Assembly (NCBI GenBank): GCA_012520575.1
Contig: JAAYOB010000015.1
Span: 40,705-104,704, forward strand
From: Candidatus Stramentimicrobium fermentans
Lineage (GTDB): Bacteria; Atribacterota; Phoenicimicrobiia; Phoenicimicrobiales; Stramentimicrobiaceae
Direction of reading: 5' to 3'
Length of the DNA stretch: 64,000 nucleotides
Under the pieces are notes generated by a model. The model was not told the DNA's origin and did no database searches. It was given only the letters and a program-made list of their open reading frames with translations. How positions within the stretch are numbered: position 1 is the first letter of the stretch; each line of letters starts with the position of its first letter. Both the position numbers and the translations under genes were made by a program. Below are positions 1-64,000 of this stretch, one piece after another.

Positions 1-1702
1 CGAAACATACCTCCGGAGCATAGCCGCTGATTACGGTCAGGTTTTCAGTTGCAAACTTTTCTTTGTTCAGATGCAGCAGTTCTACTGCCGCACTTTTGTG
101 CTCGATGGCATATACCTGTCCTTTTTTAGCCTGCAGTGCCATTTCAATTGCCACAGAACCTGTCCCGGCCCCGACATCCCAACAGATAGAGCGTTCTGTC
201 AACTGGAGCTTGGACAGGCATACTGCACGAACCTCGCTCTTCGTCATTGGCACAACACCATCCGCCCCGGCACCACGCTGGAATATACTGTCCGGTAATC
301 CATGGGTTACAACGGCATCAGGGTGGTTGTTTTCAATTAAAGCAACGCTTAAGGTCTCGTAAGAGCCGTCGGTAATATGCTCTACCGTACCTCTTGTTAT
401 CTTTTCATCCGGGTAGCTTAACCGTTCTCCAATGCTGATTTGCACACTTCCCAGGCCGGCATCTACTAAAGAGCGACACAACTCCCGCATACCGTTCTCA
501 CCGCCGACCAACACGAAAACGCGACTATGGGATCGAACATCCGGCACGATATTGTGCTGACGGCCATGTACACTGGTGACGAAAATATCTTCATACGATG
601 TTTTTAAGCGGGCACAAAGATATACCAAGGAACTTAATCCGGGCAAGACCTCCACCTTGCAGGAATCAAGCAGTGGAATGAGCTTTTTTGTGCCGCTGAA
701 AAAACCCGTATCTCCCGACATGACCACCGCAAAGCGCCGGTACTCACGATGGGTCAGAATAAAGTCCGCAATATCTTCGGACGAAATAGCATAGTAAACC
801 CTCTGATTCGGGGTGGCAACCTCTTCCAGCATGCGTTTGGCGCCGATTAAGCAATCGGCTCCTTTTATTACCCGATACACTTCTTTCGTCATGGTTTCGC
901 AGCTTCCCGGACCGATTCCAAGAATATACACATAAGGTATACAGCTACAGCCGAACCGGGAGCACAGCAGCTCTATGGTTTCGGAGAAAGAAATACCTTC
1001 TTTCTGAGAGGGACGTCCAATCACTACAAGGCGTACGCCTGCTTTTAATGCGGCAGAAACCTTTGCATCAAATCTGCCTGCCTCACCGCCATCTTTGCTT
1101 ACAAGCCAGGAAGCAGAAACGGCGCGAAGCATTGCAAGATTCATCTCCTCGGAAAAAGGTCCCTGCATAGCGATAATATGAGATGCTTTTAAATCAGCGG
1201 CATTGCAAGCTTCCAAGGAAGCGTTCATGGGTAAAACGCGGGCATATATGCGGTCGGCAAAATTGGCGAGTTTGCTGAATTTGGCGAGTTCTTTGCTCCC
1301 GATAGTCAGAAGGATATTACCTTCCGTTCCATCCAAGAATTTAACTGCCGTTTCCGTATCGGGAACATACACAGCATCGGAAGATAATTCCGATGCCTCA
1401 CGCAAAAGGCGAAGATATTCCGTTCCGGTCGTATGGCAGGCTGTGGAAATACTTTCCGTAATGGAGGCCGCATATGGATGGGTCGCGTCGATCACCAAAT
1501 CAAATGCTGCATTTGAAAGTATCCGGATAATCTCAGCTAGCGGAAGTCGTCCCGACAGAATCGTCAGGTTATCTGCGGGAGAAAGGAGCGTTTCGCCATA
1601 TTCGGTTGCAACACAGGCGGTAATAGCAACAGGCTGCAAACTCAGAAATTCCACCAGTTTCCGTCCTTCTGTTGTCCCGGCAAAAACACAGATCTTATAC
1701 AT
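1..1702 (-). CDS. cbiJ-cbiET: Precorrin-6x reductase CbiJ fused in-frame to precorrin-6Y methyltransferase CbiE/CbiT. The gene is 3' truncated by the window edge and is absent from the ORF track because no stop codon lies inside the window.
   Basis: My own translation of the minus strand from the ATG at 1702-1700 gives MYKICVFAGTTEGRKLVEFLS... (CbiJ-like, about 255 aa). It then reads without a stop through ...YILGIGPGSCETMTKEVYRVIKGADCLIGAKRML (CbiE-like) and ...VPMTKSEVRAVCLSKLQLTERSICWDVGAGTGSVAIEMA (CbiT-like) to position 1. The start overlaps the cbiH stop. A possible internal GTG start for the CbiE part lies near 931. Confidence 0.75.
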   Translation of the reverse strand, partial: MYKICVFAGTTEGRKLVEFLSLQPVAITACVATEYGETLLSPADNLTILSGRLPLAEIIRILSNAAFDLVIDATHPYAASITESISTACHTTGTEYLRLLREASELSSDAVYVPDTETAVKFLDGTEGNILLTIGSKELAKFSKLANFADRIYARVLPMNASLEACNAADLKASHIIAMQGPFSEEMNLAMLRAVSASWLVSKDGGEAGRFDAKVSAALKAGVRLVVIGRPSQKEGISFSETIELLCSRFGCSCIPYVYILGIGPGSCETMTKEVYRVIKGADCLIGAKRMLEEVATPNQRVYYAISSEDIADFILTHREYRRFAVVMSGDTGFFSGTKKLIPLLDSCKVEVLPGLSSLVYLCARLKTSYEDIFVTSVHGRQHNIVPDVRSHSRVFVLVGGENGMRELCRSLVDAGLGSVQISIGERLSYPDEKITRGTVEHITDGSYETLSVALIENNHPDAVVTHGLPDSIFQRGAGADGVVPMTKSEVRAVCLSKLQLTERSICWDVGAGTGSVAIEMALQAKKGQVYAIEHKSAAVELLHLNKEKFATENLTVISGYAPEVCF

Positions 1703-2426
1703 CACGATACCCTCTTGGAGTTACCATGTTTCCGGTAATCTCCCTTGTCATTTCGTTGCCAATAAATACAGTGCAGAACATATCCACCGTTGCTGACCCG
1801 AGTTCACCCAGGGACATTAAGCGCCTGTTTTCGCCATTTCTGCCAATATACTGAGCTACACCGCAAAGACGATCTTCCGGCAGATGACGCAGCAGTATAT
1901 TACAGGCTATGCGAAGATGATTGGGGCGGCTGCGGCTCGCAGGATTGTAAAGCACAATGGACAGGTCTGCGGCTGCGGCGGATTCCAAACGCTTTTCAAT
2001 CTTCTCCCAGCTGGTAAGACGATCGCTGAGAGAGATGACCGCGAAGTCATGGGTAAGGGGTGCGCCAAGAAGGGCCGCTCCACTGCAGGCAGCAGTCAAG
2101 CCGGGAATGACTTCAACTTCAGGAGCAGTGCATTCGCCGCGCAGCTCGTAAATCAAAGCCGCCATGCCGTAGATACCGCTGTCACCGGAACAAACCATAG
2201 CCACTGTTTTTCCTTGCCTTGCAAGGTCAAGCGCCATCTGGCAACGCTTGGTTTCCTGCGTCATTGGTGTAGTCAAAAACTCTTTATTCGGGTAGTATTC
2301 CCTGATTAAGTCCACATAGACATGATAACCGATAATGACATCGCAGGATTGCAACGCTCGGTCAGCTTTGATTGTCATGTTTTCATAATTACCGGGACCA
2401 ATGCCTATAACGATCAATTTACCCAA
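1695..2426 (-). CDS. cbiH: Precorrin-3B C17-methyltransferase (cobalt-factor III methyltransferase)
   Basis: Track ORF. Tetrapyrrole-methylase N-terminus MGKLIVIGIGPGNYENMT and CbiH-like length. Located in the cbi operon. Confidence 0.85.
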   Translation of the reverse strand: MGKLIVIGIGPGNYENMTIKADRALQSCDVIIGYHVYVDLIREYYPNKEFLTTPMTQETKRCQMALDLARQGKTVAMVCSGDSGIYGMAALIYELRGECTAPEVEVIPGLTAACSGAALLGAPLTHDFAVISLSDRLTSWEKIEKRLESAAAADLSIVLYNPASRSRPNHLRIACNILLRHLPEDRLCGVAQYIGRNGENRRLMSLGELGSATVDMFCTVFIGNEMTREITGNMVTPRGYRDV

Positions 2427-3438
2427 AGCTTACCTCCAATTTTTCCGCCGCAACTGCAACTGTTACACCATTTAGAGTAGTTTTATTTACGATTAATCTA
2501 TCAGCACCTATTAATGCGGCTCGTTCACATACATTGTCCACACCTGCAACACTTTGCACAAACTCAGAGGTTGTGAACTCTCCCGGAACTTCCTGAAGCT
2601 CTGCAGTGGAATAGAAGATGGGTATTAGCCCGTTATCCTTACAGTATTTCAAAAGGCCTTCTTCATCCGCTTTCAGGTCGATGGATGCTACACACTTGAC
2701 AGCTTTTATATCAATTTCGTATTGCGCCAATACCGTTTTTATTGCGTCACGGATGACATAGTCTGAAGCACCTTTTCTGCAGCCGATACCTACATGCAGA
2801 ATTTTAGGGATTAACTTCAATGTTTGCTCAAAAGGAGCCTTTTGACGGTAGGAAATACAAATCCCCAATTCCCCGCTATTGCCGCTTACAACGCCATTTG
2901 GAAGCTCCGTTTTAATGGCAAAGTCACAGAAAAGCGGGATATCTCTCTCCAGAATAGCAGCCGATATTATTTTTGCAAGATAAATATTATCGATTACAAA
3001 GTTGTTTCTGGCAGCCCAGGCATCCACGGAAAATCTGTTGTTGATGTCAGTGGCAGTTGTAATTACCGGAGTGGCCTTGAGCCGGTCAGCTATTCTTATT
3101 GCCATTTCATTCGCGCCGCCGATATGTCCGGAGAGCAGGGGAATCGCAAAATGCCCCAACTCATCGATACAGACAACGGCTGGGTCGGTCCGCTTGTCCC
3201 GCACATGAGGTGAGATCTCCCGAACGGCAATTCCACAGGAACCTATGAAAATTAATGCGTCAGCCCGGTTAAATAGTTTCTCATAGAAAGGCTTTGCAGG
3301 ATGGCAGATCGGATAAAATCCTTCCTCTGCAAACCTTTCCATCGTATAAGCTTTGAAATCGGCCTCCGGAAAGTATGACATTACCTTACGCGCAGTAGAG
3401 CAGCCCCGGCGGCTGTAAGCAAATATAGCTATCTTCAT
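2419..3438 (-). CDS. cbiG: Cobalamin biosynthesis protein CbiG
   Basis: Track ORF, 339 aa. Sits between cbiF and cbiH as in anaerobic cbi operons. Overlapping start and stop codons. Confidence 0.8.
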   Translation of the reverse strand: MKIAIFAYSRRGCSTARKVMSYFPEADFKAYTMERFAEEGFYPICHPAKPFYEKLFNRADALIFIGSCGIAVREISPHVRDKRTDPAVVCIDELGHFAIPLLSGHIGGANEMAIRIADRLKATPVITTATDINNRFSVDAWAARNNFVIDNIYLAKIISAAILERDIPLFCDFAIKTELPNGVVSGNSGELGICISYRQKAPFEQTLKLIPKILHVGIGCRKGASDYVIRDAIKTVLAQYEIDIKAVKCVASIDLKADEEGLLKYCKDNGLIPIFYSTAELQEVPGEFTTSEFVQSVAGVDNVCERAALIGADRLIVNKTTLNGVTVAVAAEKLEVSFG

Positions 3439-4190
3439 TCTGTGGCCTCTCGATATTCTGTTGTAAAGCTCGGGTGGTACAGTAAAGAACGCAGATACTG
3501 ATCACCCATACAGTTTCCTACAACGATTAAGGAAGTTTTGGTCAGTCCGTTTTTCGTTATCGTTTGGTGTAGAGTTTCAACTGTGCAGCGGAATATCTTT
3601 TCTTTCGGCCATGTAGCCTTGTAGACCACTGCTACAGGTGTATCTCCGGGATATCCACCTGCAAGCAAATCCTCCTGTAGCACCTCAGTCAGGGAGGTAC
3701 TGAGAAACAGCACCATTGTAGACTGGTGGGCTGCTAGTGCACGGATGGACTCACGTTCAGGAACCGGCGTCCGTCCTGCGGTTCGGGTGATGATGACTGT
3801 CTGGCTGACATCCGGCAGAGTGTACTCTGTTTTCAGAGATGCTGCCGCACCGCAGAAAGAACTGACACCCGGACAAACATCATATTCAATATTCAGCTTG
3901 AGCAGCTCATCAAACTGCTCCCGAACTGCGCCGTAAATACTAGGATCCCCGGTATGGAGGCGTACAGTTACTTTTCCAGCCTCTTCTGCCTTTTTGATTA
4001 CTTCAATTACCTGTTCCAGCGTCATCTTTGAGCTATCATGAATCTCACAGCCCTCTTTAGTATAAGAAAGTAAGTCGGGGTTTACCAGAGAACCTGCATA
4101 AATTACTACATCGGCCTCGCTTATAAGGCGAGCGCCTCTTACTGTTATTAAGTCAACAGCGCCACTGCCTGCACCGACAAAATGCACCAT
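3435..4190 (-). CDS. cbiF: Precorrin-4 C11-methyltransferase
   Basis: Track ORF. Motifs MVHFVGAGSGAVDLITVRGARLISEADVVIYAGSL and GDPSIYGA. Confidence 0.85.
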   Translation of the reverse strand: MVHFVGAGSGAVDLITVRGARLISEADVVIYAGSLVNPDLLSYTKEGCEIHDSSKMTLEQVIEVIKKAEEAGKVTVRLHTGDPSIYGAVREQFDELLKLNIEYDVCPGVSSFCGAAASLKTEYTLPDVSQTVIITRTAGRTPVPERESIRALAAHQSTMVLFLSTSLTEVLQEDLLAGGYPGDTPVAVVYKATWPKEKIFRCTVETLHQTITKNGLTKTSLIVVGNCMGDQYLRSLLYHPSFTTEYREATE

Positions 4191-4195
4191 ATACT

Positions 4196-5332
4196 TTATT
4201 CCTCCGTAATCAGTTTTAAAAGCGAGCGGGCATTCTTCGTTTCGCTCAGAAAACCATATTTTTTGGAAAAAATGATTGACCCTGTTTTTATTTCGCCTGC
4301 AACTCTATAATCCATAATAAAGGAGATTCGATTTGAGATTCGATGCAAAGTCTGTGTACAAAGATTATTTTCTTGCAAAATACGAATGGCATCATCACAG
4401 GTAGCGCAATCCAGTATTTCCTCAATGCACGAAGAAGAAAGTCCTGCTGCTCCGGCATGAGCAGCCATAATATCCATCCGGCAGTCACCATACTTGGAAT
4501 GTGTGTTTAGCATGCCGCCTGCGATTTTTACAAGTTTACCGATATGTCCGATGAGTAATGCACCCCGGAAACCCATCTCTCTACAAATATCCAACGCCTC
4601 TCCGATAAAATTAGAAGTGAGAACTGCTATTTTAGGATCGATGCCAATGCCATTTTTAATATAGTCCGAACCGTAATTACCGGGGGTTAACAGAACATAT
4701 TCCATATTGTTTGCTTTCCTCTGACGAAGTTCTAACCGTATCGTATCTATGAGAGCCTGTTCGCTCATAGGTTCCACGATTCCGGTCGTTCCCAAGATGG
4801 AAATACCGTCCACGATTCCAAGCCTTGGATTAAAAGTCTTTTTAGCGAGCCGCTCGCCATCCGGTACGGAAATTAAAACGGAAAGGCCGCCACGATAGTC
4901 AGTCAAACGGCATACCTCTTCGAGGTTTTCACGTATCATCTGCCGGGGAACAGAGTTAATGGCTGCTGCACCTACCGATTGATCCAAACCCTGCTTTGTC
5001 ACACGTCCAACACCTCTTCCGCCGTCAATGGTAATCCCCGGTGTTTTTGTACGAGTCACCTGTGCAAAAACAAGCGAACCTTTGGTTACATCCGGATCAT
5101 CTCCGCTGTCTTTTTTAATAGCGCATGACACGGTGTTTTCTTCCATCGAGATTTGCAGCACCTCCAAATCCAATGTGATACCTTTTGGCGTGCTGATCCG
5201 TATTTTCTCTTTCAACCTCCCGGTCAAAAGCATCCAGGCTGCAGCCTTTGATGCGGCGGCAGCGCAGGAGCCTGTCGTATAACCCAAGCGGAGCTTTTTC
5301 CCGTCTTTTACGATATATTCTTCCATAGACAT
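4196..5332 (-). CDS. cbiD: Cobalt-precorrin-5B C1-methyltransferase CbiD
   Basis: Track ORF, 378 aa. Motif LRLGYTTGSCAAAASKAA typical of CbiD. Confidence 0.85.
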   Translation of the reverse strand: MSMEEYIVKDGKKLRLGYTTGSCAAAASKAAAWMLLTGRLKEKIRISTPKGITLDLEVLQISMEENTVSCAIKKDSGDDPDVTKGSLVFAQVTRTKTPGITIDGGRGVGRVTKQGLDQSVGAAAINSVPRQMIRENLEEVCRLTDYRGGLSVLISVPDGERLAKKTFNPRLGIVDGISILGTTGIVEPMSEQALIDTIRLELRQRKANNMEYVLLTPGNYGSDYIKNGIGIDPKIAVLTSNFIGEALDICREMGFRGALLIGHIGKLVKIAGGMLNTHSKYGDCRMDIMAAHAGAAGLSSSCIEEILDCATCDDAIRILQENNLCTQTLHRISNRISFIMDYRVAGEIKTGSIIFSKKYGFLSETKNARSLLKLITEE

Positions 5333-5958
5333 TACCGTATAATCTGATATAGTAGCGCATTACAAATCGCCGCAGCCACATTACTGCCGCCTTTACGTCC
5401 TCTGGCAACAATGTAAGGGACCGTAGAGTTATTAATAATCAGTTCCTTACTCTCTACCACATTTACAAAGCCAACAGGAACACCGATAATCAGTGCCGGG
5501 TCAAGATTTCCTTCCTCTATCATGCCATGTAGAGTAATCAGGGCAGTAGGGGCGTTTCCAATGGCAAAAATGCAGGGTTTTGGCAGTTTAGCTGCACGCT
5601 CCATGGACACAATAGCCCGTGTGACATTGCGCTGTTTAGCCTCCTCTGCCACATCTGGGTCTGACATAAAGCAATGGACAGTGCCTCCCAGCTTTCCTAG
5701 AATCGTTTTGTTGATACCGGACTTTGCCATTTGAGTATCCGTAACAATATCACAACCACTACAAAGGGCCTCAATACCCTTTGCTACCGCATTATCGGAG
5801 AACACGAGATTGTCTGCATAGTCAAAATCAGCGGTAGCATGGATGGCTCTTTTAATAACAAGTTCATTTTTCGGATCGAGCTCCTTATCACCAAGAAACT
5901 CCGTAATGATTTCAAAGCTGCGTTTTTCAATGTCGGTAGGTTTGATATTTTCAATCAT
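5332..5958 (-). CDS. cbiC: Precorrin-8X methylmutase CbiC
   Basis: Track ORF, 208 aa. CbiC/CobH-like sequence and length. Confidence 0.85.
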   Translation of the reverse strand: MIENIKPTDIEKRSFEIITEFLGDKELDPKNELVIKRAIHATADFDYADNLVFSDNAVAKGIEALCSGCDIVTDTQMAKSGINKTILGKLGGTVHCFMSDPDVAEEAKQRNVTRAIVSMERAAKLPKPCIFAIGNAPTALITLHGMIEEGNLDPALIIGVPVGFVNVVESKELIINNSTVPYIVARGRKGGSNVAAAICNALLYQIIR

Positions 5959-7318
5959 GACGATATCTCTCCTTTAGACAAGCATTGTAGAAATTGACTG
6001 CAAAACCGGGATTAGAATAAAAATGGAAGCAAGGATATCCGGCATAGAGTTGCTGCGTTGCGTGTACACATTTCCAGCTTTTTCCGGATGCTTTCGAGGA
6101 CGTAAAGGAACTTCCGTGATTCTCACTGTCCCAATAGTGGAATTCATGTCCGGAAATTTCTTCTCCGGATTTGCATAGCATATTATCATGATTGGCTTTC
6201 AGGTGAACATATCCAAATCTGATTAACTTTCCGGCATCAAAGCTTTTTCCGGGCAAGAAGCCCACCATAGGAAATTCGCTGATCGATTCCGTCAGATACA
6301 TGAAGCCGCCACATTCCGCGATACAAGGAATACCCTGCTCGAGAGCCGTTTTGACGGAAGTGCGCATAGCATTATTTTCACTGAGCCTCTCAGCATGTAG
6401 CTCAGGATAACCGCCTCCGAGATATAGTCCCTGAATATCGGGAGGTAACTCCTGGTCTGACAAGGGGCTAAATGGAACCAATTCTGCACCCATTTCCCGC
6501 AATGCATCCAGACTATCCTCATAATAAAAGCAGAAAGCATTGTCACGAGCCACAGCAATGCGGACCGGCTCCTGCTGGCGGGGTAGTTTTATCGCTTCGC
6601 AAGAAATGGAGGAAGATGTTGTAGCCAGCGCCAGCAGGCCGTCAAGATTAATAGTTTCCTCCGCCTGTACTGACAGATTTTGCAGTTTTTCACGCAGGAC
6701 TTGTACTTCTGCCGCAGTGATAAGTCCCGGATGGCGGCTTTCCAAAGAACATTCTGGCATCACAGGTAAAAAGCCAAGAGGTTGAACCTTGCCTGTAAAG
6801 CGTGTTTGAATCTCTTTTTCAAGGACAGAATAAGTCGTGGCGGTGCATTGATTCAGAATGACACCACAAATCTGATGATCAGGGCAAAAGTTCAAGAATC
6901 CTTGAATAGTAGCCAAGATAGACAGCGACGCACCTTTAGCAGCGACAACCAGAACAACCGGACTTTGCGTGACCTGTGAAATTTCATATGTGCTTGCAGT
7001 AGTCGTCGTTAAACTCATGCCGTCATAGAAGCCCATTACCCCTTCAATCACACTGATGTCCCGGCCAGATCCGTTCTTTGCCAACAGATATTTCAGTGTG
7101 TTCTCTTGAAAGAAAAATAAGTCGAGATTGGAACTTTTTACTCCGATAACCCGGCTGTGGAACATCGGGTCAATATAATCAGGTCCGCATTTAAACGCAC
7201 CGACTTTCAATTTACGATTGACCAGTGCTTGTAGGATGGCACATGTAACCGTTGTTTTGCCGCAGCCACTGTTTGTCCCGGCCAGAACAACTCTGGGAAT
7301 TATGTATTCCATGCCCAC
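5951..7318 (-). CDS. cbiA: Cobyrinic acid a,c-diamide synthase
   Basis: Track ORF, 455 aa. N-terminal P-loop GTNSGCGKTT plus a C-terminal glutamine amidotransferase part. Confidence 0.85.
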   Translation of the reverse strand: MGMEYIIPRVVLAGTNSGCGKTTVTCAILQALVNRKLKVGAFKCGPDYIDPMFHSRVIGVKSSNLDLFFFQENTLKYLLAKNGSGRDISVIEGVMGFYDGMSLTTTTASTYEISQVTQSPVVLVVAAKGASLSILATIQGFLNFCPDHQICGVILNQCTATTYSVLEKEIQTRFTGKVQPLGFLPVMPECSLESRHPGLITAAEVQVLREKLQNLSVQAEETINLDGLLALATTSSSISCEAIKLPRQQEPVRIAVARDNAFCFYYEDSLDALREMGAELVPFSPLSDQELPPDIQGLYLGGGYPELHAERLSENNAMRTSVKTALEQGIPCIAECGGFMYLTESISEFPMVGFLPGKSFDAGKLIRFGYVHLKANHDNMLCKSGEEISGHEFHYWDSENHGSSFTSSKASGKSWKCVHATQQLYAGYPCFHFYSNPGFAVNFYNACLKERYRHD

Positions 7319-8433
7319 ACCTCCTGCCTATCTTTGCTCCGATAAATGGGAATATTCTTTTCTTCTGCCAGTCGGAGGAGTTTACGGTTTAGTTGATTCA
7401 GTGTCCCCACCGGAGTTCCCGCATCAATCACCGCTTCACACCGGAGCAGGAGGTCAGAGGCTTTCTGAAACTGCACATCTGTCATTGCTTCAAATGCCGG
7501 AGTCACCACGGCGTGATCGCTCAATTCCAAGGCGACCTGACAATCCACATCGTTTTCAAAAAGGATTCCTGTCGCAAAGGGGATTTCCTGCTTTTGTAAT
7601 GCTCTATAGCAAGCGATACCATAACCGCCGCCGGCTACCACAAACACTTTTGGAGCGCCCTCCGGTTTTGTCAACTCAATACTTCCGAACAACAGATTAT
7701 ACGAGCCGTTGCGTAGTTCATAAAGATGTTCAATGGTGTGGTTTCCCAGAATAACATCCGGTGGACCAAAAGCCTCAATCGTATTACCTTTCACGCAGAG
7801 AAGATAATCGGAGATCTTTATAGCAAGGTCGATCTCATGCAAAGACATAATGACGGTGATATTCTTTTTTTGTGCCATCTCCCGAAGAATGTTCAGTAGT
7901 TCAATTTTGTGGCGAATATCTAAATAGGCAGTAGGTTCATCCAGGACAATTATCTCAGGCTCTTGACAAATTGCTCTTGCCAACATGATCCGCTGGCGCT
8001 GTCCATCTGAAAGGGTAGTAAAATACTGCCCTGCCAGATCAAGCGCGTGGACACGTTCCAACGCTTCCCGCACGACATCCATATCTTTTGGTGTCAGTTT
8101 GCCGAATAAGTTTGTATACGGATAGCGTCCCATAGCCACAACCTCTGCGCAGGTCATCAACTCAGGGCGAATTCGGTCAGTTAAAACGACTGCTACCTCT
8201 TTTGCCATATCTTTGGGCGACCAGGAGGAGATTTCCTGCGCATTGATATAGACTGTTCCTCGAATCGTCTCCAACTGGCGGGTAATAGATTTAAGGATCG
8301 TAGACTTGCCTGCCCCGTTTGGCCCAATTAATGTGAGGATTTTTCCTTTTTCCAGTTGCACATTGATATCGTAGATCAAAATCTTTCCATTATAGCCAAC
8401 CGCCAGATTTTCGGTTTTAAAGTAGTATTCCAT
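7300..8433 (-). CDS. ABC transporter ATP-binding protein (FecE/BtuD family) with an unexplained C-terminal extension of about 115 aa
   Basis: Walker A GPNGAGKST, signature LSDGQRQR, Walker B IIVLDEP. The protein is 377 aa against about 260 aa for the family. The tail KVFVVAGGGYGIACYRALQ... looks like a small Rossmann-like domain. Confidence 0.8.
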   Translation of the reverse strand: MEYYFKTENLAVGYNGKILIYDINVQLEKGKILTLIGPNGAGKSTILKSITRQLETIRGTVYINAQEISSWSPKDMAKEVAVVLTDRIRPELMTCAEVVAMGRYPYTNLFGKLTPKDMDVVREALERVHALDLAGQYFTTLSDGQRQRIMLARAICQEPEIIVLDEPTAYLDIRHKIELLNILREMAQKKNITVIMSLHEIDLAIKISDYLLCVKGNTIEAFGPPDVILGNHTIEHLYELRNGSYNLLFGSIELTKPEGAPKVFVVAGGGYGIACYRALQKQEIPFATGILFENDVDCQVALELSDHAVVTPAFEAMTDVQFQKASDLLLRCEAVIDAGTPVGTLNQLNRKLLRLAEEKNIPIYRSKDRQEVWAWNT

Positions 8434-8434
8434 A

Positions 8435-9565
8435 TCAATCCTCTTGCGTCCAACGGCGCTTTGCCATCATATAAATAACAACAGGCGCACCGAAAACGGA
8501 AGTGACGGTGCCAATTGCCAGTTCAGTGGGCGCAAAAACGGTTCTTGCAATCAAATCACAGAATACACAAAATACCGCACCGCAAAGAAAGGTAGACGGT
8601 ATTACAAAGGCCGGCTTCGATGATTTCAACAGTGTCCGGGTAATATGGGGAACTGCGATACCGACAAAGGAAATAGGGCCGGCAAGAGCCGTCACACACG
8701 CAGACAGCAGACTGGAGAGCAGTATCAGCAAAACACGGAACGGTTTGATGCGCATGCCCATACTTTGGGCATAACCTTCACCCAACGCATATGCAGATAT
8801 AGGTTTGGAGAGTAAGAGTGCCGCCACAATTCCCGGTATACACATCAGCACAGCAGTACTTACATTATCCCAACTGGCCCCGGAGAATGTACCCATAGAC
8901 CAGTTTTTCAAATTAACTACATCATGGTCATCCGCAAAAGTAATGCAAAAATCGGTCACCGCACTGCAAATGTAGCCAACCATGATACCGATCACCAACA
9001 GCATCGAGACATTCCGCACCTTCTGAGAGAATAGCAGAACGATAGAAGTAATCAGTAAGGAGCCCAGAAATGCAGCCAAAATCAGTGCAAGAGAGCCAAC
9101 GCTGCCAATATAATGGATCAGAAAAATCAGCGTAATACCCACGACCATCTTTGCACCGGAAGAAATACCCAGGACAAAGGGGCCTGCGATGGGATTACGG
9201 AAGAACACCTGAAGAAGATAGCCGGACACGGATAGTGCGCCACCTAAGATTGCGGCAAGTAGCATGCGCGGAATGCGAATACTGAACAGGATTTGGCTTT
9301 TGGTAGAGTTCTTAATAACAGCTTCCAGTTCCTGTGCATATCCGCCATTGGTAAACGCATTGGCAATCCCATACCGGATACCCTCCCAAAGCATGCGGAA
9401 TACATCCTGCACCGCAATAGAAACGGAGCCGATATTGACATTTATAATCAATGCCAGAATCAGCAGGCCGCTTAACAGGAGCATGATAAAAGAAAAACGG
9501 CCAATATTGCCGAGCCTGATTTTTTCTTTATTCATAGAGGGTGTACTATTCTTGTTTATTTTCAT
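8435..9565 (-). CDS. FecCD-family ABC permease (corrinoid/iron-complex importer)
   Basis: 376-aa polytopic membrane protein with BtuC/FepD-like sequence. Confidence 0.8.
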   Translation of the reverse strand: MKINKNSTPSMNKEKIRLGNIGRFSFIMLLLSGLLILALIINVNIGSVSIAVQDVFRMLWEGIRYGIANAFTNGGYAQELEAVIKNSTKSQILFSIRIPRMLLAAILGGALSVSGYLLQVFFRNPIAGPFVLGISSGAKMVVGITLIFLIHYIGSVGSLALILAAFLGSLLITSIVLLFSQKVRNVSMLLVIGIMVGYICSAVTDFCITFADDHDVVNLKNWSMGTFSGASWDNVSTAVLMCIPGIVAALLLSKPISAYALGEGYAQSMGMRIKPFRVLLILLSSLLSACVTALAGPISFVGIAVPHITRTLLKSSKPAFVIPSTFLCGAVFCVFCDLIARTVFAPTELAIGTVTSVFGAPVVIYMMAKRRWTQED

Positions 9566-9666
9566 AGCTAGTCGCCCTTCTTTGTGTATTTATATATTCA
9601 TCGATAAATCTCGAGTTATTTTCAAAGTAATAAGGCAAAAACTCCTGTGGAAGGAGCGGTAGTCGC

Positions 9667-10809
9667 TCACTGTAACCGATAAAGGTAGGGCAATTCATCC
9701 AACTCATCTACTTCACCGGAGAAAATCTTCCGGAAGCTTTCAATCATCTGACCAAGTCTCATGGTTTCCTGATGCATATTTTTACTCATGCACCAGGCGT
9801 TACCGTTTTGGACGGCCTTGAATTCTGCCAGGAGCTTATTCTTTGCTAACAATTCATCAATGGTTCTGATTTCCCCGCCAATGGTGCTGTTGTAGATAAT
9901 ATAATCTGCATCTTTTGCCGTGGCAAAAAACTTTTCCATTTCAATTGGCACGGTCGAGGTTCTGGTTTCGGGATCACCAAGGTTATCGAACACATAGCTG
10001 CCGCCAGCCAGTTCCAGCATTTTTGTTACATAGTCGCCATTTTTTCTGGCAACAACGTAATTGGAAGAGCTGATATGGAAAAATGCAACCGTTTTACCGG
10101 AACTTTCTGCACTCATTTCTTTATTCAGATAATCGACCTGCTCTGCAAACAGGGCGTTTGCGGTTTCTTCTTCATTCAGCAGGGCACCATACAGCTTAAT
10201 CCATTCCGTGCGTCCAAGGGGGTGCGGCTCCATACTGGACTGGTCAACAAGCACTGCAATACCCAACTCTTCCAGTTTTTCCTTTACTTCGGAGGCACGT
10301 CCGATCATTAGAGATTCAATTGCCAGAGGGCAACCATAATCTAGCAACATCTCATAGTCCGGCTCGCTGTACTTTCCGGCATATAAGATTTTACCTTCCT
10401 GCATTGCCAGTCGGGCATTTTCAATATGCCAGCCGTCTTCACGGGTTCCGGACAGTCTGATGACATCTAATCGCTCCAGAGCATCAAACAGGCACATAGA
10501 GGCGGTTGCTGCCAGATAAATATTCTCCAAAGGCTGATATAGAGGGACGATATCTTTAGCAACCCCTTTGGGTAGCTCAGAGCCATCCGGTATCACCAGG
10601 AATCTGCTCCCATCTGCCAGAGAAATCAACTTATAACCACCCGTGTAATAATCTACGGAAAACTGTGTGGCAAACTGCAGCTCCATACTGCACTCTGGCT
10701 CCCAACCGTTCCCCGGACCTTCTTTCGTTTCAGTTGTTTTGCAACCACAGAGAACCGAGAGTAGCAAGACTACCGTTAAGCAAAATACAATGCAGCGCCT
10801 CATACTCAT
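9667..10809 (-). CDS. Periplasmic/lipoprotein substrate-binding protein of an ABC importer (BtuF/FhuD class)
   Basis: Signal peptide with lipobox (LSVLCGC). Cluster-A SBP fold-like sequence. Adjacent to permease and ATPase genes. Confidence 0.75.
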   Translation of the reverse strand: MSMRRCIVFCLTVVLLLSVLCGCKTTETKEGPGNGWEPECSMELQFATQFSVDYYTGGYKLISLADGSRFLVIPDGSELPKGVAKDIVPLYQPLENIYLAATASMCLFDALERLDVIRLSGTREDGWHIENARLAMQEGKILYAGKYSEPDYEMLLDYGCPLAIESLMIGRASEVKEKLEELGIAVLVDQSSMEPHPLGRTEWIKLYGALLNEEETANALFAEQVDYLNKEMSAESSGKTVAFFHISSSNYVVARKNGDYVTKMLELAGGSYVFDNLGDPETRTSTVPIEMEKFFATAKDADYIIYNSTIGGEIRTIDELLAKNKLLAEFKAVQNGNAWCMSKNMHQETMRLGQMIESFRKIFSGEVDELDELPYLYRLQ

Positions 10810-11198
10810 TCTCCTTTGATTGCAGAACTATTAAAGTGCAGTGTGTATTCTATCAGATGAGGTTCGCTCATTGCAATGGTAGAAGCACTGACCGCCATAT
10901 CTTTATCTAAGACAACAGGAATTTCAAAAGTTGAGTTGCCCTCAGTCCGGATGGGATTATACTGAACACCGTCAACAAGCATGTATTCATAATAGGGGCT
11001 GCTCCACACAATCGTTGCGGTAATCATTTCGCCTTTCACCATGATTTTTGCAGGAGACTCAACGCTTGCCCGGCCGGAACCGCCGGACAAAGTTACTTCA
11101 ATTTTATAATTTCCGTCTGTTAACTCTTTTTCGCTGCAGGCAATAAAAAGGGTACAAATGAGTAAACAGGAAAGCAGGATTGCGATCGTTCGTGTCAT
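10806..11198 (-). CDS. Small lipoprotein of unknown function; candidate surface tetrapyrrole/corrinoid-binding domain
   Basis: Signal peptide plus lipobox (LFIACS). Its domain of about 100 aa is paralogous to the next gene. Lies inside the B12-riboswitch operon. Confidence 0.5.
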   Translation of the reverse strand: MTRTIAILLSCLLICTLFIACSEKELTDGNYKIEVTLSGGSGRASVESPAKIMVKGEMITATIVWSSPYYEYMLVDGVQYNPIRTEGNSTFEIPVVLDKDMAVSASTIAMSEPHLIEYTLHFNSSAIKGE

Positions 11199-11202
11199 AG
11201 GC

Positions 11203-11766
11203 TTACCTCACAATCAGTGCGTCAGCAGGAAGATCATCCGACTGGAAAATGAGTGTGCGGTCATACCACTTTTTCTTTCTAATACTCCATGCGGCACAGT
11301 CCAATTCCATATCAAGTGCTTCGACGGGAACCGTAAAGGTTTTAGCCCCTTCTTCGTTCAGAACAAAAGGAATATAGTTTTCCTCAGTATCAAGTAAAGC
11401 TTCTTTACCGGTACCCATATATACCATACCATAGCCGCTGCCGCTCATAGTCATAATGGCTTTCATTGCATTATTTTCTACGATTAATTCACACTTGATT
11501 ACGCGGAACATAGATGAGCTGGAATCTAAGGTGATTAGGTATGATCCATCCTTTAAACTGCTTGCGTAAATGGGTTTCAGAATATCATCCTCTGTAACCG
11601 TTGTGAAAGTATCATTCGATATCACAGAGTTCTCTGTGTTCTCAGAAACATTGGCTTGAGGCACAGGTTCCACGGTATTGTTGTCTACGGGCTCTTTATT
11701 TATTGTGTAACCTGATAAGACTGTTACCAAACAAAAGAACAGCACGAAAATCAGCGTTTTTTTCAT
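11203..11766 (-). CDS. Secreted protein, paralog of the 10806-11198 product, with an N-terminal low-complexity linker
   Basis: Signal peptide. The C-terminal domain aligns with the neighbour: LKDGSYLITL...MKAIMTMSGSGYGMVYMGTG...KTFTVPVEALDMEL matches LTDGNYKIEV...MITATIVWSSPYYEYMLVDG...STFEIPVVLDKDMAV. Confidence 0.5.
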   Translation of the reverse strand: MKKTLIFVLFFCLVTVLSGYTINKEPVDNNTVEPVPQANVSENTENSVISNDTFTTVTEDDILKPIYASSLKDGSYLITLDSSSSMFRVIKCELIVENNAMKAIMTMSGSGYGMVYMGTGKEALLDTEENYIPFVLNEEGAKTFTVPVEALDMELDCAAWSIRKKKWYDRTLIFQSDDLPADALIVR

Positions 11767-11851
11767 ATGGAGTACCTGCTTTCTAAACTGCTTTTATGTA
11801 TATACGAATATACATAAAAGCAGTTTCATCATGTTGGTTTGCAAGAAATAC

Positions 11852-12724
11852 CTATTTAGCAATTGCTTCAGCAGTGTGTGTAACAATCATCTGCTGAATG
11901 CCTTTGTACTGGCCCAAACCGTTCAGAACACATTCGACCTCATAACCGGCCTTGGCAAATACATCCTTCCACGATCCTTCCTCATCACCGGCCATATCGT
12001 TATTAGCGTGATCACCGGCAACAATCATCAGGGGGAGCAGAACGACCTTGTCGTAATTACCGGCATCGACCTTTGTTAGAACTTCATCCACCAGAGGAGT
12101 ACCCTCAACAGTGCCGACAAAGTAGTTAACCAGACCGGCGGCATGCAGATGTTTCTCGATTCTGGTGTAACTCTCATTGGCCTCATGATGAGTACCATGA
12201 CCCATAAAGACAACAGCAGTTTTCTCGGTGTTGTAAGCAGCAGTCTCTTCCTTCAGGACCTCGACCAGAGTGCCATAGTCCTTATCGGAAGTCAGCAGGG
12301 GAGTACCGACCTGCATGCTGTCGAATTTTTCAGTATAGCCGGAGATATCCTTCAGCAGGTCGTCATATTCGAAGCCGGGAATGACATGGGTGGGCTGAAT
12401 GATTACTTTCTTAACGCCATCAGCGACCAGACGTTCCATAGCCTCCTCTACATTGTCGATCTTATGACCATCGCGCTCTTCCAGAATGTCGATGATAATC
12501 TGAGAGGTGAAAGCTCTGCGAACTTCGTATTCGGGGTACGCCGTCTGCAGGGCAGCCTCAATTGCATCGATGGTTACCTCGCGGGTCTCGTTGTAGCTGG
12601 TGCCAAAGCTGACAGCAAGGATAACAGGCTTCTGTTCAGCGCTTCCCTGAGCGCCAAATGCTGCCAATCCCAGAACCAGGCATAATGCCGGCATTAGATA
12701 AGTAATTTTTTTTGTGAGTCTCAT
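11852..12724 (-). CDS. cbiK: Sirohydrochlorin cobaltochelatase CbiK homolog with an N-terminal Sec signal peptide (periplasmic CbiK type)
   Basis: Signal peptide MRLTKKITYLMPALCLVLGLAAFGAQG, followed by the CbiK start KPVILAVSFGTSYNETRE. First gene downstream of the riboswitch. Confidence 0.75.
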   Translation of the reverse strand: MRLTKKITYLMPALCLVLGLAAFGAQGSAEQKPVILAVSFGTSYNETREVTIDAIEAALQTAYPEYEVRRAFTSQIIIDILEERDGHKIDNVEEAMERLVADGVKKVIIQPTHVIPGFEYDDLLKDISGYTEKFDSMQVGTPLLTSDKDYGTLVEVLKEETAAYNTEKTAVVFMGHGTHHEANESYTRIEKHLHAAGLVNYFVGTVEGTPLVDEVLTKVDAGNYDKVVLLPLMIVAGDHANNDMAGDEEGSWKDVFAKAGYEVECVLNGLGQYKGIQQMIVTHTAEAIAK

Positions 12725-12821
12725 TTGAAATTTCCTCCATTTTTTTATTGATAATATATTTTATGGTATACATCACGAAAAACAATTGACAATTAGAGAG
12801 AACAATGCAAGAAGTTTTGCT

Positions 12822-13090
12822 CTATAAAACAAAAAACTGCGGCAGTCGCAAAACTGCCGCAGCCGATTTCCTGCAAAGTAAGATGTTTATTTCTCCATAA
12901 ATCGAGAACAAATAGACAGCAAACACGTTTAAGCAGGTCTCCTGACTCGCGTATCATAAGCTCTCCGCACTGTCTTCTCAGGATTGCTCCCAATGACTGA
13001 CTTTCGTCGCGTGCGGTGCCTCCACGCATACAGTGGCGGTACCGTCCCGGATTTTAACCGGGTTCACTATTCTCCACCAATTCCTGTCAA
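12822..13090 (-). promoter_or_regulatory. Cobalamin (AdoCbl) riboswitch with an intrinsic-terminator expression platform
   Basis: Minus-strand RNA carries GTGAACCCGGTTAAAATCCGGGACGGTACCGCCACTGT, then GGGAGCAATCC, then a B12 box GAGTCAGGAGACCTGC. A terminator hairpin CTGCGGCAGTTTTGCGACTGCCGCAG plus a T-run follows (plus-strand 12822-12862). Confidence 0.85.
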
Positions 13091-13133
13091 AATTGGTGAC
13101 ACTTAAACGGTGTATTCTATTCAACTGTCATTT

Positions 13134-13162
13134 ATAATAACACTGAGAACTTATCCTGTCAA
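13134..13162 (-). promoter_or_regulatory. Sigma-70-type promoter for the riboswitch-cbiK-btu-cbi operon
   Basis: Minus strand reads TTGACA, a 17-nt spacer, then TATTAT, about 40 nt upstream of the riboswitch 5' end. Confidence 0.5.
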
Positions 13163-13479
13163 TCTTTCTTTTGGAGAGTATTTGGGGAGGGCTTATGTGT
13201 TTTTGAGTACAATTATCATAAGAAACTATGCTGCCCAAAAAGTATCTTGTACGGTACTTATATATACTACAGCTCATATGAAACAGATTCGCTCATCAAA
13301 TATATATTTTGATGCAAACAAAATCTTCAAAAAGGCTTACGTATGAACAAAATTCAAATCTCCTCACCGCACATATCAACGAATATGGGCATCAAGCCTT
13401 GCGCTCTATAAACAACAAACGCTATCCGGCCTCACAGAAAGAATGTTAAAGAAGTGAAAAAAATTAATTGTACATTTTC

Positions 13480-13508
13480 TTGCAATTTGCATTGATTGAC
13501 GATATAAT
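13480..13508 (+). promoter_or_regulatory. Sigma-70-type promoter for the second B12-regulated transporter operon
   Basis: TTGCAA, a 17-nt spacer, then TATAAT. Confidence 0.5.
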
Positions 13509-13527
13509 AAAAAAAATAAATATCGAA

Positions 13528-13775
13528 TATTAAATTTTACAGATCACGGAAGCTGTTGAGAATACAGCACAGCCCCGCTACTGTGATAAGGGACTGATTG
13601 GACATAGGCCACTGAAGCAATTCGGGAAGGCGTCATAATCGGGATGATCTTTAAGTCAGGAGACGGTCTATAAAATTCAAAATGGCTTACTTCGAGGGAG
13701 GTAGGTGCTTTTTTTTGTGCGCTTTTAAAGCCTCTATCTAAAATACGAAGTATCGATAGAGGCTTTTTTATTATT
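13528..13775 (+). promoter_or_regulatory. Cobalamin riboswitch with terminator platform
   Basis: Motifs GTTGAGAATACAGCACAGCCCCGCTACTGT, GCCACTGAAGCAATTCGGGAAGG and the B12 box AAGTCAGGAGACGGTC. A terminator GCCTCTATC...GATAGAGGC plus a T-run lies just before the RBS AGGAGG of the 13793 gene. Confidence 0.8.
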
Positions 13776-13792
13776 TAAAGGAGGAGAAAATA

Positions 13793-14938
13793 ATGAAAAC
13801 TAAATTTTCAAAAACACTTTTAGTTCTGCTGTCTATTTTTTTGTTGATGGTGCTGACAGCTCCTTGCAGTTCAAATAATACCGACAAGACAGGTGAAGAA
13901 GTCGTTGCCAATGAAAAAACCCCAGAACCCTCACAATCAACCAGAGAGATTACTGATGCACAGGGGAATACATTGACCGTAGCTAAAAATATTGGAAAAA
14001 TAGCGGTTGACCAATGGGGTACGGCCGATATTGTTGTGTCCGTATTAGGCGAAGAGGCTATGGATAAAATCGTAGCGGTTGGGATAACCAAAAGTTACAA
14101 CCAGATTAAAGGCATATATGGCAAATCATACCCGCAAATAAACAACCTGCCGTCAATTGGCGGTGGCAGAAGTAGTCCAATAGATGCAGAAAAAATCATA
14201 TCGCTCCAACCTGATTTATATATGATTGCTAATTATAGCGAAAACTCCGACGATTTAATTGGAAAACTTGCCAAAGCAAATATCCCCACCGTCATATTGA
14301 ATATCAGCGAAGAGCCTTCCCAATCTCCGCAAAACGCTATAAAAATAGTGGGAGAGCTTTTCGGTGTGCAAGAAAGAGCTGACGAAATAGCAGGATTTAT
14401 AGATTCACAATATAAGTTGATTGAGAGTAAAAACCTTGAAGATAAGAGAAACAAGCCTACCGTATACATGGAAAAAGGTTCGGGCACTAAGGACGAGTAT
14501 GACGTAACCTGGTCAGATCAAAGTGCCTGGGGCAAAATTGTAACGAAAACTGGCGGAAAAAATATAGTAGATAGTTCACTGGGAAATAGCGTTAAGATAG
14601 ATTCCGAGTTTTTGTTATCCGGCAATCCCGACTATATCATAATTGCCGGCAGTGTTGGAATAGGGACTGATTTGGAAGAAGGCCAAGAACTCATCAGATC
14701 ATATACACAAAGAACGGGTTGGCAAAATCTGGATGCTGTGAAAAATAACAATATCTTTCTCATCGGTCATGGTCAAGAGAGAGATCAGTTCTGCTTTTTC
14801 CCGCACTTAGTCATGGCAAAAACCTTTTATCCTGAGGATTTTGTGGATATTGAACCTTTAGAAATATTGAAAGAATTTTACGACAAATATATGTTGTTAG
14901 ATTTTGAAGACGGACATTGGTATATCAAATTAGAATAG
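13793..14938 (+). CDS. ABC importer substrate-binding lipoprotein (corrinoid/iron-complex class), paralog of 17527-18612
   Basis: Signal peptide with lipobox (LTAPCSS). FhuD/BtuF-like. RBS AGGAGG. Confidence 0.75.
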   Translation: MKTKFSKTLLVLLSIFLLMVLTAPCSSNNTDKTGEEVVANEKTPEPSQSTREITDAQGNTLTVAKNIGKIAVDQWGTADIVVSVLGEEAMDKIVAVGITKSYNQIKGIYGKSYPQINNLPSIGGGRSSPIDAEKIISLQPDLYMIANYSENSDDLIGKLAKANIPTVILNISEEPSQSPQNAIKIVGELFGVQERADEIAGFIDSQYKLIESKNLEDKRNKPTVYMEKGSGTKDEYDVTWSDQSAWGKIVTKTGGKNIVDSSLGNSVKIDSEFLLSGNPDYIIIAGSVGIGTDLEEGQELIRSYTQRTGWQNLDAVKNNNIFLIGHGQERDQFCFFPHLVMAKTFYPEDFVDIEPLEILKEFYDKYMLLDFEDGHWYIKLE

Positions 14939-14952
14939 AAGGATAGCCTGTC

Positions 14953-15993
14953 ATGCAACTATCTCCGGGCAAAGCCCTGTATAGTAATATTGTCAGCAAG
15001 AAAAAATACATAATTGTTTTCTTAATCATCGCAATTGTTATATCTTTTATTGTCAATCTATTTGTTGGCAGCGCCGGTTTAACTCTAGTAGAAACGATCA
15101 ATGCTATTTTCGGTGATTCTAGTAAAATCAACCGTGTCATCGTTTGGAGCATTCGTATGCCTGTCGCGATATCTGCCATTTTAGTAGGGGCTGCTCTTGG
15201 AATAGGTGGCTGTGAAATGCAAACCATATTGAATAATCCCATGGCAAGTCCCTACACCCTGGGTATTTCATCAGCAGCATCTTTCGGAGCTGCCCTAGTC
15301 ATCATATTAAGAATCAGTATATCCCCGTTTTTTGATAATATCTTAATCAGTTTATCCGCATTTTGCTTTTCTATACTGGCTTCCTTTTCTATTTTTACAC
15401 TATCAAAGCGATTTGGTTGGGATCGGGGTGTACTGATATTGTTCGGTATTGCGATGAGTTTTTTGTTTAATGCCCTGACTACCTTTTTGCAATTTATCGC
15501 TGACCAAAACGATTTGCAATCATTTATATTTTGGTCATTTGGAGATTTAACCAAGATCAATTGGACGCAAATTCTAATCTTGTTTATTGTTTTAATCGTC
15601 ATTTATACTCTATTTTTCAAAAAATCCTGGCACCTTACGGCTGTTACTCTTGGCGATTCTGCAGCTTTAAGCTTGGGCATAGATGTTAAAAAAATGAGAC
15701 GAACCGTTATCATTATGGTCGCAATACTTTCTGCTACATCGGTCAGTTTTGCCGGAACAATAGGTTTTGTAGGAATCGTTGCCCCGCATATCGCACGCAT
15801 GATCGGCGGAGAAGATCAGAGGTTCTTGTTGTCTATTTCCGCATTGGTGGGCGCATTGATGCTGTCTGTAGCATCTACCTTCGGCAAAACTTTAGTTCCG
15901 GGGGTTATTCTGCCGATCGGACTCGTAACTTCCATGGTAGGGATTCCATTTTTCATTTATTTGATATTACAGCATAGAGGTGGCATGAAATGA
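14953..15993 (+). CDS. FecCD-family ABC permease
   Basis: 346-aa membrane protein with BtuC/FepD-like sequence. Confidence 0.8.
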   Translation: MQLSPGKALYSNIVSKKKYIIVFLIIAIVISFIVNLFVGSAGLTLVETINAIFGDSSKINRVIVWSIRMPVAISAILVGAALGIGGCEMQTILNNPMASPYTLGISSAASFGAALVIILRISISPFFDNILISLSAFCFSILASFSIFTLSKRFGWDRGVLILFGIAMSFLFNALTTFLQFIADQNDLQSFIFWSFGDLTKINWTQILILFIVLIVIYTLFFKKSWHLTAVTLGDSAALSLGIDVKKMRRTVIIMVAILSATSVSFAGTIGFVGIVAPHIARMIGGEDQRFLLSISALVGALMLSVASTFGKTLVPGVILPIGLVTSMVGIPFFIYLILQHRGGMK

Positions 15994-16781
15994 TACGCAC
16001 TGAAAATCTCGTATTTGGTTACCATAAGCATGTACCCGTACTCAAAGAATTATCTGTCGATTTTGACGCTGATCTCAATGTAATAATAGGGCCTAATGCC
16101 TGCGGAAAGTCAACACTGCTCAAATGCCTATTCGGAATACTTAATTACGAGGGAAAAGTGTTTTGGAACAATCAGGACTTGTCCAAATTGGATTTTGAGG
16201 AAAAAGCTCAACTGATGGCGTATCTTCCTCAAGGAGATGTAGAAAATACATCACTCACAATCTTTGAAACTGTACTGTTGGGCAAAGTCGCTTCCCTGTC
16301 TTGGAAAGTAACCGATGATCAACTTGATGAGGTTTATAATGTCCTGAATACCATGAATTTACTCCCTATTTACGACAAAAAGATCAATGAACTTTCCGGA
16401 GGTCAGAAAAAGCTGGTAACCATAGCCCAAACTCTGATCAGAGAGCCGGAGCTGATTATTATGGACGAACCGACCAATAATCTGGATATTCAAAAACAAC
16501 TTGAACTTTTCGATATCATCAGACAAATCATCAAACACAAAAAAATCAAATTCATTATCGTATTGCACGACATCAATGTTTCCACAAGATACGCGGACAA
16601 AATCATCGTCCTAAACGACGGTAAAAAATATGCTTGCGGACAACCTGAGGAAATCATCAATGTCGCTATGCTTAAAGATGTATACGGGGTACACGGCAAA
16701 TTGGTTAAAGACCAAAATGATACAACCTTTGTCGTAGCAGAATCATCAGTAAATGAAATCAATTTATTTGGAAAGGAGTAA
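15990..16781 (+). CDS. ABC transporter ATP-binding protein (FecE/BtuD family)
   Basis: Walker A GPNACGKST, signature LSGGQKK, Walker B IIMDEP. Confidence 0.85.
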   Translation: MIRTENLVFGYHKHVPVLKELSVDFDADLNVIIGPNACGKSTLLKCLFGILNYEGKVFWNNQDLSKLDFEEKAQLMAYLPQGDVENTSLTIFETVLLGKVASLSWKVTDDQLDEVYNVLNTMNLLPIYDKKINELSGGQKKLVTIAQTLIREPELIIMDEPTNNLDIQKQLELFDIIRQIIKHKKIKFIIVLHDINVSTRYADKIIVLNDGKKYACGQPEEIINVAMLKDVYGVHGKLVKDQNDTTFVVAESSVNEINLFGKE

Positions 16782-16784
16782 GCA

Positions 16785-17530
16785 ATGTCTCGTGTCTATA
16801 TCATTGCGGGCGGTCCGGGAGACCCGGAGCTTATTACGTTAAAAGCAAAAAAATAATCGATACCTCGGATTATATTTTTACGAGCGAACGATTTATCAAT
16901 AAAAAAATGTTTGTAGATACGAAAAGCAGTTGTCGGATATTAGATACTTTTACGTATACGTACGATGAAAAATTGGATTATACGAAAAAAGCAGTAGCGG
17001 AAAATAAAATCCTGTCTTTTATCACTATGGGAGATCCTGCTTTATATGGCATGGTAGGTGGACTTATTGACAGATTTGAAAAGAACGATATTGCTTTCGA
17101 GATTATACCGGGCGTGAATGCCGCTATTGCATCATCCGCAGTTCTTAAACGCGGGTTAACAGGTATGGGGGTAACAAATACTTTCGTATGCACCAGCTAT
17201 AACAATCATGACAAATCAAGAAAAAACCTAGAAAAAATAGCGGCTCTGGGTTGTACTGTATCGGTATTTATGGGGATAGATAATCTGAAAGAAATTATAG
17301 ACATTTTTGCAGCATATAGAAGTAAACAGACACCCATAGCCATTGTATCTAATGCTACCTGGCACAATGAAAAAATAATCCATGGTAATCTTGGCAATAT
17401 TATGGACATATTTAATCACGACAAAGTGGAAGGGGGGTTGATTTTAATTGGAGATTTTTTAAATAAAGAATACGATTATGATTTGGAAAGACAGTTTATA
17501 GAAATGAAGAAAAAAGAGGTGAAAAAATGA
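16785..17530 (+). pseudogene. Tetrapyrrole (corrin/porphyrin) methylase, CbiF/CobM-like, with a disrupted N-terminal region (frameshifts)
   Basis: The ATG at 16785 gives MSRVY. The conserved motif YIAGGPGDPELITLKAKK lies in a second frame and ends at a TAA inside an A7 run (16846-16852). The sequence continues as IIDTSDYIFT... in another frame into the track ORF 16907-17530 (GDPALYGMVGG, PGVNAA). My nucleotide reading places that ORF's ATG at 16906, which disagrees with the track by 1 nt, so the number and position of frameshifts are uncertain. Confidence 0.55.
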
Positions 17531-18612
17531 AGAACACAAAAAGATTAATTACAGTAGTATTGGCAATGATGATTATTTTTACCATGAGTGCTTGCGCCGG
17601 CGAGCCTGGCAAAACGGAACCGACTGAACGTACATTTGTAGATGCCGCCGGGAGGGAAGTCACAATCAAACAACCGATAGAAACATTTGTTATCAATAAC
17701 TATGACCTTGGGGAATCGCTGGCTATGGTTTTAGGTGATGAATACGCAGACATGGTTACAGGTACAGGGATTCCTAACTATGAAATCAATAAAGAAGTAT
17801 ACGAAAAACATTTTCCGCAATTAAAAAATATTAAGAGTCTAGCCGGTGGGCGGGGTCCTTATGACTTGGAGGCGCTATTTAAATTAGAGCCCGATGTTTT
17901 TTTTATGAATTCATCTGAACATTTCAGACAATCACGCGGAGAGGAAATGGATAAAGTCGAACAGGCAGGCATCCCCGTCTATCTATTTTTTATGTATCAA
18001 GACGCTATACAATCACCTAGAGACACTATCAGACTAGTGGGCGAAGTTTTCGGTAGAGAAGAAAGAGCAAAAGAGGTAACAGATTTCATTGATGCTCAGT
18101 TCAATTTGGTTGAAGAAAGGTTGGCCAATATAGATGAGCCGGTAACATTTTATTATGAAAGAGATAACGGCATGACCTCAGCAAAAGGAGGCTGGACTCA
18201 AATATTAAACCAGGCAGGCGGCCAGTGGATTGCTGAAGATATCATGATTGAAAACTCGGGCAAATTAGACCCGGAAACAGTTCTCGTATCAAATCCTGAT
18301 TTTATTGTACTATCCGGAGGACTCGGCTATAAATCCTCCGGCAATCCTCATACGGTACAGGATCATGTTGATAAAGTGATATCAAGACCGGGCTGGAAAG
18401 ACCTGGACGCCATAAAAAACAAAAGACTATTTGTTTTTGCCCACGATTTTTCACGGTCACCGCTTTCATTTTATCCGGTCCTGTACATGGCTAAAGAGTT
18501 CTATCCGGAGCGAATGGCAGATGTCGACCCGGATGCAATAATGAAAGAGTTCTATGACAAATTTATGATCGTAGATTATGAAGATGGTACTTGGTCCTAC
18601 AGATTAGAATAG
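17527..18612 (+). CDS. Second substrate-binding lipoprotein of the same ABC importer
   Basis: Signal peptide with lipobox (MSACAG). The C-terminus FYPERMADVDPDAIMKEFYDKFMIVDYEDGTWSYRLE parallels the 13793 product. Its start overlaps the previous stop. Confidence 0.75.
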   Translation: MKNTKRLITVVLAMMIIFTMSACAGEPGKTEPTERTFVDAAGREVTIKQPIETFVINNYDLGESLAMVLGDEYADMVTGTGIPNYEINKEVYEKHFPQLKNIKSLAGGRGPYDLEALFKLEPDVFFMNSSEHFRQSRGEEMDKVEQAGIPVYLFFMYQDAIQSPRDTIRLVGEVFGREERAKEVTDFIDAQFNLVEERLANIDEPVTFYYERDNGMTSAKGGWTQILNQAGGQWIAEDIMIENSGKLDPETVLVSNPDFIVLSGGLGYKSSGNPHTVQDHVDKVISRPGWKDLDAIKNKRLFVFAHDFSRSPLSFYPVLYMAKEFYPERMADVDPDAIMKEFYDKFMIVDYEDGTWSYRLE

Positions 18613-18649
18613 GAAGTTTTAAAAACAGAACCAATCAGATGTAGGTGAG

Positions 18650-18700
18650 AAAAAACAGCGGTTAAGATTTAATTTTTAAGCTCAACCGCTGTTTTTTTAA
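18650..18700 (+). terminator. Rho-independent terminator
   Basis: AACAGCGGTT...AACCGCTGTT hairpin followed by TTTTTTT. Confidence 0.6.
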
Positions 18701-19004
18701 TGTGTGCTGGGTTATAGAACACACAAAAAAAGTGAATGGTAGAAATAATTCTGTTGAAATATAATCATCAGACCTATTATTTCTTTCATGATTTCTCTTT
18801 TCCGGCAGGAGTATTTCTCGGATTAAAATCCGTTATAAAAGACTTCTCAAACTAAATTCTACCGCTTATATCAAATCAGAACTTAGTTTGCAAATTAACT
18901 ATATATATTCAATAAGTTAAAGAAGTTCTTCTCGCTCCTCACTTATTGACAAAGAATCTCAAAGCATTCACAATTATTAGAGCCACGTATGGAGAGGTAT
19001 AGAT

Positions 19005-19835
19005 ATGAAAATTAAAAAATACTTGCCTGCACTTAGCATGTGGCTCTTGTTTGAAATTATTGCTGTAACGACATGGCTTACAATGGGTCCGATATTTTAT
19101 CTTTTTAATTTTACGTATATCGGAACGTCAATTGCGATAGGTTTAATACTATATACCCAAAAGAAAAAATATGCCCGCAGTGTGGTTCAGCTTGCAGTCG
19201 GTTTGTATATGCTCGTGTATCTGGGTATCATCTGCCGGGAAAATATGCAGATAGAGGGCTTTTGGTTTTATCTTTTTCTCGGAGTGTTTTCAGCCGGTAC
19301 ACTCCATTATGCTATTGCAAAAATTTTCGGTCCTTTGCTCTTTGGTCGCGGTTGGTGTGGCTATGCTTGTTGGACGGCGATGGTATTGGATTTTCTTCCG
19401 TTCAAAACGCCTGCCGGCCCTCGAAAATCCATAGGCTTTATTCGCTACATTGTTTTTATAGCTTCATTCATATTTGTCGCCTTACTCTTTATTCTGCAAG
19501 TTCCTGATATAGAGTATATCATGTGGTTGTGTTTTATTATTGGAAACATTATCTATTATATAGTCGGAATAGTTTTAGCCTACAAATTTAAGGACAACAG
19601 AGCTTTTTGTAAATATATCTGCCCCATTACTATCTTCTTAAAGCCGATGACCTATTTCTCTCTCACCCGTGTTAGGGTAGATAAAGAGAAATGTATTTCT
19701 TGTGGAAAATGCGAACAGGTATGTCCAATGGAGGTGGAAATTCTCAATAATTCCCGGAAACGAAAAAACGGCACCGAGTGCATTCAGTGCATGCAATGTG
19801 TAGATGCTTGTCCCAAAAATGCCTTAAAAATTTAG
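19005..19835 (+). CDS. Integral membrane 4Fe-4S polyferredoxin (NapH/MauN-like)
   Basis: Several TM helices plus a C-terminal CISCGKCEQVCP and CIQCMQCVDACP ferredoxin motif. Confidence 0.6.
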   Translation: MKIKKYLPALSMWLLFEIIAVTTWLTMGPIFYLFNFTYIGTSIAIGLILYTQKKKYARSVVQLAVGLYMLVYLGIICRENMQIEGFWFYLFLGVFSAGTLHYAIAKIFGPLLFGRGWCGYACWTAMVLDFLPFKTPAGPRKSIGFIRYIVFIASFIFVALLFILQVPDIEYIMWLCFIIGNIIYYIVGIVLAYKFKDNRAFCKYICPITIFLKPMTYFSLTRVRVDKEKCISCGKCEQVCPMEVEILNNSRKRKNGTECIQCMQCVDACPKNALKI

Positions 19836-20124
19836 GCTCTACTCTACTTAAAATGATATCTTTAAAGCAGAATAGACAAATTGCTTTTTCCGGTGGTTCA
19901 GAACGTGTATTTTCATATTTGAGTTCAATGATAGCCAGACTTGTGCTACTCCCTCTGCTCATGAAAACAAAGGTCAAAAAATGTATTTTTCGACTTGTAA
20001 TTACCGGTCGCCGTTAATAGTGACATATATAGTTAAGATTTCTTGGGAATACTAAATTGACTTCATGCTTTCTTGACTGAGTCCTTAGTCGATTTTTCAG
20101 AAATAGTTTCTATATATATATTCT

Positions 20125-20613
20125 TTAAAGTCTATTTCTAGTCGGTCTAAGAGCTTTGGGGGGACCTAAAATTTCCGAAGCTATAATTGCCAAAGGCAGT
20201 TGTTGACCCAACAACAACTCTTTCAGCACTTGTTGAGAATCGGTCGAATCCAAAGATCTTGTTGTTTCTCTCTCTCCTTCCTCATCTAATAACAATGAGG
20301 GCATGAATGGTTCTACCTTTTCTTGTTTGGGCAAAGGTTCAAACTTTTCATCTTCTTCTGCATAGAGGATATCATCCATTACATCCTGTTGTTCTTCTGC
20401 TTCTTTGATTTCCGGTTTCTCGGCAGGTTTTAAAACTCCCATATCTGCGGTCTCTGCTGTATTTTCTGGAGTATCTTCCATTTTATCTTCCGGTGATTCC
20501 TCTCCAAAAGACCAGGGGTCAAAGAAAGGTTCCTTACTTCTAATCCTTCTCGCCTTCTTTCTTAAAGAGGAAAGAAGTGACATCAGGATAAAAGCAAATA
20601 TTAAAAACTGCAT
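20125..20613 (-). CDS. Hypothetical membrane-anchored, highly acidic protein downstream of floA
   Basis: N-terminal TM helix, then an E/D-rich low-complexity region. Confidence 0.4.
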   Translation of the reverse strand: MQFLIFAFILMSLLSSLRKKARRIRSKEPFFDPWSFGEESPEDKMEDTPENTAETADMGVLKPAEKPEIKEAEEQQDVMDDILYAEEDEKFEPLPKQEKVEPFMPSLLLDEEGERETTRSLDSTDSQQVLKELLLGQQLPLAIIASEILGPPKALRPTRNRL

Positions 20614-20677
20614 CTCATTACCTCTAGGTAGTTTCTGACTATCTATTATTTTTATAAATTTTTTATACCGGTAATAC

Positions 20678-21682
20678 TTATTTTTTTGTATTATCTTTTT
20701 TAGCAGTATCAGTGCTCATCCGAGATATGGCTCCCCTCATCTGGGTATCTGATTGAATATTTTGCATCTGATAATAATCCATAACTCCTAATTTTCCTTC
20801 TCGCAGTGCCTGTGCCAGGGCTTTGGGTACCTCAGCCTCAGCCTCTACTACTCTTGCCCTCATCTCCTGCACTGATGCTTTCATCTCCTGCTCTTTGGCT
20901 ACAGCCATAGCCCTTCTCTCTTCAGCTTTAGCCTGGGCGATACGTTTATCAGCTTCTGCCTGGTCGGTCTGCAGTCTTGCCCCGATGTTTTTCCCTACAT
21001 CTACATCAGCGATATCGATGGATAAAATTTCAAAGGCTGTGCCGGAATCCAAGCCCTTTTTTAGTATTGTACGAGAGATATCATCCGGGTTCTCCAGCAC
21101 TTTTTTATGGTTTTCCGCAGAACCAATGGTAGTAACTATTCCTTCGCCGACTCGTGCCACAATAGTCTCCTCCCCGGCACCGCCTACTAAACGTTCAATA
21201 TTAGCTCTAACTGTAACTCTGGCTTTTGCCTTTAATTCTATGCCATCAATAGCTACGGCAGCTACGGTAGGGGTTTCAATTACCTTAGGATTAACACTCA
21301 TCTGGACAGCATTTAAAACATCCCGACCGGCTAAGTCAATAGCGGCAGCCCTCTCAAATCCCAGGTCAATATTGGCTCTTTGAGCCGCAATGAGGGCATT
21401 AACTACCTTATCTACATTTCCGCCGGCCAAATAATGCCCTTCCAGTTCGTTAACATTCAGATCCAATCCTGCTTTGGTCGCTTTTATCAGGGGTTCCACC
21501 ACTTTAGAGGGGATAACTCTACGCAATCTCATACCGATAAGATTTACCAAACTCACCCTCACTCCCGCTGCTAAGGCGGCAATCCATAATCTTAAAGGAA
21601 TAAAACTGAATATTACCGAAAAAACTGTTACCGCAAGAAATATGATTACCAGAAGCGGCAAAGTACTCCCAATGTATAGCAT
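20678..21682 (-). CDS. floA: Flotillin-like protein FloA (UPF0365 / YqfA)
   Basis: N-terminal TM segment. SPFH-like core with an alanine/glutamate-rich coiled coil [28 protein letters not shown]. Confidence 0.75.
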
Positions 21683-21710
21683 AGCTAATTTTCTCCTTTC
21701 TCCAATATAA

Positions 21711-23048
21711 TTATCTTTGCAATTCTTTATTAATTATTTTTCGAACTACAATACGGTATCCTTCTACTTTAATAACTTTCACTTTTTCATTAGATTCTAA
21801 AAAACCGCTTTCACTAACCGCATCATATCTTTTTCCTTCTATTTCAATCTTACCGGTTAGACGTAAAGGAGTGATGGTTTGACCTTCTTTGCCCAGCAGA
21901 AAACTATAATCTGTACCTGAACTATAACCGGCCTCACGGGTAGCCGATTGGGATAGTACAAAACTTTTTAAAGCACCTTTACGTTGTAAATATTTGAAGG
22001 ATAAAAAGCTTCCAATTCCGGCAATAAGAAGAGAGATTAAAAGCATGTATATTCCGTAAGCAGTCGAGGCAGCTGACAGAATGATAGATATGATAACTGC
22101 AACCAGACCGGTTATACCAAAAATACCAAAACCGGGAATAAATGCCTCTATCACCAGCAGTACAATACCGAAAAGGAAGAGCAGGGTGGCAGGCCAACCG
22201 CTGACTCCGGTCAAAAAATGTCCGCCAAAGTAAAGACCGAAAGAGAATATACCCAAAAGCCCTCCTATACCAAAACCGGGAGTTAATATCTCTACTACCA
22301 CAAAGAAAAAACCCGACACTAAGAGCAGGGTGGCAATTATCGGATTTATCAGCCAGCCGCTAAGTCTTTCCCAGAAAGTAGCCGAACTATATATCAATTC
22401 GCTCCCCGATAAGTCAACCCGGTCCAGAAGTTCTGATATAGAATTTACGGTGCCGTCACTGAAAGAGAGTTTTTCTGCCTCCTGAGCGGTAAGGGTTAAT
22501 AGTTCCCCTACTTTTACCAGTCCATTGATAGCCAGTTGTCTGCGTACCATGGCTGCTGCAATAAGCGGGTCTTTTCCACGTCTTTCGGCAGTGCTTCTCA
22601 TCTCGGCTTCCCAAAAGGAGATTACCTTTTCGTCTACTTGACCACCGCCTAATAGTATTGGCTCTGCCGCCCCAATGGTAGAGCCGGGAGTCATAAAGAA
22701 CTTATCAGTAGCTAAGGCCAGATACGCACCGGCGGAAAGGGCATCAGTGTTGATATAAGCATATACCGGTATGGTAAATTCATCGAGGAGTTTCTTAGCA
22801 TCACGGGCTGTGTCTATAAATCCTCCCGGTGTGTCTAAATCCAGAACAACAGCTTGTGCCCCGGATTCTTGCGCCATCTTTAGAGAGCGTTCTAAAAAAA
22901 GCAGCCAGCCGGGTTCTATCTGCCCTTTAACCGGTATGACGTAGACTGAAACAGAGCTTGCCTGCAGAACCAGGGAGCTACATAAAAGCAATATGGCTAA
23001 AATGACAAAAACAAAAGAGAATTTTCTTTTCAATAAATTGACCTCCAT
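21711..23048 (-). CDS. nfeD: NfeD-family membrane-bound serine protease (ClpP class), partner of FloA
   Basis: Signal/TM segment, a ClpP-like domain, internal TM helices and a C-terminal OB-fold. Lies immediately upstream of floA. Confidence 0.7.
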
Positions 23049-23415
23049 TTAAATAAAAGAATTTCCGGGAAATTCAATATGAACCTTTATCCATCAAAAT
23101 ACAGATTTATTTAATACTATCAGTTTCATAAAATTTCGGCAAGCCTGTCTAAAACCCGGAAGATATTTTGTCTGCCAGACTAAAGGTGTATTTTTTACTA
23201 TCATACATGATAAGGGTAGACAGATACCTTTTTTGCCAAGCTTAGATTTATTAATAATATTTGTGAAGCAATCAAAAAAGTATCAGCCGAGAGGATGCTG
23301 AAAATCAGAATATTTCCTGAAAGATGGAGTAGTTGTTGGCAACAAAAGTTGTAAAGTAAATCTCTTAAAAATACACACAGTAAGAGAAAAATGCTATCTA
23401 GCTTTAGTCAAACGA

Positions 23416-24210
23416 TTACATAATGACTTGTGGAATGGACAGCTCGGGGTGTTGTATGATATATGGTTTGGTGCGGTATACTTTTTTTAAGTTGTATTCA
23501 TTGATAACCTCTTGCGGAGTACCTATCGTTTCAATTCGACCCTTGTTTAATAGAATGAGCTGATCAGAACAGAAGCTCGCTAGATTAAGGTCATGGAAAA
23601 CAGATATAATACATTTTAATTCTTTCTTTAAAGCGTCTTGGAGAATTTTGCTGATCTCGTATTTATAACTTAAATCTAAATGTGATGTGAACTCATCCAG
23701 CATAAGTATCCGGGGAGTTTGTGCCAGCGCCCGGGCAATTTGCACCCTTTGTTTCTCACCGCCGCTGATCTGATGGATTCTCTTCTCGGCATAACCTAAA
23801 GAATCTGTCCTTTCCATAGCATCATACGAAATCTGATAATCTGGAATTGTTTCACCTTTCCACTGATTGATATAGGGAATTCGGCCCATAAAGACTATCT
23901 CTTTTATCTTGTAGTTATAGGCAACATAGGATTCTTGTGGAACCATAGAGATAATCTTAGCCATTTCACGGCGTGGTATTGTTCTAACATTCCGGTTGTC
24001 TACTTTTACTTCTCCTTTTTGAGGGGTAAGAATACCTGATATTAGTTTTAGCATGGTAGTCTTCCCTGAGCCGTTGGGACCAATAATGCCTATAAATTTC
24101 CCGGGGAAGAGAGACAAATTTATCTCTTGAAGTACCGGTTGGCTATTATAAGAAAAGCTAACTCCTTCCAAAGAGACAATCGGTTTAGAATCAATATCCA
24201 TCAGAATCAT
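23416..24210 (-). CDS. ABC transporter ATP-binding protein (FecE/BtuD family). The start is probably the internal Met MILMDIDSK rather than the track's first Met.
   Basis: Walker A GPNGSGKTT, signature ISGGEKQR, Walker B LMLDEFTSHLD. Confidence 0.8.
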   Translation of the reverse strand: MILMDIDSKPIVSLEGVSFSYNSQPVLQEINLSLFPGKFIGIIGPNGSGKTTMLKLISGILTPQKGEVKVDNRNVRTIPRREMAKIISMVPQESYVAYNYKIKEIVFMGRIPYINQWKGETIPDYQISYDAMERTDSLGYAEKRIHQISGGEKQRVQIARALAQTPRILMLDEFTSHLDLSYKYEISKILQDALKKELKCIISVFHDLNLASFCSDQLILLNKGRIETIGTPQEVINEYNLKKVYRTKPYIIQHPELSIPQVIM

Positions 24211-25249
24211 TCCTCCTTTTGAGCAGGTGAATAAAGAGCGGTGCACCTATTAGAGCTGTGATTGCCCCGATAGGTATCTCGTTGGGCGCCATAATACTGC
24301 GTGCCAGGGTGTCACAGATAAGCAAAAAAAGAGAACCCATTAAAGCTGAAGCCGGGAGCATAATACGATGGTCAGGCCCTACCAGCAGGCGGGCAATATG
24401 GGGAATTACCAATCCCACAAAACCAATTAGCCCGGTAAAAGAGACCACCGCAGCAATCATCATGGAGCCCGTCAGAAATATTTTAAGTCTTAATTTGCCG
24501 GTCTGTATACCTAGATGTAATGCTTCTTCCTCACCCAGTGCCATAGCATTTAGCTCCAGGGCAGCAGATATCTGATATATGGTTCCTGCAAAGGCCGGTA
24601 GAGCAATCCAGGATACTTTTTGCCAGCTGGCGGTAGATAAATCTCCCATTAGCCAGAATAACATGGAATGTGTTCCCCGTCTGGAAATAGCTAAGAGCAG
24701 GGTAATGATAGCCGAGAAGAAAAAATTAATTGCTACTCCTGATAATAAAAGGTCTGTGGTAGGTAAATGCAATCTTTTCCTGGATAAAAGATATACTAAA
24801 TAGATAGAAACGAAGGAGCCAAAAAGGGCAAAGACCGGCAAAAATGGAGCCAGAAACAATCCCATGGTGTATTGAAAAGCAATAGCAATACAAGCCCCTA
24901 AAGCCGCTCCTGCCGATACCCCCAGAATATAGGGATCAGTAAGTGGATTTCTTAGGATTCCCTGAAAACTTCCACCTACCACAGCGAGTGCCATACCTGC
25001 AAGCATAGCCATTATTAATCTTGGTAAGCGCAGTTCCCAGATAATAAGTCCCAAGCTATCATCTGTTTGGTGTTGCCATATGATAGACCATATTTTTTGG
25101 GGCTGAATAGCAATAGCACCAAAATTTAAAGCAATAAAGCCAATAATAAGAATTGAAAAAAAGCCAATAATCAGTATAAAAAAGGCCTTAGAGCGCCAAT
25201 TGGGATAACCATAATATTCATTTTTCTCTGACTTGGGTAAAAATTTCAT
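24191..25249 (-). CDS. FecCD-family ABC permease
   Basis: 352-aa membrane protein with BtuC-like sequence. Confidence 0.8.
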   Translation of the reverse strand: MKFLPKSEKNEYYGYPNWRSKAFFILIIGFFSILIIGFIALNFGAIAIQPQKIWSIIWQHQTDDSLGLIIWELRLPRLIMAMLAGMALAVVGGSFQGILRNPLTDPYILGVSAGAALGACIAIAFQYTMGLFLAPFLPVFALFGSFVSIYLVYLLSRKRLHLPTTDLLLSGVAINFFFSAIITLLLAISRRGTHSMLFWLMGDLSTASWQKVSWIALPAFAGTIYQISAALELNAMALGEEEALHLGIQTGKLRLKIFLTGSMMIAAVVSFTGLIGFVGLVIPHIARLLVGPDHRIMLPASALMGSLFLLICDTLARSIMAPNEIPIGAITALIGAPLFIHLLKRRNDSDGY

Positions 25250-26156
25250 AAAGGAGTTCTAATCCATCGACCAGACGAGGACCTTCACGGTAAAAAAGGT
25301 CTTCATTCACGGTAAAAATTTGATTATTTCTGATAGCCGGTATCTGAGACCAACCCGGATGGTCAATCACATCTTGCTTCATCTTATCAGTCTCTTCAGG
25401 GTTCATAATGCCACTGGAAATAATAATAATGTCCGGCTCTGCCTGTGCCACTAATTCTGCACTGACAGGTACCCATCCTTCTAAATTCGCCACAATATTT
25501 TGCCCACCGGCTAAAGTAATTAATTCATCAAATATGGTACCCTTACCCGGACTCCAGATGGTCTCATAGTTTGAACCGGTAAATACTTTTAACCTGTCTG
25601 TTTCTGTTATTGCGGTATTTAGAGATGTAATCAGGTTGATACGTTCCTGTAGATTTGCAATCAGTTCTCTTCCTTTTTTCGGTTCTCCACAGGCAGTCGA
25701 AATAAGCTCTATAGTAGCTAGCATTTCATATAGGGAGGTTGGCTCGGTTACCAATACCTTGAAACCCAATTCCCTCAGTCTGGGAATTTCCTTGGCCTGA
25801 TATCCTCCATAAGCCAAGACTAAGTCTGGTTTTAAGGAAATAATTTTTTCTAGATTCAAAGGTGACATTAAACCGATATTCTCAATATTTTCGGCTTCAA
25901 GAGGATAATTACAAAATTCACTCCTACCTACCAGTTTGTTCTCCAGTCCCAAAGCAAAGATGATTTCAGTGGTGTGGGGTGCGATAGAGATGATTCTTTC
26001 CGGTTTTTGTAGAAGGGTGACTTCTGTGTTCAGGACATCAACTAAAGTGATTGGAAATAAATTATCCTGTGAGTTTCCCCATACCGGAAAAGATATAAGT
26101 ACAAGCAGAGATAGCGTTAAAAGTATAGCCATGGGCATCATTAATCTTTTGTGCAT
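25218..26156 (-). CDS. btuF: BtuF-like periplasmic cobalamin-binding protein
   Basis: Signal peptide. RIISIAPHTTEIIFALGLENKLVGRSEFCNYP matches the BtuF N-lobe. First gene after a B12 riboswitch. Confidence 0.7.
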   Translation of the reverse strand: MHKRLMMPMAILLTLSLLVLISFPVWGNSQDNLFPITLVDVLNTEVTLLQKPERIISIAPHTTEIIFALGLENKLVGRSEFCNYPLEAENIENIGLMSPLNLEKIISLKPDLVLAYGGYQAKEIPRLRELGFKVLVTEPTSLYEMLATIELISTACGEPKKGRELIANLQERINLITSLNTAITETDRLKVFTGSNYETIWSPGKGTIFDELITLAGGQNIVANLEGWVPVSAELVAQAEPDIIIISSGIMNPEETDKMKQDVIDHPGWSQIPAIRNNQIFTVNEDLFYREGPRLVDGLELLYEIFTQVREK

Positions 26157-26204
26157 AATAATTTTTCTCCTTCCTTTATTGGAAAAACCTCATTTATAAA
26201 ATAA

Positions 26205-26402
26205 AGAACACACCCTTTGACCACGAAAGAGTGTAACGGGTTCCCAACAGGCAGGTCTCCTGGCTTGAGGCTGTCTAATTGCTGCGCCTTCCCAAAACTT
26301 TTGTTCCAGTGGCGTTATGCAGCTTTCGGTACCTTTTACAGTAACGGGCTTGCGGTGGATTTGCACCACACTTCCCTTAACCTGTCAGGATAATATATTC
26401 AG
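26205..26402 (-). promoter_or_regulatory. Cobalamin riboswitch with terminator platform
   Basis: Minus-strand RNA carries GGTGCAAATCCACCGCAAGCCCGTTACTGT, then GCCACTGG, GGGAAGGCGC and a perfect B12 box AGCCAGGAGACCTGCC. The terminator is ACACTCTTTcgtggtcAAAGGGTGT plus a U-run. Confidence 0.85.
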
Positions 26403-26567
26403 TTTTCAATCTACTTTTTGATTAACGGGTTCCGGCTATTCAATTGCTGCATAATAAATAAGGTTATACTTGCCGGTAGAGTTTTTACTTGTACAGCATT
26501 CTATGTTATTATAAATAATATAAGGTAATATTTCAATTAATAATTTCCTTAAATAAGGAGTGAAGTT

Positions 26568-27083
26568 GTGAAAGGCTTGATACAGGTTTATACCGGTAGC
26601 GGTAAGGGGAAAACGACCGCAGCGCTGGGGCAAGCTGTGAGGGCTGCCGGGCGGGATAAAAAAGTCTTAATAGTGCAGTTTATGAAAAAATGGGATTATG
26701 GTGAACTGCATTCTCTCAAAAATATACCGGAAATAACTCTCAAAACATTTGGTACCAAAGACTTTATCTATAAGGGCAAAGCCAAAGAGATTGATTTTGA
26801 AGAGGCCAAAAGGGCTTTTGCTGAAGGGGTAGAAGGTGCCTTAAGCGGAAAATATGATATAGTTATTTTTGATGAACTAAATGTGGCTCTGGATTTTGGT
26901 CTTTTAAAAATCAAGCAGGTATTGGATTTTTTAAAAGCAAAACCGAGAACCGTAGAAGTAATAATTACCGGTAGAAATGCTCCTGCAGAAATAATAGATT
27001 TAGCAGATTTGGTAACTGAAATGAAAGAAATCAAGCACCCCTTCCAGAAGGGTATTTCAGCTAGAATTGGTATAGAGTACTAA
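26568..27083 (+). CDS. cobO: Cob(I)yrinic acid a,c-diamide / corrinoid adenosyltransferase (CobA/BtuR/CobO type)
   Basis: GTG start with RBS AAGGAG. MKGLIQVYTGSGKGKTTAALG P-loop. C-terminal HPFQKGISARIGIEY. Confidence 0.85.
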   Translation: MKGLIQVYTGSGKGKTTAALGQAVRAAGRDKKVLIVQFMKKWDYGELHSLKNIPEITLKTFGTKDFIYKGKAKEIDFEEAKRAFAEGVEGALSGKYDIVIFDELNVALDFGLLKIKQVLDFLKAKPRTVEVIITGRNAPAEIIDLADLVTEMKEIKHPFQKGISARIGIEY

Positions 27084-27164
27084 TAAATTGGCTCAATTTA
27101 GTATAAATTATAGTGAAACAAGAGCAGTAAAAAATAATTAGGACAGGCGGGAAAAAGAATAAAC

Positions 27165-27413
27165 ATGGATGAAAATAGATTGCAAGATTCAAAAGTAGTC
27201 CTGCTCTGCTCAGTAGCAACTGAAGTAGACGCCCTTCCTATACAAAGTTTGTTAGAAAGTTATGGTATCAAGTGTATATTACAATCAGATGTTACACGTT
27301 CCGTTCATCCTTTTGTGGCAGATGGATTAGCGGAGGTTAGAATACTGGTTTTAGAGCAGGATTTAGCCAGAGCCAGAGAAGTATTACGGGGCTCAGATTG
27401 TGTGCCTACCTAA
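27165..27413 (+). CDS. Small DUF2007-like putative signal-transducing protein
   Basis: 82 aa with the pattern LLxSxGI...DxxxxG...VxVLVxExDxxxARExL. Confidence 0.4.
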   Translation: MDENRLQDSKVVLLCSVATEVDALPIQSLLESYGIKCILQSDVTRSVHPFVADGLAEVRILVLEQDLARAREVLRGSDCVPT

Positions 27414-27518
27414 TCGGTAGCCTTAGCTAATAGGATATGCTTTTTTAGAACATATTAAATAAAAAGGTAAATTTTAATAATATCATGGAATAAGGCTAAC
27501 AATTTAAGGAGGTTATAG

Positions 27519-27995
27519 TTGGATAAAATTTTAATTATCTATGGTTCCGAAGGCGGCATTGTAGAGAAAATGGCTCAGACTGTCAGAGAAGGGATTATGG
27601 AGACCGATGGCTTTGAGGTTATACTTAAGAAGGCTGAAGAGGCCAGTCAAGATGACTTAAGGGCAGTCTCAGGTATAGCTATTGGTACACCTGATTATTT
27701 TGATTATATGGCCGGTACCGTGAAGGGTTTTTTTGATAGGACTTTTTATCCCGTTCAGAGTAAGATAAGAGGTAGTCTGACGGCGGATTTGCCCTGTGTA
27801 CTCTTTGCCTCAGGAGGTACCGGAGGAGAACCGGCATTGGCCAGTTTAAAAAAGATCAGTCGGGCTTTTAAGTTTAATATCGTAGATACTGTTGCCAGCG
27901 GGGCTCGTTTTACAGAAGAGGTTAAAGAGCAATCTTTTTTATTGGGCAAGAGATTAGCAGAGGAGATTAAGAAGCGAAAAGGAAAATCCCTTTAA
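27519..27995 (+). CDS. Flavodoxin-like protein
   Basis: MDKILIIYGSEGGIVEKMAQ and GTPDYFDYMAG motifs. 158 aa. Confidence 0.7.
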   Translation: MDKILIIYGSEGGIVEKMAQTVREGIMETDGFEVILKKAEEASQDDLRAVSGIAIGTPDYFDYMAGTVKGFFDRTFYPVQSKIRGSLTADLPCVLFASGGTGGEPALASLKKISRAFKFNIVDTVASGARFTEEVKEQSFLLGKRLAEEIKKRKGKSL

Positions 27996-28033
27996 AATTG
28001 TGGAGTTAATAAAAAATCAAAAGGAGAAACCAC

Positions 28034-28255
28034 ATGAGAGATAAAATAGAAAAAGCATTGGAAAAGATCAGACCCTCTCTCCAAGTCGATGGAGGAGATG
28101 TAGAATTGGTTGAAGTAACCGATGATGGAATTGTGAAGGTAAAATTGACCGGTGCCTGTCGGGGTTGCCCTATGAGTCAGGTTACTTTAAAGATGGGTAT
28201 TGAAAGAGCTTTACAGAAAGACGTTCCGGAGGTTAAGGAAGTTCAGTCAGTCTGA
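28034..28255 (+). CDS. NifU-like (Nfu C-terminal domain) protein
   Basis: 73 aa with the LTGACRGCPMS motif. Confidence 0.7.
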   Translation: MRDKIEKALEKIRPSLQVDGGDVELVEVTDDGIVKVKLTGACRGCPMSQVTLKMGIERALQKDVPEVKEVQSV

Positions 28256-28332
28256 ATGAGTCCGGTTGATTATTAATTGAGATAAATACAATCTGAATAG
28301 ATAAACATAATATAAACTGAGAGGAGAACAAG

Positions 28333-28908
28333 ATGGGAAAATTAAAAGGTACAGAAACAGAAAAAAATTTACTGGCAGCCTTTGCCGGTGAATCACAGGC
28401 CAGAAGCAGATATACCTATTTCGCCAGTGTAGCCAAAAAAGAAGGGTATGAACAGATTAGGGCAATTTTTCAGGAAACCGCTGATAATGAATTGGAACAT
28501 GCCAAAAGGTTCTTTAAACTATTGGAAGGCGGCGAGGTTGAGATTCAAGCCAGCTATCCGGCCGGTATGATTGGCAGCACTGCCCAAAATTTAGAAGCTG
28601 CCGCTGAAGGCGAACTATTAGAATGGGACACTATCTATAAAGAAGCGGCTGAAGTTGCTAGAAAAGAAGGGTTTGAACATGTTGCAGTGCAATTTGAGGA
28701 AATTGCTAAAGTGGAGATGCAGCATGAAGCAAGATTTCGTAAACTATTGGATAATTTAAAGAATGGTAAGGTCTTTAAAAGAGATGAAAAAGTAGCTTGG
28801 CATTGTCGAAATTGCGGTTATGTCTTAGAATCAAAGAGTGCACCAAGCAAATGTCCGGCTTGTGACCATCCTCAAGCCCATTTCCAATTAAAACCGACAA
28901 ATTACTAA
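28333..28908 (+). CDS. rbr: Rubrerythrin
   Basis: Ferritin-like di-iron ExxH motifs plus a C-terminal rubredoxin CRNCGY...CPACDHP. Confidence 0.85.
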   Translation: MGKLKGTETEKNLLAAFAGESQARSRYTYFASVAKKEGYEQIRAIFQETADNELEHAKRFFKLLEGGEVEIQASYPAGMIGSTAQNLEAAAEGELLEWDTIYKEAAEVARKEGFEHVAVQFEEIAKVEMQHEARFRKLLDNLKNGKVFKRDEKVAWHCRNCGYVLESKSAPSKCPACDHPQAHFQLKPTNY

Positions 28909-28952
28909 AGGCATAGCCTTAACTAAAAATATTTATATCCAGCTATTAATAT

Positions 28953-29000
28953 AAAAGAAGCACTTATACGGAATGTAACTTTAAAAGTGCTTCTTTTTAC
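28953..29000 (+). terminator. Rho-independent terminator after rbr
   Basis: AAGAAGCACT...AGTGCTTCTT hairpin followed by TTTTT. Confidence 0.6.
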
Positions 29001-29181
29001 ATGTTTTCAAGTTTTAATGGATAACTTAAGTTATTGCTATAGCTAAGTACTTTGTTTATAATAAAAGAGGTATTACGATATTATTTCTATCGATTGCGAA
29101 AAGCTATTTTCATAAATTCCTATAGATAAAAGTATTAGAAAGGTTTCTTAAAGAAAATATTTTAAGGAGGTTCCATTAAGT

Positions 29182-30039
29182 ATGGAGTATATTAGTACGT
29201 TCTTCTGGATTTTTTTCATTTTTTCTATGCTGTCACCCTGGTTTAAACAGAGAAACCTGGAATCATCTCGTATCACACTCATTCATCGTCTGGAAAAGAA
29301 GAGAGGTTCTCGGGTAATTTCTATGATTCATAGACAGGAGACCATGAGTATATTGGGAGTACCCTTAGTTCGCTACATTAACATTGAGGACTCGGAGGCC
29401 ATTCTTAGGGCAATTAGATTGACCGATGATAATGTTCCTATAGACATTATTTTGCATACACCGGGCGGACTGGTACTGGCAACTGAACAGATAGCCAATG
29501 CCTTAATACGTCATAAAGAGAAAGTAACCGTATTCGTTCCCCACTACGCCATGAGTGGCGGGACCATGCTCTCTTTAGCGGCGGATGAGATAATTATGGA
29601 TGAAAATGCCGTTTTAGGTCCGGTAGACCCGCAATTAGGGCAATACCCGGCTGTTTCTATCCTCAATGTGCTGAAAGATAAAGATAAAAATGAGATTGAT
29701 GACGAAACCTTGATTCAGGCTGATATTGCTCGCAAAGCAATTGCGCAGGTCTATAACTTTGTAAAACGGTTACTAATAGAGAACAAATGCAGTGAAGAGA
29801 AGGCGGAAAAAATTGCCCAAACCCTTACCGAAGGCAGATGGACGCATGATTATCCTATCAAATTTGAAGAAGCAAAAGAATTAGGATTATGTGTATCGAC
29901 CGATATGCCTAAGGAAATTTATGAATTGATGGATCTTTACCCTCAACGTCCGGGAATGAGACCATCTGTCCAGTATATTCCGGTACCTTATAAAAAACCG
30001 GGAGCTTCGCCAACCAACAACAGTGATACCAGCAATTGA
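29182..30039 (+). CDS. SDH-family Clp-fold serine protease (SppA/NfeD-related), membrane anchored
   Basis: N-terminal TM helix. ILHTPGGLVLATEQIANALI and a YAMSGGTMLSLAADE catalytic-Ser region. Confidence 0.6.
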   Translation: MEYISTFFWIFFIFSMLSPWFKQRNLESSRITLIHRLEKKRGSRVISMIHRQETMSILGVPLVRYINIEDSEAILRAIRLTDDNVPIDIILHTPGGLVLATEQIANALIRHKEKVTVFVPHYAMSGGTMLSLAADEIIMDENAVLGPVDPQLGQYPAVSILNVLKDKDKNEIDDETLIQADIARKAIAQVYNFVKRLLIENKCSEEKAEKIAQTLTEGRWTHDYPIKFEEAKELGLCVSTDMPKEIYELMDLYPQRPGMRPSVQYIPVPYKKPGASPTNNSDTSN

Positions 30040-30193
30040 TAATCCTGTTAATAATTTCTTTCTGAACATTTATGTTATTAAAAAGGCATTTTCAAAATGA
30101 AAAATGAGGATGGGATAGAAAAAGCGGTCATTACATCAGGCATAAAAATACCGGTATTAAAAAAGTCATTATAGAGAAGAGAAGGGAAATATT

Positions 30194-31711
30194 ATGAGGG
30201 ATATTCTTTTCTTGAAATTGATAAAATCCCGATTATTTGTATCTATCACGATCTCTTTTATACTTGTAATTATTCTTACCGGCTTTAGTATGGCGGAAAG
30301 AGCTCAACAGACTACTACCATACAGGATTATCTGCCGGGCAGATTTGACTCAGCACTCTTTCAGATATATTTCAAATCGCTGGAAAAGCTGGATGGACAG
30401 GAGATAGAATTTTTAGATTTGCTTGCCCTTCAACCGCTTGACCGGCAGATGTTTTATGGAAAAAAAGTATATCAGGAAGGTTTTTCTGCCTCTCTTGCTC
30501 TTAAATTGAAAGAGGAGGTAGAAGAGAAAGAAAGGCTATTACTCTTATTAATAGAGGAAGAAGCTGCTCTGCCCCAACCCTCCCTACCCACTCTACCGCC
30601 TATGAAACTGGGCGAGAGGATATTTGCTCGCATGATTTCCGTGCAAAAAGCTATCCCTACTATCGGCTATAGCCGTTTTGCCATGTGCGGAGTAGACACT
30701 TTCCGGACAGAAAGGGTAGTAAAGAGGGTAAAAAACTATTTTGATTGGAATAAGCAGTGGTCCAAGGAAGGGTTGGAGGTAGAGCAATTAGCCGAAGCTG
30801 CAGAGAAAGAAGGGAATATTTTTTTAGCTCGCAGTCTTTTTCACGAGGCAGCCGGTTGCTACCATGTCGGCTCCTTTATTAATTTCTATGATGTAGCCCA
30901 AAGGATTAAATCACAGGATTCAGTTAGAAGGTGTTATGCGAGAGCAATCTCTTTATATGAAGAACAGGATAGGCCTGTTCGGGTAGAAATTCCTTTCCGA
31001 GGAATACATATTCCGGGATATTTGATGCTGGCTAATAAACCCGGAGCACCATTGATTATCTTTGTCAATGTATTGAATAATGCCAAAGAAGTAGAGAATC
31101 ATTTCTTCGCCCGGGACTTCTTAAAGGCAGGCTTTAATGTTTTCAGCTTTGATGGCCCCGGACAAGGGGAAATGCACCGGAGTATGCGTTTAATTCCCGA
31201 CTACGAGCAGACTATCATTACTATAATAGATTGGCTGGAAATGAATAATAATTTTCAGATAGATATGGAGCGCATTGGCGTTATCGGGTTAAGTTTTGGC
31301 GGTTTATTTTCAGTGACGGCTGCCGCACTCGATGACCGTATCGATTGTGTGTGCAGTAATGGCGGGTACGCCTATTTTCCTCCGCTTTCCCATATCAGGA
31401 AATTGTCCATTCTCACCAAAAGAGCGGTCTACTATATGAGCGGCTATTCCAATATGAGAGAGTTGTTCGATCAATTTGGTCATCTCGATATTAAAAAATT
31501 TCCGCCTTTGAAACGTCCCATGTTCATTGTGCAGGGCGGTAAGGACAAGGTCGTTCCACCGGAACATGCCTATTATTTTATGGATTGGGCAACAGGGAAA
31601 GACAAAGAGCTGCTCTATATTGAAGATGCCGACCACTGTTGTCAGGATTATTTTGATATTGTAACTCCTTATACCATTGACTGGTTCAGGAGACATTTAC
31701 TAAATCTCTGA
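30194..31711 (+). CDS. Membrane-anchored alpha/beta-hydrolase (S9/dienelactone-hydrolase-like)
   Basis: N-terminal TM helix. GXSXG nucleophile elbow VIGLSFGG. Confidence 0.6.
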   Translation: MRDILFLKLIKSRLFVSITISFILVIILTGFSMAERAQQTTTIQDYLPGRFDSALFQIYFKSLEKLDGQEIEFLDLLALQPLDRQMFYGKKVYQEGFSASLALKLKEEVEEKERLLLLLIEEEAALPQPSLPTLPPMKLGERIFARMISVQKAIPTIGYSRFAMCGVDTFRTERVVKRVKNYFDWNKQWSKEGLEVEQLAEAAEKEGNIFLARSLFHEAAGCYHVGSFINFYDVAQRIKSQDSVRRCYARAISLYEEQDRPVRVEIPFRGIHIPGYLMLANKPGAPLIIFVNVLNNAKEVENHFFARDFLKAGFNVFSFDGPGQGEMHRSMRLIPDYEQTIITIIDWLEMNNNFQIDMERIGVIGLSFGGLFSVTAAALDDRIDCVCSNGGYAYFPPLSHIRKLSILTKRAVYYMSGYSNMRELFDQFGHLDIKKFPPLKRPMFIVQGGKDKVVPPEHAYYFMDWATGKDKELLYIEDADHCCQDYFDIVTPYTIDWFRRHLLNL

Positions 31712-31818
31712 AGTATCTTGTATTAATGTTACGACTAAAGCATTTTTTGCCATAATTTTCATCTCATAACATAATAGGGAAGAAGTAAATCCATATAAAG
31801 TAATAAGGTTAGGATAAG

Positions 31819-32748
31819 ATGTCCACAGTGATAGTGGTTGGGGCAATAAATCTGGATTGCTTAGTATATATCCCTGGTTTTCCTAACAAAGGGGATAATA
31901 TGCGGGCCAAAGATCTGAGATTTTCTTTAGGTGGGCGGGGTGCCAACCAGGCAGTAGCGCTCACTAATCTTACAGTGGCGGCTTTATTATTAGGAAAAGT
32001 GGGAAATGATTTTGCCGGAGACTATGTGCTTTCTATTTTAAGAAACTCCAAGATTTCTACTGAGTATATCTTAAAGAGTAATAGCAGCAAGACCGGTATC
32101 TGCTCTATCTTAGTTAGTGCTGATGGAGAAAACACCATTCTGGGGTTTCCGGCCATTAATAGAATGGTTCAGCCCGATTTTTTGTCACGGCTGGAGTATC
32201 TCTTTGCCAGGGCACAGTGGCTCAGTATATCACTGGAATACCCCTTAGATACGGTTGAGCTTGCCCTTAAGTTAGCTAAAAAATATAAATTAAAAACAGT
32301 TCTGGATCCTTCTCCTCTGATAGAAATACCTGAACATGCTCTCTGGACTATGGTAGATTATGTGCTGCCCAATAAAAAAGAGGTAGAAATCTTAACCGGC
32401 GAGAAAGAACTATTGCAAGGGGCTACGGTGTTGAAAGATTGGGGCGCCAGAGAGGTAATTATTAAACAGGGTGCTCAGGGATGCAGTTTTTTAGAGCGGG
32501 ACAACTTAATTAATGTCCCTGCTTTCCCGGTGAAAACAGTAATAGATACTACCGGGGCAGGTGATTTATTTAATGCCGCTTTTATCTATGGTTTAATGGA
32601 ATCAGATTCTATCCTGAAAGCGGCACAGATTGCCAATCTAGTTGCCTCCTATTCCGTACAAAAGCCGGGTACATCCGAATCTTTTCCCAGGCGAAGGGAA
32701 ATTGACTGGGAACAATTGGAAAAAAGAAAAAGAGGATTGTTATTTTAA
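31819..32748 (+). CDS. rbsK: PfkB-family carbohydrate kinase (ribokinase-like)
   Basis: N-terminal GG motif LGGRGANQAVA and C-terminal DTTGAGDLFNAAF. Confidence 0.7.
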   Translation: MSTVIVVGAINLDCLVYIPGFPNKGDNMRAKDLRFSLGGRGANQAVALTNLTVAALLLGKVGNDFAGDYVLSILRNSKISTEYILKSNSSKTGICSILVSADGENTILGFPAINRMVQPDFLSRLEYLFARAQWLSISLEYPLDTVELALKLAKKYKLKTVLDPSPLIEIPEHALWTMVDYVLPNKKEVEILTGEKELLQGATVLKDWGAREVIIKQGAQGCSFLERDNLINVPAFPVKTVIDTTGAGDLFNAAFIYGLMESDSILKAAQIANLVASYSVQKPGTSESFPRRREIDWEQLEKRKRGLLF

Positions 32749-32774
32749 ATTGAAATCAGAGAAGAGGTGTTATT

Positions 32775-33200
32775 ATGTCTGAACAATGTGTCTTCTGTCA
32801 GATTATTCGCAAAGAAAAGGAAGCTTATCTAATTCATGAGGATGAGCAATGTATAGCATTTTTAGATGCCTATCCGGTTACCGAAGGCCATACCCTGGTT
32901 ATACCAAAAGGGCATTATCAGAATATCTATGAAATCCCGGAAGATACACTTGCCCATATTATGAAAATCTGTAAAAGATTGGCACTTGATTATCAGCAAA
33001 TTTTTCAAACCGTCGGTTTGAATATCATTCAATCCAATGGCATTGTTGCTAAACAAACCGTCTTTCATTTTCATGTACACCTGGTGCCGCGCTATTATGA
33101 AGACGGACTTACTCTTTTTCGCCACGCTTTTACCAAAAGCGAAAGTAATCTAACCCGGGCTCTCGATAAGATTACTGCCTTCCAGAAGGAAAAGAAATAA
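32775..33200 (+). CDS. HIT-family hydrolase
   Basis: Histidine triad HFHVHLVPR. Confidence 0.8.
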   Translation: MSEQCVFCQIIRKEKEAYLIHEDEQCIAFLDAYPVTEGHTLVIPKGHYQNIYEIPEDTLAHIMKICKRLALDYQQIFQTVGLNIIQSNGIVAKQTVFHFHVHLVPRYYEDGLTLFRHAFTKSESNLTRALDKITAFQKEKK

Positions 33201-33222
33201 ACTCGTTAAATAGGAAGAATAG

Positions 33223-36200
33223 ATGCACCAATTCTTAGCAAACTTGCAAGATGTATGCGACCAAGCTTTATTTCGGAAGAAAATATTAATAGCTCCTTCC
33301 TATTTAGATGGTAATACCTTTCAGAAAAACCTCACTTTGAGTGGTTTTTCTGCTTTGAATTTATATATATCGACACTCTTTGACGTTGCCCGGGAAATGT
33401 GCTCCCCGATTTTATTAAAAAAAGAATGTCAGATTCTGGATAGTACTTCAGGACAAATACTAATCCTTGAGATTCTAAAGGATCTATCATTACAAGATAA
33501 GCTCATTTATTTTAAATTACCTCTAATATCACCTTCTCTGGCCAGAACCATATTCAGAACTATAAAAGAGATCCGGGTTTCTGGTTTTTCTACACATAAA
33601 TTGCCCAAAAGCTTACTGCCTGCGTCACCTAAAATGCAGGATTTATTGCTGGTAATGGCACATTATGAACAAGAACTCAAAAAAAGAAAACTAATAGATG
33701 AAGCAGGGCTTTACCACTGGGCGGAACAAGTGCCGCCGGAAGAATCAGAAGTAGTATTTTTAGTTCCCGCTAATCTGCCTATGAATGAAACAGAATTACA
33801 CTTTTTTAATAAAAAGATAAGGCATAGGGCAGTAATATTGGAGATTAATTGTCCGGAAGTCAAAATAGCACCGAACAATTATCCATTGGCTGCTTCTCAA
33901 AAAACAGCGCTTCTTGGCAAAGAAGGAATTTTTGATTTAAGGTATCAGGAAGAAAACGCTAATTTCTCAGAATATCAAGATTTGAATTTGGAATTTTATC
34001 AGGTATACGGAGAATATAATGAAACTAAAGAGGTCTTAAGAAAAATTATTAAGGAGGGGTGTGCTTTAGATGAGGTACAGGTTTTCTATACTACTCAGGA
34101 GCCTTATTCTCAGTATTTTTACCAATTAGCCCAGCTCTACGGAATACCTATCACTTTTCATAGCGGTATCAATATTAAAAACAGCCACCCTGCCCAATTC
34201 TTATTTTCCCTGCTGGACTGGATTAATGACAATTATAGTATTAACAGATTGGTTGAACTATTGGTATACACCTCTCTGGTGCCCGAGTTAGAAAATACAC
34301 GGACACTGCACAAAATTACTTCTTTGCTTAGGCAATCTCCTATTGGCTGGGGAAGAGAACGTTATATCCCGGGTATTGAATTGGCGATAGCGGAAACGAA
34401 AAAAAGAATGGAGAATATTCCGGAAGAAAAAGAAGAGGAGCTATCCCGGGAGATAGAATATTTACAGGTTTTCCGGGAATGGGTAAATGAGATTTTTTCC
34501 GAAATCCCGGAACATAAATTCGGGCAGCCTGTTTCTCTGACAGAGCTAGCCGGTGGTTTGATTCGGGTTCTAAACGAGTATGCCTTAATAGAGGATAGTG
34601 CTTCTGATAAAGAGGCAGCTCTTATTATCTCTCAAAAGTTGGCTGTTCTGGAGCAAAATACCTCTCTACGGTTGCCGATGGACGAAGCATTGCTCCTCAT
34701 AAGAAATATTATTACAGAGGAGCGTATTAACTGCTCTGCGCCCCTGCCCGGGCACCTGCATATAGCCAGCTATAAGAAAGGAATCTGGTTAAATCGTAAC
34801 TATACTTTTTTGGTGGGTATGGATTATCAGAAGTTTCCGGGCAGTTCCGGTGATGATACGGTATTACTGGAATTTGAAAGGGGACCTTTTAAACAACTGT
34901 TAGGGAATAGAGAAAGGGATAAATTAGAAGAGTTACGCATGCTGGGGCTTATTTTCTTACAGAAAGGGAAAATATTCCTCTCTTATTCTTGTTTTGATAC
35001 CGTAAAACAAGCCGAACAGGCTCCTGCCAACCTAATGCTATGTCTTTACCGACTTCAGAGCAGGAATCCCAATCTTAATTACCAAGCTTTCTACCGGGGC
35101 TTAAGCCCGATAAAAGAATTTATTCCACAAAACAGTGCGGATATTCTGGACAGCGGTGAGCTCTATCTTCATGCTGCTCATAAAAAACAGAGAGATTTGC
35201 GATATCTTTTCAATCAGCAATATGGTGCTTTTCGTGAGGGAATGAAGGCTCATGAAACCAGAACAGAAAAAGGATTCAATGTCTATAATGGCAAAATAGA
35301 GGTGAAGGGCAGCATCGTTGACCCACGTGAAAATAGAGGTATAGTACTGTCAGCCAGCAAGCTGGAAAGAATAGCCTATTGTCCCTATCTCTATTTTCTG
35401 GTAGACATCCTAAAAGTAAAACCGATGGAGGAGATGGTCTATGACCCTACCATGTGGTTGAGCCCTTTAGAGAGAGGGTCTTTTCTTCATGATATTTATG
35501 AAAAATTTTACAAAACCCTACTCAAATACTCTTCGGATAAAAAAGTAATACCCGTTTTTAATAAGCATTGGCAGTTATTAGAGGAGATTATCGAGGAGAG
35601 TCTGGCAGAAAAAAGAAAATATTTGGCTCCACCGGGGGAATTAGTCTATGAGGCAGAAAAGAGAGATATATTGGATTCCGGCCGGATTTTTTTAGCGGAA
35701 GAAGAGAAGAATTTTCAGGGACAATTCCCGCAGTATTTTGAATTGAATTTCGGAACCAGAGAGAATGAGCATGAAGTTTTAGGAAAGGTAAAAGCAGTAG
35801 AATTAACGCTTTCTAACAAAAGAAGAGTCAGTGTTCAGGGGAAGATTGACAGGGTAGATCTATTGCCGGATGGGACTTACCGTATAATTGACTATAAGAC
35901 CGGGAGCTCGAAAGATTTTAATGATAGTAACCCTTTTCGAAATGGTCAGCAGATTCAGCATGGACTCTATGCAATTGCTCTGGAAAAGATATTAACCCGG
36001 AAGGGAAAAAACTATCAGGCCAAAGTCAGTGAATCGGGTTATTATTTTCCAACTGTCTCCGGGTTGGGGAAACTCGTCTTATATAAGGAACCTGCCCGAG
36101 AACAGGTGTTGGAAATTATAGAGTTGCTGCTCAATATAGTAGCAAAGGGTTCTTTTGCCATGACCCAAAAGCCGGATGAGTATATGTGCCTGGATTATAA

Positions 36201-36309
36201 GGATATTCTGGAACAGAATAAAATAATAGTTTTAAAAGGGGACAAAGGAAAAGAATATCTCAGTGAACCGGCTCTGGAGGAGATGAGGAGGCTGCAGCAC
36301 TTTGTTTAA
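33223..36309 (+). CDS. addB: ATP-dependent helicase/nuclease subunit B (AddB/RexB-like, PD-(D/E)XK nuclease)
   Basis: 1028 aa. C-terminal RecB-type nuclease motif GKIDRVDLLPDGTYRIIDYKTGS. Placed before addA as in Firmicutes. Confidence 0.7.
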   Translation: MHQFLANLQDVCDQALFRKKILIAPSYLDGNTFQKNLTLSGFSALNLYISTLFDVAREMCSPILLKKECQILDSTSGQILILEILKDLSLQDKLIYFKLPLISPSLARTIFRTIKEIRVSGFSTHKLPKSLLPASPKMQDLLLVMAHYEQELKKRKLIDEAGLYHWAEQVPPEESEVVFLVPANLPMNETELHFFNKKIRHRAVILEINCPEVKIAPNNYPLAASQKTALLGKEGIFDLRYQEENANFSEYQDLNLEFYQVYGEYNETKEVLRKIIKEGCALDEVQVFYTTQEPYSQYFYQLAQLYGIPITFHSGINIKNSHPAQFLFSLLDWINDNYSINRLVELLVYTSLVPELENTRTLHKITSLLRQSPIGWGRERYIPGIELAIAETKKRMENIPEEKEEELSREIEYLQVFREWVNEIFSEIPEHKFGQPVSLTELAGGLIRVLNEYALIEDSASDKEAALIISQKLAVLEQNTSLRLPMDEALLLIRNIITEERINCSAPLPGHLHIASYKKGIWLNRNYTFLVGMDYQKFPGSSGDDTVLLEFERGPFKQLLGNRERDKLEELRMLGLIFLQKGKIFLSYSCFDTVKQAEQAPANLMLCLYRLQSRNPNLNYQAFYRGLSPIKEFIPQNSADILDSGELYLHAAHKKQRDLRYLFNQQYGAFREGMKAHETRTEKGFNVYNGKIEVKGSIVDPRENRGIVLSASKLERIAYCPYLYFLVDILKVKPMEEMVYDPTMWLSPLERGSFLHDIYEKFYKTLLKYSSDKKVIPVFNKHWQLLEEIIEESLAEKRKYLAPPGELVYEAEKRDILDSGRIFLAEEEKNFQGQFPQYFELNFGTRENEHEVLGKVKAVELTLSNKRRVSVQGKIDRVDLLPDGTYRIIDYKTGSSKDFNDSNPFRNGQQIQHGLYAIALEKILTRKGKNYQAKVSESGYYFPTVSGLGKLVLYKEPAREQVLEIIELLLNIVAKGSFAMTQKPDEYMCLDYKDILEQNKIIVLKGDKGKEYLSEPALEEMRRLQHFV

Positions 36310-39300
36310 AGAAGAGAAGATAATTCTGCAAGACCTGTCTGCAAGAAACAAAATATTCAGTGACTTTGAACATAATTTTCTGGTGGAAGCCAGCGCTGGT
36401 TCTGGTAAAACATCTTGCCTGGTAAAGAGAATGGTGGCACTGGTCAAGTCCGGCAGATATACGGTGGCACAGATTGCTGCCATAACCTTCACCCGCAAAG
36501 CTGCCCTGGAGCTGAAGGAGCGTTTTCAGCAAGAAATTGAATCGGAATACAGGCATACAAATATAGCAAAAGAAAAAGAATTACTCTTCAGCGCACTAGA
36601 CAATATGGGGCAATGCTATATTGGCACCATTCACTCTTTTTGTGCCCGGATATTAAGAGAACGTCCCATAGAGGCGGGACTGGACCCTGATTTTAAAGAG
36701 ATGGATGATATTGATAATGCTATTTTTATGGAGCAGGCCTGGGAAGAATACCTGGCTAATTTGAGAATACAGGAGCATGATCATTTCCAAAATTTACGGG
36801 CATTGGGGATTCAGATATCCGACCTAGAGGAAATCTATAAATTAGTCAGTCAGTTTCCCGAGGTAATGATTGTACAGCAAAAGATTGATAAACCGCCGCT
36901 AGATAAGGCAATGGATGAGTTATTATTATTTTGTAAAGAGGCGATAGAGTATATACCGGAAATACCGCCGGAAAAAGGATTTGACTCAGTGCAGCAGATT
37001 GTTCTCCAGACAGAGAGATTAAAGATGTCACCTCTCTACGCTCAGAATTATCCTTTTAGAATTTCCCTGCTGGAACAATTTTCTAAGAATTCTCAAAAGA
37101 CCGGAGCAGTGACCCTCAAATGCTGGCGTTCTAAAGATAAAGCTAAAGAATACAGAGATACTATTTTACCAAAATTAAATAAAGAACATATTGAACCGAC
37201 TCTCACCCGGTGGAGGGAATATTGCCATAACCCCATCTTCTGTTTTGTTAAACCGGCAGTCGATTATTACCACCGGTTTAGAGCAAGGCATTCTCTACTC
37301 AACTTCCAAGACCTACTATTAAATACCGCTGCGCTATTGCGAGATAACTTTGAAGTGCGCCGCTATTTTCAACAGAAATACCGGACTATTCTGGTTGATG
37401 AATTTCAGGATACCGACCCGATTCAGGCAGAGATTATCTTCTTTTTGACCGGTGAACAGCTGGCAGAAAGAGATTGGAAAAAATTATCTCCGCGCAACGG
37501 CAGTCTTTTCGTAGTTGGCGATCCTCAACAGGCTATATATCATTTTCGCAGGGCAGATATTGCCGTTTATAATCAGGTTAAAATGTTGATAGCTGAAAAT
37601 AAAGGGCAGGTTCTCCGGCTTAATGCCAATTTCCGCTCACTCCATTCCCTGGGTCGTTTTATTAACCCGCTTTTTCAGGACCTGTTCCCCGGGCAGGAAG
37701 ATGAACTGCAGGTAAATTATACCCCTATGCAGACTACTCGTGATGACCGGAAAGGCTTTATTTCCGGTGTCTATCAAATTCTTATTTCTCCGGGTAAAGA
37801 GAGGGAAGTAACAATTAAAAATGATGCCCAGGCCATTGCTTTACTGATTAGAGATTGGATTAATAGTAAGGTAAAAATTGTGCGGACAGAAGAGGAATTA
37901 GCACAGGGAATCTCATCTGTGGTGGAGTATCAGGATTTTATGATTCTGTTACGATATAAAAAAGATATGGATATCTATGCTAAGGTTCTAAGTGAATATA
38001 GTATTCCCGTTACCGTATCAGGCTCAACCGCTCTGAACAAATCACTCTATCTAAGAGAGCTCTTAAAGCTGCTGTGCTTATTGAAAGATCCGGAAAATCA
38101 AATACTGCTGGTAGCGGTGTTAAGAGGAATATTTTTTGGTTTTTCTGACCAGGAGCTTTATGAATATAAGGAGGCCGGCGGTAATTTTACTCTCTTTGCT
38201 GATATTCCCGATGATTTAGAAAATGGATTAGGTCAAAAATTTGAAGATTTCTTCCGGCAAATAAGAGAATATTATTTCTGGAGCTCAGAATATTCACCGG
38301 TAACTGCACTGGAAAAAATAATGATTAAAACAGGTCTGCTGCCCTATCTCTCAGGGGGAATTACTGAGAATGAGTCGGGTAGTGAATTATTCTTTGTTTT
38401 GGAATACTTAAGGAAACTGGAAATGCGTGATTACTTCAGCTATGCCGGAATGGTAGAGCAGCTGGAGAGATTATGGGAATCCGGTGCAGAGGAAGAGTTT
38501 AAGATGGGAGTGACCGAAAATGCGGTTCGGATTATGAATCTACATAAAGCCAAGGGGCTGGAATCGCCCATTGTCTTTCTGGCTATGTCCTATAGTATTT
38601 CTAAACCAAAACCAAAATACTATATTGAACGTTTTGGAGACATTCCTGAAGGCCATTTTACCGTTCAGAGATACAATTATTTTGGCAACGGACCAATCAT
38701 TGCCCAACCGCCGGATTGGGAAAAATATAGCCGTTTAGAGTCTTCCTATCTGGAGGCGGAGGAAACCCGGCTGCTCTACGTGGCAGCTACCCGGGCTAAA
38801 AATATGCTGGTAATCAGCAGCCTCGGTGCCGGACAGAATGATAACAGACAGAATGTCTGGGGACCTTTATTAAAAAAACTGGCACCTGAGGCCGTTTTAG
38901 AAATTCCTGCCGGGAATAATATGCCGCTTGGGATAATAAAAAAGAGCTATAATTTGAAAGAATATAAAACAGAGATGGCGAAATTAGAACAAAGGCGAAA
39001 AAAACTTTCCGCAAATACCTATCTGGAAACCAGTGCCTCCCGATTAACGGAATTTTTTGAAATTAAACCATCCTTCATTCCCACTATCGATAGGGGCGGT
39101 CGGGATTGGGGCAATGCAGTCCATGAAATTCTGGATTATTTTATAAAAAAACCCGAAGAGGGCGACCTATTAGAAAAGTATATAATTTTTGTGCTGAAAA
39201 AGAATAGTATAGAGCTTTCACGTAAAGACGAATTGCAGGGAATAATTCAAAAATTCAGACAATCTGATTTATATAAACGCTTAGAAAGGGCACTGGAGAG

Positions 39301-39613
39301 GTATACCGAGGTGCCTTTTAATCTGAAAATAGTACCGGATGATCCTCTTTACCCTGAATTGATTGGCGGAGAAGCAAAGCAGCACAAAAAAGAGAAAAAG
39401 CCGCTTATTTTAACTGGCACCATTGACCTAATTTTTCAAGAAGCAGATGGTTGGGTAATAGTAGATTACAAGACCGATTGCCCGCTGAATGTAAAAGATT
39501 ATGCTAAATTGCGAAAGCTCTATCAGCCGCAGATAAAAACTTATGCAGCTATCTGGCAGAGAGTAAGCAAAGAAAGAGTAAAAGAAAGCCACATCTATTT
39601 TATAGAAGAATAG
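36302..39613 (+). CDS. addA: ATP-dependent helicase/nuclease subunit A (UvrD-like helicase plus RecB nuclease)
   Basis: Walker A EASAGSGKTSCLV, helicase motifs, and C-terminal nuclease TGTIDLIFQEADGWVIVDYKTD. Confidence 0.8.
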   Translation: MFKEEKIILQDLSARNKIFSDFEHNFLVEASAGSGKTSCLVKRMVALVKSGRYTVAQIAAITFTRKAALELKERFQQEIESEYRHTNIAKEKELLFSALDNMGQCYIGTIHSFCARILRERPIEAGLDPDFKEMDDIDNAIFMEQAWEEYLANLRIQEHDHFQNLRALGIQISDLEEIYKLVSQFPEVMIVQQKIDKPPLDKAMDELLLFCKEAIEYIPEIPPEKGFDSVQQIVLQTERLKMSPLYAQNYPFRISLLEQFSKNSQKTGAVTLKCWRSKDKAKEYRDTILPKLNKEHIEPTLTRWREYCHNPIFCFVKPAVDYYHRFRARHSLLNFQDLLLNTAALLRDNFEVRRYFQQKYRTILVDEFQDTDPIQAEIIFFLTGEQLAERDWKKLSPRNGSLFVVGDPQQAIYHFRRADIAVYNQVKMLIAENKGQVLRLNANFRSLHSLGRFINPLFQDLFPGQEDELQVNYTPMQTTRDDRKGFISGVYQILISPGKEREVTIKNDAQAIALLIRDWINSKVKIVRTEEELAQGISSVVEYQDFMILLRYKKDMDIYAKVLSEYSIPVTVSGSTALNKSLYLRELLKLLCLLKDPENQILLVAVLRGIFFGFSDQELYEYKEAGGNFTLFADIPDDLENGLGQKFEDFFRQIREYYFWSSEYSPVTALEKIMIKTGLLPYLSGGITENESGSELFFVLEYLRKLEMRDYFSYAGMVEQLERLWESGAEEEFKMGVTENAVRIMNLHKAKGLESPIVFLAMSYSISKPKPKYYIERFGDIPEGHFTVQRYNYFGNGPIIAQPPDWEKYSRLESSYLEAEETRLLYVAATRAKNMLVISSLGAGQNDNRQNVWGPLLKKLAPEAVLEIPAGNNMPLGIIKKSYNLKEYKTEMAKLEQRRKKLSANTYLETSASRLTEFFEIKPSFIPTIDRGGRDWGNAVHEILDYFIKKPEEGDLLEKYIIFVLKKNSIELSRKDELQGIIQKFRQSDLYKRLERALERYTEVPFNLKIVPDDPLYPELIGGEAKQHKKEKKPLILTGTIDLIFQEADGWVIVDYKTDCPLNVKDYAKLRKLYQPQIKTYAAIWQRVSKERVKESHIYFIEE

Positions 39614-39670
39614 CAGAGATTTTAAATAATATTTAATATTATCTTTGAAAAACTTGATTTAATTTTTTTC

Positions 39671-39708
39671 AGCAGTCCTTAGGGGGAACCCTCCCCCTAA
39701 GGACTGCT
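39671..39708. repeat. Perfect 17-bp-stem palindromic hairpin between convergent addA and the HesB-like gene (probable bidirectional terminator or stability element)
   Basis: AGCAGTCCTTAGGGGGA / loop ACCC / TCCCCCTAAGGACTGCT. A T7 run lies immediately 5' on the plus strand. Confidence 0.6.
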
Positions 39709-39718
39709 ACATACGTTA

Positions 39719-40027
39719 TTAGCAGCAGCTGTCGTAAGAATCCCAATTCTGATAATAGACTCGAAAACCTTTTGAAAATAAGTAGCTCTTGTAATCAATA
39801 GTCAAATGTTTGATAGAATCAACTAATTTTTGATGCAAGATAATTTCCAGATCGTCTACATTTAAGCTTATATCATCTTCTTTTTGCTCATCCAGAGCAA
39901 TGCCAAGTCTGGGACCGCCTCAGCCAATACCGGTTATTAACACACGGATTTTTTTATCAGATGATTCCTGCTCCTGCAGCATATTCTTCAACTGTTCAGC
40001 TGCTTTTTCAGTAATATTTATTTCCAC
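39719..40027 (-). CDS. HesB/IscA-like protein with an in-frame TGA at the conserved Cys position (candidate selenoprotein). Not in the ORF track because the TGA splits it into sub-60-aa pieces.
   Basis: My translation from the GTG at 40027 (RBS AAGGAG; the in-frame ATG at 40045 is an alternative start) gives VEINITEKAAEQLKNMLQEQESSDKKIRVLITGIG-TGA-GGPRLGIALDEQKEDDISLNVDDLEIILHQKLVDSIKHLTIDYKSYLFSKGFRVYYQNWDSYDSCC. It aligns with IscA (ITLSDSAAARV...GLRLGVRTSGCSGMAY...GFKFTNPN...CGCG). The Sec machinery genes lie about 1 kb away. Confidence 0.7.
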
Positions 40028-40440
40028 TTTCTTGCTCCTTATCATTACTTTTAACTTAGCACTACATAATAGTAATTGATTTCCAATATATCATAACAGG
40101 AAAAAGCATAATGTCAACAAAAGCTCTTGCCATGAGTATCGCAAACATTCATTTTTTGAGACTGCTAAATGTAAATAATGGTGGAATTCATAATTCTATC
40201 GGGTTTAGTTTTTATTATCCTATACCACCTGACTGTAGGATAAGTTCTTCTGAAAACATAGGGGAAAAATGGGTAAAAAATAATTGAAAAAGAGAGTAAA
40301 AAATTTGGCTTGGTTTTTTAAAAAGGTGGTATAATTAATCATTAATTAAAAATCTTTATAAAAGGTATGATAGAGATTTTTATTTTTAATTTATGACAGT
40401 CCGATAAAGTTTAAAAATTAAGACGGAGGGAGGTGAAAGA

Positions 40441-41097
40441 ATGAAAAAAAAGAAAAACTACTTAGTAATTCTTATTATCCTCTTAATTTCTTTGCTGATG
40501 AGCGGATGCGCAGTCCCCTTCTTTTCAGGAAACGAACCGGTATACATAATTTCCAAACCGGTCAAAATTGCAGTTGTTGGAAATCCTTATAGTTATCAGG
40601 TTGTAGTAGAAGATGATGGAAAAACGGAATTGACCTTCAGTCTCACTGTTGCTCCGGAAGGAATGGAAATTAACAGAGGAACCGGATTAATAAATTGGAC
40701 ACCGACTGCCGAACAGATGGGAGAACATGAGGTAGGTATAGTAGTGAGAGATGGCTGGTACATGGATACACAGAATTATTCTCTTACGGTAAGCACAAAA
40801 CAGTTGAGTTCAATTACTGTAATTCCTTCCAGCATGTCTTTTACTAAAGCTGGTGATACAAAAACAATAACATCTATTACTGCTAAATATAATGATGGTT
40901 CCAGTAAGACAGTCGATAAAGCCGCTTGCACTTTCGTATCTAACAATCCCAGTATTGCCACAGTCGATACAGCAGGTAAGGTAACGTCTAAAGCAAAAGG
41001 GAATACCACCATTACCGTCAGCTATACCGATAATGGTATAACTGAGAGTGCCAAAATTGCTATTACTGTTACTATTGCACCCACCGGCGGTGGCTGA
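40441..41097 (+). CDS. Lipoprotein with a C-terminal bacterial Ig-like (Big_2) domain
   Basis: Signal peptide plus lipobox LLMSGCA. SITVIPSSMSF...ATVDTAGKVTSKAKGNTTITVSYT. Confidence 0.6.
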   Translation: MKKKKNYLVILIILLISLLMSGCAVPFFSGNEPVYIISKPVKIAVVGNPYSYQVVVEDDGKTELTFSLTVAPEGMEINRGTGLINWTPTAEQMGEHEVGIVVRDGWYMDTQNYSLTVSTKQLSSITVIPSSMSFTKAGDTKTITSITAKYNDGSSKTVDKAACTFVSNNPSIATVDTAGKVTSKAKGNTTITVSYTDNGITESAKIAITVTIAPTGGG

Positions 41098-41153
41098 CGT
41101 AGGTAATAAACCTGATAGTTTATCAGGTATGAAAAACTATATTATAACAGGGT

Positions 41154-41249
41154 GGGAGTGGATAGGTTCTGGTGGACCTTGCGGACTTCAAATCCGTGGG
41201 CGGTAATTTATCATTACCGCGGTGGGTTCGATTCCCACCCCTCTCGCCA
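41154..41249 (+). tRNA. selC: tRNA-Sec (selenocysteine tRNA, anticodon UCA)
   Basis: GGGAGTGG-AT-AGGTTC/TGGT/GGACCT (6-bp D stem with 4-nt loop). Anticodon arm GCGGA-CTTCAAA-TCCGT identical to E. coli selC GGACTTCAAATCC. Long variable arm GCGGTAAT-TTATC-ATTACCGC. T arm GTGGG-TTCGATT-CCCAC. 3' G-CCA. The acceptor stem pairs imperfectly in my hand fold. An intrinsic terminator follows. Confidence 0.8.
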
Positions 41250-41263
41250 TTTTAAACTGAAAA

Positions 41264-41316
41264 TACCCATTCTGGACCGGAAAAGTTTTCCGGTCTGGAA
41301 TGGGTTTTGTTTATTA
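41264..41316 (+). terminator. Rho-independent terminator after selC
   Basis: CCCATTCTGGACCGG...CCGGTCTGGAATGGG, a 15-bp stem with two G-U pairs, followed by TTTTGTTTATT. Confidence 0.65.
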
Positions 41317-41434
41317 TTAAGGCTCTATATGGTAGAATATATCATTATTGAAAGATTTATCGGAAGAAATGCGCCTGGAGTTTTTACTAAATCTATTAAC
41401 AAATATTTTTAAAAGAGGAGAATAAATCTCTATT

Positions 41435-42865
41435 TTGGAAAAGAATCGTAAAGATAACCGTACAAACAATATGCATATTCAATTAGCTCAGCTTCCCAGT
41501 GTGGAGGAAGTTTTACAACAAGAAGAGCTGCGCTTATTAAGCGGCCGTTACTCTCGAAGAATGATTACCCCTCTGGTCAGAGAAGTGTTGGCGGAAGAGA
41601 GAAAAAGAATCAGAGCCGGCGCTCTGCCCCCAACAATTTTCGATATCATAAAGAGCTGCACTACTTTAATCGAACAAGAATATCAATCCCTGATTAAGCC
41701 TGTTATTAACGGAACAGGGGTAGTTTTGCATACCAATTTAGGCAGAGCAGCCTTAGGACAGACCTTGTTTGACGATGCACTGCCTGCTTTAACCGGCTTT
41801 AATAATTTAGAATATAATCTTTGGGATGGGCAACGGGGTAAAAGGGGAGAATTTGTAGAGAAGATGCTGTCAGTTTTTAGCGGGGCGGAAAATGCCCTTA
41901 TCCTTAACAATAATGCTGCTGCTGTTTTTCTTATCTTAAAGGTATTGGCTAAAGATAAAGAGGTCATTATCTCCAGAGGCGAGCTGGTACAAATAGGCGG
42001 CGGATTCCGCATTCCGGATATTTTACGGGAAAGCGGAGCTATACTCCGGGAAGTAGGGACTACCAACCAGACTACTATAACTGATTATCATGATGCCATT
42101 ACTGAAAATACAGGTTTAATCCTGAAAGTCCATCAGAGTAATTTTGCTTTGGAAGGTTTTACCCGGTCGGTTGATATTAAAGAATTAAAAATATTGGGGA
42201 AAAAATATAAATTACCAGTAGTGGCAGACCTGGGCAGCGGTGCTTTTCTGCAGACTGAGCAGTTTGCTTTAGCCCATGAACCCATGGTGCAGGAAATGGT
42301 ACGGAGTGATGCCGATTTAGTCTGCTTCAGTACCGATAAATTATTAGGCGGTCCCCAGGGCGGAATTATTTGCGGGAAATCAGAGTATATTAACCGAATC
42401 AGAAAAGACCCTCTCTATCGTACCTTTCGGGTAGGTAAACTTACCCTATGCCTGCTGCAATCCACCATATTATACTATTTACAGGAAAGAGCTATAGAAG
42501 ATTTACCGCTCTGGAGAATGATCTCTGTTCCTGCCGAAGATATTAAAAAAAGATGTATGCGTTTAGCTCGCAGCTTAAAAAAGAGAGGGATTCCTGCCTA
42601 TATCAGTGAGGGAGTATCTCTTATCGGCGGCGGTTCCTTACCGGGGAAGACCTTGCCTACCTATCTCTTAGGTCTTAAAATAGAGAAAGATGTAGCAGAA
42701 TTAGATAAAAGATTAAGATTATCCGATCCTGCCGTTTTAGGGAGAGTAAAGGATGGACATTTATTCTTTGACCCCAGAACAATCGAACCCCATTATGACA
42801 AAAAATTAGTGGAACTCATTCAATCTGCCTTTTATCAGAAATATAATGAAGAAGAGGTCAGATAA
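41435..42865 (+). CDS. selA: L-seryl-tRNA(Sec) selenium transferase
   Basis: GTGVVLHTNLGRA, HQSNFALEGF and the PLP-lysine region FSTDKLLGGPQGGIICGK. The track start is TTG at 41435. The in-frame ATG at 41471 (MHIQLAQLPSVEEVL) is an alternative start. Confidence 0.85.
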   Translation: MEKNRKDNRTNNMHIQLAQLPSVEEVLQQEELRLLSGRYSRRMITPLVREVLAEERKRIRAGALPPTIFDIIKSCTTLIEQEYQSLIKPVINGTGVVLHTNLGRAALGQTLFDDALPALTGFNNLEYNLWDGQRGKRGEFVEKMLSVFSGAENALILNNNAAAVFLILKVLAKDKEVIISRGELVQIGGGFRIPDILRESGAILREVGTTNQTTITDYHDAITENTGLILKVHQSNFALEGFTRSVDIKELKILGKKYKLPVVADLGSGAFLQTEQFALAHEPMVQEMVRSDADLVCFSTDKLLGGPQGGIICGKSEYINRIRKDPLYRTFRVGKLTLCLLQSTILYYLQERAIEDLPLWRMISVPAEDIKKRCMRLARSLKKRGIPAYISEGVSLIGGGSLPGKTLPTYLLGLKIEKDVAELDKRLRLSDPAVLGRVKDGHLFFDPRTIEPHYDKKLVELIQSAFYQKYNEEEVR

Positions 42866-42871
42866 TTTGCT

Positions 42872-44740
42872 ATGGTTATTTTTGGTACTGCCGGACATAT
42901 CGACCATGGAAAGACCAGCGTCATTCAGGGACTAACCGGTATCGATGCCGATCGCCTGCCGGAGGAAAAATCGAGAGGCTTGACTATTGACCTCGGATTT
43001 GCCTGGCTGGAAACCACCCGGGGCGAAAAAATAGGAATAATCGATGTGCCGGGCCACGAAAATTATATTCGCAATATGATTACCGGTATAACCACTGTAG
43101 ATGCCTTTCTGTTAGTCGTTGATGGCAAAGAAGGATGGATGCCTCAAACGGAAGAGCATTTTCAGATTATCAGATTATTAGATATCAATTATGGCTTGGT
43201 AATTATTACCAAAACAGATTTAGCCTCACCGGAGCGTATAGCAGAAACGGAACAGCAAATAAAAGATAAGATTACCGGTATAAATAAGTTTAATATTCCT
43301 ATTCTTAAGTTCAGTATTAATGATAAAGATAGTATAGATCTGTTAAGGCATGAGGTAGAGAGTGTCAGCAGTCTCATTCCCCTTAAAAAAGACCTTAACA
43401 AACCCCGTCTTTTTGTGGACCGGGTTTTTGAGATAAAGGGGAGCGGTACCGTAGTTACCGGAACATTACTTGATGGGAATTTGTATCAGAATCAATCAGC
43501 AACACTTTTTCCATCAAAAAAAACGATTCGCATCAGACAGATACAAAGCTATAATGATTCGGTAGAAAAAGCGATTTTAGGCAGCCGGGTAGCGCTAAAT
43601 CTTTCCGGTATCAAAAAAGAAGAAGTTCGGAGAGGGGATTTGATTTCCGGTCTCAAAGCACTTCCTTCGGGGAATTTTCTGGATGTCTCTTTCGCCCTTC
43701 TCTCCCGGGAGAATCCTTTTCGTCTGAAAAATGGTACTGAAGTCGAATTTATTTCACATACTAAAATTTTGAGAGGGACTATTATCTTCTCACAAAAAGA
43801 AATGTTGTCCGGGGAAAAATCTTATGTCCAGCTGCGCTTTAAAGAACCGCTCTGGCTCATAATAGGTGATCACTTTATTATCAGACTGCCAGGCTCCAAT
43901 GAGACCATAGGTGGCGGAAGAGTGCTCGCTCTGCAGGAGGATAAGCATAGTTTTCATAATCCTTATTGGGAAAAATGGCTGGAAAGCAGGTCTAAACTGG
44001 ACATTAACTCACTTATCCTCAGTGAATTAGAGAAATATAAGACTATCAAAAAAGGCCTCTTGTTATTGAACAGCCCTTTTTCTCAAGTAGAAATCTATCA
44101 GCATTTGGATAATTTAAACGAGAATAGCAGCCTGTTCTTAATTGATGACCGGGTGGTGAATAATCAATTCTGGAATGAATTAATCAGCCGAGTCTTAGCT
44201 AATTTAAAACAGAAGCACAGTGATTATCCTCTAAAAAAGGGATTTCCTTCAATACAGCTGAAAAATGAATTGCCCGGTTTGTCAGAAGAACTGTTTGATA
44301 ATTTATTAAAATATTTGGTGGAAGAAAATAGTATAGCAGTGAAGGATGGAATGGTTTCTTTGTTCGAACATACTATTGAACTGACGGAATCAGAAGAGAA
44401 AGTGAGAGAGGAAATTTTGCAATATCTCAATGAGAACATCAACAGCCTGCCCACCGAGAAGGAGTTGCAAAATGTTTTTTCCAAAAATATAGAGATGATT
44501 AACTACTTAAAAGAGATGGGAGAAGTTATAAAATTAGCAGATGATATCTGTCTGACACCGGCAATATATGAAAATATGAAAGATGAAATCGTAGCTTTTT
44601 TAAAAAAGAATAAATCTATCACTATTGGCCAGGTCCGTGATTTGCTGCATATCAGTCGAAAATATATTGTACCGCTCTTGACCAGAATGGACGAAGAGGG
44701 TATAACCAAAAGAATTGGCAATGAGAGAACATTATGCTAA
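42872..44740 (+). CDS. selB: Selenocysteine-specific elongation factor
   Basis: GTP-binding motifs GTAGHIDHGKT and DVPGHENY. 622 aa with C-terminal winged-helix region. Confidence 0.85.
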   Translation: MVIFGTAGHIDHGKTSVIQGLTGIDADRLPEEKSRGLTIDLGFAWLETTRGEKIGIIDVPGHENYIRNMITGITTVDAFLLVVDGKEGWMPQTEEHFQIIRLLDINYGLVIITKTDLASPERIAETEQQIKDKITGINKFNIPILKFSINDKDSIDLLRHEVESVSSLIPLKKDLNKPRLFVDRVFEIKGSGTVVTGTLLDGNLYQNQSATLFPSKKTIRIRQIQSYNDSVEKAILGSRVALNLSGIKKEEVRRGDLISGLKALPSGNFLDVSFALLSRENPFRLKNGTEVEFISHTKILRGTIIFSQKEMLSGEKSYVQLRFKEPLWLIIGDHFIIRLPGSNETIGGGRVLALQEDKHSFHNPYWEKWLESRSKLDINSLILSELEKYKTIKKGLLLLNSPFSQVEIYQHLDNLNENSSLFLIDDRVVNNQFWNELISRVLANLKQKHSDYPLKKGFPSIQLKNELPGLSEELFDNLLKYLVEENSIAVKDGMVSLFEHTIELTESEEKVREEILQYLNENINSLPTEKELQNVFSKNIEMINYLKEMGEVIKLADDICLTPAIYENMKDEIVAFLKKNKSITIGQVRDLLHISRKYIVPLLTRMDEEGITKRIGNERTLC

Positions 44741-44776
44741 GAAGAATGGATTATAGAAATAGAGGGGGTGAGATGG

Positions 44777-45829
44777 ATGTCCGATAAGAAAGACAATAAG
44801 AAGAGATTAATGCAGCTCGTTACAGCGGCAGGGTGAGCGGCTAAATGGAGCTATCAGGACCTCGGTGAGGTTCTTAAAAAGATGAATCAAATTTCAGACC
44901 ATAATTTATTAAGCAGTTTTGAAAACAATGAAGATGCAGCGGTATACCGTATCAATAGCGATACGGCCATTATCTTTACTACCGACTTTATCACTCCTGT
45001 CGTGAACGATCCATTTACCTTTGGCCAGATTGCTGCTGCCAATGCTTTAAGTGACGTTTTCGCCATGGGCGGCAGGCCCTTAATGGCTTTAAATATCGTC
45101 TGCTTTCCTGAAAATAGATTAGAAGAGTTAGAAAAAATTGTTAGCGGTGGGCTGCAAAAGGTAAAAGAAGCCGGAGCAATATTGGTGGGGGGACATAGCC
45201 TGAAAGATTCTGAGCCCAAATACGGTCTAGCAGTCGTGGGGCTAGTGCATCCGGATAAAGTAATCTGCAATAATAATTGTCAGGAGGGAGATAGAATAAT
45301 ATTAACAAAGCCACTGGGAACCGGTATTATCTCCACCGCTTTAAAGAGTGAATATTTATCCGAAAATGAAGCTCAGGAAGCAATAGGCTGGATGTCAAAA
45401 CTCAATGCTGTTTCCGATGATATTTTAAATTTGGCTATAAACAGTATGACCGATATTACCGGATATGGTTTTCTGGGACACCTCAGTGAAATGGTCCAGG
45501 GCAGTGATGTCGGTGCAGATATTGAGGTTGATAAAATTCCCTTGTTAGCAAATACTGTTGGGCTTGCTCAGGAAGGAGTTATACCAGGGGGAAGTTTCGC
45601 TAATCAGGAAATATTCTCCTGCGGGGTGGAAAAGAAAATTGAGCTGGAACCGGCCAAAGAGATAACACTTTACGATGCTCAAACCTCAGGCGGATTACTC
45701 ATCTCCATTGCCCAAAGAGATGTCGAGCAGGCACTGGACTTGTTGCACAAGGAAGGATTCACTGAAAGCAGTGTGATTGGCAAGATTAGAAAGATAAATA
45801 TAAATGAGAGAAGAATAAGCCTGATATAG
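44777..45829 (+). CDS. selD: Selenide, water dikinase (selenophosphate synthetase) with in-frame UGA (Sec) at 44834-44836. The track shows only the part after the TGA (44882-45829).
   Basis: The upstream in-frame read is MSDKKDNKKRLMQLVTAAG-TGA-AAKWSYQDLGEVLKKMNQ..., aligning with E. coli [24 protein letters not shown] (Sec at Cys17, Lys20 conserved). RBS GAGGGGG lies 8 nt before the ATG at 44777. The downstream hairpin AGGACCUC-GGU-GAGGUUCU at +20 to +38 is a SECIS candidate. Confidence 0.8.
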
Positions 45830-45906
45830 CTTATTCTAATTATACCGAAAAATTTCTTAGAACCATTGTTCTTACTAAATTTAATTCAAAAGGGGTTATA
45901 ATAGTA

Positions 45907-46962
45907 ATGATAAGAAACAGGTTTGTGATAATAGTATCGATAATTCTGATTATCCTTTTAGGGATAGGATTTCTAATAAGCAGAATAACCAACAAACTCA
46001 CCGGTCCGCCGGTACTAGCTGTCTCGGAAGAAGTGGGTGATTTGGGAATAATACAAGCAGACCAGCCGCAAGCCCATATCTTTACCCTTAAGAATGAGGG
46101 AGGAGAAACCCTGATTATTGAAAGAGTGCAGACATCATGTGGTTGTACCGCTACCGTATTGTCGGATAAGAAACTGCAGCCCGGTGAAACTACTGAATTA
46201 GAGGTGAGTTTCAATCCTAAAGGTTATCAGGGGGACATTTCTCATTCTGTTTATATCTACAGTAATGACCCGGAGAATCACAGGAGGAAGCTTGTTATCA
46301 AAGGCACTGTAGAGGTCATACCTGCCCCTAAGATTCATTTATCAACAAATCAATGGGATTTTGGCTTACTTTCATCCGGCGATACCTCCTCATTTTCGGT
46401 ACTAATAACCAATGAAGGGCAATTAGACTTAGACATTGAAGATATAGCTTTACCCGAACAAGTTTTCTACCAGCAGGACGAATTAGAACTTCCGGTATCA
46501 TTAGCCCCGGAAGAGGAATTAGAAGTAAAATTTGTCTATGATACCGAAAGACAAGCCCTAGGAGTGGTAAGAGAATATATCCGCCTAACTAACAATGATC
46601 CTGACCACAAGAATATTACCATAAGAATAGAAGGGTACATAAAGGAAAGAGAGGAAACGATTACCATTCGTCCTCTGCAAGGGTTTACAATTACCGGGGA
46701 AAAAGATTATCAGATTTCTGATGCAAAATTCTTAATCAGTAATAATAGCCATAATACACTTAAGGGAATTATTGCAGGCTCCTCTCAGGATTATATTACA
46801 CCACTTATTAAAGAGCTCAATCTATCCCCCGGTGAAGAGAAAGAGATTACGCTTAGAATTGAACAGCAAAATTTGGCGAAACTTGATTTAAATGAAATCA
46901 TCCGGGAATATATTTATTTCAGAGTTCCAATACCGTTAGAGATAGGTTTTGATCTTCCCTAA
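45907..46962 (+). CDS. Membrane-anchored DUF1573-like beta-sandwich repeat protein
   Basis: N-terminal TM helix, then the TSCGCTA motif typical of DUF1573. Confidence 0.45.
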   Translation: MIRNRFVIIVSIILIILLGIGFLISRITNKLTGPPVLAVSEEVGDLGIIQADQPQAHIFTLKNEGGETLIIERVQTSCGCTATVLSDKKLQPGETTELEVSFNPKGYQGDISHSVYIYSNDPENHRRKLVIKGTVEVIPAPKIHLSTNQWDFGLLSSGDTSSFSVLITNEGQLDLDIEDIALPEQVFYQQDELELPVSLAPEEELEVKFVYDTERQALGVVREYIRLTNNDPDHKNITIRIEGYIKEREETITIRPLQGFTITGEKDYQISDAKFLISNNSHNTLKGIIAGSSQDYITPLIKELNLSPGEEKEITLRIEQQNLAKLDLNEIIREYIYFRVPIPLEIGFDLP

Positions 46963-47055
46963 AATATTTCTCTAAGCATAATTAAAAAGTTTACGAAGAT
47001 TTATTTTAAATAACATAATTTACGTTTTTTATTTCAGAAGAAAGGAGGTTAAAAT

Positions 47056-47244
47056 ATGCCAATTTTACAGGTGGAGATGTTGAAAGGAAGAACAGTGGAA
47101 CAGAAAAGGGCGATGGTAAATAAGGTAACTGAAGCCATTTCAGAAACCCTTAATTGTCCCAAAGATGCAGTAAGAATAATTATCAGAGAAATGGACACAG
47201 AAGATTTTGCTCATGCCGGGGAATTATACATAGACAAGAAATAG
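47056..47244 (+). CDS. 4-oxalocrotonate tautomerase family protein
   Basis: 62 aa starting MPI (catalytic Pro1). Tautomerase fold length. Confidence 0.7.
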   Translation: MPILQVEMLKGRTVEQKRAMVNKVTEAISETLNCPKDAVRIIIREMDTEDFAHAGELYIDKK

Positions 47245-47375
47245 TATGTTTTCGCTGATCAACTAATTGTTACGATAGCTATTTGCAGTCTAAATATTTT
47301 TCGTAAGGTAATAAAAGGAGAAAAATCAGCATAAATTTTTTTAAGGACTTTTTATCAATACTTAATAATAGAGTA

Positions 47376-47801
47376 TTGCTTATTGCTTTTTTGGCCTGGA
47401 CAGTCAATCAGGGGATTAAATTGATTCTATTTTATATGGCAGACAATAAATGGGACTGGGGCAGGATATTCGGAGCCGGAGGAATGCCCAGTACCCATTC
47501 AGCCCTTTCGGTCAGCGTTGCGGTTTCAATTGGGTTTTTAGAGGGCTGGGATACGTCTTTATTTGCTCTGGCCGGAGTATTTGCTGTGGTAGTTATGGCT
47601 GATGCAGCAGGTGTGAGAAGGGCTACCGGAGAGCAGGCCAAGATATTAAATAAGTTAATATCACTTTTTTCTAAAGATGCCAGATTTAAGAGTGAGCGTA
47701 TGGAAGAGTTAATTGGCCATACCCTATTTGAAGTAATAATGGGCGCTATAATCGGTTTTTTAACGGCAACAATACTTTCTATACTTTTCTTGGCAATATA
47801 G
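47376..47801 (+). CDS. Divergent PAP2 (acid phosphatase/vanadium haloperoxidase-related, YuiD-like) membrane protein
   Basis: GAGGMPSTHSALSVSVAVSIGF motif. Start codon uncertain (TTG per track). Confidence 0.55.
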   Translation: MLIAFLAWTVNQGIKLILFYMADNKWDWGRIFGAGGMPSTHSALSVSVAVSIGFLEGWDTSLFALAGVFAVVVMADAAGVRRATGEQAKILNKLISLFSKDARFKSERMEELIGHTLFEVIMGAIIGFLTATILSILFLAI

Positions 47802-47872
47802 TTAACAGGTTTGCCTTTAACCCTGTAATAGATTTGACAGTCGGGTTAATTTTACGGAAGGGTAAGTTATCG

Positions 47873-48760
47873 ATGGATTATAGATTTAGTGATAGAGAGC
47901 TTGCTGAGCTTAAAAAAGCCCAGCAAGATGAGTTGGTGGGACAGCAGGTCTATGGAAAATTGGCAGAGTTAACTAAAGATCCGCATAATTCGAAAATTTT
48001 GGCAAAGATTGCCAATGATGAAAAAGAACACGCCAAAGTGTTTAGGAAATATACTCAAACAGATTTAAAGGTTGACAGGTTTAAGGTGTTCTTTTATGTT
48101 TTTGTTGCCCGGGCATTTGGTCTAACCTTCAGTATTAAATTACAAGAAAAGGGTGAAGCAGCGACACAAAAAAAATATAAACAGATGTTTAATGCTGTTC
48201 CGGAAATAAAAAAAATTATTGAAGATGAGGAAAAACATGAGGCAGAGCTGATAAATATGATCAATGAAGAAAAACTGTCATATATGAGCTCCATAGTATT
48301 GGGTTTGAATGATGCCCTAGTGGAGTTGACCGGGGCACTTGCCGGTTTCACCCTCTCTATTCGGAATTCTCGAATTATTGCCCTCCTGGGATTAATTACC
48401 GGTATTTCTGCCTCTCTTTCTATGGCAGCTAGCGAGTATTTGTCTAATAAGGCTGACCCTGATCCGGAAAACCGGGAAAAAGCAAAAAGGTCGGCCCTTT
48501 ATACCGGAACTGCTTATATTTTAACCGTAATAGCGCTGGTTACTCCTTATTTTTTGTATAAAAATTACTTATTTAGTTTTACCATGACCATTGCAGTAGC
48601 GCTGTTCATTATTTTTGTTTTTAACTATTATATTTCGGTAGTCAATGATTACGATTTTAAAAAAAGATTTTTAGAAATGGCTTCCATTAGTATAGGTGTA
48701 GCCGCGCTTTCTTCCCTGATAGGCTTTTTGGTAAAAACTTTTCTGGGTTTTGAATTATAG
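47873..48760 (+). CDS. Ferritin-like (rubrerythrin-type) domain fused to a VIT1/CCC1-family iron transporter
   Basis: The N-terminal ExxH-containing four-helix region has both ExxH pairs: DEKEHAKVF and EDEEKHEAEL. C-terminal VIT1-like TM helices. The likely start is MDYRF at 47873 (RBS GGAAGGG); the track ORF begins at 47834. Confidence 0.6.
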   Translation: MDYRFSDRELAELKKAQQDELVGQQVYGKLAELTKDPHNSKILAKIANDEKEHAKVFRKYTQTDLKVDRFKVFFYVFVARAFGLTFSIKLQEKGEAATQKKYKQMFNAVPEIKKIIEDEEKHEAELINMINEEKLSYMSSIVLGLNDALVELTGALAGFTLSIRNSRIIALLGLITGISASLSMAASEYLSNKADPDPENREKAKRSALYTGTAYILTVIALVTPYFLYKNYLFSFTMTIAVALFIIFVFNYYISVVNDYDFKKRFLEMASISIGVAALSSLIGFLVKTFLGFEL

Positions 48761-48870
48761 ATAGTCGATAAAGATTAAGATTCCTTAATCAGGTCTGCCC
48801 ATTAACTCAATCTTTACTTTTCCGGGTGCTTCAGCGGTAGTCCAAATTCTATTACTCTCTTTGAGATATC

Positions 48871-48985
48871 CTTTCTAGGCGTAAATTTTACTACCATTCA
48901 TTGATTGGCATCGGTACCATTAATGATAATCTCCGCCCTTTTTTAGAAAAACATTTACTAAAAGAACAATTTGAGATAAAATAAA
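48871..48985 (+). repeat. Copy A of a duplicated intergenic element of about 100 nt (47-nt perfectly conserved core at 48905-48951) upstream of the ALDH gene
   Basis: TTGGCATCGGTACCATTAATGATAATCTCCGCCCTTTTTTAGAAAAA is identical in both copies. Flanks are about 80% identical. A TTTACT-17-TAAAAT promoter-like motif follows. Confidence 0.6.
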
Positions 48986-49252
48986 AATAAGTCATCTACC
49001 GGTGAGGGGATTGTACGTGTCAAAACATGGTCAGGGTTCAAGATATCGGCTATAAGCTGTAAGAGATTGATAAAATGGGTTGACCGGGAGGCTTAGCCTT
49101 GGCTATCTGCTCTTTTATGTCACCATTTAATCTTTATTTAACTTTCAAAAAGGACCTGTCAAGTTCAATATCTTTTATTAAATTGGTAGTTTTTGAATGA
49201 TAACCACAATTTAAAATATAAATACAAGTTAATAAGAAAGGAAATAATTAGA

Positions 49253-50635
49253 ATGGGTAACGAAAATAAAATTACTGAAATGATTGCTAAAGCCAGAGTA
49301 GCACTTAAAGAAATAGAAGGCTATTCTCAAGAAAGGGTTGACTTTTTGTGCAGAGAAGTAGCCATTGAGTGTCTGAAAAAAAACAATGCCATGAGATGTG
49401 CCAAGCTCGCTGTAGAAGAAGGTTTAATGGGAAAAGTGGAAGACAAGTTTAGTAAGATTCAAAATAAAGTTCGTGGTGCTTGGCGTGACATAAAAGATAT
49501 GAAAACCATTGGGAAAATAGAGTATGATCCAGTCAAAAGAATAAGTAAATACGCCAAGCCGGTAGGAGTGGTAGGTGCATTGTTGCCCTGTACTAACTGT
49601 GAGGCAACACCAGCCATAAAAGGTCTTTTTACCATTAAAGGGCGTAATGCTATTATTTTTGCCCCTCATCCCAGAACCAAAAAAACCTCTTGCATGATGG
49701 CAGAATTTATGAGAAAGGCACTTGCTGAAAACGATGCCCCAGTCGATCTGGTACAATGCATTGAAGAGCCAACCCTCGAACTGAGCGGTCAGCTAATGAG
49801 AGATTGTGATTTAGTAGTAGCTACCGGCGGACCAGGCATGGTTAAAGCAGCCTATAGTTCCGGTTCCCCGGCTTATGGAGTTGGACAAGGGAATGCTCCG
49901 GTAATTATAGACGAGACAGCTGATCTAGCTGCTGCAGCGAACAAAGTAAAGCAGAGTAAAACTTTCGATTATGCTACCAGTTGCTCCACTGAAAACTCCT
50001 TAATAGTGGAAGATAGTATCTACGATGCCTTTATACAGCTACTCATTAGTGAAGGTGGTTATCTTTTAAGCCAGAAAGAAAAAGATTTGTTAGGCCCGGT
50101 TCTTTTCCCAGACGGTGAACATCCCAATCCGAAATTAGTTGCACAAGCACCGGAAATCATTGCCAAAGCCGCTTCAATTAACTTGCCGGATGGTAAAGCC
50201 TTCTTCATTGTAGAAGAAGACGGGGTTGGGCAGGGTTATCCCTTCTCAGGAGAAAAACTTGCCGTAGTTGTTGCAGTTTATAGATACAGTGGGGGTTTTG
50301 AAAATGCCCTTGATTTGGTAGATAGACTTATTTCCTATCAAGGGTTAGGTCATTCTTGTGGAATTCATACTAATAATGATGAACATATACAAGCTCTTGG
50401 AGAAAGAGCTAAAGCTAGCCGTATAATGGTCAACCAGCCACAGTGCCTGGCCAATAGCGGTAACTGGTATAATGGAATGCCTTTTACTCTAAGCTTGGGA
50501 TGTGGAACTTGGGGCGGCAATATAGCGACTGAAAATATCGGTATGAAACATTTTCTAAATATCTCCTGGCTTTCTGAACCTTTTGAGCCTGTAAAACCAA
50601 CCGATATGGAATTATTTGGCAGAGAAATTGATTAG
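49253..50635 (+). CDS. CoA-acylating aldehyde dehydrogenase (EutE/PduP/SucD-like)
   Basis: ALDH superfamily GQGNAPVIIDETADL. Catalytic Cys region SCSTENSLIV. The start is placed at MGNENK (RBS AAAGGA). The track ORF begins at 49193. Confidence 0.7.
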   Translation: MGNENKITEMIAKARVALKEIEGYSQERVDFLCREVAIECLKKNNAMRCAKLAVEEGLMGKVEDKFSKIQNKVRGAWRDIKDMKTIGKIEYDPVKRISKYAKPVGVVGALLPCTNCEATPAIKGLFTIKGRNAIIFAPHPRTKKTSCMMAEFMRKALAENDAPVDLVQCIEEPTLELSGQLMRDCDLVVATGGPGMVKAAYSSGSPAYGVGQGNAPVIIDETADLAAAANKVKQSKTFDYATSCSTENSLIVEDSIYDAFIQLLISEGGYLLSQKEKDLLGPVLFPDGEHPNPKLVAQAPEIIAKAASINLPDGKAFFIVEEDGVGQGYPFSGEKLAVVVAVYRYSGGFENALDLVDRLISYQGLGHSCGIHTNNDEHIQALGERAKASRIMVNQPQCLANSGNWYNGMPFTLSLGCGTWGGNIATENIGMKHFLNISWLSEPFEPVKPTDMELFGREID

Positions 50636-50887
50636 AGTTTAATTAAATTTTTTATCGAAAAGAAATAGAACTGAAATAAAAAGTTTAGCTAATTATTTAG
50701 AATAATATAATAGATGATTGTTAATGCAATTATATTAGCTATCTAAAAAATAAAATTTTATGAGATAAATGGTGGAAACTTGTTGGTGTACTTTATCTAT
50801 CTTATTTACTCTTACTTATTGCATGTTTCCTCCGGAGTGGAGATCGGTATAATTCTTTCTCCTACTTATTGACAATGGTCAAAATAC

Positions 50888-51001
50888 TTCTTTAGGTGTA
50901 AAATTACCGCCGGCCGTTGGTTGGCATCGGTACCATTAATGATAATCTCCGCCCTTTTTTAGAAAAATATTTGTTAAAAGAACAATTTAAGATAGAATAA
51001 T
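50888..51001 (+). repeat. Copy B of the duplicated intergenic element (core 50921-50967) upstream of the macro-domain gene
   Basis: Same 47-nt core. A TTTGTT-17-TAGAAT promoter-like motif follows. Confidence 0.6.
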
Positions 51002-51022
51002 AGAAGATATTCTTTAAGAAGG

Positions 51023-51562
51023 GTGGTTTCGATGAAGAAAATAGTATACGGAAAAACTATTGAATGTATAATGGGCGATATTGCAGCTCAGGCAGATATG
51101 ACAGCCGTGGTGAATGCCGCCAACGCCCAATTAAGAACAGGGGGAGGAGTAGCCGGGGCGTTACATCGGGCAGCTGGACCCGGTTTGGAGGAAGAAGGAA
51201 GGGCACTGGCCCCTATCAAACCCGGCGAGGCAGTTATTACCGGCGGTTACAATCTTCCCAATAAATATGTCGTTCACTGTCTGGGTCCGGTTTATGGTAT
51301 GGATAGCCCTGAAGATGTATTATTGGCAAATTGTTATCGTAATGCTTTGAAGATAGCAGACGAACATCATATCGGTTCCATTGCCTTCCCGGCAATCTCT
51401 ACCGGTATCTTTGGTTACCCGATGGAAGAAGCCGCTCAAATTACTTTTCGTACCATAAAAAGTTTATTATCTAAATTAACCCATGTAAAACGTATCCGTT
51501 TTGTGCTGCACGACCGGAATGCTCTTTCTGTCTATGAAAAATATCTGGAAAAGATGGGATAA
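51023..51562 (+). CDS. Macro-domain protein (O-acetyl-ADP-ribose deacetylase / MacroD-YmdB-like)
   Basis: GDIAAQADMTAVVNAANAQLRTGGGVAGALHRAAG and AFPAISTGIFGYP motifs. Confidence 0.8.
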   Translation: MVSMKKIVYGKTIECIMGDIAAQADMTAVVNAANAQLRTGGGVAGALHRAAGPGLEEEGRALAPIKPGEAVITGGYNLPNKYVVHCLGPVYGMDSPEDVLLANCYRNALKIADEHHIGSIAFPAISTGIFGYPMEEAAQITFRTIKSLLSKLTHVKRIRFVLHDRNALSVYEKYLEKMG

Positions 51563-51567
51563 AGAAT

Positions 51568-54500
51568 TTATTTTAACAACTTTTGGTTGACAACTTCGAA
51601 GAAAATTTTAACCAGTTCCGGGTCAAATTGAGTGCCTGCATTTATCCTGATCTCTTCCATTGCTTCTTCCCGGCTTAGTGGTTTTTTGTAATATTTAACT
51701 GATTGCATGACATCAAAGGCATCCACCAGTCCAATAATCCTGGAAAGCAAAGGAGTTTCTTTCTCTTTTAAACCGGCCGGATATCCTTTACCGTCCCATC
51801 GTTCGTGGTGGTAGAGAATTTCATTGGCAATAGAGGAAAAATCCGGGATATTTTTTGCAATTCGGTATCCGATATTGGGATGGTTTTTTATTATCTTCCA
51901 GTCTTCCTCTGTCAAGGGCTCTGCCTTGAATAAAATATTTTCGGGAATACCAATCTTACCGATATCATGCAACAGGGCTAATAAGCGCAGTCTGTCCAAA
52001 TCATAAGGGCCTAAACCCATCCTTTGCCCGATTTTGTAGGCAATATTCACCATCCGCTGAGAGTGTTTTTCGGTATGTATATCCCTGGCACTTAGTATGG
52101 AGAGAAAAGCGTCCAAAAGATATTTTTCTCTGCTTTTTACGTTTAATAGTTTATTCTGATACATTCTCTGATCAGCTTCTCTTAAAATTGCCTCATAGTC
52201 CAGTAGTTTGCCTTCCTGTGTAGCAATTCCCATAGAAATATTAGGATTAAGATAGAGCGGTTCAAAATTATTTTGCCGGCAATCATTAGCTATCCTCTGA
52301 CAAAAAGCTTCTGCTGCTGAACCGGTAGTATTAGGCAGAATTATAGCAAATTCATCACCACCTAGTCTTGCCAGCACGTCGACTTCACGGGAATTACGTT
52401 TTAATATCACCGATAAATTTTTTAATAATTGGTCTCCCTGGCTATGTCCGAAGGTGTCATTGATAGCCTTTAAGCCATTAACATCCATCATTACTACACT
52501 GAGAGGGTGGAATCGAGGGTTGTTCATTCTTTTTAATTCTTCTTCAAAATAAGCTCTATTGTAGAGGCCGGTCAGGGAATCATGGAAGCTGATATAAATA
52601 ATCTTCTCTTCATTCTGTTTTCGGACCAGGGCAGTAGCTACTTGGGAAGCCATTATCTCCATAAGTTTGATATCTTTTTCTGAGTAACAGGTTGGATTGT
52701 GGTAATCCTGGACAATCATGGCGCCGATAGTTTTTCCTTCAATTTTTAGAGGAACACCCAACCAGCATATTTTTTCCGTTAAAGGACCATAAATTTTAAT
52801 CTTTTTTTCCAATACCAATCCATGTATCTGATTATAATTTAAAAGTAATGATTGCTGCTGTTTAATTAAGTAATGGGTAACTGAATCTTTAAGGTTTAAG
52901 CCTACAGGAGAAAAATTGGTATTCTGCTCATCACTATAATAGACAAAAGATAATACATCTTTTTCTTCATCCATAAGGGCGATATAAAAACTGGTTGCGT
53001 TGATTATTTTTTTCAATTCAGTATGTATATCCCGGTAGAGTTGGGAAATGGCTATGGGAGCATTGGCAGCTTGAGAAATATTATAGAGGACCTGCCGCAA
53101 AGTCTCATTTTGTTTCTGTTCGGTAATATCCTGGTACAGGGCAACAAATCCTTGCACCTGCCCCTTAATTTTTACCTGAGAGGTGGAAATTTGTACCGGG
53201 ATATCTTTGCCCTCTTTAGTCCTGCGGTAAGTTTCGTGCATGAGAGAGTCTGAAGAATGAGCTTTAACAGTCAAATTTTCTCCTTCCTTAATCCTCTCTA
53301 AGGGGTAAAAATTGAGCTGGGCCAGGCGCTTGCCCACCATTTCTTCTCGGGTAAAGCCGAATAGTTTGGTAAATTGAGGGTTCGCATCAAATACCCTATC
53401 TTCTTTATCTAAATAGATTGCAGCCAGAGGATTACTCCTGAAGAGAGATTCGAATCTTTCTTGTGTTTGGCGTATTTCCTCCTCCGCCTGTTTTTTCTCG
53501 GTAATATCCTCATAGAGACCAATAACTCCACTAATCTGATTTTTAATTTTCATTTGAGAAGAGGAAATCTGTACAGGTATGTCTCTACCGTCTTTGGCTC
53601 TACGGATTGTTTCAAATTTGAGATGGGGAGAGTAGAAGGTCTTTTTAGTTAATCCCTCTCCTTCCTCTTTTTTCCCTTGAGGATAGAAATTGAACTGATT
53701 CATTTTTTTACCCAGAATATCTTTTTTAGTGTAACCGAATAGTTCAGTAAACCTGGGATTAATATCCAGTACTCTATCTTCAATATCCAAATAGACCGCA
53801 GCTAAGGGATTGTTGGCAAAGAGAGAGACAAACTTCTCATGATTTTGATGGATTTCCATTTCAGTTATCTTTCTTTCAATAGCGGCAGCCACAAGTTTGG
53901 AAAGAAATACCATGGAATTGATATCATTTTCCGAATACATATTCGGTGTGGTATAATTGGCTACAGACATACATCCTTTAAGGTGAATACCGATTTTTAA
54001 TGGTACTCCCAACCAGCAGGTTTCTTCAGTCAATTTTCCCTTATCGAACGGTGCCAACTGCCCCATTTTACTAAGTTTTAATATCTGAGCATAATCCGCT
54101 AAAAGTGGCTTACCGTTTTCTATGATATAGTTTGCCAGACTTTTTAAAAGACTTGGCCTATCGCTTTCTTCGGTAAGTTCGTGCTTTTCATCGATAAAAT
54201 AGGAAAAAGTTATTTGGTTTTTTTCTTCATCCCATAGAGCGATATGGAAGTTTTCAGCGAAAATAATTTGGTTTAGCTGCACACGAATAATATCATATAA
54301 ATCTGATAAAGAAATATCGCTATTAGCAGTTCGAAAAATGTTGAATAAGGCTCTGCTGAGTCTTTCATTGTACTTTCTGAGGGAAATATCTTTAAATGCT
54401 AATATATTGCCCAGAAAATATTCTTTTGAAGTGAAAAAAGGATACCCCGAAATCTCTATATCTAAAGCAGAATGTCCTTTCCTGTCCAATGTTGCTTCCA

Positions 54501-54777
54501 GGGAGCGTACTTCTTGGGTAGGATTTGTTAAATAACTTAGGTAACTCTTGTAATCCTCTTCTGAAAAAGTGAGAATAGTGTCAAGCTCTTTGTTAATCAA
54601 ATCTTCGGCTTGATAATCAAAAAGACGGCTGAATTGAGGATTGGCAGCCAGCACTTTTCCGCTTTTATCAATAAGAAGCAATGCTGAGGGATTGTATTGA
54701 AAGGTAGGGTTTTTAAATGCGAAGCCATCTTTTGATAAAAAATCCGGCATAAGCTGTTCTTCTTTAAATTCAGACAA
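51568..54777 (-). CDS. Multidomain c-di-GMP signalling protein: PAS/GAF sensor modules, then GGDEF diguanylate cyclase, then HD-GYP phosphodiesterase
   Basis: GGDEF motif LARLGGDEFAIIL. HD-GYP motif LLHDIGKIGIP...HHERWDGKGYP. A duplicated PAS-GAF module (SLFANNPLAAVYLD matches SLFRSNPLAAIYLD; CWLGVPLKIG matches CWLGVPLKIEG). Confidence 0.8.
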   Translation of the reverse strand: MSEFKEEQLMPDFLSKDGFAFKNPTFQYNPSALLLIDKSGKVLAANPQFSRLFDYQAEDLINKELDTILTFSEEDYKSYLSYLTNPTQEVRSLEATLDRKGHSALDIEISGYPFFTSKEYFLGNILAFKDISLRKYNERLSRALFNIFRTANSDISLSDLYDIIRVQLNQIIFAENFHIALWDEEKNQITFSYFIDEKHELTEESDRPSLLKSLANYIIENGKPLLADYAQILKLSKMGQLAPFDKGKLTEETCWLGVPLKIGIHLKGCMSVANYTTPNMYSENDINSMVFLSKLVAAAIERKITEMEIHQNHEKFVSLFANNPLAAVYLDIEDRVLDINPRFTELFGYTKKDILGKKMNQFNFYPQGKKEEGEGLTKKTFYSPHLKFETIRRAKDGRDIPVQISSSQMKIKNQISGVIGLYEDITEKKQAEEEIRQTQERFESLFRSNPLAAIYLDKEDRVFDANPQFTKLFGFTREEMVGKRLAQLNFYPLERIKEGENLTVKAHSSDSLMHETYRRTKEGKDIPVQISTSQVKIKGQVQGFVALYQDITEQKQNETLRQVLYNISQAANAPIAISQLYRDIHTELKKIINATSFYIALMDEEKDVLSFVYYSDEQNTNFSPVGLNLKDSVTHYLIKQQQSLLLNYNQIHGLVLEKKIKIYGPLTEKICWLGVPLKIEGKTIGAMIVQDYHNPTCYSEKDIKLMEIMASQVATALVRKQNEEKIIYISFHDSLTGLYNRAYFEEELKRMNNPRFHPLSVVMMDVNGLKAINDTFGHSQGDQLLKNLSVILKRNSREVDVLARLGGDEFAIILPNTTGSAAEAFCQRIANDCRQNNFEPLYLNPNISMGIATQEGKLLDYEAILREADQRMYQNKLLNVKSREKYLLDAFLSILSARDIHTEKHSQRMVNIAYKIGQRMGLGPYDLDRLRLLALLHDIGKIGIPENILFKAEPLTEEDWKIIKNHPNIGYRIAKNIPDFSSIANEILYHHERWDGKGYPAGLKEKETPLLSRIIGLVDAFDVMQSVKYYKKPLSREEAMEEIRINAGTQFDPELVKIFFEVVNQKLLK

Positions 54778-55108
54778 CCTTGTTTACCAACTTTTTTAAT
54801 TACTATTAATTCAGCCTGTCGAAGATTTACACATTATTATAGATTAAATAAAAGGCAAATGCAAAAAGAATTGCAAAACCAATCTATATAGGCATAGCCG
54901 AAAAAGATCCCGTACGGAAGGCTTCCTCTTTCTATACCTGAGATGGAAAAGTAGTTTGTTGGGCTAGTTTTAATTACTATGCTTTAAATCCTTTGCCATT
55001 ACCCGGAAATGGGAGGAGCCAAAAGGAAATACCTATATTTCAGACTTTACGGAAGTCAATATTATAATATACCAAATAAATTGCATAGAACAAAAATGAA
55101 TACTGCCA

Positions 55109-56518
55109 TTAATTGCACTTCTGTAAAGAATCATCCAATTTAGCGGCAGCAGTAACTATTTCACTTTCTACCTCGGTCTGTTCTTCGCTAATTTGTCCTC
55201 TAATTCTATTGAATAGTAGTACTGCTAAAATAAAAGTAAGAACATTGGCAAAGGGTTGGGCATAAATAAACCCTGATAGCCCAAAATGCTTATTTAGAAA
55301 AAAGAGGGACGGGATATAAAACAAGCCCTGCCTGGTTAGAGCCAGAATTAAAGCCGGTTTTCCTTTACCCAGGGCTTGGAAGCTGACCCTTATTAAGAAT
55401 TGTATTCCGGCAAAGGGCAAAGCTATAAGGAATGCCCGCATAATCCGGATTCCGTGTTCAATTACCTGTTCATTGTTGATAAAGATCCGAATCAAATGTC
55501 CGGCAAAGAGAGAGAAGAATATTACAAAAAAAAGAGAGATGCCGGTAGCCATAATAACAGCAGTTTTAAAAACCTTATTAAGCCGTTTGATATTACGAGC
55601 ACCATAACTATAACCAATCAAGGGCTGAGTTCCATCTGATAACCCAACTAAGGTCATAATACACATTGAAAAGGTTCGCTGAACAATACCGTAGCTCGCT
55701 ACTATCATATCACTATAGCTGGCAGCCATATAATTAGCCAGAGTTTGGGAAGTGCTTATCATTAAACTATGGATTGATGCCGGAATACCAATTTTAAAAA
55801 TATTTAAAAATATTTCACTTTGCGGAGAAAAGTGTTTCCAATGAATGGATACTAAGCTTCTTCTTTGCAGATAAAAGCTGAAGTAGTATAATAGGCCTGT
55901 CCCCTGACCTATAATAGTGGCGATTGCCGCACCTTTAACCCCATAGCCCAACACCATAATAAAGATAGGGTCCAGAATAATATTTAAACCGGTTCCGATA
56001 AACATTCCCATCATAGCTACCTTGGCAGCCCCCTCAGAACGAAGCATCTGTGTTAACATAAAATTGAGCATAACAATAATGCTGCCGCCGAATATTACCG
56101 AAAGGTAATCGTAAGCATATTTACGTGTTTCCGGAGTTACGCCGATTAAACGTAATATTGGAAAAATAAGTGTCAGACTGATGGTAGTGAATATTAACGC
56201 TAAAATCGCACAGGAATAGAAGGCTGTTGCGCTGGTTTTTTTGGCCGTTAAAAAATCTTGCCTGCCCAATGACCTGGAAATAAAAGAGGCCGCACCAAAT
56301 CCAAACACCCCGCTAACGGACATTAAAATCATAAATATAGGATAAGCTACCGAAACAGCGGCTACCTTATAGGGATCATTTAGTTTCCCTACAAAAAAAG
56401 TGTCGGTAAGATTGTAAAAAACCTGAACCCACATGGCTAAAATAGTAGGTACGGACAGACTTAGGATGGCGCTTAAAGGGGGCTTATCCCTGAGAATTTG
56501 TATTCTTTTTTCATCCAT
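55109..56518 (-). CDS. MATE-family efflux transporter
   Basis: 469 aa with 12 predicted TM helices. N-terminus LSLSVPTILAMWVQVFYNLTDTFFVGKL. Confidence 0.75.
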   Translation of the reverse strand: MDEKRIQILRDKPPLSAILSLSVPTILAMWVQVFYNLTDTFFVGKLNDPYKVAAVSVAYPIFMILMSVSGVFGFGAASFISRSLGRQDFLTAKKTSATAFYSCAILALIFTTISLTLIFPILRLIGVTPETRKYAYDYLSVIFGGSIIVMLNFMLTQMLRSEGAAKVAMMGMFIGTGLNIILDPIFIMVLGYGVKGAAIATIIGQGTGLLYYFSFYLQRRSLVSIHWKHFSPQSEIFLNIFKIGIPASIHSLMISTSQTLANYMAASYSDMIVASYGIVQRTFSMCIMTLVGLSDGTQPLIGYSYGARNIKRLNKVFKTAVIMATGISLFFVIFFSLFAGHLIRIFINNEQVIEHGIRIMRAFLIALPFAGIQFLIRVSFQALGKGKPALILALTRQGLFYIPSLFFLNKHFGLSGFIYAQPFANVLTFILAVLLFNRIRGQISEEQTEVESEIVTAAAKLDDSLQKCN

Positions 56519-56664
56519 GCATTAATCCTCGATTTACTCTCCCTAGAATATGAATAATTACACCGGTATAATTGAATAATTTTTCCCTTTTCTTATGTTT
56601 TGGCAAATAACTTTAGAACCCAAAGGTAAAGCGATCTATCTCAGGACTATAAATAAAAAAGATA

Positions 56665-57120
56665 TCAATGCTTTATTTTTTTCTTAATCTTGAGCAGGAG
56701 TTCAGTAAGAGTATTAATATCTTTGCCGGACAAATCCTGTAAAAGGTAGGCTTCTGATTCGGTAATACTCTCTTTGCAGATCTTTTTAATTTCCATGCCT
56801 TTTTCAGTAAGCATGATTATTCTGCTTCTGAAATCATCCGAATCAGTTTCTTTCCTAATAAGGTCTTTTGACAGTAGTATACGAATTGATTTGGTCAGAG
56901 AAGAGGGCTTAATTTCCAGAAATTCATGAATCATTTTCTGATTTATTTTCTGCTCGCCGTGTTCCCATAGGTAAGCTAATACCTTGAACTGAGAGATGGT
57001 CAAATTATTCTGACTCAGGTCTTTATCCAACTGCACCCTGAAATAGCGAGCTATCCTCGAAATAAGTTTGAGAAGACCATATTCAGTATATTTTTCATTA
57101 TTAGTACTTTCCTTATTCAA
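56665..57120 (-). CDS. MarR-family transcriptional regulator
   Basis: 151 aa with winged-HTH pattern LTISQFKVLAYLWEHGEQKINQKMIHEFLEIKPSSLTKSIRILLSKDLIRK. Confidence 0.7.
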   Translation of the reverse strand: MNKESTNNEKYTEYGLLKLISRIARYFRVQLDKDLSQNNLTISQFKVLAYLWEHGEQKINQKMIHEFLEIKPSSLTKSIRILLSKDLIRKETDSDDFRSRIIMLTEKGMEIKKICKESITESEAYLLQDLSGKDINTLTELLLKIKKKIKH

Positions 57121-57491
57121 CCCTTTTAAGCCTTAATAACCATTTTTGAAAATTTGTTGCAAAGGGCTTGCTTCTTGCTAAACTAAATATTGAGATAGCT
57201 AAATATATTATAGGAGCAGATTAATGTTTGTCAACCGGAACTGCCTATTTTTGTAAAAAAATAAGATTATTTTTAGTCACTTTTAAAAAAGATTCCTCTA
57301 TATAGTGTGTAAAAATTACCCGATTGATAAGATAAAACTGTGCGAAGATTTCGCAGCTAAAGTGTGCCGGTATAAAATATCTTTTTAATGGATAAATATT
57401 GAGGGGCAACAGATATATTAATACTACTTATTTCAAGAGTGTTATAATATTGTAAAATATATTTTAAAAAAATTATTCCTTCTTCCAGTTT

Positions 57492-57507
57492 TGGCACAAA
57501 TATTGCT
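57492..57507 (+). promoter_or_regulatory. Candidate sigma-54 (RpoN) -24/-12 promoter upstream of the efflux operon
   Basis: TGGCAC-aaata-TTGCT matches the TGGCAC-N5-TTGC consensus spacing exactly. It lies about 120 nt upstream of the 57628 start. Confidence 0.4.
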
Positions 57508-57627
57508 CATCATAGTCTATTAGAGAAAAATTATCGAAATTCTACAATAGGAGATGATGCTTATGTCAGGTAGTAATACATTAGTAATAAAACCGTTTCT
57601 GTCAAATTAATAAGGAGGTTTGCCACA

Positions 57628-58689
57628 ATGAACAGATGGCTGAGGTGCTTGGGCGTGTCCTTTTTAGCTCTGACCATTCTTAGTTTTCCAGGCCTAACTC
57701 AGGAGAAAACCGCTCTGGGTATTTCCGATATGATTACTCTGGCAATATCCAATAACATGGACTTTCAAAAAGCCCTCTTGCAATTAAAAAATATAGAGAT
57801 TGATACCCTTCAGCTGGAAGCAGAAAATTTATTAACTAAATCCGAGATATTGGCCAAACAAAAAGAAATAAATCTGCTGCAGCAGAAAGATACCTTCCAA
57901 AATCAAAAAGACCAATTAATTATACAGGCGGTAGATAACTATTTTCGCTTGATGCTGGCAGAGAAAGATATTGTACGCAAAAGAAAGAATGCAGAGTTGG
58001 AAAAATCAATTCTGACAGAGGTAGAGGCACAGGTGGCTGCCGGCTACAGCGTTGACCTGGCACTATTGCAGCAGGGCAATACCTATTACAATGCCCGTTT
58101 TTCCTATGAAAAAGCAAAGCTGGATTATGAACAGTTGCTCATAGAAATTAAGGATAACCTGGGAATTAATCATAATACCAACCTTTCGGTAAAAATTATG
58201 GAAATGACACATCTCGCGGAAATAGACCTGCCCACAGCACTGGCAAAGGCTCGTGAAAATAGTGCAAGTATAAAGAGTAAAGAGATTGAGGTTGGGCTGG
58301 CTAACATCAGACTGGAAGAAGCAAAGATTAACCGGGAGTCGCAATTGGAGATTGCAAAACTGGAAAATAATCTAAAAGTAGCAGAATTAGAAGAATCCAT
58401 CTTAAAACAGGACCTAGATTTTCAAATACAAACCCAATGGCAGAATCACCGGCAGAGTAAAAATGATATTCTTTTAAGCGAACAGAGTTTGAAGCAGATG
58501 CAGGAAAATGAAACCACTATAAGGCGGCAGGTAGAGGCAGGTTTGCGTACTGACGGTGAATTACTCTCAGCAACCATAGGGGTTTTAGATGCCGAATATC
58601 GTCTAATCTCATCATTTCGGCAGTATTATCAATCACATTTAGAGCTAAAGAGAATAATGGGTATGCTGGAAGAAGGAGAGATAAGGTAA
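57628..58689 (+). CDS. TolC-family outer-membrane efflux protein (short form)
   Basis: Signal peptide. Coiled-coil-rich sequence with TolC-like heptads. Confidence 0.55.
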   Translation: MNRWLRCLGVSFLALTILSFPGLTQEKTALGISDMITLAISNNMDFQKALLQLKNIEIDTLQLEAENLLTKSEILAKQKEINLLQQKDTFQNQKDQLIIQAVDNYFRLMLAEKDIVRKRKNAELEKSILTEVEAQVAAGYSVDLALLQQGNTYYNARFSYEKAKLDYEQLLIEIKDNLGINHNTNLSVKIMEMTHLAEIDLPTALAKARENSASIKSKEIEVGLANIRLEEAKINRESQLEIAKLENNLKVAELEESILKQDLDFQIQTQWQNHRQSKNDILLSEQSLKQMQENETTIRRQVEAGLRTDGELLSATIGVLDAEYRLISSFRQYYQSHLELKRIMGMLEEGEIR

Positions 58690-60149
58690 TGGAATATAAC
58701 TATATAAAAATAAAAAGAATACTGACAATCTTCGGTATTACCGCAGGAATATTTCTGCTACTTTACCCCGCCCCGCTTTCAGCCCGAGAGATTGGTTTAG
58801 AAGAGGCGCTGGAATGGGGAGTCCGGCATAATCTTGATTTGCAAAATATTCGCTATAGCATTGAAGACATTCAGCGTAATCTGGAAATATTGGAAGCAGG
58901 AAAGGCATTTCAAGTGGATTTAAGTATAACTCCCATCTGGCGTTTAGGAGGAGAGGAAAAACCCTTTCAGGCGGAGATGGCAGAAAACCGATTTGCTCCT
59001 GAAACCGAAATGACTCTCTCGGCTAAAAAACTGTTGACCTCTGATTTAAGTCTGACTAGTAATGTGACCTGGCAGTCTGATAATACCGGCTTATCAGATA
59101 TTTCTCCGGAGTCCCTGGCCAAAGAGGTAAATGGCAGTCTCAGGTTAGACCAAAATCTTTATCCCCGGACCTGGAGTGAACAGAAAAAACAGGTTTATGC
59201 TCTGGAGAACAGCCTGATTATGAAAATTGAGGAGTTAAAATGGGAAGAGGTAGAAAAGCAGATTGAATTTATTCAGAAATACCTAAATATTGTCCATTCC
59301 CGGGAACAGCTAGAGCTAATAGTCCAAAGACAGGCATTGGCGGAGGCCGAGTTAGAGCGGGTCAGGAAAAAGGCAGAATTGGGAGAGGGCGGCTATCAGC
59401 AAGAGGCAGAGGCGATAATCGCCATGGAAGAGGCAAAGAATAAGCTCTGGGGTGCGGAGCAAGACCTTATTCAGGCGCAAAAGCAATGGTCTCTTCTGCT
59501 CAGCTTACCTGAAGAAGTTAAGGTGGACTTTGACCGGAATAGTGATTTTCTGACCACCCTATTCAAACAGATAGACGAATTGGCTATTACAGAAGATATC
59601 CAAGATGTATTTGTTGAACAAGTCTTATCCCAAAATTATCGACTTAAAAATAGTCTGTTGGAAAAAGAAGAAGGATTAAAAGAGCTGGAATGGACCAGAG
59701 ATTCAGGGAAACCTACCATAAACCTATCCGGCGGTTATGCTTATCCGGATGACAGCTGGTTCATTATGCTCGATTTTCAGGTTAAACTGGCGGACGGAGG
59801 AGCACAGGAGCTAAAAGTGCAGCAAAAAGAAGAGTATATAAAACGCAAAGAGCTAAGCATAGATTATTTAAAAGAAACATTAAAGTTGGAAAGCGAACAG
59901 CTGCTTAAACAAGACCATTATAATCAGTTGGTCTTGCAAACTCAGCAATTAGCATTAGAAAAAGAGCAGGATAAGTTGAACATAATAGAGCAACAATACC
60001 AAAGAGGGGCGATTAGCCCGGTTCAATGGGAGAATAGCCAAATAGGGTTACAGGAAAAAGAACTGGGCGTGAAACAGGCTTATGACCAATGGTTTATTGA
60101 CCGTATGAAATTAGCGCATTTTTTGGGTTACTTACCGAAGGGAGCTTAG
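58689..60149 (+). CDS. TolC-family outer-membrane efflux protein
   Basis: 486 aa. Signal peptide. Two-repeat alpha-helical/coiled-coil architecture. Confidence 0.6.
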   Translation: MEYNYIKIKRILTIFGITAGIFLLLYPAPLSAREIGLEEALEWGVRHNLDLQNIRYSIEDIQRNLEILEAGKAFQVDLSITPIWRLGGEEKPFQAEMAENRFAPETEMTLSAKKLLTSDLSLTSNVTWQSDNTGLSDISPESLAKEVNGSLRLDQNLYPRTWSEQKKQVYALENSLIMKIEELKWEEVEKQIEFIQKYLNIVHSREQLELIVQRQALAEAELERVRKKAELGEGGYQQEAEAIIAMEEAKNKLWGAEQDLIQAQKQWSLLLSLPEEVKVDFDRNSDFLTTLFKQIDELAITEDIQDVFVEQVLSQNYRLKNSLLEKEEGLKELEWTRDSGKPTINLSGGYAYPDDSWFIMLDFQVKLADGGAQELKVQQKEEYIKRKELSIDYLKETLKLESEQLLKQDHYNQLVLQTQQLALEKEQDKLNIIEQQYQRGAISPVQWENSQIGLQEKELGVKQAYDQWFIDRMKLAHFLGYLPKGA

Positions 60150-60159
60150 GAGATAGAAT

Positions 60160-61245
60160 ATGAAAATGAAAAAATTATTAATCTGGTTACTTCTAATTCT
60201 GATTATAGGCGCCGCTCTCTATTACCGGAGAGATTATCTACCCATACCGCAACTAAATTCTTATCAGGCAGGAGCAGGGAATAGCGAGAGTGCTCCAAAC
60301 GAAAAGATTGAACCTCAGGCTGTGATTGCAGTACAAAGGGGCGATATCAAAAAAACGGTTTCTACCAGTGGTTATATCAAACCGGTGAATGAGGTATATC
60401 TGAGTTTTGCCAGCACCGGGACTACCGGAGGTATGGTAGAAAAGATAATGGTAAAAAGAGGAGAAACGGTAATAGGCGGACAGGAGTTGGTCAAATTAGA
60501 AGATAAGCAGGAACATCTCAATTACTTGAAATCTAAAAATGAGTTTGAGGTGGCTAAGATTACCGGTTCTCCCAGCCAGATTGAAGAAAAGCAATTGACT
60601 ATGGAAGTGGCGCAGGACCGCTATGAATCAAAAACACTGAGGGCACCGTTTTCCGGGAAAATAGTAGACCTCTTTGTAGAGGAAGGTGACTTTATTGAAG
60701 GGGCTCGTGATGTAGTTTACCTGATTGATGACTCAGCATATGAGGTTACTGCCTCTGTCAGTGAAGTAGATTGTTTAGAGGTAGAGGTGGGGCAAAGTGT
60801 AGAAATCGAGCTCGATATTATGAAAGGACAGGCCTTTCCCGGTACAGTGACTGAGGTAGCGGAATATGCCGAAATGGAAGGAGGAGTGGTTACCGTTCCA
60901 GTAAAACTGCTCATTGATGAGGTATTACCATTCTTTAAACCGGGATTTTCGGCAACTGCAGCCATCATCGTTGATTTGGTAGAAGATGCCCTCATCGTTC
61001 CCATAACCGCCATTTTCACCGGAGACAGAGGCAGTATGGTGCTGAAAGCGGAAGGCGAACAGCCCATTCCCACCCCCATTGAAGCCGGTATTACCGATGG
61101 ATTCTATCAGGAGGTGATTAGCGGGTTACAGGAAGGGGATAAGATAATTGTCAATAGTTACCGGATGAATAGTGACAGTCAGGACAGAAGAGGAATGTTT
61201 GGCGGTATAGGCGGAGGAATGCCTATTCCTCCTATGGTAAGGTAA
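60160..61245 (+). CDS. macA: Periplasmic adaptor (HlyD/MacA-family membrane fusion protein)
   Basis: N-terminal TM helix, then biotinyl-lipoyl-like and beta-barrel regions. Precedes MacB-type ABC genes. Confidence 0.7.
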
Positions 61246-61247
61246 AG

Positions 61248-61934
61248 ATGAACAGAATAATGAGGATAGAGCAACTGAAAAAAATATATCAGCTGAGTAA
61301 GGTAAAAGTAGAGGCATTGAGAGGGATATCTTTTACCATAGAGGAAGGGGAATTTGTTTCCATTATGGGTCCTTCCGGTTCCGGTAAATCTACTTTAATG
61401 CACATCATCGGCTGCCTTGATTATCCTACTGAGGGAAAATATTATCTTACGGGGCAGGATGTAGCAAAATTGAATGATAATCAGTTAGCCCTATTTCGTA
61501 ATAAAAAGATTGGATTTGTCTTCCAACAATTTAATCTCTTGCCCAGAGCAACCAATTTCAATAATGTTGAGCTGCCGCTGATCTATGCCGGTGTGCCTTC
61601 CGGGAAGAGGAAGGATATAGTTTTAAAAGCATTACATAGTGTGGGGTTGAAAAATAGGGAATACCATCGTCCCAATGAAATTTCCGGTGGTGAAAGACAG
61701 CGGGTCGCTATTGCTCGCGCGTTGGTTAATAACCCTTCTATTATCTTAGCCGATGAGCCTACCGGTAATCTGGATTCTAAAACCGGCCATGATATTATGA
61801 AGATTTTTCAAAAGCTACACCAAAGCGGTAATACTATTATTCTTGTTACCCATGAGCGGGAAATAGCTACTTATGGTAAGCGTATTATCTACATAAGGGA
61901 TGGATTGATAGAAAAGGATGAGGTGGTGGCATGA
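61248..61934 (+). CDS. macB: MacB/LolD-type ABC ATP-binding protein
   Basis: Walker [10 protein letters not shown], signature ISGGERQR, Walker [12 protein letters not shown]. Confidence 0.85.
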
Positions 61935-63151
61935 TTTTACAAGGCTTACGTATCGCACTGAACAGTCTATGGGCTAATAAGATGAGGAGTTTCTTATCCA
62001 TACTGGGTATAGTTATCGGAGTCGGCGCAGTCATTGCCATAGTATCGGTAGGTACCGGATCAACCCAACAGGTAACTGCTCGAATTGCCAATTTAGGTTC
62101 CAATATGATTACCGTCTATCCGTGGATGACCAGAGGCCAGTTTGGTAGAGTCGGTGGGACGGTTTCCTTACATAAGTTTACCTTAGAATTAGTCGAACAT
62201 GTTGAATTATTCTGTCCATCCGTAAAAAAAGCTATTCCGGTAAAAACACTCAATAGCAGATTAATCACTGATGAAGTAAATGTTAATGCTACCATAATAG
62301 GAACCAGGATTGATTATGCCGAGGTAAATAATTATGAAGTAGCTCAGGGGATTTTTATTGGGGAGAGTGACGATCTGGAGAGAAGGCAGGTAATCGTACT
62401 GGGTTCACAACTTGCCGCAGATCTGTTTGAAGATGATAGTCCCATTGGCGAAACGGTCAGATTGAACTATGAGAACCGAATATTTCAGTTTACGGTTATC
62501 GGGGTAATGAGAGAAAAGGGCGGCTCTATGGCCGGCAATCTGGATGAACGGGCTTATATTCCGGTATCAGTAGCTATGGACAGGCTAACCACCCATAAAT
62601 ATGTTGATTCTTTCATTGGGCAGGCTTATTCCTCAGAAGGCGCCGTTAATGCTGTGCAGGAATTGGAATACTTCCTGATGAAATATTTACAGGATGAAAA
62701 AAAGGAACAGTTTCGAATTACCAGTCAAGACGAGCTTCTGGAAACGGTAAGTTCGGTTACTAAGACTATGAGCTTAATGTTAGGGGGTATTGCCGCCATA
62801 TCATTGTTGGTTGGAGGAATTGGGATTATGAATATCATGCTGGTCTCAGTCACTGAACGTACCCGGGAAATAGGTATTCGCAAAGCCCTGGGAGCTAAAA
62901 ATAGAAACATACTGTGGCAGTTTTTAATGGAATCGCTGAGCTTGAGTAGTTTAGGTGGAATAGCAGGGATGGGCTTTGGCTGGATTGCTGCTTATTTCCT
63001 ATCCCAATATGGTAACTGGCCCTTCGTTATCTCCGGTATATCGGTAGTTTTAGCCTTTGGTTTTGCCTTGTTTATAGGTATCTTCTTTGGTCTGTATCCT
63101 GCTATGAAAGCAGCAAAGATGAATCCGGTAGATGCGCTCCGCTACGAATAA
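61931..63151 (+). CDS. FtsX-like ABC permease (MacB-type transmembrane subunit)
   Basis: MacB_PCD-like periplasmic domain between TM1 and TM2. C-terminal FtsX TM bundle. Confidence 0.8.
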
Positions 63152-63676
63152 AAATATGAAATATCTGTAAGTGGGATGGCTTTCAGTTCTTGGTTAACAG
63201 TTTTCAGATAGCAGTTCTCAGTTTTTAATAAAAGTTTACTTCTGAACTCATTATATTCTGCAAATATATTATTCACCTTGTATTTTGAATATGCATTGGC
63301 TAAATACAGAAAATTTAGAACCAAAAACCGGGAACAAACAACCCATGTTCCCTCCCCCAATTACCACTTACTCATTTGACAATTCATTCATTTTCCAAAT
63401 AGTGACCTAGACAGAGCAATTTGTCTTTTAATCTCCTAGGTTAAATTCCCCACAACTCTGTTGCGGGGAGGTTCATTGACTTTAGATAAAACAATATACT
63501 ATTCTCAATAAATTTTCTAGCCAGTTTTAAAAGTTTCTTTAATCTATAATATTAGGTAAAAAGTAACCTTTTTTATTCTGACAACCTCACTAAAATTCTA
63601 TTAAAATATTAATAATGTTTTTTTCTCTGAATTAAGATAAAATGATAAGGAGTAAACAATTTTATTATTTGGAGGC

Positions 63677-64000
63677 TTAGGTAAAATGAAAACACGTAAG
63701 CTGATGATTTTGTTTGTCAGTATTCTGTTTTTTACCACAATATTATTATTCTGTGAATTAGCTGTTTTTGCCGCATCCGAAACTCCTTCCGAAATTATCA
63801 GCGACACGAAAGAGGCATTGATAGATATGGACATTGCTTTAGATAGCGGTGTATTTAGAAGCGTATTAAGGAAAGCAAAAGGAGTAGCAATATTTCCTTC
63901 TTTGACCGAGGTAGCGGTATTCGGATTAGGCGGACAAGGGGGTAAGGGAATAGTATTGAGAAAAGATCGGGAAACCGGCAAGTGGTATGGTCCTGCTTTT
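63677..64000 (+). CDS. SYLF (Ysc84/DUF500) lipid-binding domain protein. The 5' partial runs off the window end, so it is absent from the ORF track.
   Basis: RBS GGAGG, then ATG at 63677. MKTRKLMILFVSILFF signal sequence. GVAIFPSLTEVAVFGLGGQGGKGIVL matches the SYLF glycine-rich core. Confidence 0.6.

Follow-up and report, generated by a model that had tools for sequence, protein, structure and literature searches.

A cobalamin riboswitch-controlled operon joining an exported CbiK-type protein and two divergent NEAT-fold proteins to an ABC importer: a candidate relay for cobalt-tetrapyrrole uptake

Among described systems, the closest likeness to the locus analyzed here is found in the Isd-type heme relays (IsdB/H, IsdA and IsdC passing to IsdE-IsdF; B. 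anthracis IsdX1; Listeria Hbp2; Streptococcus Shp-HtsABC), which also combine several NEAT-fold surface proteins with a class III substrate-binding lipoprotein (SBP), a FecCD permease and an ATPase, include giant multi-NEAT proteins, and imply a hand-to-hand transfer of tetrapyrrole across the wall. Exported homologues of the chelatase CbiK are known from two other settings. The D. vulgaris CbiKP (PDB 2xvx) resembles the protein described below in its export, its preserved catalytic residues, a FecCD-type importer, a cobalamin riboswitch and a nearby cbiL, but it belongs to a diderm periplasm and has no NEAT-fold partners; D. vulgaris also possesses a separate cytoplasmic CbiK. As the original prediction had stated in outline, Desulfovibrio offers a true parallel, since a single B12 element there controls cbiK-cbiL together with btuCDF (PMC545781). 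The surface lipoprotein IhtB/FetB of P. gingivalis (PDB 9b86; 163 bits to the CbiK of this locus) is encoded in ihtABCDE with an SBP, a permease, an ATPase and an outer-membrane TonB receptor but no NEAT proteins, and has been interpreted as related to heme/iron or Mn-porphyrin; no report of riboswitch control of iht was found in the literature search.

For cobalamin itself, the Bacteroides proteins BtuG, BtuH and BtuJ/K/L are riboswitch-controlled accessory surface lipoproteins that feed an importer (BtuB-BtuFCD), and an extracellular relay has already been proposed for them. They differ from the proteins of the present locus in their unrelated folds (beta-propeller, DUF4465 and others) and in needing an outer membrane; the components of btu operons described in the literature searched include no chelatase homologue. 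According to a 2026 review, the extracellular capture of cobamides by Gram-positive bacteria is "entirely uncharacterized" (PMC13616437), and our literature searches returned no characterized surface B12-capture protein outside Bacteroides, no paper describing the gene module reported here and none linking NEAT domains to cobalamin.

The window, a stretch of 64,000 nucleotides of contig JAAYOB010000015.1 from Candidatus Stramentimicrobium fermentans, carries on its minus strand (as are the features of this operon placed below) an operon in the order riboswitch and terminator, CbiK, NEAT-A, NEAT-B, SBP, permease, ATPase and cbiA-C-D-F-G-H-JET. A sigma-70-like promoter, recognized by consensus match only (13134-13162; TTGACA-17 nt-TATTAT, TG-extended, 11/12 matches), adjoins on the 5' side a cobalamin riboswitch aptamer (12915-13121) that matches the full-length Rfam model RF00174 with 93.4 bits (E 6.4e-22; gathering score 31.5). 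An intrinsic-terminator-like hairpin with a U-run (12825-12864; 13-bp stem with 7 GC pairs, followed by TTTTGTTTTA), the putative expression platform, separates the aptamer from the start codon of cbiK. All elements of the predicted riboswitch-led operon are present. A perfect 19-bp hairpin in the cbiK/NEAT-A spacer (11785-11826; MFE -26.4 kcal/mol, z -5.3 against shuffles) is possibly an mRNA-stability or attenuation element.

The first gene (11852-12724; 290 amino acids) encodes a class II chelatase of the CbiK type, with 281.6 bits (E 7e-84) against PF06180, well above the cutoff of 26.2 bits, and 254.4 bits against the NCBIfam equivalog NF047852, under its 400-bit threshold. Its N-terminus, MRLTKKITYLMPALCLVLGLAAFGAQGSAEQ, contains three Lys/Arg residues and a hydrophobic core, with no further transmembrane segment in the protein, and was assigned by simple rules and orthologue comparison as a signal peptide of about residues 1-29. 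Canonical lipoprotein signals of the Sec or Tat kind (Tat-type in Collinsella) occur in the orthologues of more than 60 loci, the window protein having Phe (LAAFG) in place of their lipobox Cys, and no alternative start was found 3' of the signal peptide. The claim that the operon opens with a signal-bearing CbiK was thus sustained, and the protein is predicted to be exported, unlike the cytoplasmic CbiK of the anaerobic pathway. It keeps the equivalents of His145, Glu175 and His207 (S. enterica numbering) within the aligned motifs GHG, VEG and GDHA, as do the orthologues of Blautia, Collinsella and Anaerotruncus and every exported CbiK inspected. Its best PDB matches are 1qgo (CbiK), 9b86 (FetB) and 2xvx (CbiKP), it is equally near the genuine S. 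enterica enzyme (169.7 bits) and the exported homologues, and its public annotation is sirohydrochlorin cobaltochelatase.

The next two genes encode NEAT-A (11203-11766), a secreted protein of 187 amino acids with a signal sequence, a disordered linker of about 40 residues and a NEAT-fold domain at about residues 65-180, and NEAT-B (10806-11198), a 130-amino acid lipoprotein with a NEAT-fold domain and the lipobox FIAC, cleaved before Ser. Both had been taken for lipoproteins; signal-type N-termini were found in both, but NEAT-A (LSGY) lacks the lipobox Cys that its orthologues keep. The proposed common domain of about 100 amino acids was confirmed, since the pairwise similarity is weak (BLASTP E 0.007 over 49 amino acids) whereas the profiles reveal a clear paralogy (hhalign 96.5%, E 7.6e-10, 126 columns). 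Each protein has more than 1100 homologues, is annotated as hypothetical at the source and matches no Pfam or NCBIfam model, including PF05031. The predicted structures are confident models that matched NEAT heme-binding domains only and that fit the eight-stranded immunoglobulin-like beta-sandwich of about 120 residues typical of NEAT (PF05031). Orthologous NEAT-B domains score 32.2, 30.2, 29.3 and 26.0 bits against PF05031, whose gathering threshold is 32.8, the highest value coming from fused orthologues. The idea of an undescribed family therefore stands as far as domain models and annotation go, but, judging from the structural models, the two proteins belong to the NEAT superfamily as a divergent branch and do not represent a new fold; their candidacy as tetrapyrrole carriers is strengthened by the same matches. 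In the region of the lip, the 3-10 helix (S/Y-xxxx-Y) with which NEAT domains contact the tetrapyrrole, DSSSSMFRV of NEAT-A aligns with DESSRMNRY of IsdX1, the NEAT-B lip (GGSGRA) is 2-6 residues shorter depending on the alignment, and the final Tyr is missing in both, so the correspondence is partial. In a low-confidence alignment, Tyr-136 and Tyr-140 of IsdX1 correspond to His-114 and Tyr-118 of NEAT-B, with Arg instead of the His in the homologue P0256, and to Lys-166 and Arg-170 of NEAT-A, and the motif YxxxY of strand beta-8, whose axial Tyr ligates heme iron, is apparently not kept (H/R-xxx-Y and K-xxx-R, respectively).

The importer genes follow, as originally described. The SBP (9667-10809; 380 amino acids, lipobox LCGC) is of the Peripla_BP_2 class (PF01497, E 3e-28), like that of canonical BtuFCD, but differs from it in matching no BtuF model and in having no sequence relative in the PDB; it also has no NCBIfam equivalog. 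The FecCD/BtuC-type permease (8435-9565; PF01032, E 4e-80) has BtuC as its best NCBIfam match, with 217.9 bits and under the 334-bit cutoff. The ATPase (7300-8433), with a C-terminal MJ0874-type domain, matches the corrinoid ABC ATPase model PRK09536 over its full length with 211.9 bits, which is below cutoff and the same score as FecE. The set has the composition of BtuFCD, with a cobalamin riboswitch controlling a class III SBP, a FecCD permease and an ATPase; its SBP and permease are below the BtuF- and BtuC-type equivalog scores, and it shares with CbiKP and Iht a signal-bearing CbiK homologue adjoining FecCD-type importer genes. A separate canonical riboswitch-controlled btuFCD is located at 23416-26400 of the same window and is more BtuF-like (124 bits, still under the 234-bit cutoff). 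Downstream, cbiA (5951-7318; cobyrinate a,c-diamide synthase, Pfam CbiA and GATase_3) has 19 nt in common with the ATPase gene and is followed by cbiC, cbiD, cbiF, cbiG and cbiH (1695-5958; Pfam CbiC, CbiD, TP_methylase, CbiG_N/C and TP_methylase) and by the 5' part of a cbiJ-cbiE-cbiT fusion gene (1-1702) truncated by the window end; past this left end (locus L001) come further genes of the operon, namely cbiB, cobD, cbiP, cobO and one of a metalloenzyme family. The operon is nevertheless not the full biosynthetic one that had been proposed, because nucleotide-loop assembly and the early steps of tetrapyrrole synthesis are missing, as is cbiL. Neither cbiL nor a second cbiK was found in the window, as stated originally, or in the 8 kb past its left end. 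However, related Eggerthellaceae keep a cytoplasmic cbiK and cbiL in a separate early hem operon, so finding neither gene in a late operon is no surprise and tells little about the genome. In all, the signal-peptide calls held, the small proteins matched no well-characterized unrelated family, and no separate cytoplasmic cbiK with dedicated heme-uptake annotation was encountered in the window or the 8 kb past its left end.

The six genes from CbiK to the ATPase form a module present at no fewer than 571 genome loci of a one-genome-per-species collection, in Gram-positive anaerobes of guts and digesters belonging to Clostridia and Coriobacteriia, and their order was identical in the 80/80 loci examined. 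Fusions occur at each outer junction, CbiK with NEAT-A (10 loci), NEAT-A with NEAT-B (26 loci) and NEAT-B with SBP (25/82 loci), including a CbiK~NEAT-A~NEAT-B triple fusion at one locus and a NEAT-A~NEAT-B~SBP triple fusion (P0289), and they never permute the order. The NEAT family also includes multi-repeat giants of 883-1328 amino acids with long acidic linkers, and all four outer components bear export or lipoprotein signals. About 46 of the 48 assessable Clostridia loci have a cobalamin riboswitch upstream of the module, among them modules without nearby cbi genes, and stand-alone modules of Blautia, Ruminococcus and Anaerotruncus lie under such control among unrelated genes, which argues that B12 control belongs to the module and not only to the cbi genes; in Coriobacteriia loci the riboswitch match is sub-threshold only (14.6 bits). 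Genes of ring synthesis, not salvage genes (cbiZ, cobUST and the like), are those linked to the module, and at L021-type and L040 loci its ATPase gene is directly followed by cbiL. A second, signal-less cbiK lies within 10 kb in 1 of about 60 cbi-linked loci, and no conserved cbiMNQO family was detected within +-10 kb of the module loci.

Taken together, the riboswitch and terminator, the conserved order, the non-permuted fusions, the export signals, the NEAT folds, the partial lip alignment with IsdX1, a permease closest to BtuC and an ATPase matching a corrinoid-type model throughout its length suggest that the core of the module is, quite probably, a B12-repressed, Isd-like relay importing a cobalt-tetrapyrrole for B12 supply. 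When adenosylcobalamin is scarce, the riboswitch would permit transcription beyond the terminator; the exported CbiK-type protein would bind the ligand in its tetrapyrrole cleft and hand it to NEAT-A, NEAT-B and the substrate-binding lipoprotein in turn, and the BtuC-like permease and the ATPase would carry it into the cytoplasm for use by the co-transcribed Cbi enzymes and CobO. The direction of hand-off, the physical contacts and the nature of the ligand are those that we infer from this arrangement. The module differs from Isd systems in its control by a cobalamin riboswitch rather than Fur, its anchoring by lipobox or signal peptide rather than LPXTG/sortase, its lack of an IsdG/I-type heme-degrading enzyme, its domains below the Pfam NEAT threshold with YxxxY apparently not kept, and a chain that begins with a chelatase homologue.

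As ligand we favor a cobamide or an incomplete corrinoid (cobinamide, cobyrinate/cobyric acid), although the complete scheme with a scavenged corrinoid is put forward tentatively, as somewhat short of an even chance. The multi-repeat giants are reminiscent of scavenging receptors, IsdH or Shr for example. In addition, corrinoids including cobinamide are plentiful in stool and digesters (PMC6461909). The corrinoid reading is weakened by the catalytic triad, needless for simple binding, by the canonical btuFCD of the window itself, by the linkage to ring synthesis and cbiL rather than salvage, by an SBP without BtuF match and by the sub-threshold riboswitch of Coriobacteriia. Moreover, the NEAT pocket suits planar porphyrins, and we know of no NEAT domain that binds corrins.

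The strongest alternative, rather unlikely, is that surface CbiK loads Co2+ into sirohydrochlorin or a similar tetrapyrrole, exported by the cell itself or released by neighbors, and that the chelate is taken up by way of NEAT proteins and ABC importer for entry at CbiL, cobalt and macrocycle being supplied jointly by a "cobaltophore" or by early-precursor salvage. The conserved triad, the equal proximity to the S. enterica enzyme, the position of cbiL after the ATPase gene and within the Desulfovibrio B12 regulon unit, the rarity of a second signal-less cbiK and the lack of a conserved cbiMNQO family all fit this proposal. NEAT domains are able to bind Co-, Zn- and Ga-porphyrins (PDB 3qzp, 2k78, 3qug), FetB is a Co/Mn chelatase in vitro whose deletion leaves much less surface Mn-PPIX (PMC13065792), cbiK-type delta-proteobacteria lack known cobalt transporters according to Rodionov (PMC545781), and P. 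gingivalis, as cited in a passage of PMC6461909, has the cbi pathway but not precorrin-2 synthesis. On the other hand, a cytoplasmic CbiK is also present in L040 and D. vulgaris, the Eggerthellaceae arrangement makes the absence of cbiK/cbiL here expected, and the long-linker multi-repeat receptors look like scavengers of environmental ligands. We also know of neither a source nor an exporter of extracellular sirohydrochlorin. In its general form, that the cobalt insertion feeding B12 synthesis is extracytoplasmic, with surface CbiK metalating an isobacteriochlorin or other tetrapyrrole whose chelate is imported for CbiL, the idea is rather unlikely.

It is improbable that the module serves Isd/Iht-type uptake of heme, iron or metalloporphyrin and shares no more than a transcript with the B12 genes, CbiK being a heme binder or dechelatase as proposed for IhtB and CbiKP. 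All solved NEAT relatives bind heme or hemoglobin, the SBP, permease and ATPase belong to the iron-chelate class, and CbiKP reportedly binds heme. IhtB/FetB binds heme as well, but P. gingivalis iht expression is unresponsive to iron or heme (PMC12094164). Stand-alone modules are themselves under cobalamin riboswitches, no heme-degrading enzyme, sortase or Fur-type regulator is conserved near the module, and the YxxxY motif is apparently not kept in the low-confidence alignment. Finally, an ordinary cytoplasmic CbiK with a mis-called start or irrelevant hydrophobic N-terminus, filler ORFs and a standard btuFCD would suit the gene position, the public annotation and the weak pairwise similarity of the small ORFs (E 0.007), but this reading is contradicted by the signal sequences of essentially all orthologous loci, the start-site check, the abundant homologues, the NEAT-fold models and the fusions to CbiK and SBP, and is hardly credible.

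Oscillospiraceae, Lachnospiraceae, Christensenellaceae and Collinsella abound among the anaerobes of guts and digesters, and cobamide production is predicted for many Firmicutes. The relay favored here makes the module a concrete and widespread candidate for monoderm surface capture of corrinoids or cobalt; with a corrinoid as ligand it would be a Gram-positive counterpart of Bacteroides BtuG/H/J capture, built from Isd-type parts, and its four small soluble proteins are amenable to expression and titration. If extracytoplasmic insertion were true, cobalt and macrocycle would be acquired together with no need for a free-cobalt transporter, which would account for the export of CbiK in Desulfovibrio and Porphyromonas, for a cbi pathway in P. 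gingivalis that lacks precorrin-2 synthesis and for the lack of a recognized cobalt transporter near these clusters. If the relay is confirmed, its NEAT-fold domains would be, to our knowledge, the first to carry a cargo that is neither heme nor a porphyrin analogue, and B12 control would place the exported CbiK chelatases of Desulfovibrio and Porphyromonas, long without explanation, in a physiological setting.

Positions 10806-13090 correspond to the 5' part of a long operon on the minus strand, where a near-consensus promoter found by sequence match (13162-13134, minus strand) precedes a full-length cobalamin riboswitch (12915-13121, minus strand; Rfam, 93.4 bits) and a terminator hairpin with a 13-bp stem and a U-run (12864-12835, minus strand) located downstream of the aptamer and ahead of the first start codon, an arrangement that, judged from the sequence, resembles an OFF switch acting by transcription termination. 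The genes controlled by this element, all on the minus strand, encode a CbiK-like protein (11852-12724), a 187-aa protein (NEAT-A; 11203-11766), a 130-aa protein (NEAT-B; 10806-11198), a Peripla_BP_2 substrate-binding protein (SBP; 9667-10809) for which a sequence search found no relative in the PDB, a FecCD permease (8435-9565), and an ABC ATPase carrying an MJ0874 domain at its C-terminus (7300-8433). The cbiA, cbiC, cbiD, cbiF, cbiG, and cbiH genes lie 3' of the ATPase gene on the same strand and, according to an identical biogas-fermenter metagenome contig, the operon adds past the window edge a CbiJ-CbiE-CbiT fusion, cbiB, cobD, cbiP, cobO, and a metalloenzyme-family gene. The same neighbour genes recur in no fewer than four independent assemblies, which rules out an artefact of assembly as the source of this arrangement. 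The original prediction had described a full cobalamin biosynthesis operon, a description that has to be narrowed since cbiL and the early tetrapyrrole genes are missing even when the extension is included; the operon also lacks a signal-less cbiK, in agreement with the earlier statement that the window holds neither a cytoplasmic cbiK nor cbiL. The 85-nt spacer between cbiK and the NEAT-A gene contains a perfect 19-bp hairpin (11785-11826, minus strand; MFE -26.4 kcal/mol, z -5.3) without a U-run, which may stabilize the cbiK transcript or decouple cbiK expression from that of the downstream genes.

The first protein of the operon is a clear CbiK (PF06180, 281.6 bits), although it scores under the NCBIfam equivalog cutoff (254 versus 400 bits), and the equivalents of His145, Glu175, and His207 are all present. 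Its best solved relative is S. enterica CbiK (169.7 bits), and it gave 163.3 bits with FetB, a surface lipoprotein of P. gingivalis, and 141.8 bits with the periplasmic CbiK of D. vulgaris. The N-terminal stretch of about 30 residues, with three K/R, a hydrophobic core, and the sequence GSA/EQ, is a classic signal sequence, besides which no transmembrane segment was found in the protein. Signal peptides of CbiK and of both small proteins were called by rule and by comparison with orthologues, and in essentially all orthologous loci CbiK begins with a lipoprotein signal (LAAC, LAGC, or TGCS), which upholds the Sec signal peptide initially proposed for this protein. The window CbiK reads LAAFG versus LAACG in the close relative at locus L006, i.e. 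the lipidated Cys is gone and the signal is retained. A mis-called start was rejected because no alternative start exists downstream of the signal peptide. In Collinsella (loci L046-L083, e.g. L082, 8080-8461) the lipoprotein signal of CbiK is of the twin-arginine type (SRRGFM...LAGCS), and therefore the protein would be exported folded, possibly ligand-loaded. At locus L005 (7695-9398) two complete CbiK domains stand in tandem in one 567-aa lipoprotein, and locus L010 (7634-9349) contains two adjacent CbiK matches.

The two small proteins are labelled hypothetical in public sources, and the NCBI record of the 187-aa NEAT-A is shortened to 140 aa with the signal peptide removed. They gave no match in Pfam or NCBIfam and only marginal partial matches in PDB sequence searches. 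At 90% clustering, over 1100 homologues were found for each, and 1527 clusters of the family passed E <= 0.001 when 1.8 billion representatives were searched with a profile. The fold was taken from AF2 models, with domain pLDDT of about 90-98, which matched the NEAT fold, one of those originally listed for comparison; the best non-NEAT fold scores were 6.1 and 5.1, and Foldseek agreed for the 187-aa protein. In fused orthologues the second domain reaches 26-32 bits on Pfam NEAT, whose threshold is 32.8 bits. The pairwise similarity between NEAT-A and NEAT-B is weak (E 0.007), and their family profiles matched with 96.5% probability (E 7.6e-10, 126 columns aligned); the many homologues, the confident NEAT-fold models, and the fusions to CbiK and SBP led us to reject a chance similarity of two small ORFs. 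A putative tetrapyrrole-contacting lip aligns in part with that of IsdX1, the DSSSSMF of NEAT-A aligning with the DESSRMN of IsdX1 and the GGSGRAS-VESPA of NEAT-B being aligned against ...SSRMNRYFESPA. In both proteins the YxxxY motif that ligates haem on strand beta-8 seems to have given way to other residues, K166-xxx-R170 in NEAT-A and H114-xxx-Y118 in NEAT-B (Arg in some relatives), positions that come from a low-confidence alignment. Both proteins had been put forward as lipoproteins, which holds for NEAT-B, with its FIAC lipobox, and fails for NEAT-A, which has LSGY, without Cys, versus FSGC in its 82%-identical relative.

When each species was represented by a single genome, scanning located the module at no fewer than 571 loci, the carriers being Clostridia (Oscillospirales, Christensenellales, Blautia and other Lachnospiraceae, Anaerotruncus, Sedimentibacter-like) and Coriobacteriia (Collinsella and Eggerthellaceae). 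The module is present in isolates such as Anaerotruncus massiliensis AT3 (NZ_LT962687.1), Blautia sp. MSJ-9, Blautia aquisgranensis CLA-JM-H16, Ruminococcus sp. AM36-2AA, and Collinsella aerofaciens RTP21359st1. In each of the 80 loci retrieved, SBP, permease, and ATPase come after NEAT-B, and CbiK precedes NEAT-B wherever the contig extends that far. When stop-to-stop ORFs were inspected in 82 loci, NEAT-A was fused to NEAT-B in 26, NEAT-B to SBP in 25, and CbiK to NEAT-A in 10 (one of them a CbiK-A-B triple), all genes being separate, as in the window, in 11; these are not counts of independent events, since many of the loci are from closely related Collinsella. The wider family adds an A-B-SBP triple fusion (P0289, 675 aa) and multi-repeat proteins, 883-1328 aa long, that have acidic linkers and are anchored at the C-terminus. 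No permutation of the domain order occurs, and we regard this as the strongest support for a chain of physical hand-off from CbiK through NEAT-A and NEAT-B to SBP. Among the giant relatives, P0257 (883 aa) consists of three NEAT-B repeats and one NEAT-A repeat with acidic/proline-rich linkers and a C-terminal membrane anchor, and P0259 (1328 aa) shows four matched stretches.

The regulation of the module was analyzed with a covariance model built from the three riboswitches of the window, plus Rfam for locus L012, which the three-sequence model missed (Rfam match, 40.3 bits). Of the 48 Clostridia loci with enough upstream sequence, about 46 have a cobalamin riboswitch immediately ahead of CbiK. 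Among them are loci of Blautia, Ruminococcus, Anaerotruncus, and Limivicinus in which the module is isolated, surrounded by unrelated genes, which argues that B12 control belongs to the module itself. None of the Coriobacteriia loci was matched by the three-sequence model; Collinsella has upstream only a short 128-nt cobalamin-riboswitch-like element without the peripheral extension (14.6 bits, sub-threshold in Rfam), and riboswitch control there is at most a possibility. Two separate units make up the module at loci L025 (477-7011) and L041 (89-8160), and each unit has a cobalamin riboswitch of its own; one comprises SBP, permease, and ATPase, and the other CbiK and NEAT-B running straight into cbiA.

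Corrin-ring genes are located downstream on the same strand or divergently upstream in about 60 of the 80 loci, and in the group of locus L021 cbiL is directly 3' of the ATPase gene. A second, signal-less CbiK was found at one locus only, L040 (Coriobacteriaceae), in the order surface CbiK, NEAT-B, SBP, permease, ATPase, CbiL, cytoplasmic CbiK. With this cytoplasmic CbiK as query, the named matches were all from Eggerthellaceae and none from Collinsella, most matches being nameless. The flanks of the window contain no cytoplasmic cbiK or cbiX. Since the cytoplasmic cbiK and the cbiL of Eggerthellaceae belong to a different, early operon that also contains hemA, C, D, B, and L, the absence of both genes from the late operon of the window is ordinary genome organization, and the argument that no cbiK in the operon means none in the genome was rejected. 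In Eggerthellaceae locus L090 (7591-11892) the early operon comprises cbiL, an ABC ATPase, an exporter-type ABC2_membrane gene, cytoplasmic cbiK, a 350-370-aa protein without a Pfam match, hemA/sirC, hemC, and cobA-hemD, and L091 (7520-11956) has the same operon followed by hemB and hemL; in both, exporter-type ABC genes, candidates for tetrapyrrole or cobalt export, stand between cbiL and cbiK. ORF clustering of the 80 loci, in which high-GC genomes yielded spurious antisense ORFs and which was used solely for this purpose, found no conserved cbiMNQO-like family within 10 kb of the module.

We propose that a B12-repressed, Isd-like extracytoplasmic relay would deliver a cobalt tetrapyrrole to a BtuCD-class importer, and we consider this core of the mechanism to be probable. 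As to the ligand, a scavenged corrinoid is our tentative choice: it agrees with the regulation and with a permease and ATPase of BtuC/BtuD-like appearance, the carrier habitats are rich in corrinoids, and the multi-repeat, long-linker proteins resemble scavenging receptors. Somewhat more doubtful is that cobalt is inserted enzymatically outside the cell and the chelate then imported to CbiL, a possibility favoured by the invariably conserved chelatase triad, by FetB being a chelatase at the cell surface, by the adjacency of cbiL in three lineages, by the presence in the window of a canonical btuFCD as well, and by a NEAT pocket that favours flat metalloporphyrins, including Co-PPIX (PDB 3qzp). 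Haem or iron uptake fits the folds but not the regulation and is highly improbable.

The window carries three B12-controlled FecCD-type importers within 26 kb. A second cobalamin riboswitch (90.8 bits), divergent from the first, heads a plus-strand unit (13523-18612) encoding an SBP, a permease, an ATPase, a TP_methylase-like protein (16784/16907-17530) that is probably non-catalytic and has a degenerate N-terminal SAM-binding loop (GRSGRPG), and a second SBP. A third (100.8 bits) controls a canonical-looking btuFCD (23416-26400, minus strand), whose SBP scores 124 bits on BtuF (cutoff, 234 bits), and a cobO/btuR adenosyltransferase gene (26568-27083, plus strand) is divergent from it. The host appears to use selenocysteine, a tRNA-Sec (73.3 bits) being followed by selA-, selB-, and selD-like ORFs assigned by eye (41154-45829). 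Two genes of the OEP/TolC family, accompanied by HlyD and MacB-like partners, are found at 57628-63151, NCBI labels identical proteins "Candidatus Atribacteria bacterium", the GC content of the operon is 44-49% versus 38-41% elsewhere in the window, and both CbiK and NEAT-A lack the lipobox Cys that their closest orthologues retain. The operon could be of Clostridia type and have been transferred to a diderm host, where two lipoproteins became soluble proteins of the periplasm.

Every part of the module is of a known kind, i.e. a class II chelatase, the NEAT fold, a class III SBP, a BtuCD-type importer, and a cobalamin riboswitch, and an exported CbiK paired with an ABC importer is already known from two diderm phyla. 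We take the D. vulgaris CbiKP of Lobo et al. 2008 to be encoded in the B12-controlled operon of Desulfovibrio. There, one B12 element controls cbiK-cbiL plus btuCDF, and cbiK-type delta-proteobacteria are without known cobalt transporters (Rodionov et al., PMC545781); the D. vulgaris protein was described and crystallized as a periplasmic cobaltochelatase (PDB 2xvx). The CbiK homologue IhtB/FetB of P. gingivalis is located at the cell surface, and its operon, which also encodes an ABC importer, is unresponsive to iron or haem (PMC12094164); in vitro, FetB puts Co and Mn into porphyrin, and deleting it strongly lowers surface Mn-PPIX (PMC13065792). As noted by Shelton et al. (PMC6461909), the cbi pathway of P. 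gingivalis is not accompanied by precorrin-2 synthesis, and salvagers of tetrapyrrole precursors are mostly Firmicutes. Our literature search found nothing linking NEAT domains with cobalamin, on an exported CbiK in Firmicutes, or on riboswitch control of P. gingivalis iht, and a 2026 review calls Gram-positive extracellular cobamide capture "entirely uncharacterized" (PMC13616437). What is new is the Gram-positive module as a whole, with its divergent NEAT branch under B12 control and a series of fusions linking chelatase and importer.

Follow-up and report, generated by a model that had tools for sequence, protein, structure and literature searches.

In the window (the whole 64-kb stretch of DNA analysed here), an operon led by a cobalamin riboswitch encodes an ABC importer and, between its ATPase and a second substrate-binding protein (SBP), a CbiF-like tetrapyrrole methylase whose reading frame is broken. 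This is the arrangement that the original prediction had described, and the Pfam and Rfam matches and the coordinates agree with it. The features of the operon are as follows.

13523 to 13686, plus strand: cobalamin riboswitch aptamer heading the importer operon (Rfam RF00174, 90.8 bits)
13685 to 13706, after the riboswitch: hairpin resembling an intrinsic terminator (terminator scan)
13709 to 13716, after the riboswitch: T8 run (run scan)
13793 to 14938, plus strand: substrate-binding lipoprotein 1 (SBP1), 381 aa, Peripla_BP_2 (Pfam, 99.8 bits)
14953 to 15993, plus strand: FecCD-type ABC permease, 346 aa (Pfam FecCD, 278.6 bits)
15990 to 16781, plus strand: ABC ATPase, 263 aa (Pfam ABC_tran, 94.7 bits)
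16785 to 16856, plus strand: 5' methylase fragment of 23 codons, including the GGPGDPELIT SAM loop, with a premature TAA at 16854 to 16856; its translation equals residues 1-23 of the intact protein P0001
16847 to 16853, plus strand: A7 homopolymer, site of the 1-nt deletion; A8 in intact alleles (GCA AAA AAA ATA)
16853 to 17530, plus strand: the other 225 codons of the methylase, read in the -1 frame and coding for residues 24-248 of P0001 at 100% identity
17527 to 18612, plus strand: substrate-binding lipoprotein 2 (SBP2), 361 aa (Pfam Peripla_BP_2, 83.5 bits)

All other genes of the importer operon are intact in the window. The start of SBP2 overlaps the stop codon of the methylase (ATGA) and has its own ribosome-binding site, AGAGGTG. 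In composition the operon is a BtuFCD-type importer, with an RF00174 riboswitch followed by a terminator, a FecCD permease, an ABC ATPase and class III SBPs that are Peripla_BP_2 lipoproteins, and the same composition of riboswitch, permease, ATPase and class III SBP is found in the orthologous operons, save for the riboswitch in one of them. It differs from BtuFCD-type importers in that its fourth gene encodes a cytoplasmic methylase and in that the window species carries a second SBP. The best NCBIfam match of the permease is BtuC, with 216 bits, which is under the cut-off of that model. The SBPs are unlike BtuF: SBP1 scores 26.5 bits against the BtuF equivalog NF002894, far under its cut-off of 234, SBP2 gives no match to this model, and the closest structures to both are 4MO9 and YiuA-type metal-chelate binders rather than BtuF. 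We infer the cargo of the importer, be it a corrinoid, a precursor or a cobalt chelate, solely from the riboswitch.

The methylase gene begins at ATG 16785-16787, and GGAG at 16775-16778, 6 nt upstream, provides a good ribosome-binding site. From this ATG, frame 0 encodes MSRVYIIAGGPGDPELITLKAKK and then meets TAA 16854-16856. The disruption lies at the A7 run, 62 nt inside the ORF, as had been predicted, but the stop codon, which had been placed inside the run, follows directly 3' of it. The rest of the gene does continue in another frame: the -1 frame is open from before position 16790 until the stop at 17528-17530, and from the ATA codon at 16853-16855 onward it encodes the remainder of the PF00590 domain, which in the window is divided between the two frames. 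Insertion of one A (A8) yields a continuous ORF of 248 aa, which matches Pfam TP_methylase PF00590 over profile positions 1-211 of 212 (134.8 bits, threshold 27.8), so that an intact methylase is indeed obtained when one A is added. A protein of 248 aa that is 100% identical to the repaired one (P0001) is present in public collections and is encoded in conspecific strains. K22-K23-I24 of the intact protein are coded in the stretch GCA AAA AAA ATA, and the junction K23-I24 is spanned by LKAKKIIDTSDYIFTSER.

The ORF called at this place, 16907-17530 (207 aa), is the ATG-initiated part of the -1-frame remainder; it is the only one listed because 16907 is the first ATG in that frame, which also accounts for the disagreement of 1 nt reported earlier between the base-level reading and the ORF coordinates. 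Re-initiation at ATG 16907 as a source of a functional product is unlikely, as no Shine-Dalgarno (SD) sequence precedes this ATG; moreover, the residues that such a product would lack (1-40) include, in the AlphaFold model of the intact protein, the GPGD SAM loop as well as the first beta strand. In public annotation the gene stands as a 207-aa 'precorrin-4 methylase' or as a 254-aa hypothetical protein, neither of which is a real product, and the practical weight of the frameshift is therefore one of annotation.

Relation of the methylase to CbiF and to the importer

A canonical CbiF is encoded in the neighbouring cbi operon, 13 kb from the broken gene, where it is flanked by CbiD, CbiC, CbiA, CbiG and CbiH.

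3435 to 4190, minus strand: canonical CbiF (cobalt-precorrin-4 C11-methyltransferase) of the neighbouring cbi operon (TIGR01465, 334.3 bits, cut-off 259.65)
12915 to 13121, minus strand: divergent cobalamin riboswitch leading the cbi operon (Rfam, 93.4 bits)

Against the same CbiF/CobM equivalog TIGR01465 the repaired methylase scores 152.1 bits, below the cut-off of 259.65, and its identity to the genome's own canonical CbiF is 26%. Judged by sequence, the broken gene is a paralogue and not the CbiF of the cell. Its resemblance to CbiF/CobM (TIGR01465; PDB 4e16, 1cbf, 2cbf, 3ndc) lies in the class III SAM-methyltransferase fold, in a length that is about the same and in the SAM motifs. The AlphaFold model of the intact protein (pLDDT 78.8) has the two-domain alpha/beta fold of CbiF/SUMT, Foldseek aligns this model to 4e16 and 1cbf with TM scores of 0.79-0.84 and E values of 1e-19 to 1e-20, and the profile match of the intact protein to 4e16 reaches 176 bits. 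It differs from CbiF/CobM not only in the low identity and in the sub-cut-off score, but also in the replacement of pocket residues, in an added C-terminal helix and in its location, since it is found in no cbi cluster (0 of 10 lineages) and always follows an importer ATPase.

The broken gene falls within a very small clade derived from CbiF, the members of which are 48-68% identical. In a profile search of 1.84 billion representatives clustered at 50% identity, the clade is present as a single full-length protein (397 bits). Fusions that would link the clade to transporters were also considered and did not appear, the next matches in this library (235 bits or less) being multi-methylase or CbiF-CbiG fusions that show no tie to transporters. 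Members of the clade keep the SAM-binding motifs GxGPGD, GDPxxYG, PGV and ATW. On the other hand, R79, E93, E124, Q132 and the segment TRxxGRTPxPE of canonical CbiF are replaced across 16 clade members by F, G, G, N and 'TSYxDxxxS', respectively (residues are numbered by the paralogue, and T143 and E147 lie within the TRxxGRTPxPE segment), whereas each of R79, E93, E124, Q132, T143 and E147 is conserved at 91-100% in 99 canonical CbiF sequences. The extra C-terminal helix, KEYDYDLERxFxERKK, is itself conserved in the clade. Matches from Dehalococcoidia/SAR202 with 30-37% identity were rejected as members of the clade because they represent canonical CbiFs whose genes lie in cbi clusters; across 43 Dehalococcoidia/Chloroflexota and related loci, the canonical matches stand in the order CbiC-CbiD-CbiF-CbiG-CbiH.

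The original prediction had allowed that orthologous operons might lack the methylase altogether, and this is not the case. The clade gene directly follows a FecCD permease and an ATPase in 10 of 10 lineages (the window species, L013-L017, L098, L099/L100, L101/L102 and L105), the operon order being either SBP-permease-ATPase-methylase or permease-ATPase-methylase-SBP. A cobalamin/AdoCbl riboswitch lies upstream in eight of the nine operons with a scannable upstream region, the exception being L098. The nearest orthologues of the operon are found in Tissierellia and Clostridia metagenome-assembled genomes (MAGs). Since this context is conserved in every orthologue examined, the place of the methylase in an uptake operon is no accident, and the methylase belongs to the importer cassette as a fixed part. 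In the most distant orthologous operon (L098, 4137-8747) a gene for a class I SAM methyltransferase (269 aa, Methyltransf_11/25/31) precedes SBP, permease, ATPase and the CbiF-like methylase, and no riboswitch was detected at this locus at the Rfam threshold.

Alleles of the A tract and the nature of the break

Both states of the tract are found among strains of the window species. In look-ups of assembled contigs indexed by protein, on which all of these allele counts rest, and with a check at the DNA level, the in-frame A8 was recovered from 11 independently assembled contigs (L001-L008 and L095-L097), and the frameshifted A7 was recovered from the window, L009-L012, L093 and L094. L009 is probably the window's own contig and was left out of the independent count, which leaves A7 in at least six other independent assemblies from differing projects and assemblers (L010, L011, L012, L093, L094 and one NCBI MAG, in which the -1-frame ORF has been annotated as a 254-aa 'hypothetical protein'). 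The 207-aa product encoded by A7 has entries in 38 collection blocks. Among the 18 conspecific sequences no tract length other than A7 and A8, such as A6 or A9, was seen.

The two alleles differ in their backgrounds. Five A7 sequences (the window and L009-L012) are 0-3 SNPs apart over a 12.6-kb alignment around the gene, and the short A7 contigs L093 and L094 have one private SNP each in a 2.6-kb alignment of the operon. The A8 sequences are spread over at least five haplotypes, whereas the A7 sequences share one that is nearly identical. Around the tract, about 6.5 kb of three A8 contigs (L002, L004 and L007) are the same as in the A7 haplotype but for the extra A. The sister lineages L103 and L104 (94% protein identity) have an in-frame A8; dN/dS is 0.16-0.25 for these lineages against the intact allele, and 0.29 between the two sisters. 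We infer that the ancestral gene was intact and that purifying selection acts on it. The haplotypes, although they are told apart by few SNPs, point to A7 as a real and recent deletion from A8, with a single origin, in a widespread clone.

A second, independent homopolymer frameshift of the methylase was observed near its 3' end in another metagenome contig of 1,628 bp (P0126, …VEGGVDFNWRFFK), in the G6 run that lies at 17432-17437 of the window; either an error of sequencing or another null allele may lie behind it.

The break is a genuine and ordinary homopolymer deletion at the level of strains, and it most likely marks the gene as an early pseudogene; a decaying pseudogene was one of the options put forward with the original prediction. 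As to its cause, a natural loss-of-function allele, produced by a one-off and recent slippage deletion from A8 to A7 in a non-essential, importer-linked paralogue of CbiF, is the explanation that we consider probable. The other options named with the prediction, namely sequencing error, phase variation and programmed frameshifting, fare less well. That the true genome has A8 and a continuous ORF would be a natural suspicion at a homopolymer, as these are classic sites of error, and the repaired ORF does exist in databases. However, the occurrence of A7 in at least six other assemblies and its tracking of one haplotype exclude an artefact of a single assembly, the agreement extends over several projects and assembly programs, and pipelines of the same kinds also recover A8, so that an error of sequencing or assembly is barely credible.

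It is also conceivable that the tract is a reversible on/off switch of a contingency gene, alternating between A8 and A7 by slipped-strand mispairing within populations. The run is near the 5' end of the gene, 62 nt into the ORF, both lengths are found in nature on identical local backgrounds of 2.6-6.5 kb, as a reversible switch predicts, and the G6 run of P0126 adds another homopolymer frameshift in the methylase. Nevertheless, only two lengths were seen in 18 conspecific sequences, a sample of low diversity, and all copies of A7 are confined to one extended haplotype while A8 occupies at least five. Moreover, orthologues do not conserve the tract: in three of them (L015, L016 and L099) AAG, CAA or AGA codons break the run. 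The tract is the plain outcome of Lys-Lys-Ile codons at 40.6% GC; in the 64-kb window, which has this GC content, there are 58 A/T runs of 7 nt or more, ten of which reach 8 nt. Phase variation does not usually target cytoplasmic enzymes either. For these reasons we regard such a switch as unlikely.

With respect to recoding, the A7 allele might yield the full-length enzyme by -1 ribosomal frameshifting on A_AAA_AAA, aided by the adjacent TAA, or by slippage of RNA polymerase that adds an A. The site is formally suited to this, with a perfect X_XXY_YYZ heptamer in frame 0 and a stop codon directly after it (GC A_AAA_AAA TAA, 16847-16856). In an IS family, this heptamer with a stop behind it has been proven to act as a -1 slippery site under stimulation by a stem-loop, and A7 and U7 runs are under-represented in all three frames of E. 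coli genes, with slippage and indels suggested as possible reasons (PMC4066793). In the window, however, the 90 nt downstream of the tract have a minimum free energy of -11.8 kcal/mol, against -12.5 ± 2.8 for shuffled sequences (z = +0.26), which leaves no sign of a stimulatory structure. There is likewise no properly spaced SD-like element, the nearest GGAG lying 17 nt upstream within the constrained GPGDPE codons. Slippage on merely seven A residues is expected to be inefficient. In addition, the gene is in a single frame in the 11 A8 conspecific contigs, in the two sister lineages and in nine other orthologous lineages. The Lys-Lys-Ile/Val tract of the more distant orthologues, always in frame, is A8 in L017, A7 in L013, L014, L105 and L101, and A6 in L098. 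That the A7 allele is expressed as full-length enzyme by recoding is thus very unlikely. Low-level adventitious read-through of A7 is conceivable, with no sign of selection for it.

The loss-of-function reading may be pictured as follows. Replication slippage would have removed one A from the A8 of K22-K23-I24 and shifted the frame, so that translation of the A7 allele ends after 23 residues, just beyond the SAM-binding GPGD loop. Only chance slippage on A_AAA_AAA would account for any full-length product still made from A7. The allele probably arose once, recently, on the commonest haplotype of an uncultured species of anaerobic digesters, and is now borne by a clonal lineage that has been sampled in many reactors. 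Loss of the methylase step is plausibly tolerated, because the genome encodes the whole cbi pathway, a CbiF included, as well as two further B12-regulated importers and BtuR.

Pseudogenes and polymorphisms caused by homopolymer indels are known from other bacteria. The 'savior' poly(A) slippage reported for endosymbionts and that reported for tssM of Citrobacter rodentium resemble the present case in that a single-base indel in an A run truncates a gene that is otherwise intact, and low-level rescue by slippage is conceivable (PMC5009743; PMC4256274). The window allele differs from these cases in the shortness of its run, 7 A, and in that the intact allele still segregates within the species; signs of rescue did not emerge from the analysis.

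Possible role of the intact protein

The clade most likely processes or binds an imported tetrapyrrole. A salvage or remodelling function, suggested with the original prediction, is a conjecture. Because the CbiF fold and the SAM motifs are kept while conserved residues of CbiF are replaced and a C-terminal helix is added, we would expect the intact protein to bind SAM together with another ligand of the tetrapyrrole type, and to act on, or to receive, what the importer delivers. It may be that the cytoplasmic protein receives a tetrapyrrole or corrinoid from the importer for methylation, or at a minimum for binding, and that this substrate differs from cobalt-precorrin-4. The intact gene itself is a conserved accessory of a small subfamily of FecCD-type ABC importers controlled by cobalamin riboswitches.

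A bolder proposal, which we put forward tentatively and hold to be possible but somewhat doubtful, is that the intact protein and its approximately 15 relatives constitute a new CbiF-derived enzyme family that is mechanistically coupled to a dedicated B12-regulated importer, and that carries out SAM-dependent modification or SAM-linked capture of an imported corrinoid or tetrapyrrole chelate. If this were true, the family would represent a step that present-day schemes of cobamide salvage and remodelling do not contain, and the A7/A8 polymorphism would offer a natural pair of knock-out and wild type in which to study its function in biogas communities. Our search of the literature for a CbiF paralogue or tetrapyrrole methylase tied to corrinoid transporters found nothing relevant. 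It appears that the importer-linked family of CbiF paralogues is uncharacterised, which is a modestly new point. The presence of a CbiF-derived methylase with a remodelled pocket as the fourth gene of a riboswitch-controlled cassette, in several lineages resembling Clostridia and Tissierellia, is a hint that corrinoids or tetrapyrroles may undergo a cytoplasmic step, as yet undescribed, during their uptake or salvage. Given the rarity of the family, its general impact would be modest unless its chemistry is new.

Neighbouring loci and variation among strains

The divergent cbi operon runs from 12724 down to 1695 and encodes, as identified by Pfam and NCBIfam, CbiK, two further ORFs, an importer, CbiA, CbiC, CbiD, CbiF, CbiG and CbiH. 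CbiK has an N-terminal extension of approximately 33 residues. The importer between CbiK and CbiA is complete and of the FecCD type, on the minus strand, with an SBP (9667-10809), a permease (8435-9565) and a 377-aa ATPase (7300-8433); beside it stand the two ORFs, of 187 aa (11203-11766) and 130 aa (10806-11198), neither of which has a Pfam match. A third importer, at 23416-26156, has the most BtuF-like SBP (124 bits) and adjoins BtuR/CobO at 26568-27083. Altogether, three cobalamin riboswitches (12915-13121 and 26233-26400 on the minus strand, 13523-13686 on the plus strand) and three FecCD-type importers are found within 26 kb in an organism that is a de novo producer of B12.

Other differences among strains were noted around the operon. 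In L002 and L095 an insertion of approximately 531 bp, with an IS200-type Y1 transposase, lies at the position corresponding to 19534 of the window and splits a Fer4/NapH-like, ferredoxin-like gene (19005-19835); the window and most other strains are without it. An NfeD-like gene (21711-23048, minus strand) encodes 445 aa in the window and L009 and 440 aa in L001 and L010-L012, and its length therefore varies even inside the A7 lineage. The proteins NLL61718-NLL61767, of an NCBI MAG labelled 'Candidatus Atribacteria bacterium', are identical to those of the window; set against the Tissierellia and Clostridia orthologues of the operon, this label may reflect a problem of binning or classification. 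Farther downstream, at 41154-44740, three features stand in succession: a tRNA-Sec (Rfam, 73.3 bits), a 476-aa ORF (41435-42865), possibly selA, and selB (42872-44740, the name given in a public record); with tRNA-Sec and selB, the organism appears to have the machinery for decoding selenocysteine.

Follow-up and report, generated by a model that had tools for sequence, protein, structure and literature searches.

The minus strand of the window, the whole stretch of 64,000 nucleotides of Candidatus Stramentimicrobium fermentans DNA analyzed here, very probably carries a functional gene for a HesB-like selenoprotein at positions 39719 to 40027, in which an in-frame UGA codon is read as selenocysteine (Sec). 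This assignment draws on the family to which the protein belongs, the position and conservation of the UGA, purifying selection on the reading frame, a covarying hairpin downstream of the UGA, and the Sec machinery encoded in the window. The HesB-like selenoprotein family was already recognized in the mid-2000s and is represented by two NCBIfam models, and the window gene adds a member to it.

Translation of the minus strand from 40045 to 39719 gives MIRSKKVEINITEKAAEQLKNMLQEQESSDKKIRVLITGIG, a single internal stop, and then GGPRLGIALDEQKEDDISLNVDDLEIILHQKLVDSIKHLTIDYKSYLFSKGFRVYYQNWDSYDSCC up to the terminal stop; the part that follows the TGA begins with GGPRLGIALDEQ and ends in DSYDSCC. Apart from this TGA the reading frame has no defects. 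A preliminary description of this DNA had proposed a frame of 103 codons here, which is borne out as 102 codons and a TAA stop (at 39719), not with its upstream ATG at 40045 as the start. The likely start is instead the GTG at 40027 to 40025, which is favored by the sequence AAGGAG 7 nt before it and by the N termini of orthologous proteins (MELNITEK and MEINITS). Counted from this GTG, the in-frame UGA (39920..39922, minus strand) is codon 36 and lies in the motif G-U-G-G-P, where U stands for Sec. The same description had pointed out that the gene is missed by the list of open reading frames, and this is correct: because the frame is broken by the TGA, the list for the window holds just a 41-amino-acid piece of the gene (39920 to 40045).

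The sequences on either side of the gene include two possible transcription signals. A promoter-like site, made up of TTGACA and TATGAT separated by 16 nt and with an upstream TG, precedes the start codon by roughly 60 nt (40090..40117, minus strand); it agrees with 11 of 12 consensus positions, which is a consensus match only, and the number of such sites in the region is not above the shuffled expectation. A perfect 17-bp hairpin (39671..39708, minus strand) begins 11 nt past the stop codon and separates the hesB-like gene from addA, which converges on it. This hairpin is possibly a transcript-end structure common to both genes, and, having no T tract after it, is not called an intrinsic terminator.

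Membership of the protein in the HesB/IscA family was examined with profile searches that were run with Cys in place of the internal stop. Residues 1 to 94 of the 102 matched PF01521 (Fe-S_biosyn) with 36.1 bits, above the gathering score of 26.3. The best NCBIfam match was to NF038090 (IscA_HesB_Se; 73.9 bits, E = 1.1e-20), and there was a further match to TIGR01911 (HesB_rel_seleno; 45.2 bits, E = 1.1e-11). These two models are the most specific matches even though both scores fall short of the curated cutoffs, which are 85 for NF038090 and 66.35 for TIGR01911. Relatives of the gene that also bear the TGA score 59.8 to 82.9 against NF038090 and 45.3 to 75.9 against TIGR01911, with one exceeding the TIGR01911 cutoff, and the most distant relative (L006) scores 34.5 and 29.6, respectively. 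Since the relatives thus straddle the cutoffs, the scores of the window protein reflect strict cutoffs applied to a divergent clade rather than membership in another family. The protein also aligns over nearly its full length with two proteins of solved structure, HI1723 of H. influenzae (2apn, E = 2e-10) and Aq_1857 of Aquifex (1nwb), and in both alignments the UGA codon stands opposite the Cys of GGGCSG. The assignment to HesB/IscA proteins and the placement of the TGA at the first conserved Cys, both proposed from the letters alone, therefore stand. Comparison with the HesB-like selenoproteins themselves, which had been suggested as a check, shows that U-G-G-P at codon 36 matches UxGP, the signature of that family (TIGR01911) given in a 2026 review of the prokaryotic selenoproteome (PMC13188914).

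The likeness to known HesB-like selenoproteins (TIGR01911/NF038090) extends from a length of about 100 amino acids, with a HesB/IscA domain, to the Sec at the first conserved Cys, the UxGP motif (UGGP in the window), and the C-terminal Cys, and from the hairpin just downstream of the UGA, with G in its apical loop, to a host that is anaerobic and has a complete Sec pathway and the existence of Cys-form homologs, some of which carry a fossil hairpin. The window gene differs from the eleven bacterial members tabulated in 2006, which came from Deltaproteobacteria, Clostridia, and Symbiobacterium, in that its Atribacterota-like host lineage is absent from that list (PMC1794560), and it differs from other HesB-like selenoprotein genes in that, in the lineage of the window, it adjoins the sel operon.

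With the A-type carriers IscA, SufA, and ErpA (PF01521), the window protein shares homology over its full length, the position of the first ligand, and a Cys-rich C terminus. In contrast to those carriers, it has Sec in place of the first Cys, reading G-U-G-G-P where they read G-G-G-C-S-G, and it ends in DSCC followed by the stop rather than in the canonical C-G-C-G-x-S-F seen in L007 and L008. At each of these two Ignavibacteria loci the gene is a canonical IscA, containing GGGCSG and with CGCGESF at the C terminus. The window protein scores 56.4 against TIGR00049, below the cutoff of 58.8, and in place of the three-Cys ligand set of the A-type carriers, with one Cys in G-C-x-G and two in a C-terminal C-x-C, it has Sec as the first residue and S-C-C-stop at the C terminus. 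Judged from these residues, it would at best work like the A-type carriers and would not be a canonical member of that group.

A mechanism for the synthesis and action of the protein can be proposed from established bacterial Sec decoding and from homology. SelB, with GTP and Sec-tRNA(Sec), would bind the hairpin that begins 20 nt past the UGA; Sec would then be inserted at codon 36, and translation would continue rather than terminate. In the finished protein, the selenol of Sec36 would stand where an A-type carrier has its first Cys ligand. Sec36 and the C-terminal residues Cys101 and Cys102, probably in a dimer, may jointly bind iron or an Fe-S cluster and pass it on; in a broader version, Sec36 and the C-terminal Cys would form a nucleophilic chalcogen site. 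The role of the window protein as a carrier of Fe or Fe-S is one that we infer purely from homology to the A-type carriers.

The Sec machinery on which this mechanism would depend is encoded on the plus strand of the window. The tRNA-Sec gene (selC; 41153..41248), with anticodon UCA, was found by ARAGORN and matches Rfam RF01852 with 73.3 bits (gathering score, 47). It is followed by selA, encoding L-seryl-tRNA(Sec) selenium transferase (41435..42865; TIGR00474, 528.7 bits against a cutoff of 267.9), by selB, encoding the Sec-specific elongation factor (42872..44740; TIGR00475, 353.8 bits against a cutoff of 242.25), and by selD, encoding selenophosphate synthetase (44777..45829; TIGR00476, 332.2 bits, above the curated cutoff). 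All four are between 1.1 and 5.8 kb away from the hesB-like gene, which is on the opposite strand, so that the preliminary description was right about a full Sec toolkit nearby. The selD gene is itself Sec containing: its TIGR00476 match starts at profile position 32, an in-frame upstream extension reads MSDKK...VTAAG-U-AAKW, and the TGA at 44834 to 44836 is followed by a predicted hairpin (44856 to 44874). This hairpin starts at +20 after the UGA, and the claim that the hairpin of the hesB-like gene has an equal offset is correct. A scan of the entire window for frames interrupted by TGA returned 53 candidates, among which just selD and the hesB-like gene were coding-like; the remainder were taken, on visual inspection, for antisense or low-complexity frames.

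The order of genes around the hesB-like gene is shared with a locus (L005) of a "Candidatus Atribacteria" metagenome-assembled genome (MAG), where addB, addA, the hesB-like gene, two genes for Ig-domain proteins, tRNA-Sec, selA, and selB follow one another as they do in the window. The SelA of that MAG is 69% identical to the SelA of the window, and a SelB identical to that of the window occurs on contigs from metagenomes (for instance, JGI 3300002173 and ENA ERZ27280797). Judged from this one named MAG, the host is probably an uncultured Atribacterota-like anaerobe. In both the window and L005, the hesB-like gene is about 1 to 2 kb from tRNA-Sec-selA-selB and on the opposite strand. This proximity lends a little support to an alternative in which the protein is a true selenoprotein that handles selenium or another chalcogen for the Sec pathway, for example, by delivering selenide to SelD, rather than serving as a carrier of iron or Fe-S clusters. 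Such a role appears unlikely. Apart from the window and L005, none of the loci compared has the gene next to the sel operon: L009 and L010 have the same neighboring addA and Ig-domain lipoprotein genes followed by a gene for an EamA transporter, and L006, L013, L137, and L138 have unrelated neighbors and no tRNA-Sec there. A gene for an Ig-domain lipoprotein stands between the hesB-like gene and selC, and the fold and ligand pattern match those of the A-type carriers.

The reading of the protein as a HesB-like selenoprotein is also supported by conservation of the UGA. Public gene calls end at the TGA, leaving a stub of 35 amino acids on 36 contigs and one of 41 amino acids on 3 contigs; the gene had been described as unannotated, which is true of its full-length form and not of these stubs, which were already on record. 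A word-indexed protein search returned two relatives, both of which have W at the Sec position, and in both cases the contig DNA shows that this W is a TGA that the gene caller decoded with a nonstandard code. When 1.84 billion representative proteins were searched exhaustively with HMMER, 502 matches were obtained, and in the best 150 of these the Sec column held W in 105, Cys in 41, Ser in 2, and a gap in 2. All eight of the W-form proteins that were traced to DNA (P0001, P0002, P0004, P0005, P0006, P0007, P0010, and P0012) have TGA at this codon. Within the same best 150 matches, the residues xGP follow the Sec position in 90 of the 105 W forms (exactly GGP in 63), and a Cys occurs among the last six residues in 77 of the 105, as it does in the window protein. 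The frequency of xGP and of the C-terminal Cys among the W forms makes the window protein a typical member. The Cys-containing homologs that had been sought as a check exist, both as the 41 Cys forms among the best 150 representatives and as the canonical genes of L007 and L008. A search of metagenome contigs with the degenerate pattern G-[U/C]-G-G-P-x4-[A/V]-L-D-E gave at least 120 matches; among the matches listed, none was HesB-like by HMM, and all are chance hits in G+C-rich DNA.

At the level of DNA, the orthologous loci that were read (L001 to L003, L004, L005, L006, L009, L013, and L136 to L139) have TGA at the identical codon in all ten of the orthologous genes, at identities to the window protein ranging from 96% to about 35%. 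They include an independent assembly of the window gene itself (L004, 96% identity), three loci at 55% identity (L001, L002, and L003), and two that were found by scanning one genome per species, namely, the Atribacteria MAG described above (L005, contig JAKQEP010000054) and L006 (38% identity). A sense codon at this position in close relatives had been named as an observation that would count against a selenoprotein, and the orthologs instead keep the TGA. Comparison of the window gene with L001 gave dN/dS values of 0.17 upstream and 0.25 downstream of the TGA, and comparison of L001 with L005 gave values of 0.05 and 0.13. These values show purifying selection upstream and downstream of the TGA alike and argue that the part beyond it is translated in the same frame.

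The hairpin that would direct Sec insertion, UUGCUC-UGGAU-GAGCAA, has a 6-bp stem and lies at 39884..39900 on the minus strand, that is, at +20 to +36 after the UGA, exactly as first described; it is present in the minimum-free-energy fold and sits inside the codons for I-A-L-D-E-Q. Folded as a single sequence, it does not exceed shuffled controls in stability (z = 0.02), so that its support comes from comparison of orthologs and not from folding energy. In a search of positions 39600 to 40200 against Rfam at E values of up to 10, no SECIS or other meaningful family was found. The weak matches that were returned for this interval fell on the hairpin past the stop codon or were noise.

For this comparison, ten Sec-form genes were aligned without gaps. 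Each of the six core pairs is present in every one of the ten, and compensatory double changes occur at three of these pairs (U-A to G-C or A-U, G-C to A-U, and C-G to U-A, the last in two lineages). Several of the changes cost amino acid replacements, such as those of Ala by Val or Thr and of Gln by Ser or Leu. Tested over seven pairs, the six core pairs and one outer pair, the covariation score was 0.375, whereas shuffles averaged 0.162, and none of 500 shuffles reached it. When the 3' partner of the stem was slid by 1 to 3 columns, pairing was found in 24 to 60% of cells, compared with 91% in the unslid alignment. Nine of the ten sequences have UGGAU as the loop, and the tenth has UGGAC. 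Part of the conservation of the hairpin is owed to the overlapping conserved peptide ALDE (I/V-A-L-D-E-Q). The proposed check for a SECIS after the TGA thus finds a hairpin that is conserved, with compensatory changes, in ten orthologs, and its prediction as a SECIS-like recoding element is supported.

Like the SECIS of E. coli fdhF and other bacterial SECIS elements, the hairpin lies within the coding sequence, starts at +20, and has GG in an apical loop of 5 nt; unlike them, it has a conserved stem of just 6 to 7 bp, no bulged U was identified in it, and it has no Rfam match. Two Cys-form genes, which amount to an anecdote, differ in this region: L141 retains the hairpin, with the loop UAGAC, and L143 is without it. 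The fossil hairpin of L141 resembles the remnant SECIS reported for the Cys-form HesB-like protein of Desulfitobacterium (D. hafniense) (PMC1794560).

Decoding of the UGA as something other than Sec, either through reassignment to Trp or Gly (codes 4 and 25) or through near-cognate insertion of Trp or Cys, is very improbable. Bacteria do show some low-level read-through of UGA by near-cognate tRNAs, and gene callers gave W at this position on short contigs; however, the W calls come almost only from contigs of less than 2 kb, on which the caller's choice of code is unreliable. Translation table 11 yields long uninterrupted genes in the window with stops compatible with TGA, and selA, selB, addA, and addB are complete under it. 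A dedicated tRNA-Sec, SelA, SelB, and SelD are encoded, the UGA replaces a Cys ligand at a position where homologs carry Cys, and the conserved hairpin stands at SECIS distance, all of which argue for Sec. That the gene is instead a pseudogene or the product of a sequencing error, in which a TGY codon for Cys was mutated or misread to TGA and just the 35-amino-acid fragment is made, is barely credible: the stubs of the gene callers and the thermodynamically unexceptional hairpin of the window sequence would fit such an account, but conservation of the TGA (in the independent assembly L004, in every ortholog read down to about 35% identity, and by implication in 105 of the best 150 family representatives), together with purifying selection on the part beyond it (dN/dS of 0.13 to 0.25) in a frame with no other defect, excludes it for practical purposes.

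With Sec at codon 36, the window protein joins a family for which both public annotation and experimental work exist. In IMG, a member of the P0004 cluster, the representative of which is 47% identical to the window protein, is named "HesB-like selenoprotein." In the archaeon Methanococcus maripaludis, 75Se labeling has confirmed a member of the family, and a mutant of that organism with a disrupted hesB-like gene had no defect in nitrogen fixation (PMC11097638). No paper naming Atribacter together with selenocysteine was found in the collection of papers searched.

Existing knowledge of Sec decoding and of the family is left unaltered by the window gene, and its significance lies with the host and with annotation. 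Restoring the gene to its full length enlarges the selenoproteome of an uncultured Atribacterota-like anaerobe by one protein. The forms on public record are stubs or false "Trp" read-throughs, and a score below the NCBIfam cutoffs would not trigger annotation as a selenoprotein. The predominance of W over Cys at the Sec position (105 against 41 in the best 150 matches) suggests that most of the closest metagenome representatives are Sec forms. The hairpin, set within the codons for I/V-A-L-D-E-Q and showing clean compensation, offers a small training case for models of bacterial SECIS elements. It is quite unlikely that in the Atribacterota-like lineage the HesB-like selenoprotein is tied to the sel operon, for example, as a carrier of selenide to SelD or as a selenium-responsive partner; if such a tie were true, it would provide the first function for what is an orphan family of selenoproteins.

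The selD gene of the sel operon (window positions 44777 to 45829, plus strand) is itself a selenoprotein gene. The open reading frame as listed begins at position 44882, and the same frame extends upstream across a TGA codon (positions 44834 to 44836) to give the sequence MSDKKDNKKRLMQLVTAAG-U-AAKW. The match of TIGR00476 to the truncated reading frame does not begin until profile position 32. An 8-bp hairpin, AGGACCUC-GGU-GAGGUUCU (positions 44856 to 44874), has its first nucleotide 20 nt past the UGA. Immediately downstream of selD is a gene encoding a membrane-anchored protein (positions 45907 to 46962, plus strand), whose product matches both the choice-of-anchor D domain and NF041425, the "OS_HP2 family (seleno)protein," the latter at 89.9 bits, below the cut-off of 100. 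Because the product contains cysteine (TSCGCTA) and the gene has no in-frame TGA, this appears to be a second selenoprotein family adjoining the sel operon, represented here in its Cys form.

The local synteny conserved around the hesB-like gene consists of addAB and a gene whose small, lipoprotein-like product carries the Ig-like domains He_PIG and Big_2 (positions 40441 to 41097, plus strand). Both in the window and in relatives, the latter is the conserved divergent neighbor of the hesB-like gene, being found in locus L009 (positions 86 to 745) and in duplicate in the "Candidatus Atribacteria" locus L005 (positions 4104 to 4787 and 5011 to 5673). The addA and hesB-like genes converge, and the space separating them contains a perfect stem of 17 bp capped by a 4-nt loop (positions 39671 to 39708). 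On the hesB strand this structure is followed by an A-run; the terminator scan does not call it because a T tract is absent after it on either strand.

Elsewhere in the window, Rfam identified three cobalamin riboswitches (positions 12915 to 13121, minus strand; 13523 to 13686, plus strand; and 26233 to 26400, minus strand) at 91 to 101 bits, all far over the gathering score; two are divergent, with a spacing of about 400 nt. The G+C content is 47% in positions 1 to 8000, 43% in the next 8 kb, and 38 to 40% in most of the remainder, and the first 8,000 positions could represent an island of distinct composition or genes of another class.

Among homologs of the hesB-like gene, the Cys form at L141 (positions 2097 to 2417; motif G-C-G-G-P) retains the SECIS-like hairpin with one loop G altered (UUGCUC-UAGAC-GAGCAA). 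It appears to have converted recently from Sec to Cys, leaving the SECIS as a fossil. The hairpin is absent from the Cys form at L143 (positions 3001 to 3321). The most distant TGA-containing ortholog found in genomes (L006; 38% identity) has the motif U-K-G-S, not UxGP, and adjoins ilvD, encoding the Fe-S enzyme dihydroxy-acid dehydratase (positions 285 to 1928, minus strand), a single case that may be coincidence.

In the public protein collection, the hesB-like family appears in two wrong forms (L001 to L004, L009 to L015, and L136 to L140). On long contigs the gene is called as a stub of 35 to 41 amino acids ending at the TGA, and on contigs shorter than about 2 kb it is called at full length with "W" in the Sec position, since the caller picked the code in which TGA is Trp. 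A cheap screen for selenoproteins could look, on short contigs, for "W" in alignment columns where Cys is conserved.

Follow-up and report, generated by a model that had tools for sequence, protein, structure and literature searches.

The 64,000-nt stretch of Candidatus Stramentimicrobium fermentans DNA analysed here (the window) carries a gene for selenide, water dikinase (SelD) whose listed open reading frame begins at 44882. An ATG at 44777 lies in the same frame, and one TGA (44834-44836) stands between the two. The question is whether this TGA is read as selenocysteine (Sec) by machinery encoded next to it, or whether it ends translation or is decoded in some other way. We consider it very likely that the locus is a bacterial Sec insertion system in which selD itself is decoded by UGA recoding, Sec incorporation being deduced from sequence comparison.

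In the established pathway, the ordinary seryl-tRNA synthetase loads serine onto tRNA-Sec (selC), SelA turns Ser-tRNA(Sec) into Sec-tRNA(Sec) with selenophosphate made by SelD, and SelB·GTP brings Sec-tRNA(Sec) to the ribosome at a UGA that has a SECIS hairpin downstream of it; the C-terminal winged-helix domains of SelB bind this hairpin. All four Sec insertion genes are adjacent at this locus, in the order selC, selA, selB and selD along the plus strand (41154-45829). The original prediction had named this set from the sequence alone, and ARAGORN, Rfam and NCBIfam equivalog scores bear it out.

The selA gene for L-seryl-tRNA(Sec) selenium transferase (41435..42865, plus strand) starts with TTG at 41435 or with an in-frame ATG at 41471. 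Its product scores 528.7 bits against TIGR00474 (cut-off 267.9) and matches the Pfam families SelA and Se-cys_synth_N, the latter being the N-terminal tRNA-binding domain. The PLP-lysine motif pointed out earlier is present in the translation as FSTDKLLGGPQGG (FSTDKLLGGPQ); we take its Lys to be the PLP-binding residue by equivalence with K295 of E. coli SelA. The next gene, selB (42872..44740, plus strand), encodes the Sec-specific elongation factor, as judged from TIGR00475 (353.8 bits, cut-off 242.25) and from the Pfam domains GTP_EFTU, Beta-barrel_SelB, SelB-wing_2 and SelB-wing_3 (59 bits for the last); the C-terminal winged-helix part is the predicted SECIS-binding portion. The four genes are probably not expressed as a single transcript, because a strong terminator-like hairpin separates selC and selA. 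This element, found in a terminator scan directly 3' of selC (41265..41315, plus strand), has a perfect 19-bp stem and a 3-nt loop followed by TTTGTTTATT. No SECIS-like element was seen upstream of selA on inspection by eye.

The tRNA-Sec gene selC (41154..41249, plus strand), originally recognised by hand, is accepted by two tRNA finders. ARAGORN reports a tRNA-SeC with anticodon tca at 41153-41248 as the sole tRNA of the window, and Rfam model RF01852 matches 41154-41245 with 73.3 bits (gathering score 47). The features described by hand are all present, and the tRNA has a D stem of 6 bp closed by a 4-nt loop (UGGU), the UCA anticodon in a CUUCAAA loop, a long variable arm of 8 bp, and an encoded G73-CCA end. 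A consensus fold of seven relatives supports the 6-bp D stem, with one compensatory pair. The acceptor and T stems do not add up to the 13-bp (8/5) stack that serves as a criterion for bacterial tRNA-Sec: T loop and G73 are only 12 nt apart, which leaves 12 stacked pairs and an unpaired base at position 6. According to PMC5330540, a 12-bp acceptor/T stem is known from functional Sec-decoding genomes. Since the 12-bp stack is thus a described natural variant, it narrows the subtype of the tRNA and does not exclude its assignment as tRNA-Sec. That paper (Santesmasses et al. 2017), with reference to Mukai et al. 2016, describes a "Cloacimonetes type" and bulged 7/5 variants. Shared with the 12-bp variants as presented there are the 7 nt between T stem and G73, one unpaired nucleotide in the 5' acceptor strand, and a tRNA gene located beside selA and selB. 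As characterised there, the Cloacimonetes type lacks one linker nucleotide, whereas here the two-nucleotide linker (AU) is intact and the extra base lies inside the acceptor stem (U6, or C6 in the Atribacterota relatives). In this respect the tRNA looks more like the "5a bulge" class of PMC5330540.

With the TGA read through, selD (44777..45829, plus strand) becomes a 350-residue frame including Sec20. The extended protein scores 354.7 bits against TIGR00476 (cut-off 125), the match starting at residue 10, and its alignment begins at residue 6 with E. coli SelD (3u0o) and at residue 10 with Aquifex SelD (2yye). In these alignments the residue encoded by the UGA (44834..44836, plus strand) falls on the catalytic Cys in its G-C-x-x-K context, AAG-U-AAK here corresponding to GAG-C-GCK in 3u0o and SSG-C-AAK in 2yye. 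The alignment thus supports the proposed read-through at 44834-44836, with U20 opposite Cys17 of the E. coli enzyme and Lys at +3. According to PMC4561486, 19% of the SelD genes in prokaryotes encode Sec, in every case at this site. The closest relatives of the locus are found in Cloacimonadota and Atribacterota of anaerobic digesters. Their loci were gathered via exact-protein look-ups, as the metagenome scan had not returned the closest ones; among the species-representative genomes found, the best match of selD shows at most 65% identity.

An 8-bp hairpin with a GGU apical loop, noted before at a SECIS-like position, follows the UGA (44856..44874, plus strand; AGGACCUC-GGU-GAGGUUCU). Its stem starts 19 nt and its loop 27 nt past the UGA, and on its own it folds at -9.0 kcal/mol. 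The bacterial SECIS consensus that PMC13188914 sets out after Zhang and Gladyshev allows an apical loop of 3-9 nt with G at loop positions 1-2, an upper stem of 4-16 bp, a UGA-loop distance of 16-37 nt and a minimum free energy of -7.5 kcal/mol or lower; with a 3-nt loop, 8 bp, GG, 27 nt and -9.0 kcal/mol the selD hairpin stays within every one of these limits.

Of the competing explanations, the one that survives best accepts Sec at the UGA and regards the hairpin as a mere by-product of a conserved peptide, the element recognised by SelB lying elsewhere. We consider this improbable. The hairpin does lie in a stretch coding for a conserved peptide, DLGE[VI]L. Five of its eight pairs never vary, double-sided changes being confined to two pairs, 24-40 (GC/AU) and 27-37 (UA/CG), and representing few independent events. 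Moreover, the 55-nt fold of the window's own sequence is not significantly stabler than shuffled versions (z = -1.03), and an Rfam search of 39700-45000 at E-values up to 10 gave only chance matches to other, unrelated families and no SECIS-family match to this or the second hairpin described below. As single-sequence thermodynamics is not decisive, the case for the hairpin is built on comparative data, and we attribute the missing Rfam match to incomplete coverage by the library instead of counting it against a SECIS. The stem pairs completely (100%) in 16 distinct sequences, whereas pairing falls to 20-56% in controls with the partner strand shifted by 1-3 columns. Wherever the Asp codon changes synonymously (GAC/GAU), the facing strand of the stem changes with it between Val and Ile (GUU/AUY), so that the pair is kept. 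The same hairpin recurs in the same register in a distant selD of the Sec type (L085), which is 57% identical over the tblastn query, a segment of the conserved core. Remoter Sec-type selD genes encoding other peptides at this place keep a stable hairpin 14-30 nt past the UGA, but Cys-type genes do not; mean folding z-scores for the region +10 to +54 are -2.7 in Sec-type and -0.5 in Cys-type selD (Mann-Whitney p = 7e-11). Together with its geometry and GG loop, which fit the bacterial consensus, these comparisons identify the hairpin at 44856-44874 as the predicted SECIS of selD, to which SelB would bind. A chance origin is ruled out because both the TGA and the hairpin are kept in the relatives.

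A further reading takes the TGA as a true stop, SelD being truncated to a protein starting at Met36 or the gene being a pseudogene, with the 19 upstream codons a chance or leader ORF. It draws on the fact that all public gene calls of this SelD begin at Met36 (P0001, 315 aa) and that TGA is a normal terminator elsewhere in the window. Yet a product starting there would be without the catalytic loop (G-[C/U]-x-x-K) that aligns with the E. coli and Aquifex enzymes, and Met36 itself is not conserved, being L or F in relatives. The upstream codons are kept as protein: in ten relatives, substitutions at codon positions 1/2/3 number 32/14/77 on the 5' side of the UGA and 12/14/52 on the 3' side, so that the bias towards third positions extends over both parts. 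In all close relatives the upstream region is retained as coding, rather than orthologs beginning at the listed Met. At the exact site of the TGA, a tblastn-anchored scan of the first 153 loci found Cys codons (TGT/TGC) in 130 homologs and TGA in 20, two loci being unplaceable, and 13 of 13 further close relatives have TGA; the comparison comprises 166 related loci in all, which are not phylogenetically independent. Given also that the full Sec machinery adjoins selD, we regard a true stop as extremely improbable.

Equally little speaks for UGA being decoded as something other than Sec, be it through reassignment of the codon to Trp or Gly, as in genetic codes 4 and 25, or through near-cognate read-through. 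Some public gene callers do render the TGA of a HesB-like gene in the window (see below) as W (P0121, P0122), but TGA closes 14 of the window's 43 long ORFs, and this ordinary use as a stop means that the codon keeps its standard meaning. In SelD homologs the corresponding residue is Cys, the usual counterpart of Sec, and never Trp or Gly; tRNA-Sec, SelA and SelB are encoded beside selD, and a conserved hairpin lies at SECIS distance past the UGA. We therefore give this reading almost no credence. A sequencing error at the selD TGA was rejected together with code reassignment and a pseudogene, as three assemblies of this organism, independent of one another, agree on the TGA, TGA is used as a stop, and the substitutions are biased to third positions.

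A second gene with an in-frame TGA lies outside the region covered by the original prediction, which does not mention it. It is divergently oriented and located two genes upstream of the sel cluster (39719..40045, minus strand). Its 108 codons encode a HesB/IscA-like protein with the motif TGIG-U-GGPR at the TGA (39922-39920), detected in a read-through scan and kept in relatives. Pfam PF01521 matches across the TGA with 33 bits (threshold 26.3). Opposite the U, chain 2apn has the Cys of its GGGCSG motif, which is the first of the conserved Cys residues in A-type carriers. With U treated as C, the protein stays below the curated cut-offs of NF038090 (73.5 against 85) and TIGR01911 (45.2 against 66.35), which marks it as a divergent family member. 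It shares with the HesB-like selenoprotein family (TIGR01911 / NF038090 IscA_HesB_Se) the small A-type Fe-S carrier fold and the predicted replacement of the first conserved Cys by Sec; it has a single conserved Cys at its C-terminus, whereas IscA has CxC. PMC1794560 lists this family as one of the selenoprotein families of anaerobic bacteria. A word-indexed homolog search with the protein returned no Cys homologs, the only hits being the two near-identical proteins with W at the UGA, and the Sec/Cys alignment is therefore based on Pfam and chain 2apn.

The candidate SECIS of the HesB-like gene, UUGCUC-UGGAU-GAGCAA (39884..39900, minus strand), begins 19 nt past the UGA. TGA and hairpin at +19 nt were found in six distinct relatives, the hairpin showing no covariation, and its fold is not significantly stabler than shuffles (z = +0.41). 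In a codon-usage read-through scan for further candidates, only the HesB-like gene was credible; selD was missed because its part upstream of the UGA is short. A separate scan for a UGA with a hairpin and an open frame returned selD, the HesB-like gene and six others, and the latter were rejected as off-frame and inside other genes.

Placed in the pathway outlined above, SelD would itself be a selenoprotein, with UGA as codon 20, within the glycine-rich loop of the active site and three positions ahead of the catalytic Lys, and with the hairpin at 44856-44874 serving as the SECIS for this codon. Synthesis of the selenium donor would then need a working Sec insertion system, which would amount to a self-reinforcing loop. 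The HesB/IscA-like protein would be a second local client of the system. Both local selenoprotein genes have a 19-nt gap between UGA and stem and a small loop containing GG. The same type of tRNA-Sec and the same selD hairpin are also seen in Atribacterota, which may reflect a transfer of the entire module from one phylum to another. One could go further and propose a lineage-specific variant of Sec decoding that combines the bulged 12-bp acceptor/T tRNA-Sec, a SECIS whose geometry is fixed (stem exactly 19 nt past the UGA, small GG loop) and a self-dependent SelD in a module transferred between phyla; we hold this broader proposal to be rather doubtful.

Compared with the E. coli sel system (selC, the selAB operon and selD), the locus has the same four components and the same domain content of SelA and SelB, and both tRNAs carry a UCA anticodon and G73 and have a D stem of 6 bp and a long variable arm. 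The sel genes of E. coli are scattered and its SelD has Cys17. Unlike in E. coli, the four genes are adjacent here, selD is predicted to use Sec, and the acceptor/T stack of the tRNA consists of 12 pairs with one unpaired base instead of 13 pairs. With the Sec-containing SelD proteins of Haemophilus influenzae, Aquifex aeolicus, Clostridia and Deltaproteobacteria the protein shares the single predicted Sec in an N-terminal glycine-rich loop (UxxK), the interchangeability with Cys among orthologs, and the SECIS hairpin within the coding sequence right after the UGA. There is no difference in kind from these proteins, the host here being an uncultured digester bacterium. Among the selenoprotein families of prokaryotes, the Sec-containing form of SelD is described as ranking second in how widely it is distributed (PMC1794560, PMC4561486, PMC13188914).

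The arrangement is thus already well known in anaerobic bacteria, and the practical outcome is a corrected annotation, in which the main value of the finding lies. The selD genes of all close relatives are also called short in public annotations (288-328 residues, without the catalytic loop), and public calls of the HesB-like gene are absent, reduced to a 35-residue stub, or carry Trp at the UGA. The two genes provide two more Sec/SECIS pairs that could be used for training selenoprotein predictors. Biologically, the locus raises no new question and would be a further instance of a known self-dependency, the enzyme making the selenium donor being itself a selenoprotein; correct gene calls would mark this uncultured digester lineage as a user of Sec.

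Only one tRNA was detected by ARAGORN in the 64-kb window, a tRNA-SeC with the anticodon tca at 41153-41248, and the Rfam model of tRNA-Sec (RF01852) matches positions 41154-41245 with 73.3 bits (gathering score 47). Downstream, three ORFs on the same strand (+) were named by NCBIfam equivalog models with curated cut-offs as selA (41435-42865; TIGR00474, 528.7 bits, cut-off 267.9), selB (42872-44740; TIGR00475, 353.8 bits, cut-off 242.25) and, with U replaced by C, selD (44777-45829; TIGR00476, 354.7 bits, cut-off 125). According to Pfam, SelA has its N-terminal tRNA-binding domain and SelB its winged-helix domains 2 and 3. The SelA translation also contains the motif FSTDKLLGGPQGG, whose lysine we take to be the PLP-binding residue by reference to K295 of E. 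coli SelA. The four genes of the original prediction were thus all recovered in place by ARAGORN, Rfam, NCBIfam and Pfam. The order AddA, HesB-like (minus strand), Ig-domain lipoprotein, selC, selA, selB, selD, DUF1573 recurs in relatives whose SelD is as little as about 67-70% identical, and in general selC is commonly clustered with selA and selB (PMC5330540). The DUF1573 or HYDIN-like Ig-domain gene (45907-46962, +) lies 3' of selD in every syntenic relative examined and is without evident selenium link. Proteins fully identical (100%) to the truncated SelD are encoded on metagenome contigs from anaerobic digesters; among named genomes, Candidatus Cloacimonas sp. SDB comes closest (65%), followed by Atribacterota (~56-59%).

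The original prediction had extended the SelD N-terminus by reading through a TGA at 44834-44836 and had matched the residues around it to the Cys17/Lys20 loop of SelD, and both proposals hold. An ATG at 44777, preceded by a ribosome-binding-like stretch (GGGGGTGA), shares the reading frame of the ORF listed at 44882, with this TGA as the only one between them. The TIGR00476 match begins at residue 10, i.e. upstream of the listed ORF, and the extended protein can be aligned to E. coli SelD (3u0o) from residue 6 and to Aquifex SelD (2yye) from residue 10. Here, AAG-U-AAK stands opposite GAG-C-GCK (3u0o) and SSG-C-AAK (2yye), which places the UGA on the catalytic Cys, three residues ahead of the Lys. 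UxxK is a listed SelD signature motif (PMC9312934), and about 19% of prokaryotic selD genes encode a selenoprotein SelD, always with the UGA at this position (PMC4561486). In 72 selD loci from species-representative genomes and 80 from metagenomes, anchored by tblastn on the conserved core, the catalytic-Cys column reads TGA in 20 cases and TGT/TGC in 130; TGA was also present in 13/13 further loci, which were fetched via those truncated public proteins that resemble the SelD of the window most closely. Among ten close relatives, substitutions at codon positions 1/2/3 amount to 32/14/77 upstream of the UGA and to 12/14/52 from the UGA to codon 36, and this third-position bias on both sides shows that the frame is under protein-coding constraint across the UGA. 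Since Met36, the start of the listed ORF, is replaced by L or F in relatives, it is not the conserved SelD start. A sequencing error as the source of the TGA is ruled out, since it is present in three assemblies made independently for this organism (ENA, NCBI, JGI), and as TGA is the stop of 14 of the 43 long ORFs in the window, the genetic code is standard.

The 8-bp GGU hairpin that had been proposed at a SECIS-like position, AGGACCUC-GGU-GAGGUUCU, was located at 44856-44874, with a gap of 19 nt between UGA and stem. It conforms to each of the five published consensus constraints for bacterial SECIS elements (PMC13188914): an apical loop of 3 nt (required: 3-9 nt), an upper stem of 8 bp (4-16 bp), GG in the first two loop positions (at least one G), 27 nt from UGA to loop (16-37 nt) and an MFE of -9.0 kcal/mol (-7.5 kcal/mol or lower). 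The Rfam SECIS families gave no match to this hairpin, and the window sequence alone is not significantly more structured than its shuffles (z = -1.03); the weight rests on comparative evidence and not on the single-sequence fold. In an alignment of 16 distinct selD sequences with TGA at the catalytic-Cys column (Sec-type), spanning the UGA to +60, each of the 8 pairs is formed throughout (100% of cells), versus 20-56% when the 3' strand was slid by 1-3 columns. Changes on both strands occur at two pairs (G-C/A-U and U-A/C-G), and a third is either G-U or G-C; the C-G/U-A switch combines a synonymous Asp-codon change with a Val/Ile replacement on the opposite strand. In Sec-type selD genes that are more distant (Geomonas, Cetobacterium, Dehalococcoidia and others), this stretch encodes other peptides but still folds into a hairpin 14-30 nt past the UGA. 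The mean folding z-score from +10 to +54 is -2.7 in 23 Sec-type versus -0.5 in 81 Cys-type (TGT/TGC) selD genes (Mann-Whitney p = 7e-11, for sequences that are distinct and not phylogenetically independent).

The tRNA-Sec (41154-41249) is typical in its 6-bp D stem (loop UGGU), its anticodon loop CUUCAAA, its 8-bp variable stem and its G73 with encoded CCA. However, whereas the acceptor/T stack of canonical bacterial tRNA-Sec comprises 13 bp (8/5), only 12 nt separate the T loop from G73 here, which leaves 12 stacked pairs, with position 6 of the 5' acceptor strand unpaired (U6 here, C6 in the Atribacterota relatives). Bacterial tRNA-Sec genes whose acceptor/T stem has 12 bp, in many cases including a bulged acceptor nucleotide, have been described by Santesmasses et al. 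(PMC5330540), who refer to Mukai et al. 2016 for a "Cloacimonetes type". This is therefore a known variant, consistent with the taxonomic neighbourhood. Directly 3' of selC, at 41265-41315 (+), a 19-bp perfect hairpin followed by the T-rich tract TTTGTTTATT looks like an intrinsic terminator, so that, judged by a consensus scan, the tRNA would probably form a transcript separate from selA-selB-selD.

Two genes upstream of selC, on the opposite strand, we found a HesB/IscA-like selenoprotein gene (40045-39719, -) that the original prediction did not contain. Its 108 codons include an in-frame TGA at 39922-39920, and in public gene calls the gene is either shortened to 35 residues or given a Trp at this TGA. 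When U is set to C, the protein matches Pfam Fe-S_biosyn (PF01521; 33 bits versus 26.3) across the TGA; among NCBIfam models, that of the selenoprotein subfamily IscA_HesB_Se fits it best, with a score of 73.5, below the cut-off of 85. In the alignment to H. influenzae HI1723 (2apn; E = 4.8e-11) the U is opposite the Cys of GGGCSG, the first conserved Cys of A-type Fe-S carriers. The TGA with its flanks (TGIG-U-GGPR) and the hairpin UUGCUC-UGGAU-GAGCAA (39884-39900), which starts 19 nt past the UGA as in selD, are kept in six distinct relatives, among which the hairpin sequence is invariant and shows no covariation. A sigma-70 promoter match (11/12, extended TG) lies upstream. After the stop codon follows a 15-bp GC-rich inverted repeat (39671-39708), with the convergent AddA-like helicase gene on its far side; an A run flanks it on one side, and the terminator scan did not call it because it lacks a T tract. 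Among bacterial selenoprotein families, that of the HesB-like proteins is well established (PMC1794560; PMC9312934).

A scan of open frames for further UGA-plus-hairpin candidates gave nothing else credible, and nothing stands out in the remainder of the window, which encodes AddAB-like helicase-nucleases, anaerobic cobalamin synthesis, corrinoid importers, efflux systems and a PAS-GGDEF-HD protein. Of three cobalamin riboswitches (12915-13121, -; 13523-13686, +; 26233-26400, -; 91-101 bits), one heads a CbiK-led operon of cobalamin synthesis genes and a corrinoid ABC importer, and the other two head operons opening with BtuF-like binding-protein genes. On the contig of one relative (L164, 1-9800) there are two selD copies. 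Behind each come a YedE-like Sulf_transp gene, TusA and a cysteine desulfurase-like aminotransferase, and behind the second group also a Se_S_carrier gene, an arrangement that suggests a selenium-handling module duplicated in tandem. In an 89%-identical relative (L156, 7750-8771), an ArsP_1 permease is called as two ORFs (160 and 180 aa) with a 4-base overlap, which could reflect a frameshift, an assembly error or a recoding site.

Taken as a whole, the observation and interpretation of the original prediction were correct. The sel locus is real and functional-looking, shows no departure from known bacterial Sec systems and belongs to a well-known kind, FdhA and SelD being the two most widespread bacterial selenoproteins (PMC1794560; PMC13188914). 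Its value lies in the corrected selD annotation and in the newly recognised selenoprotein gene of the HesB-like family next to it.
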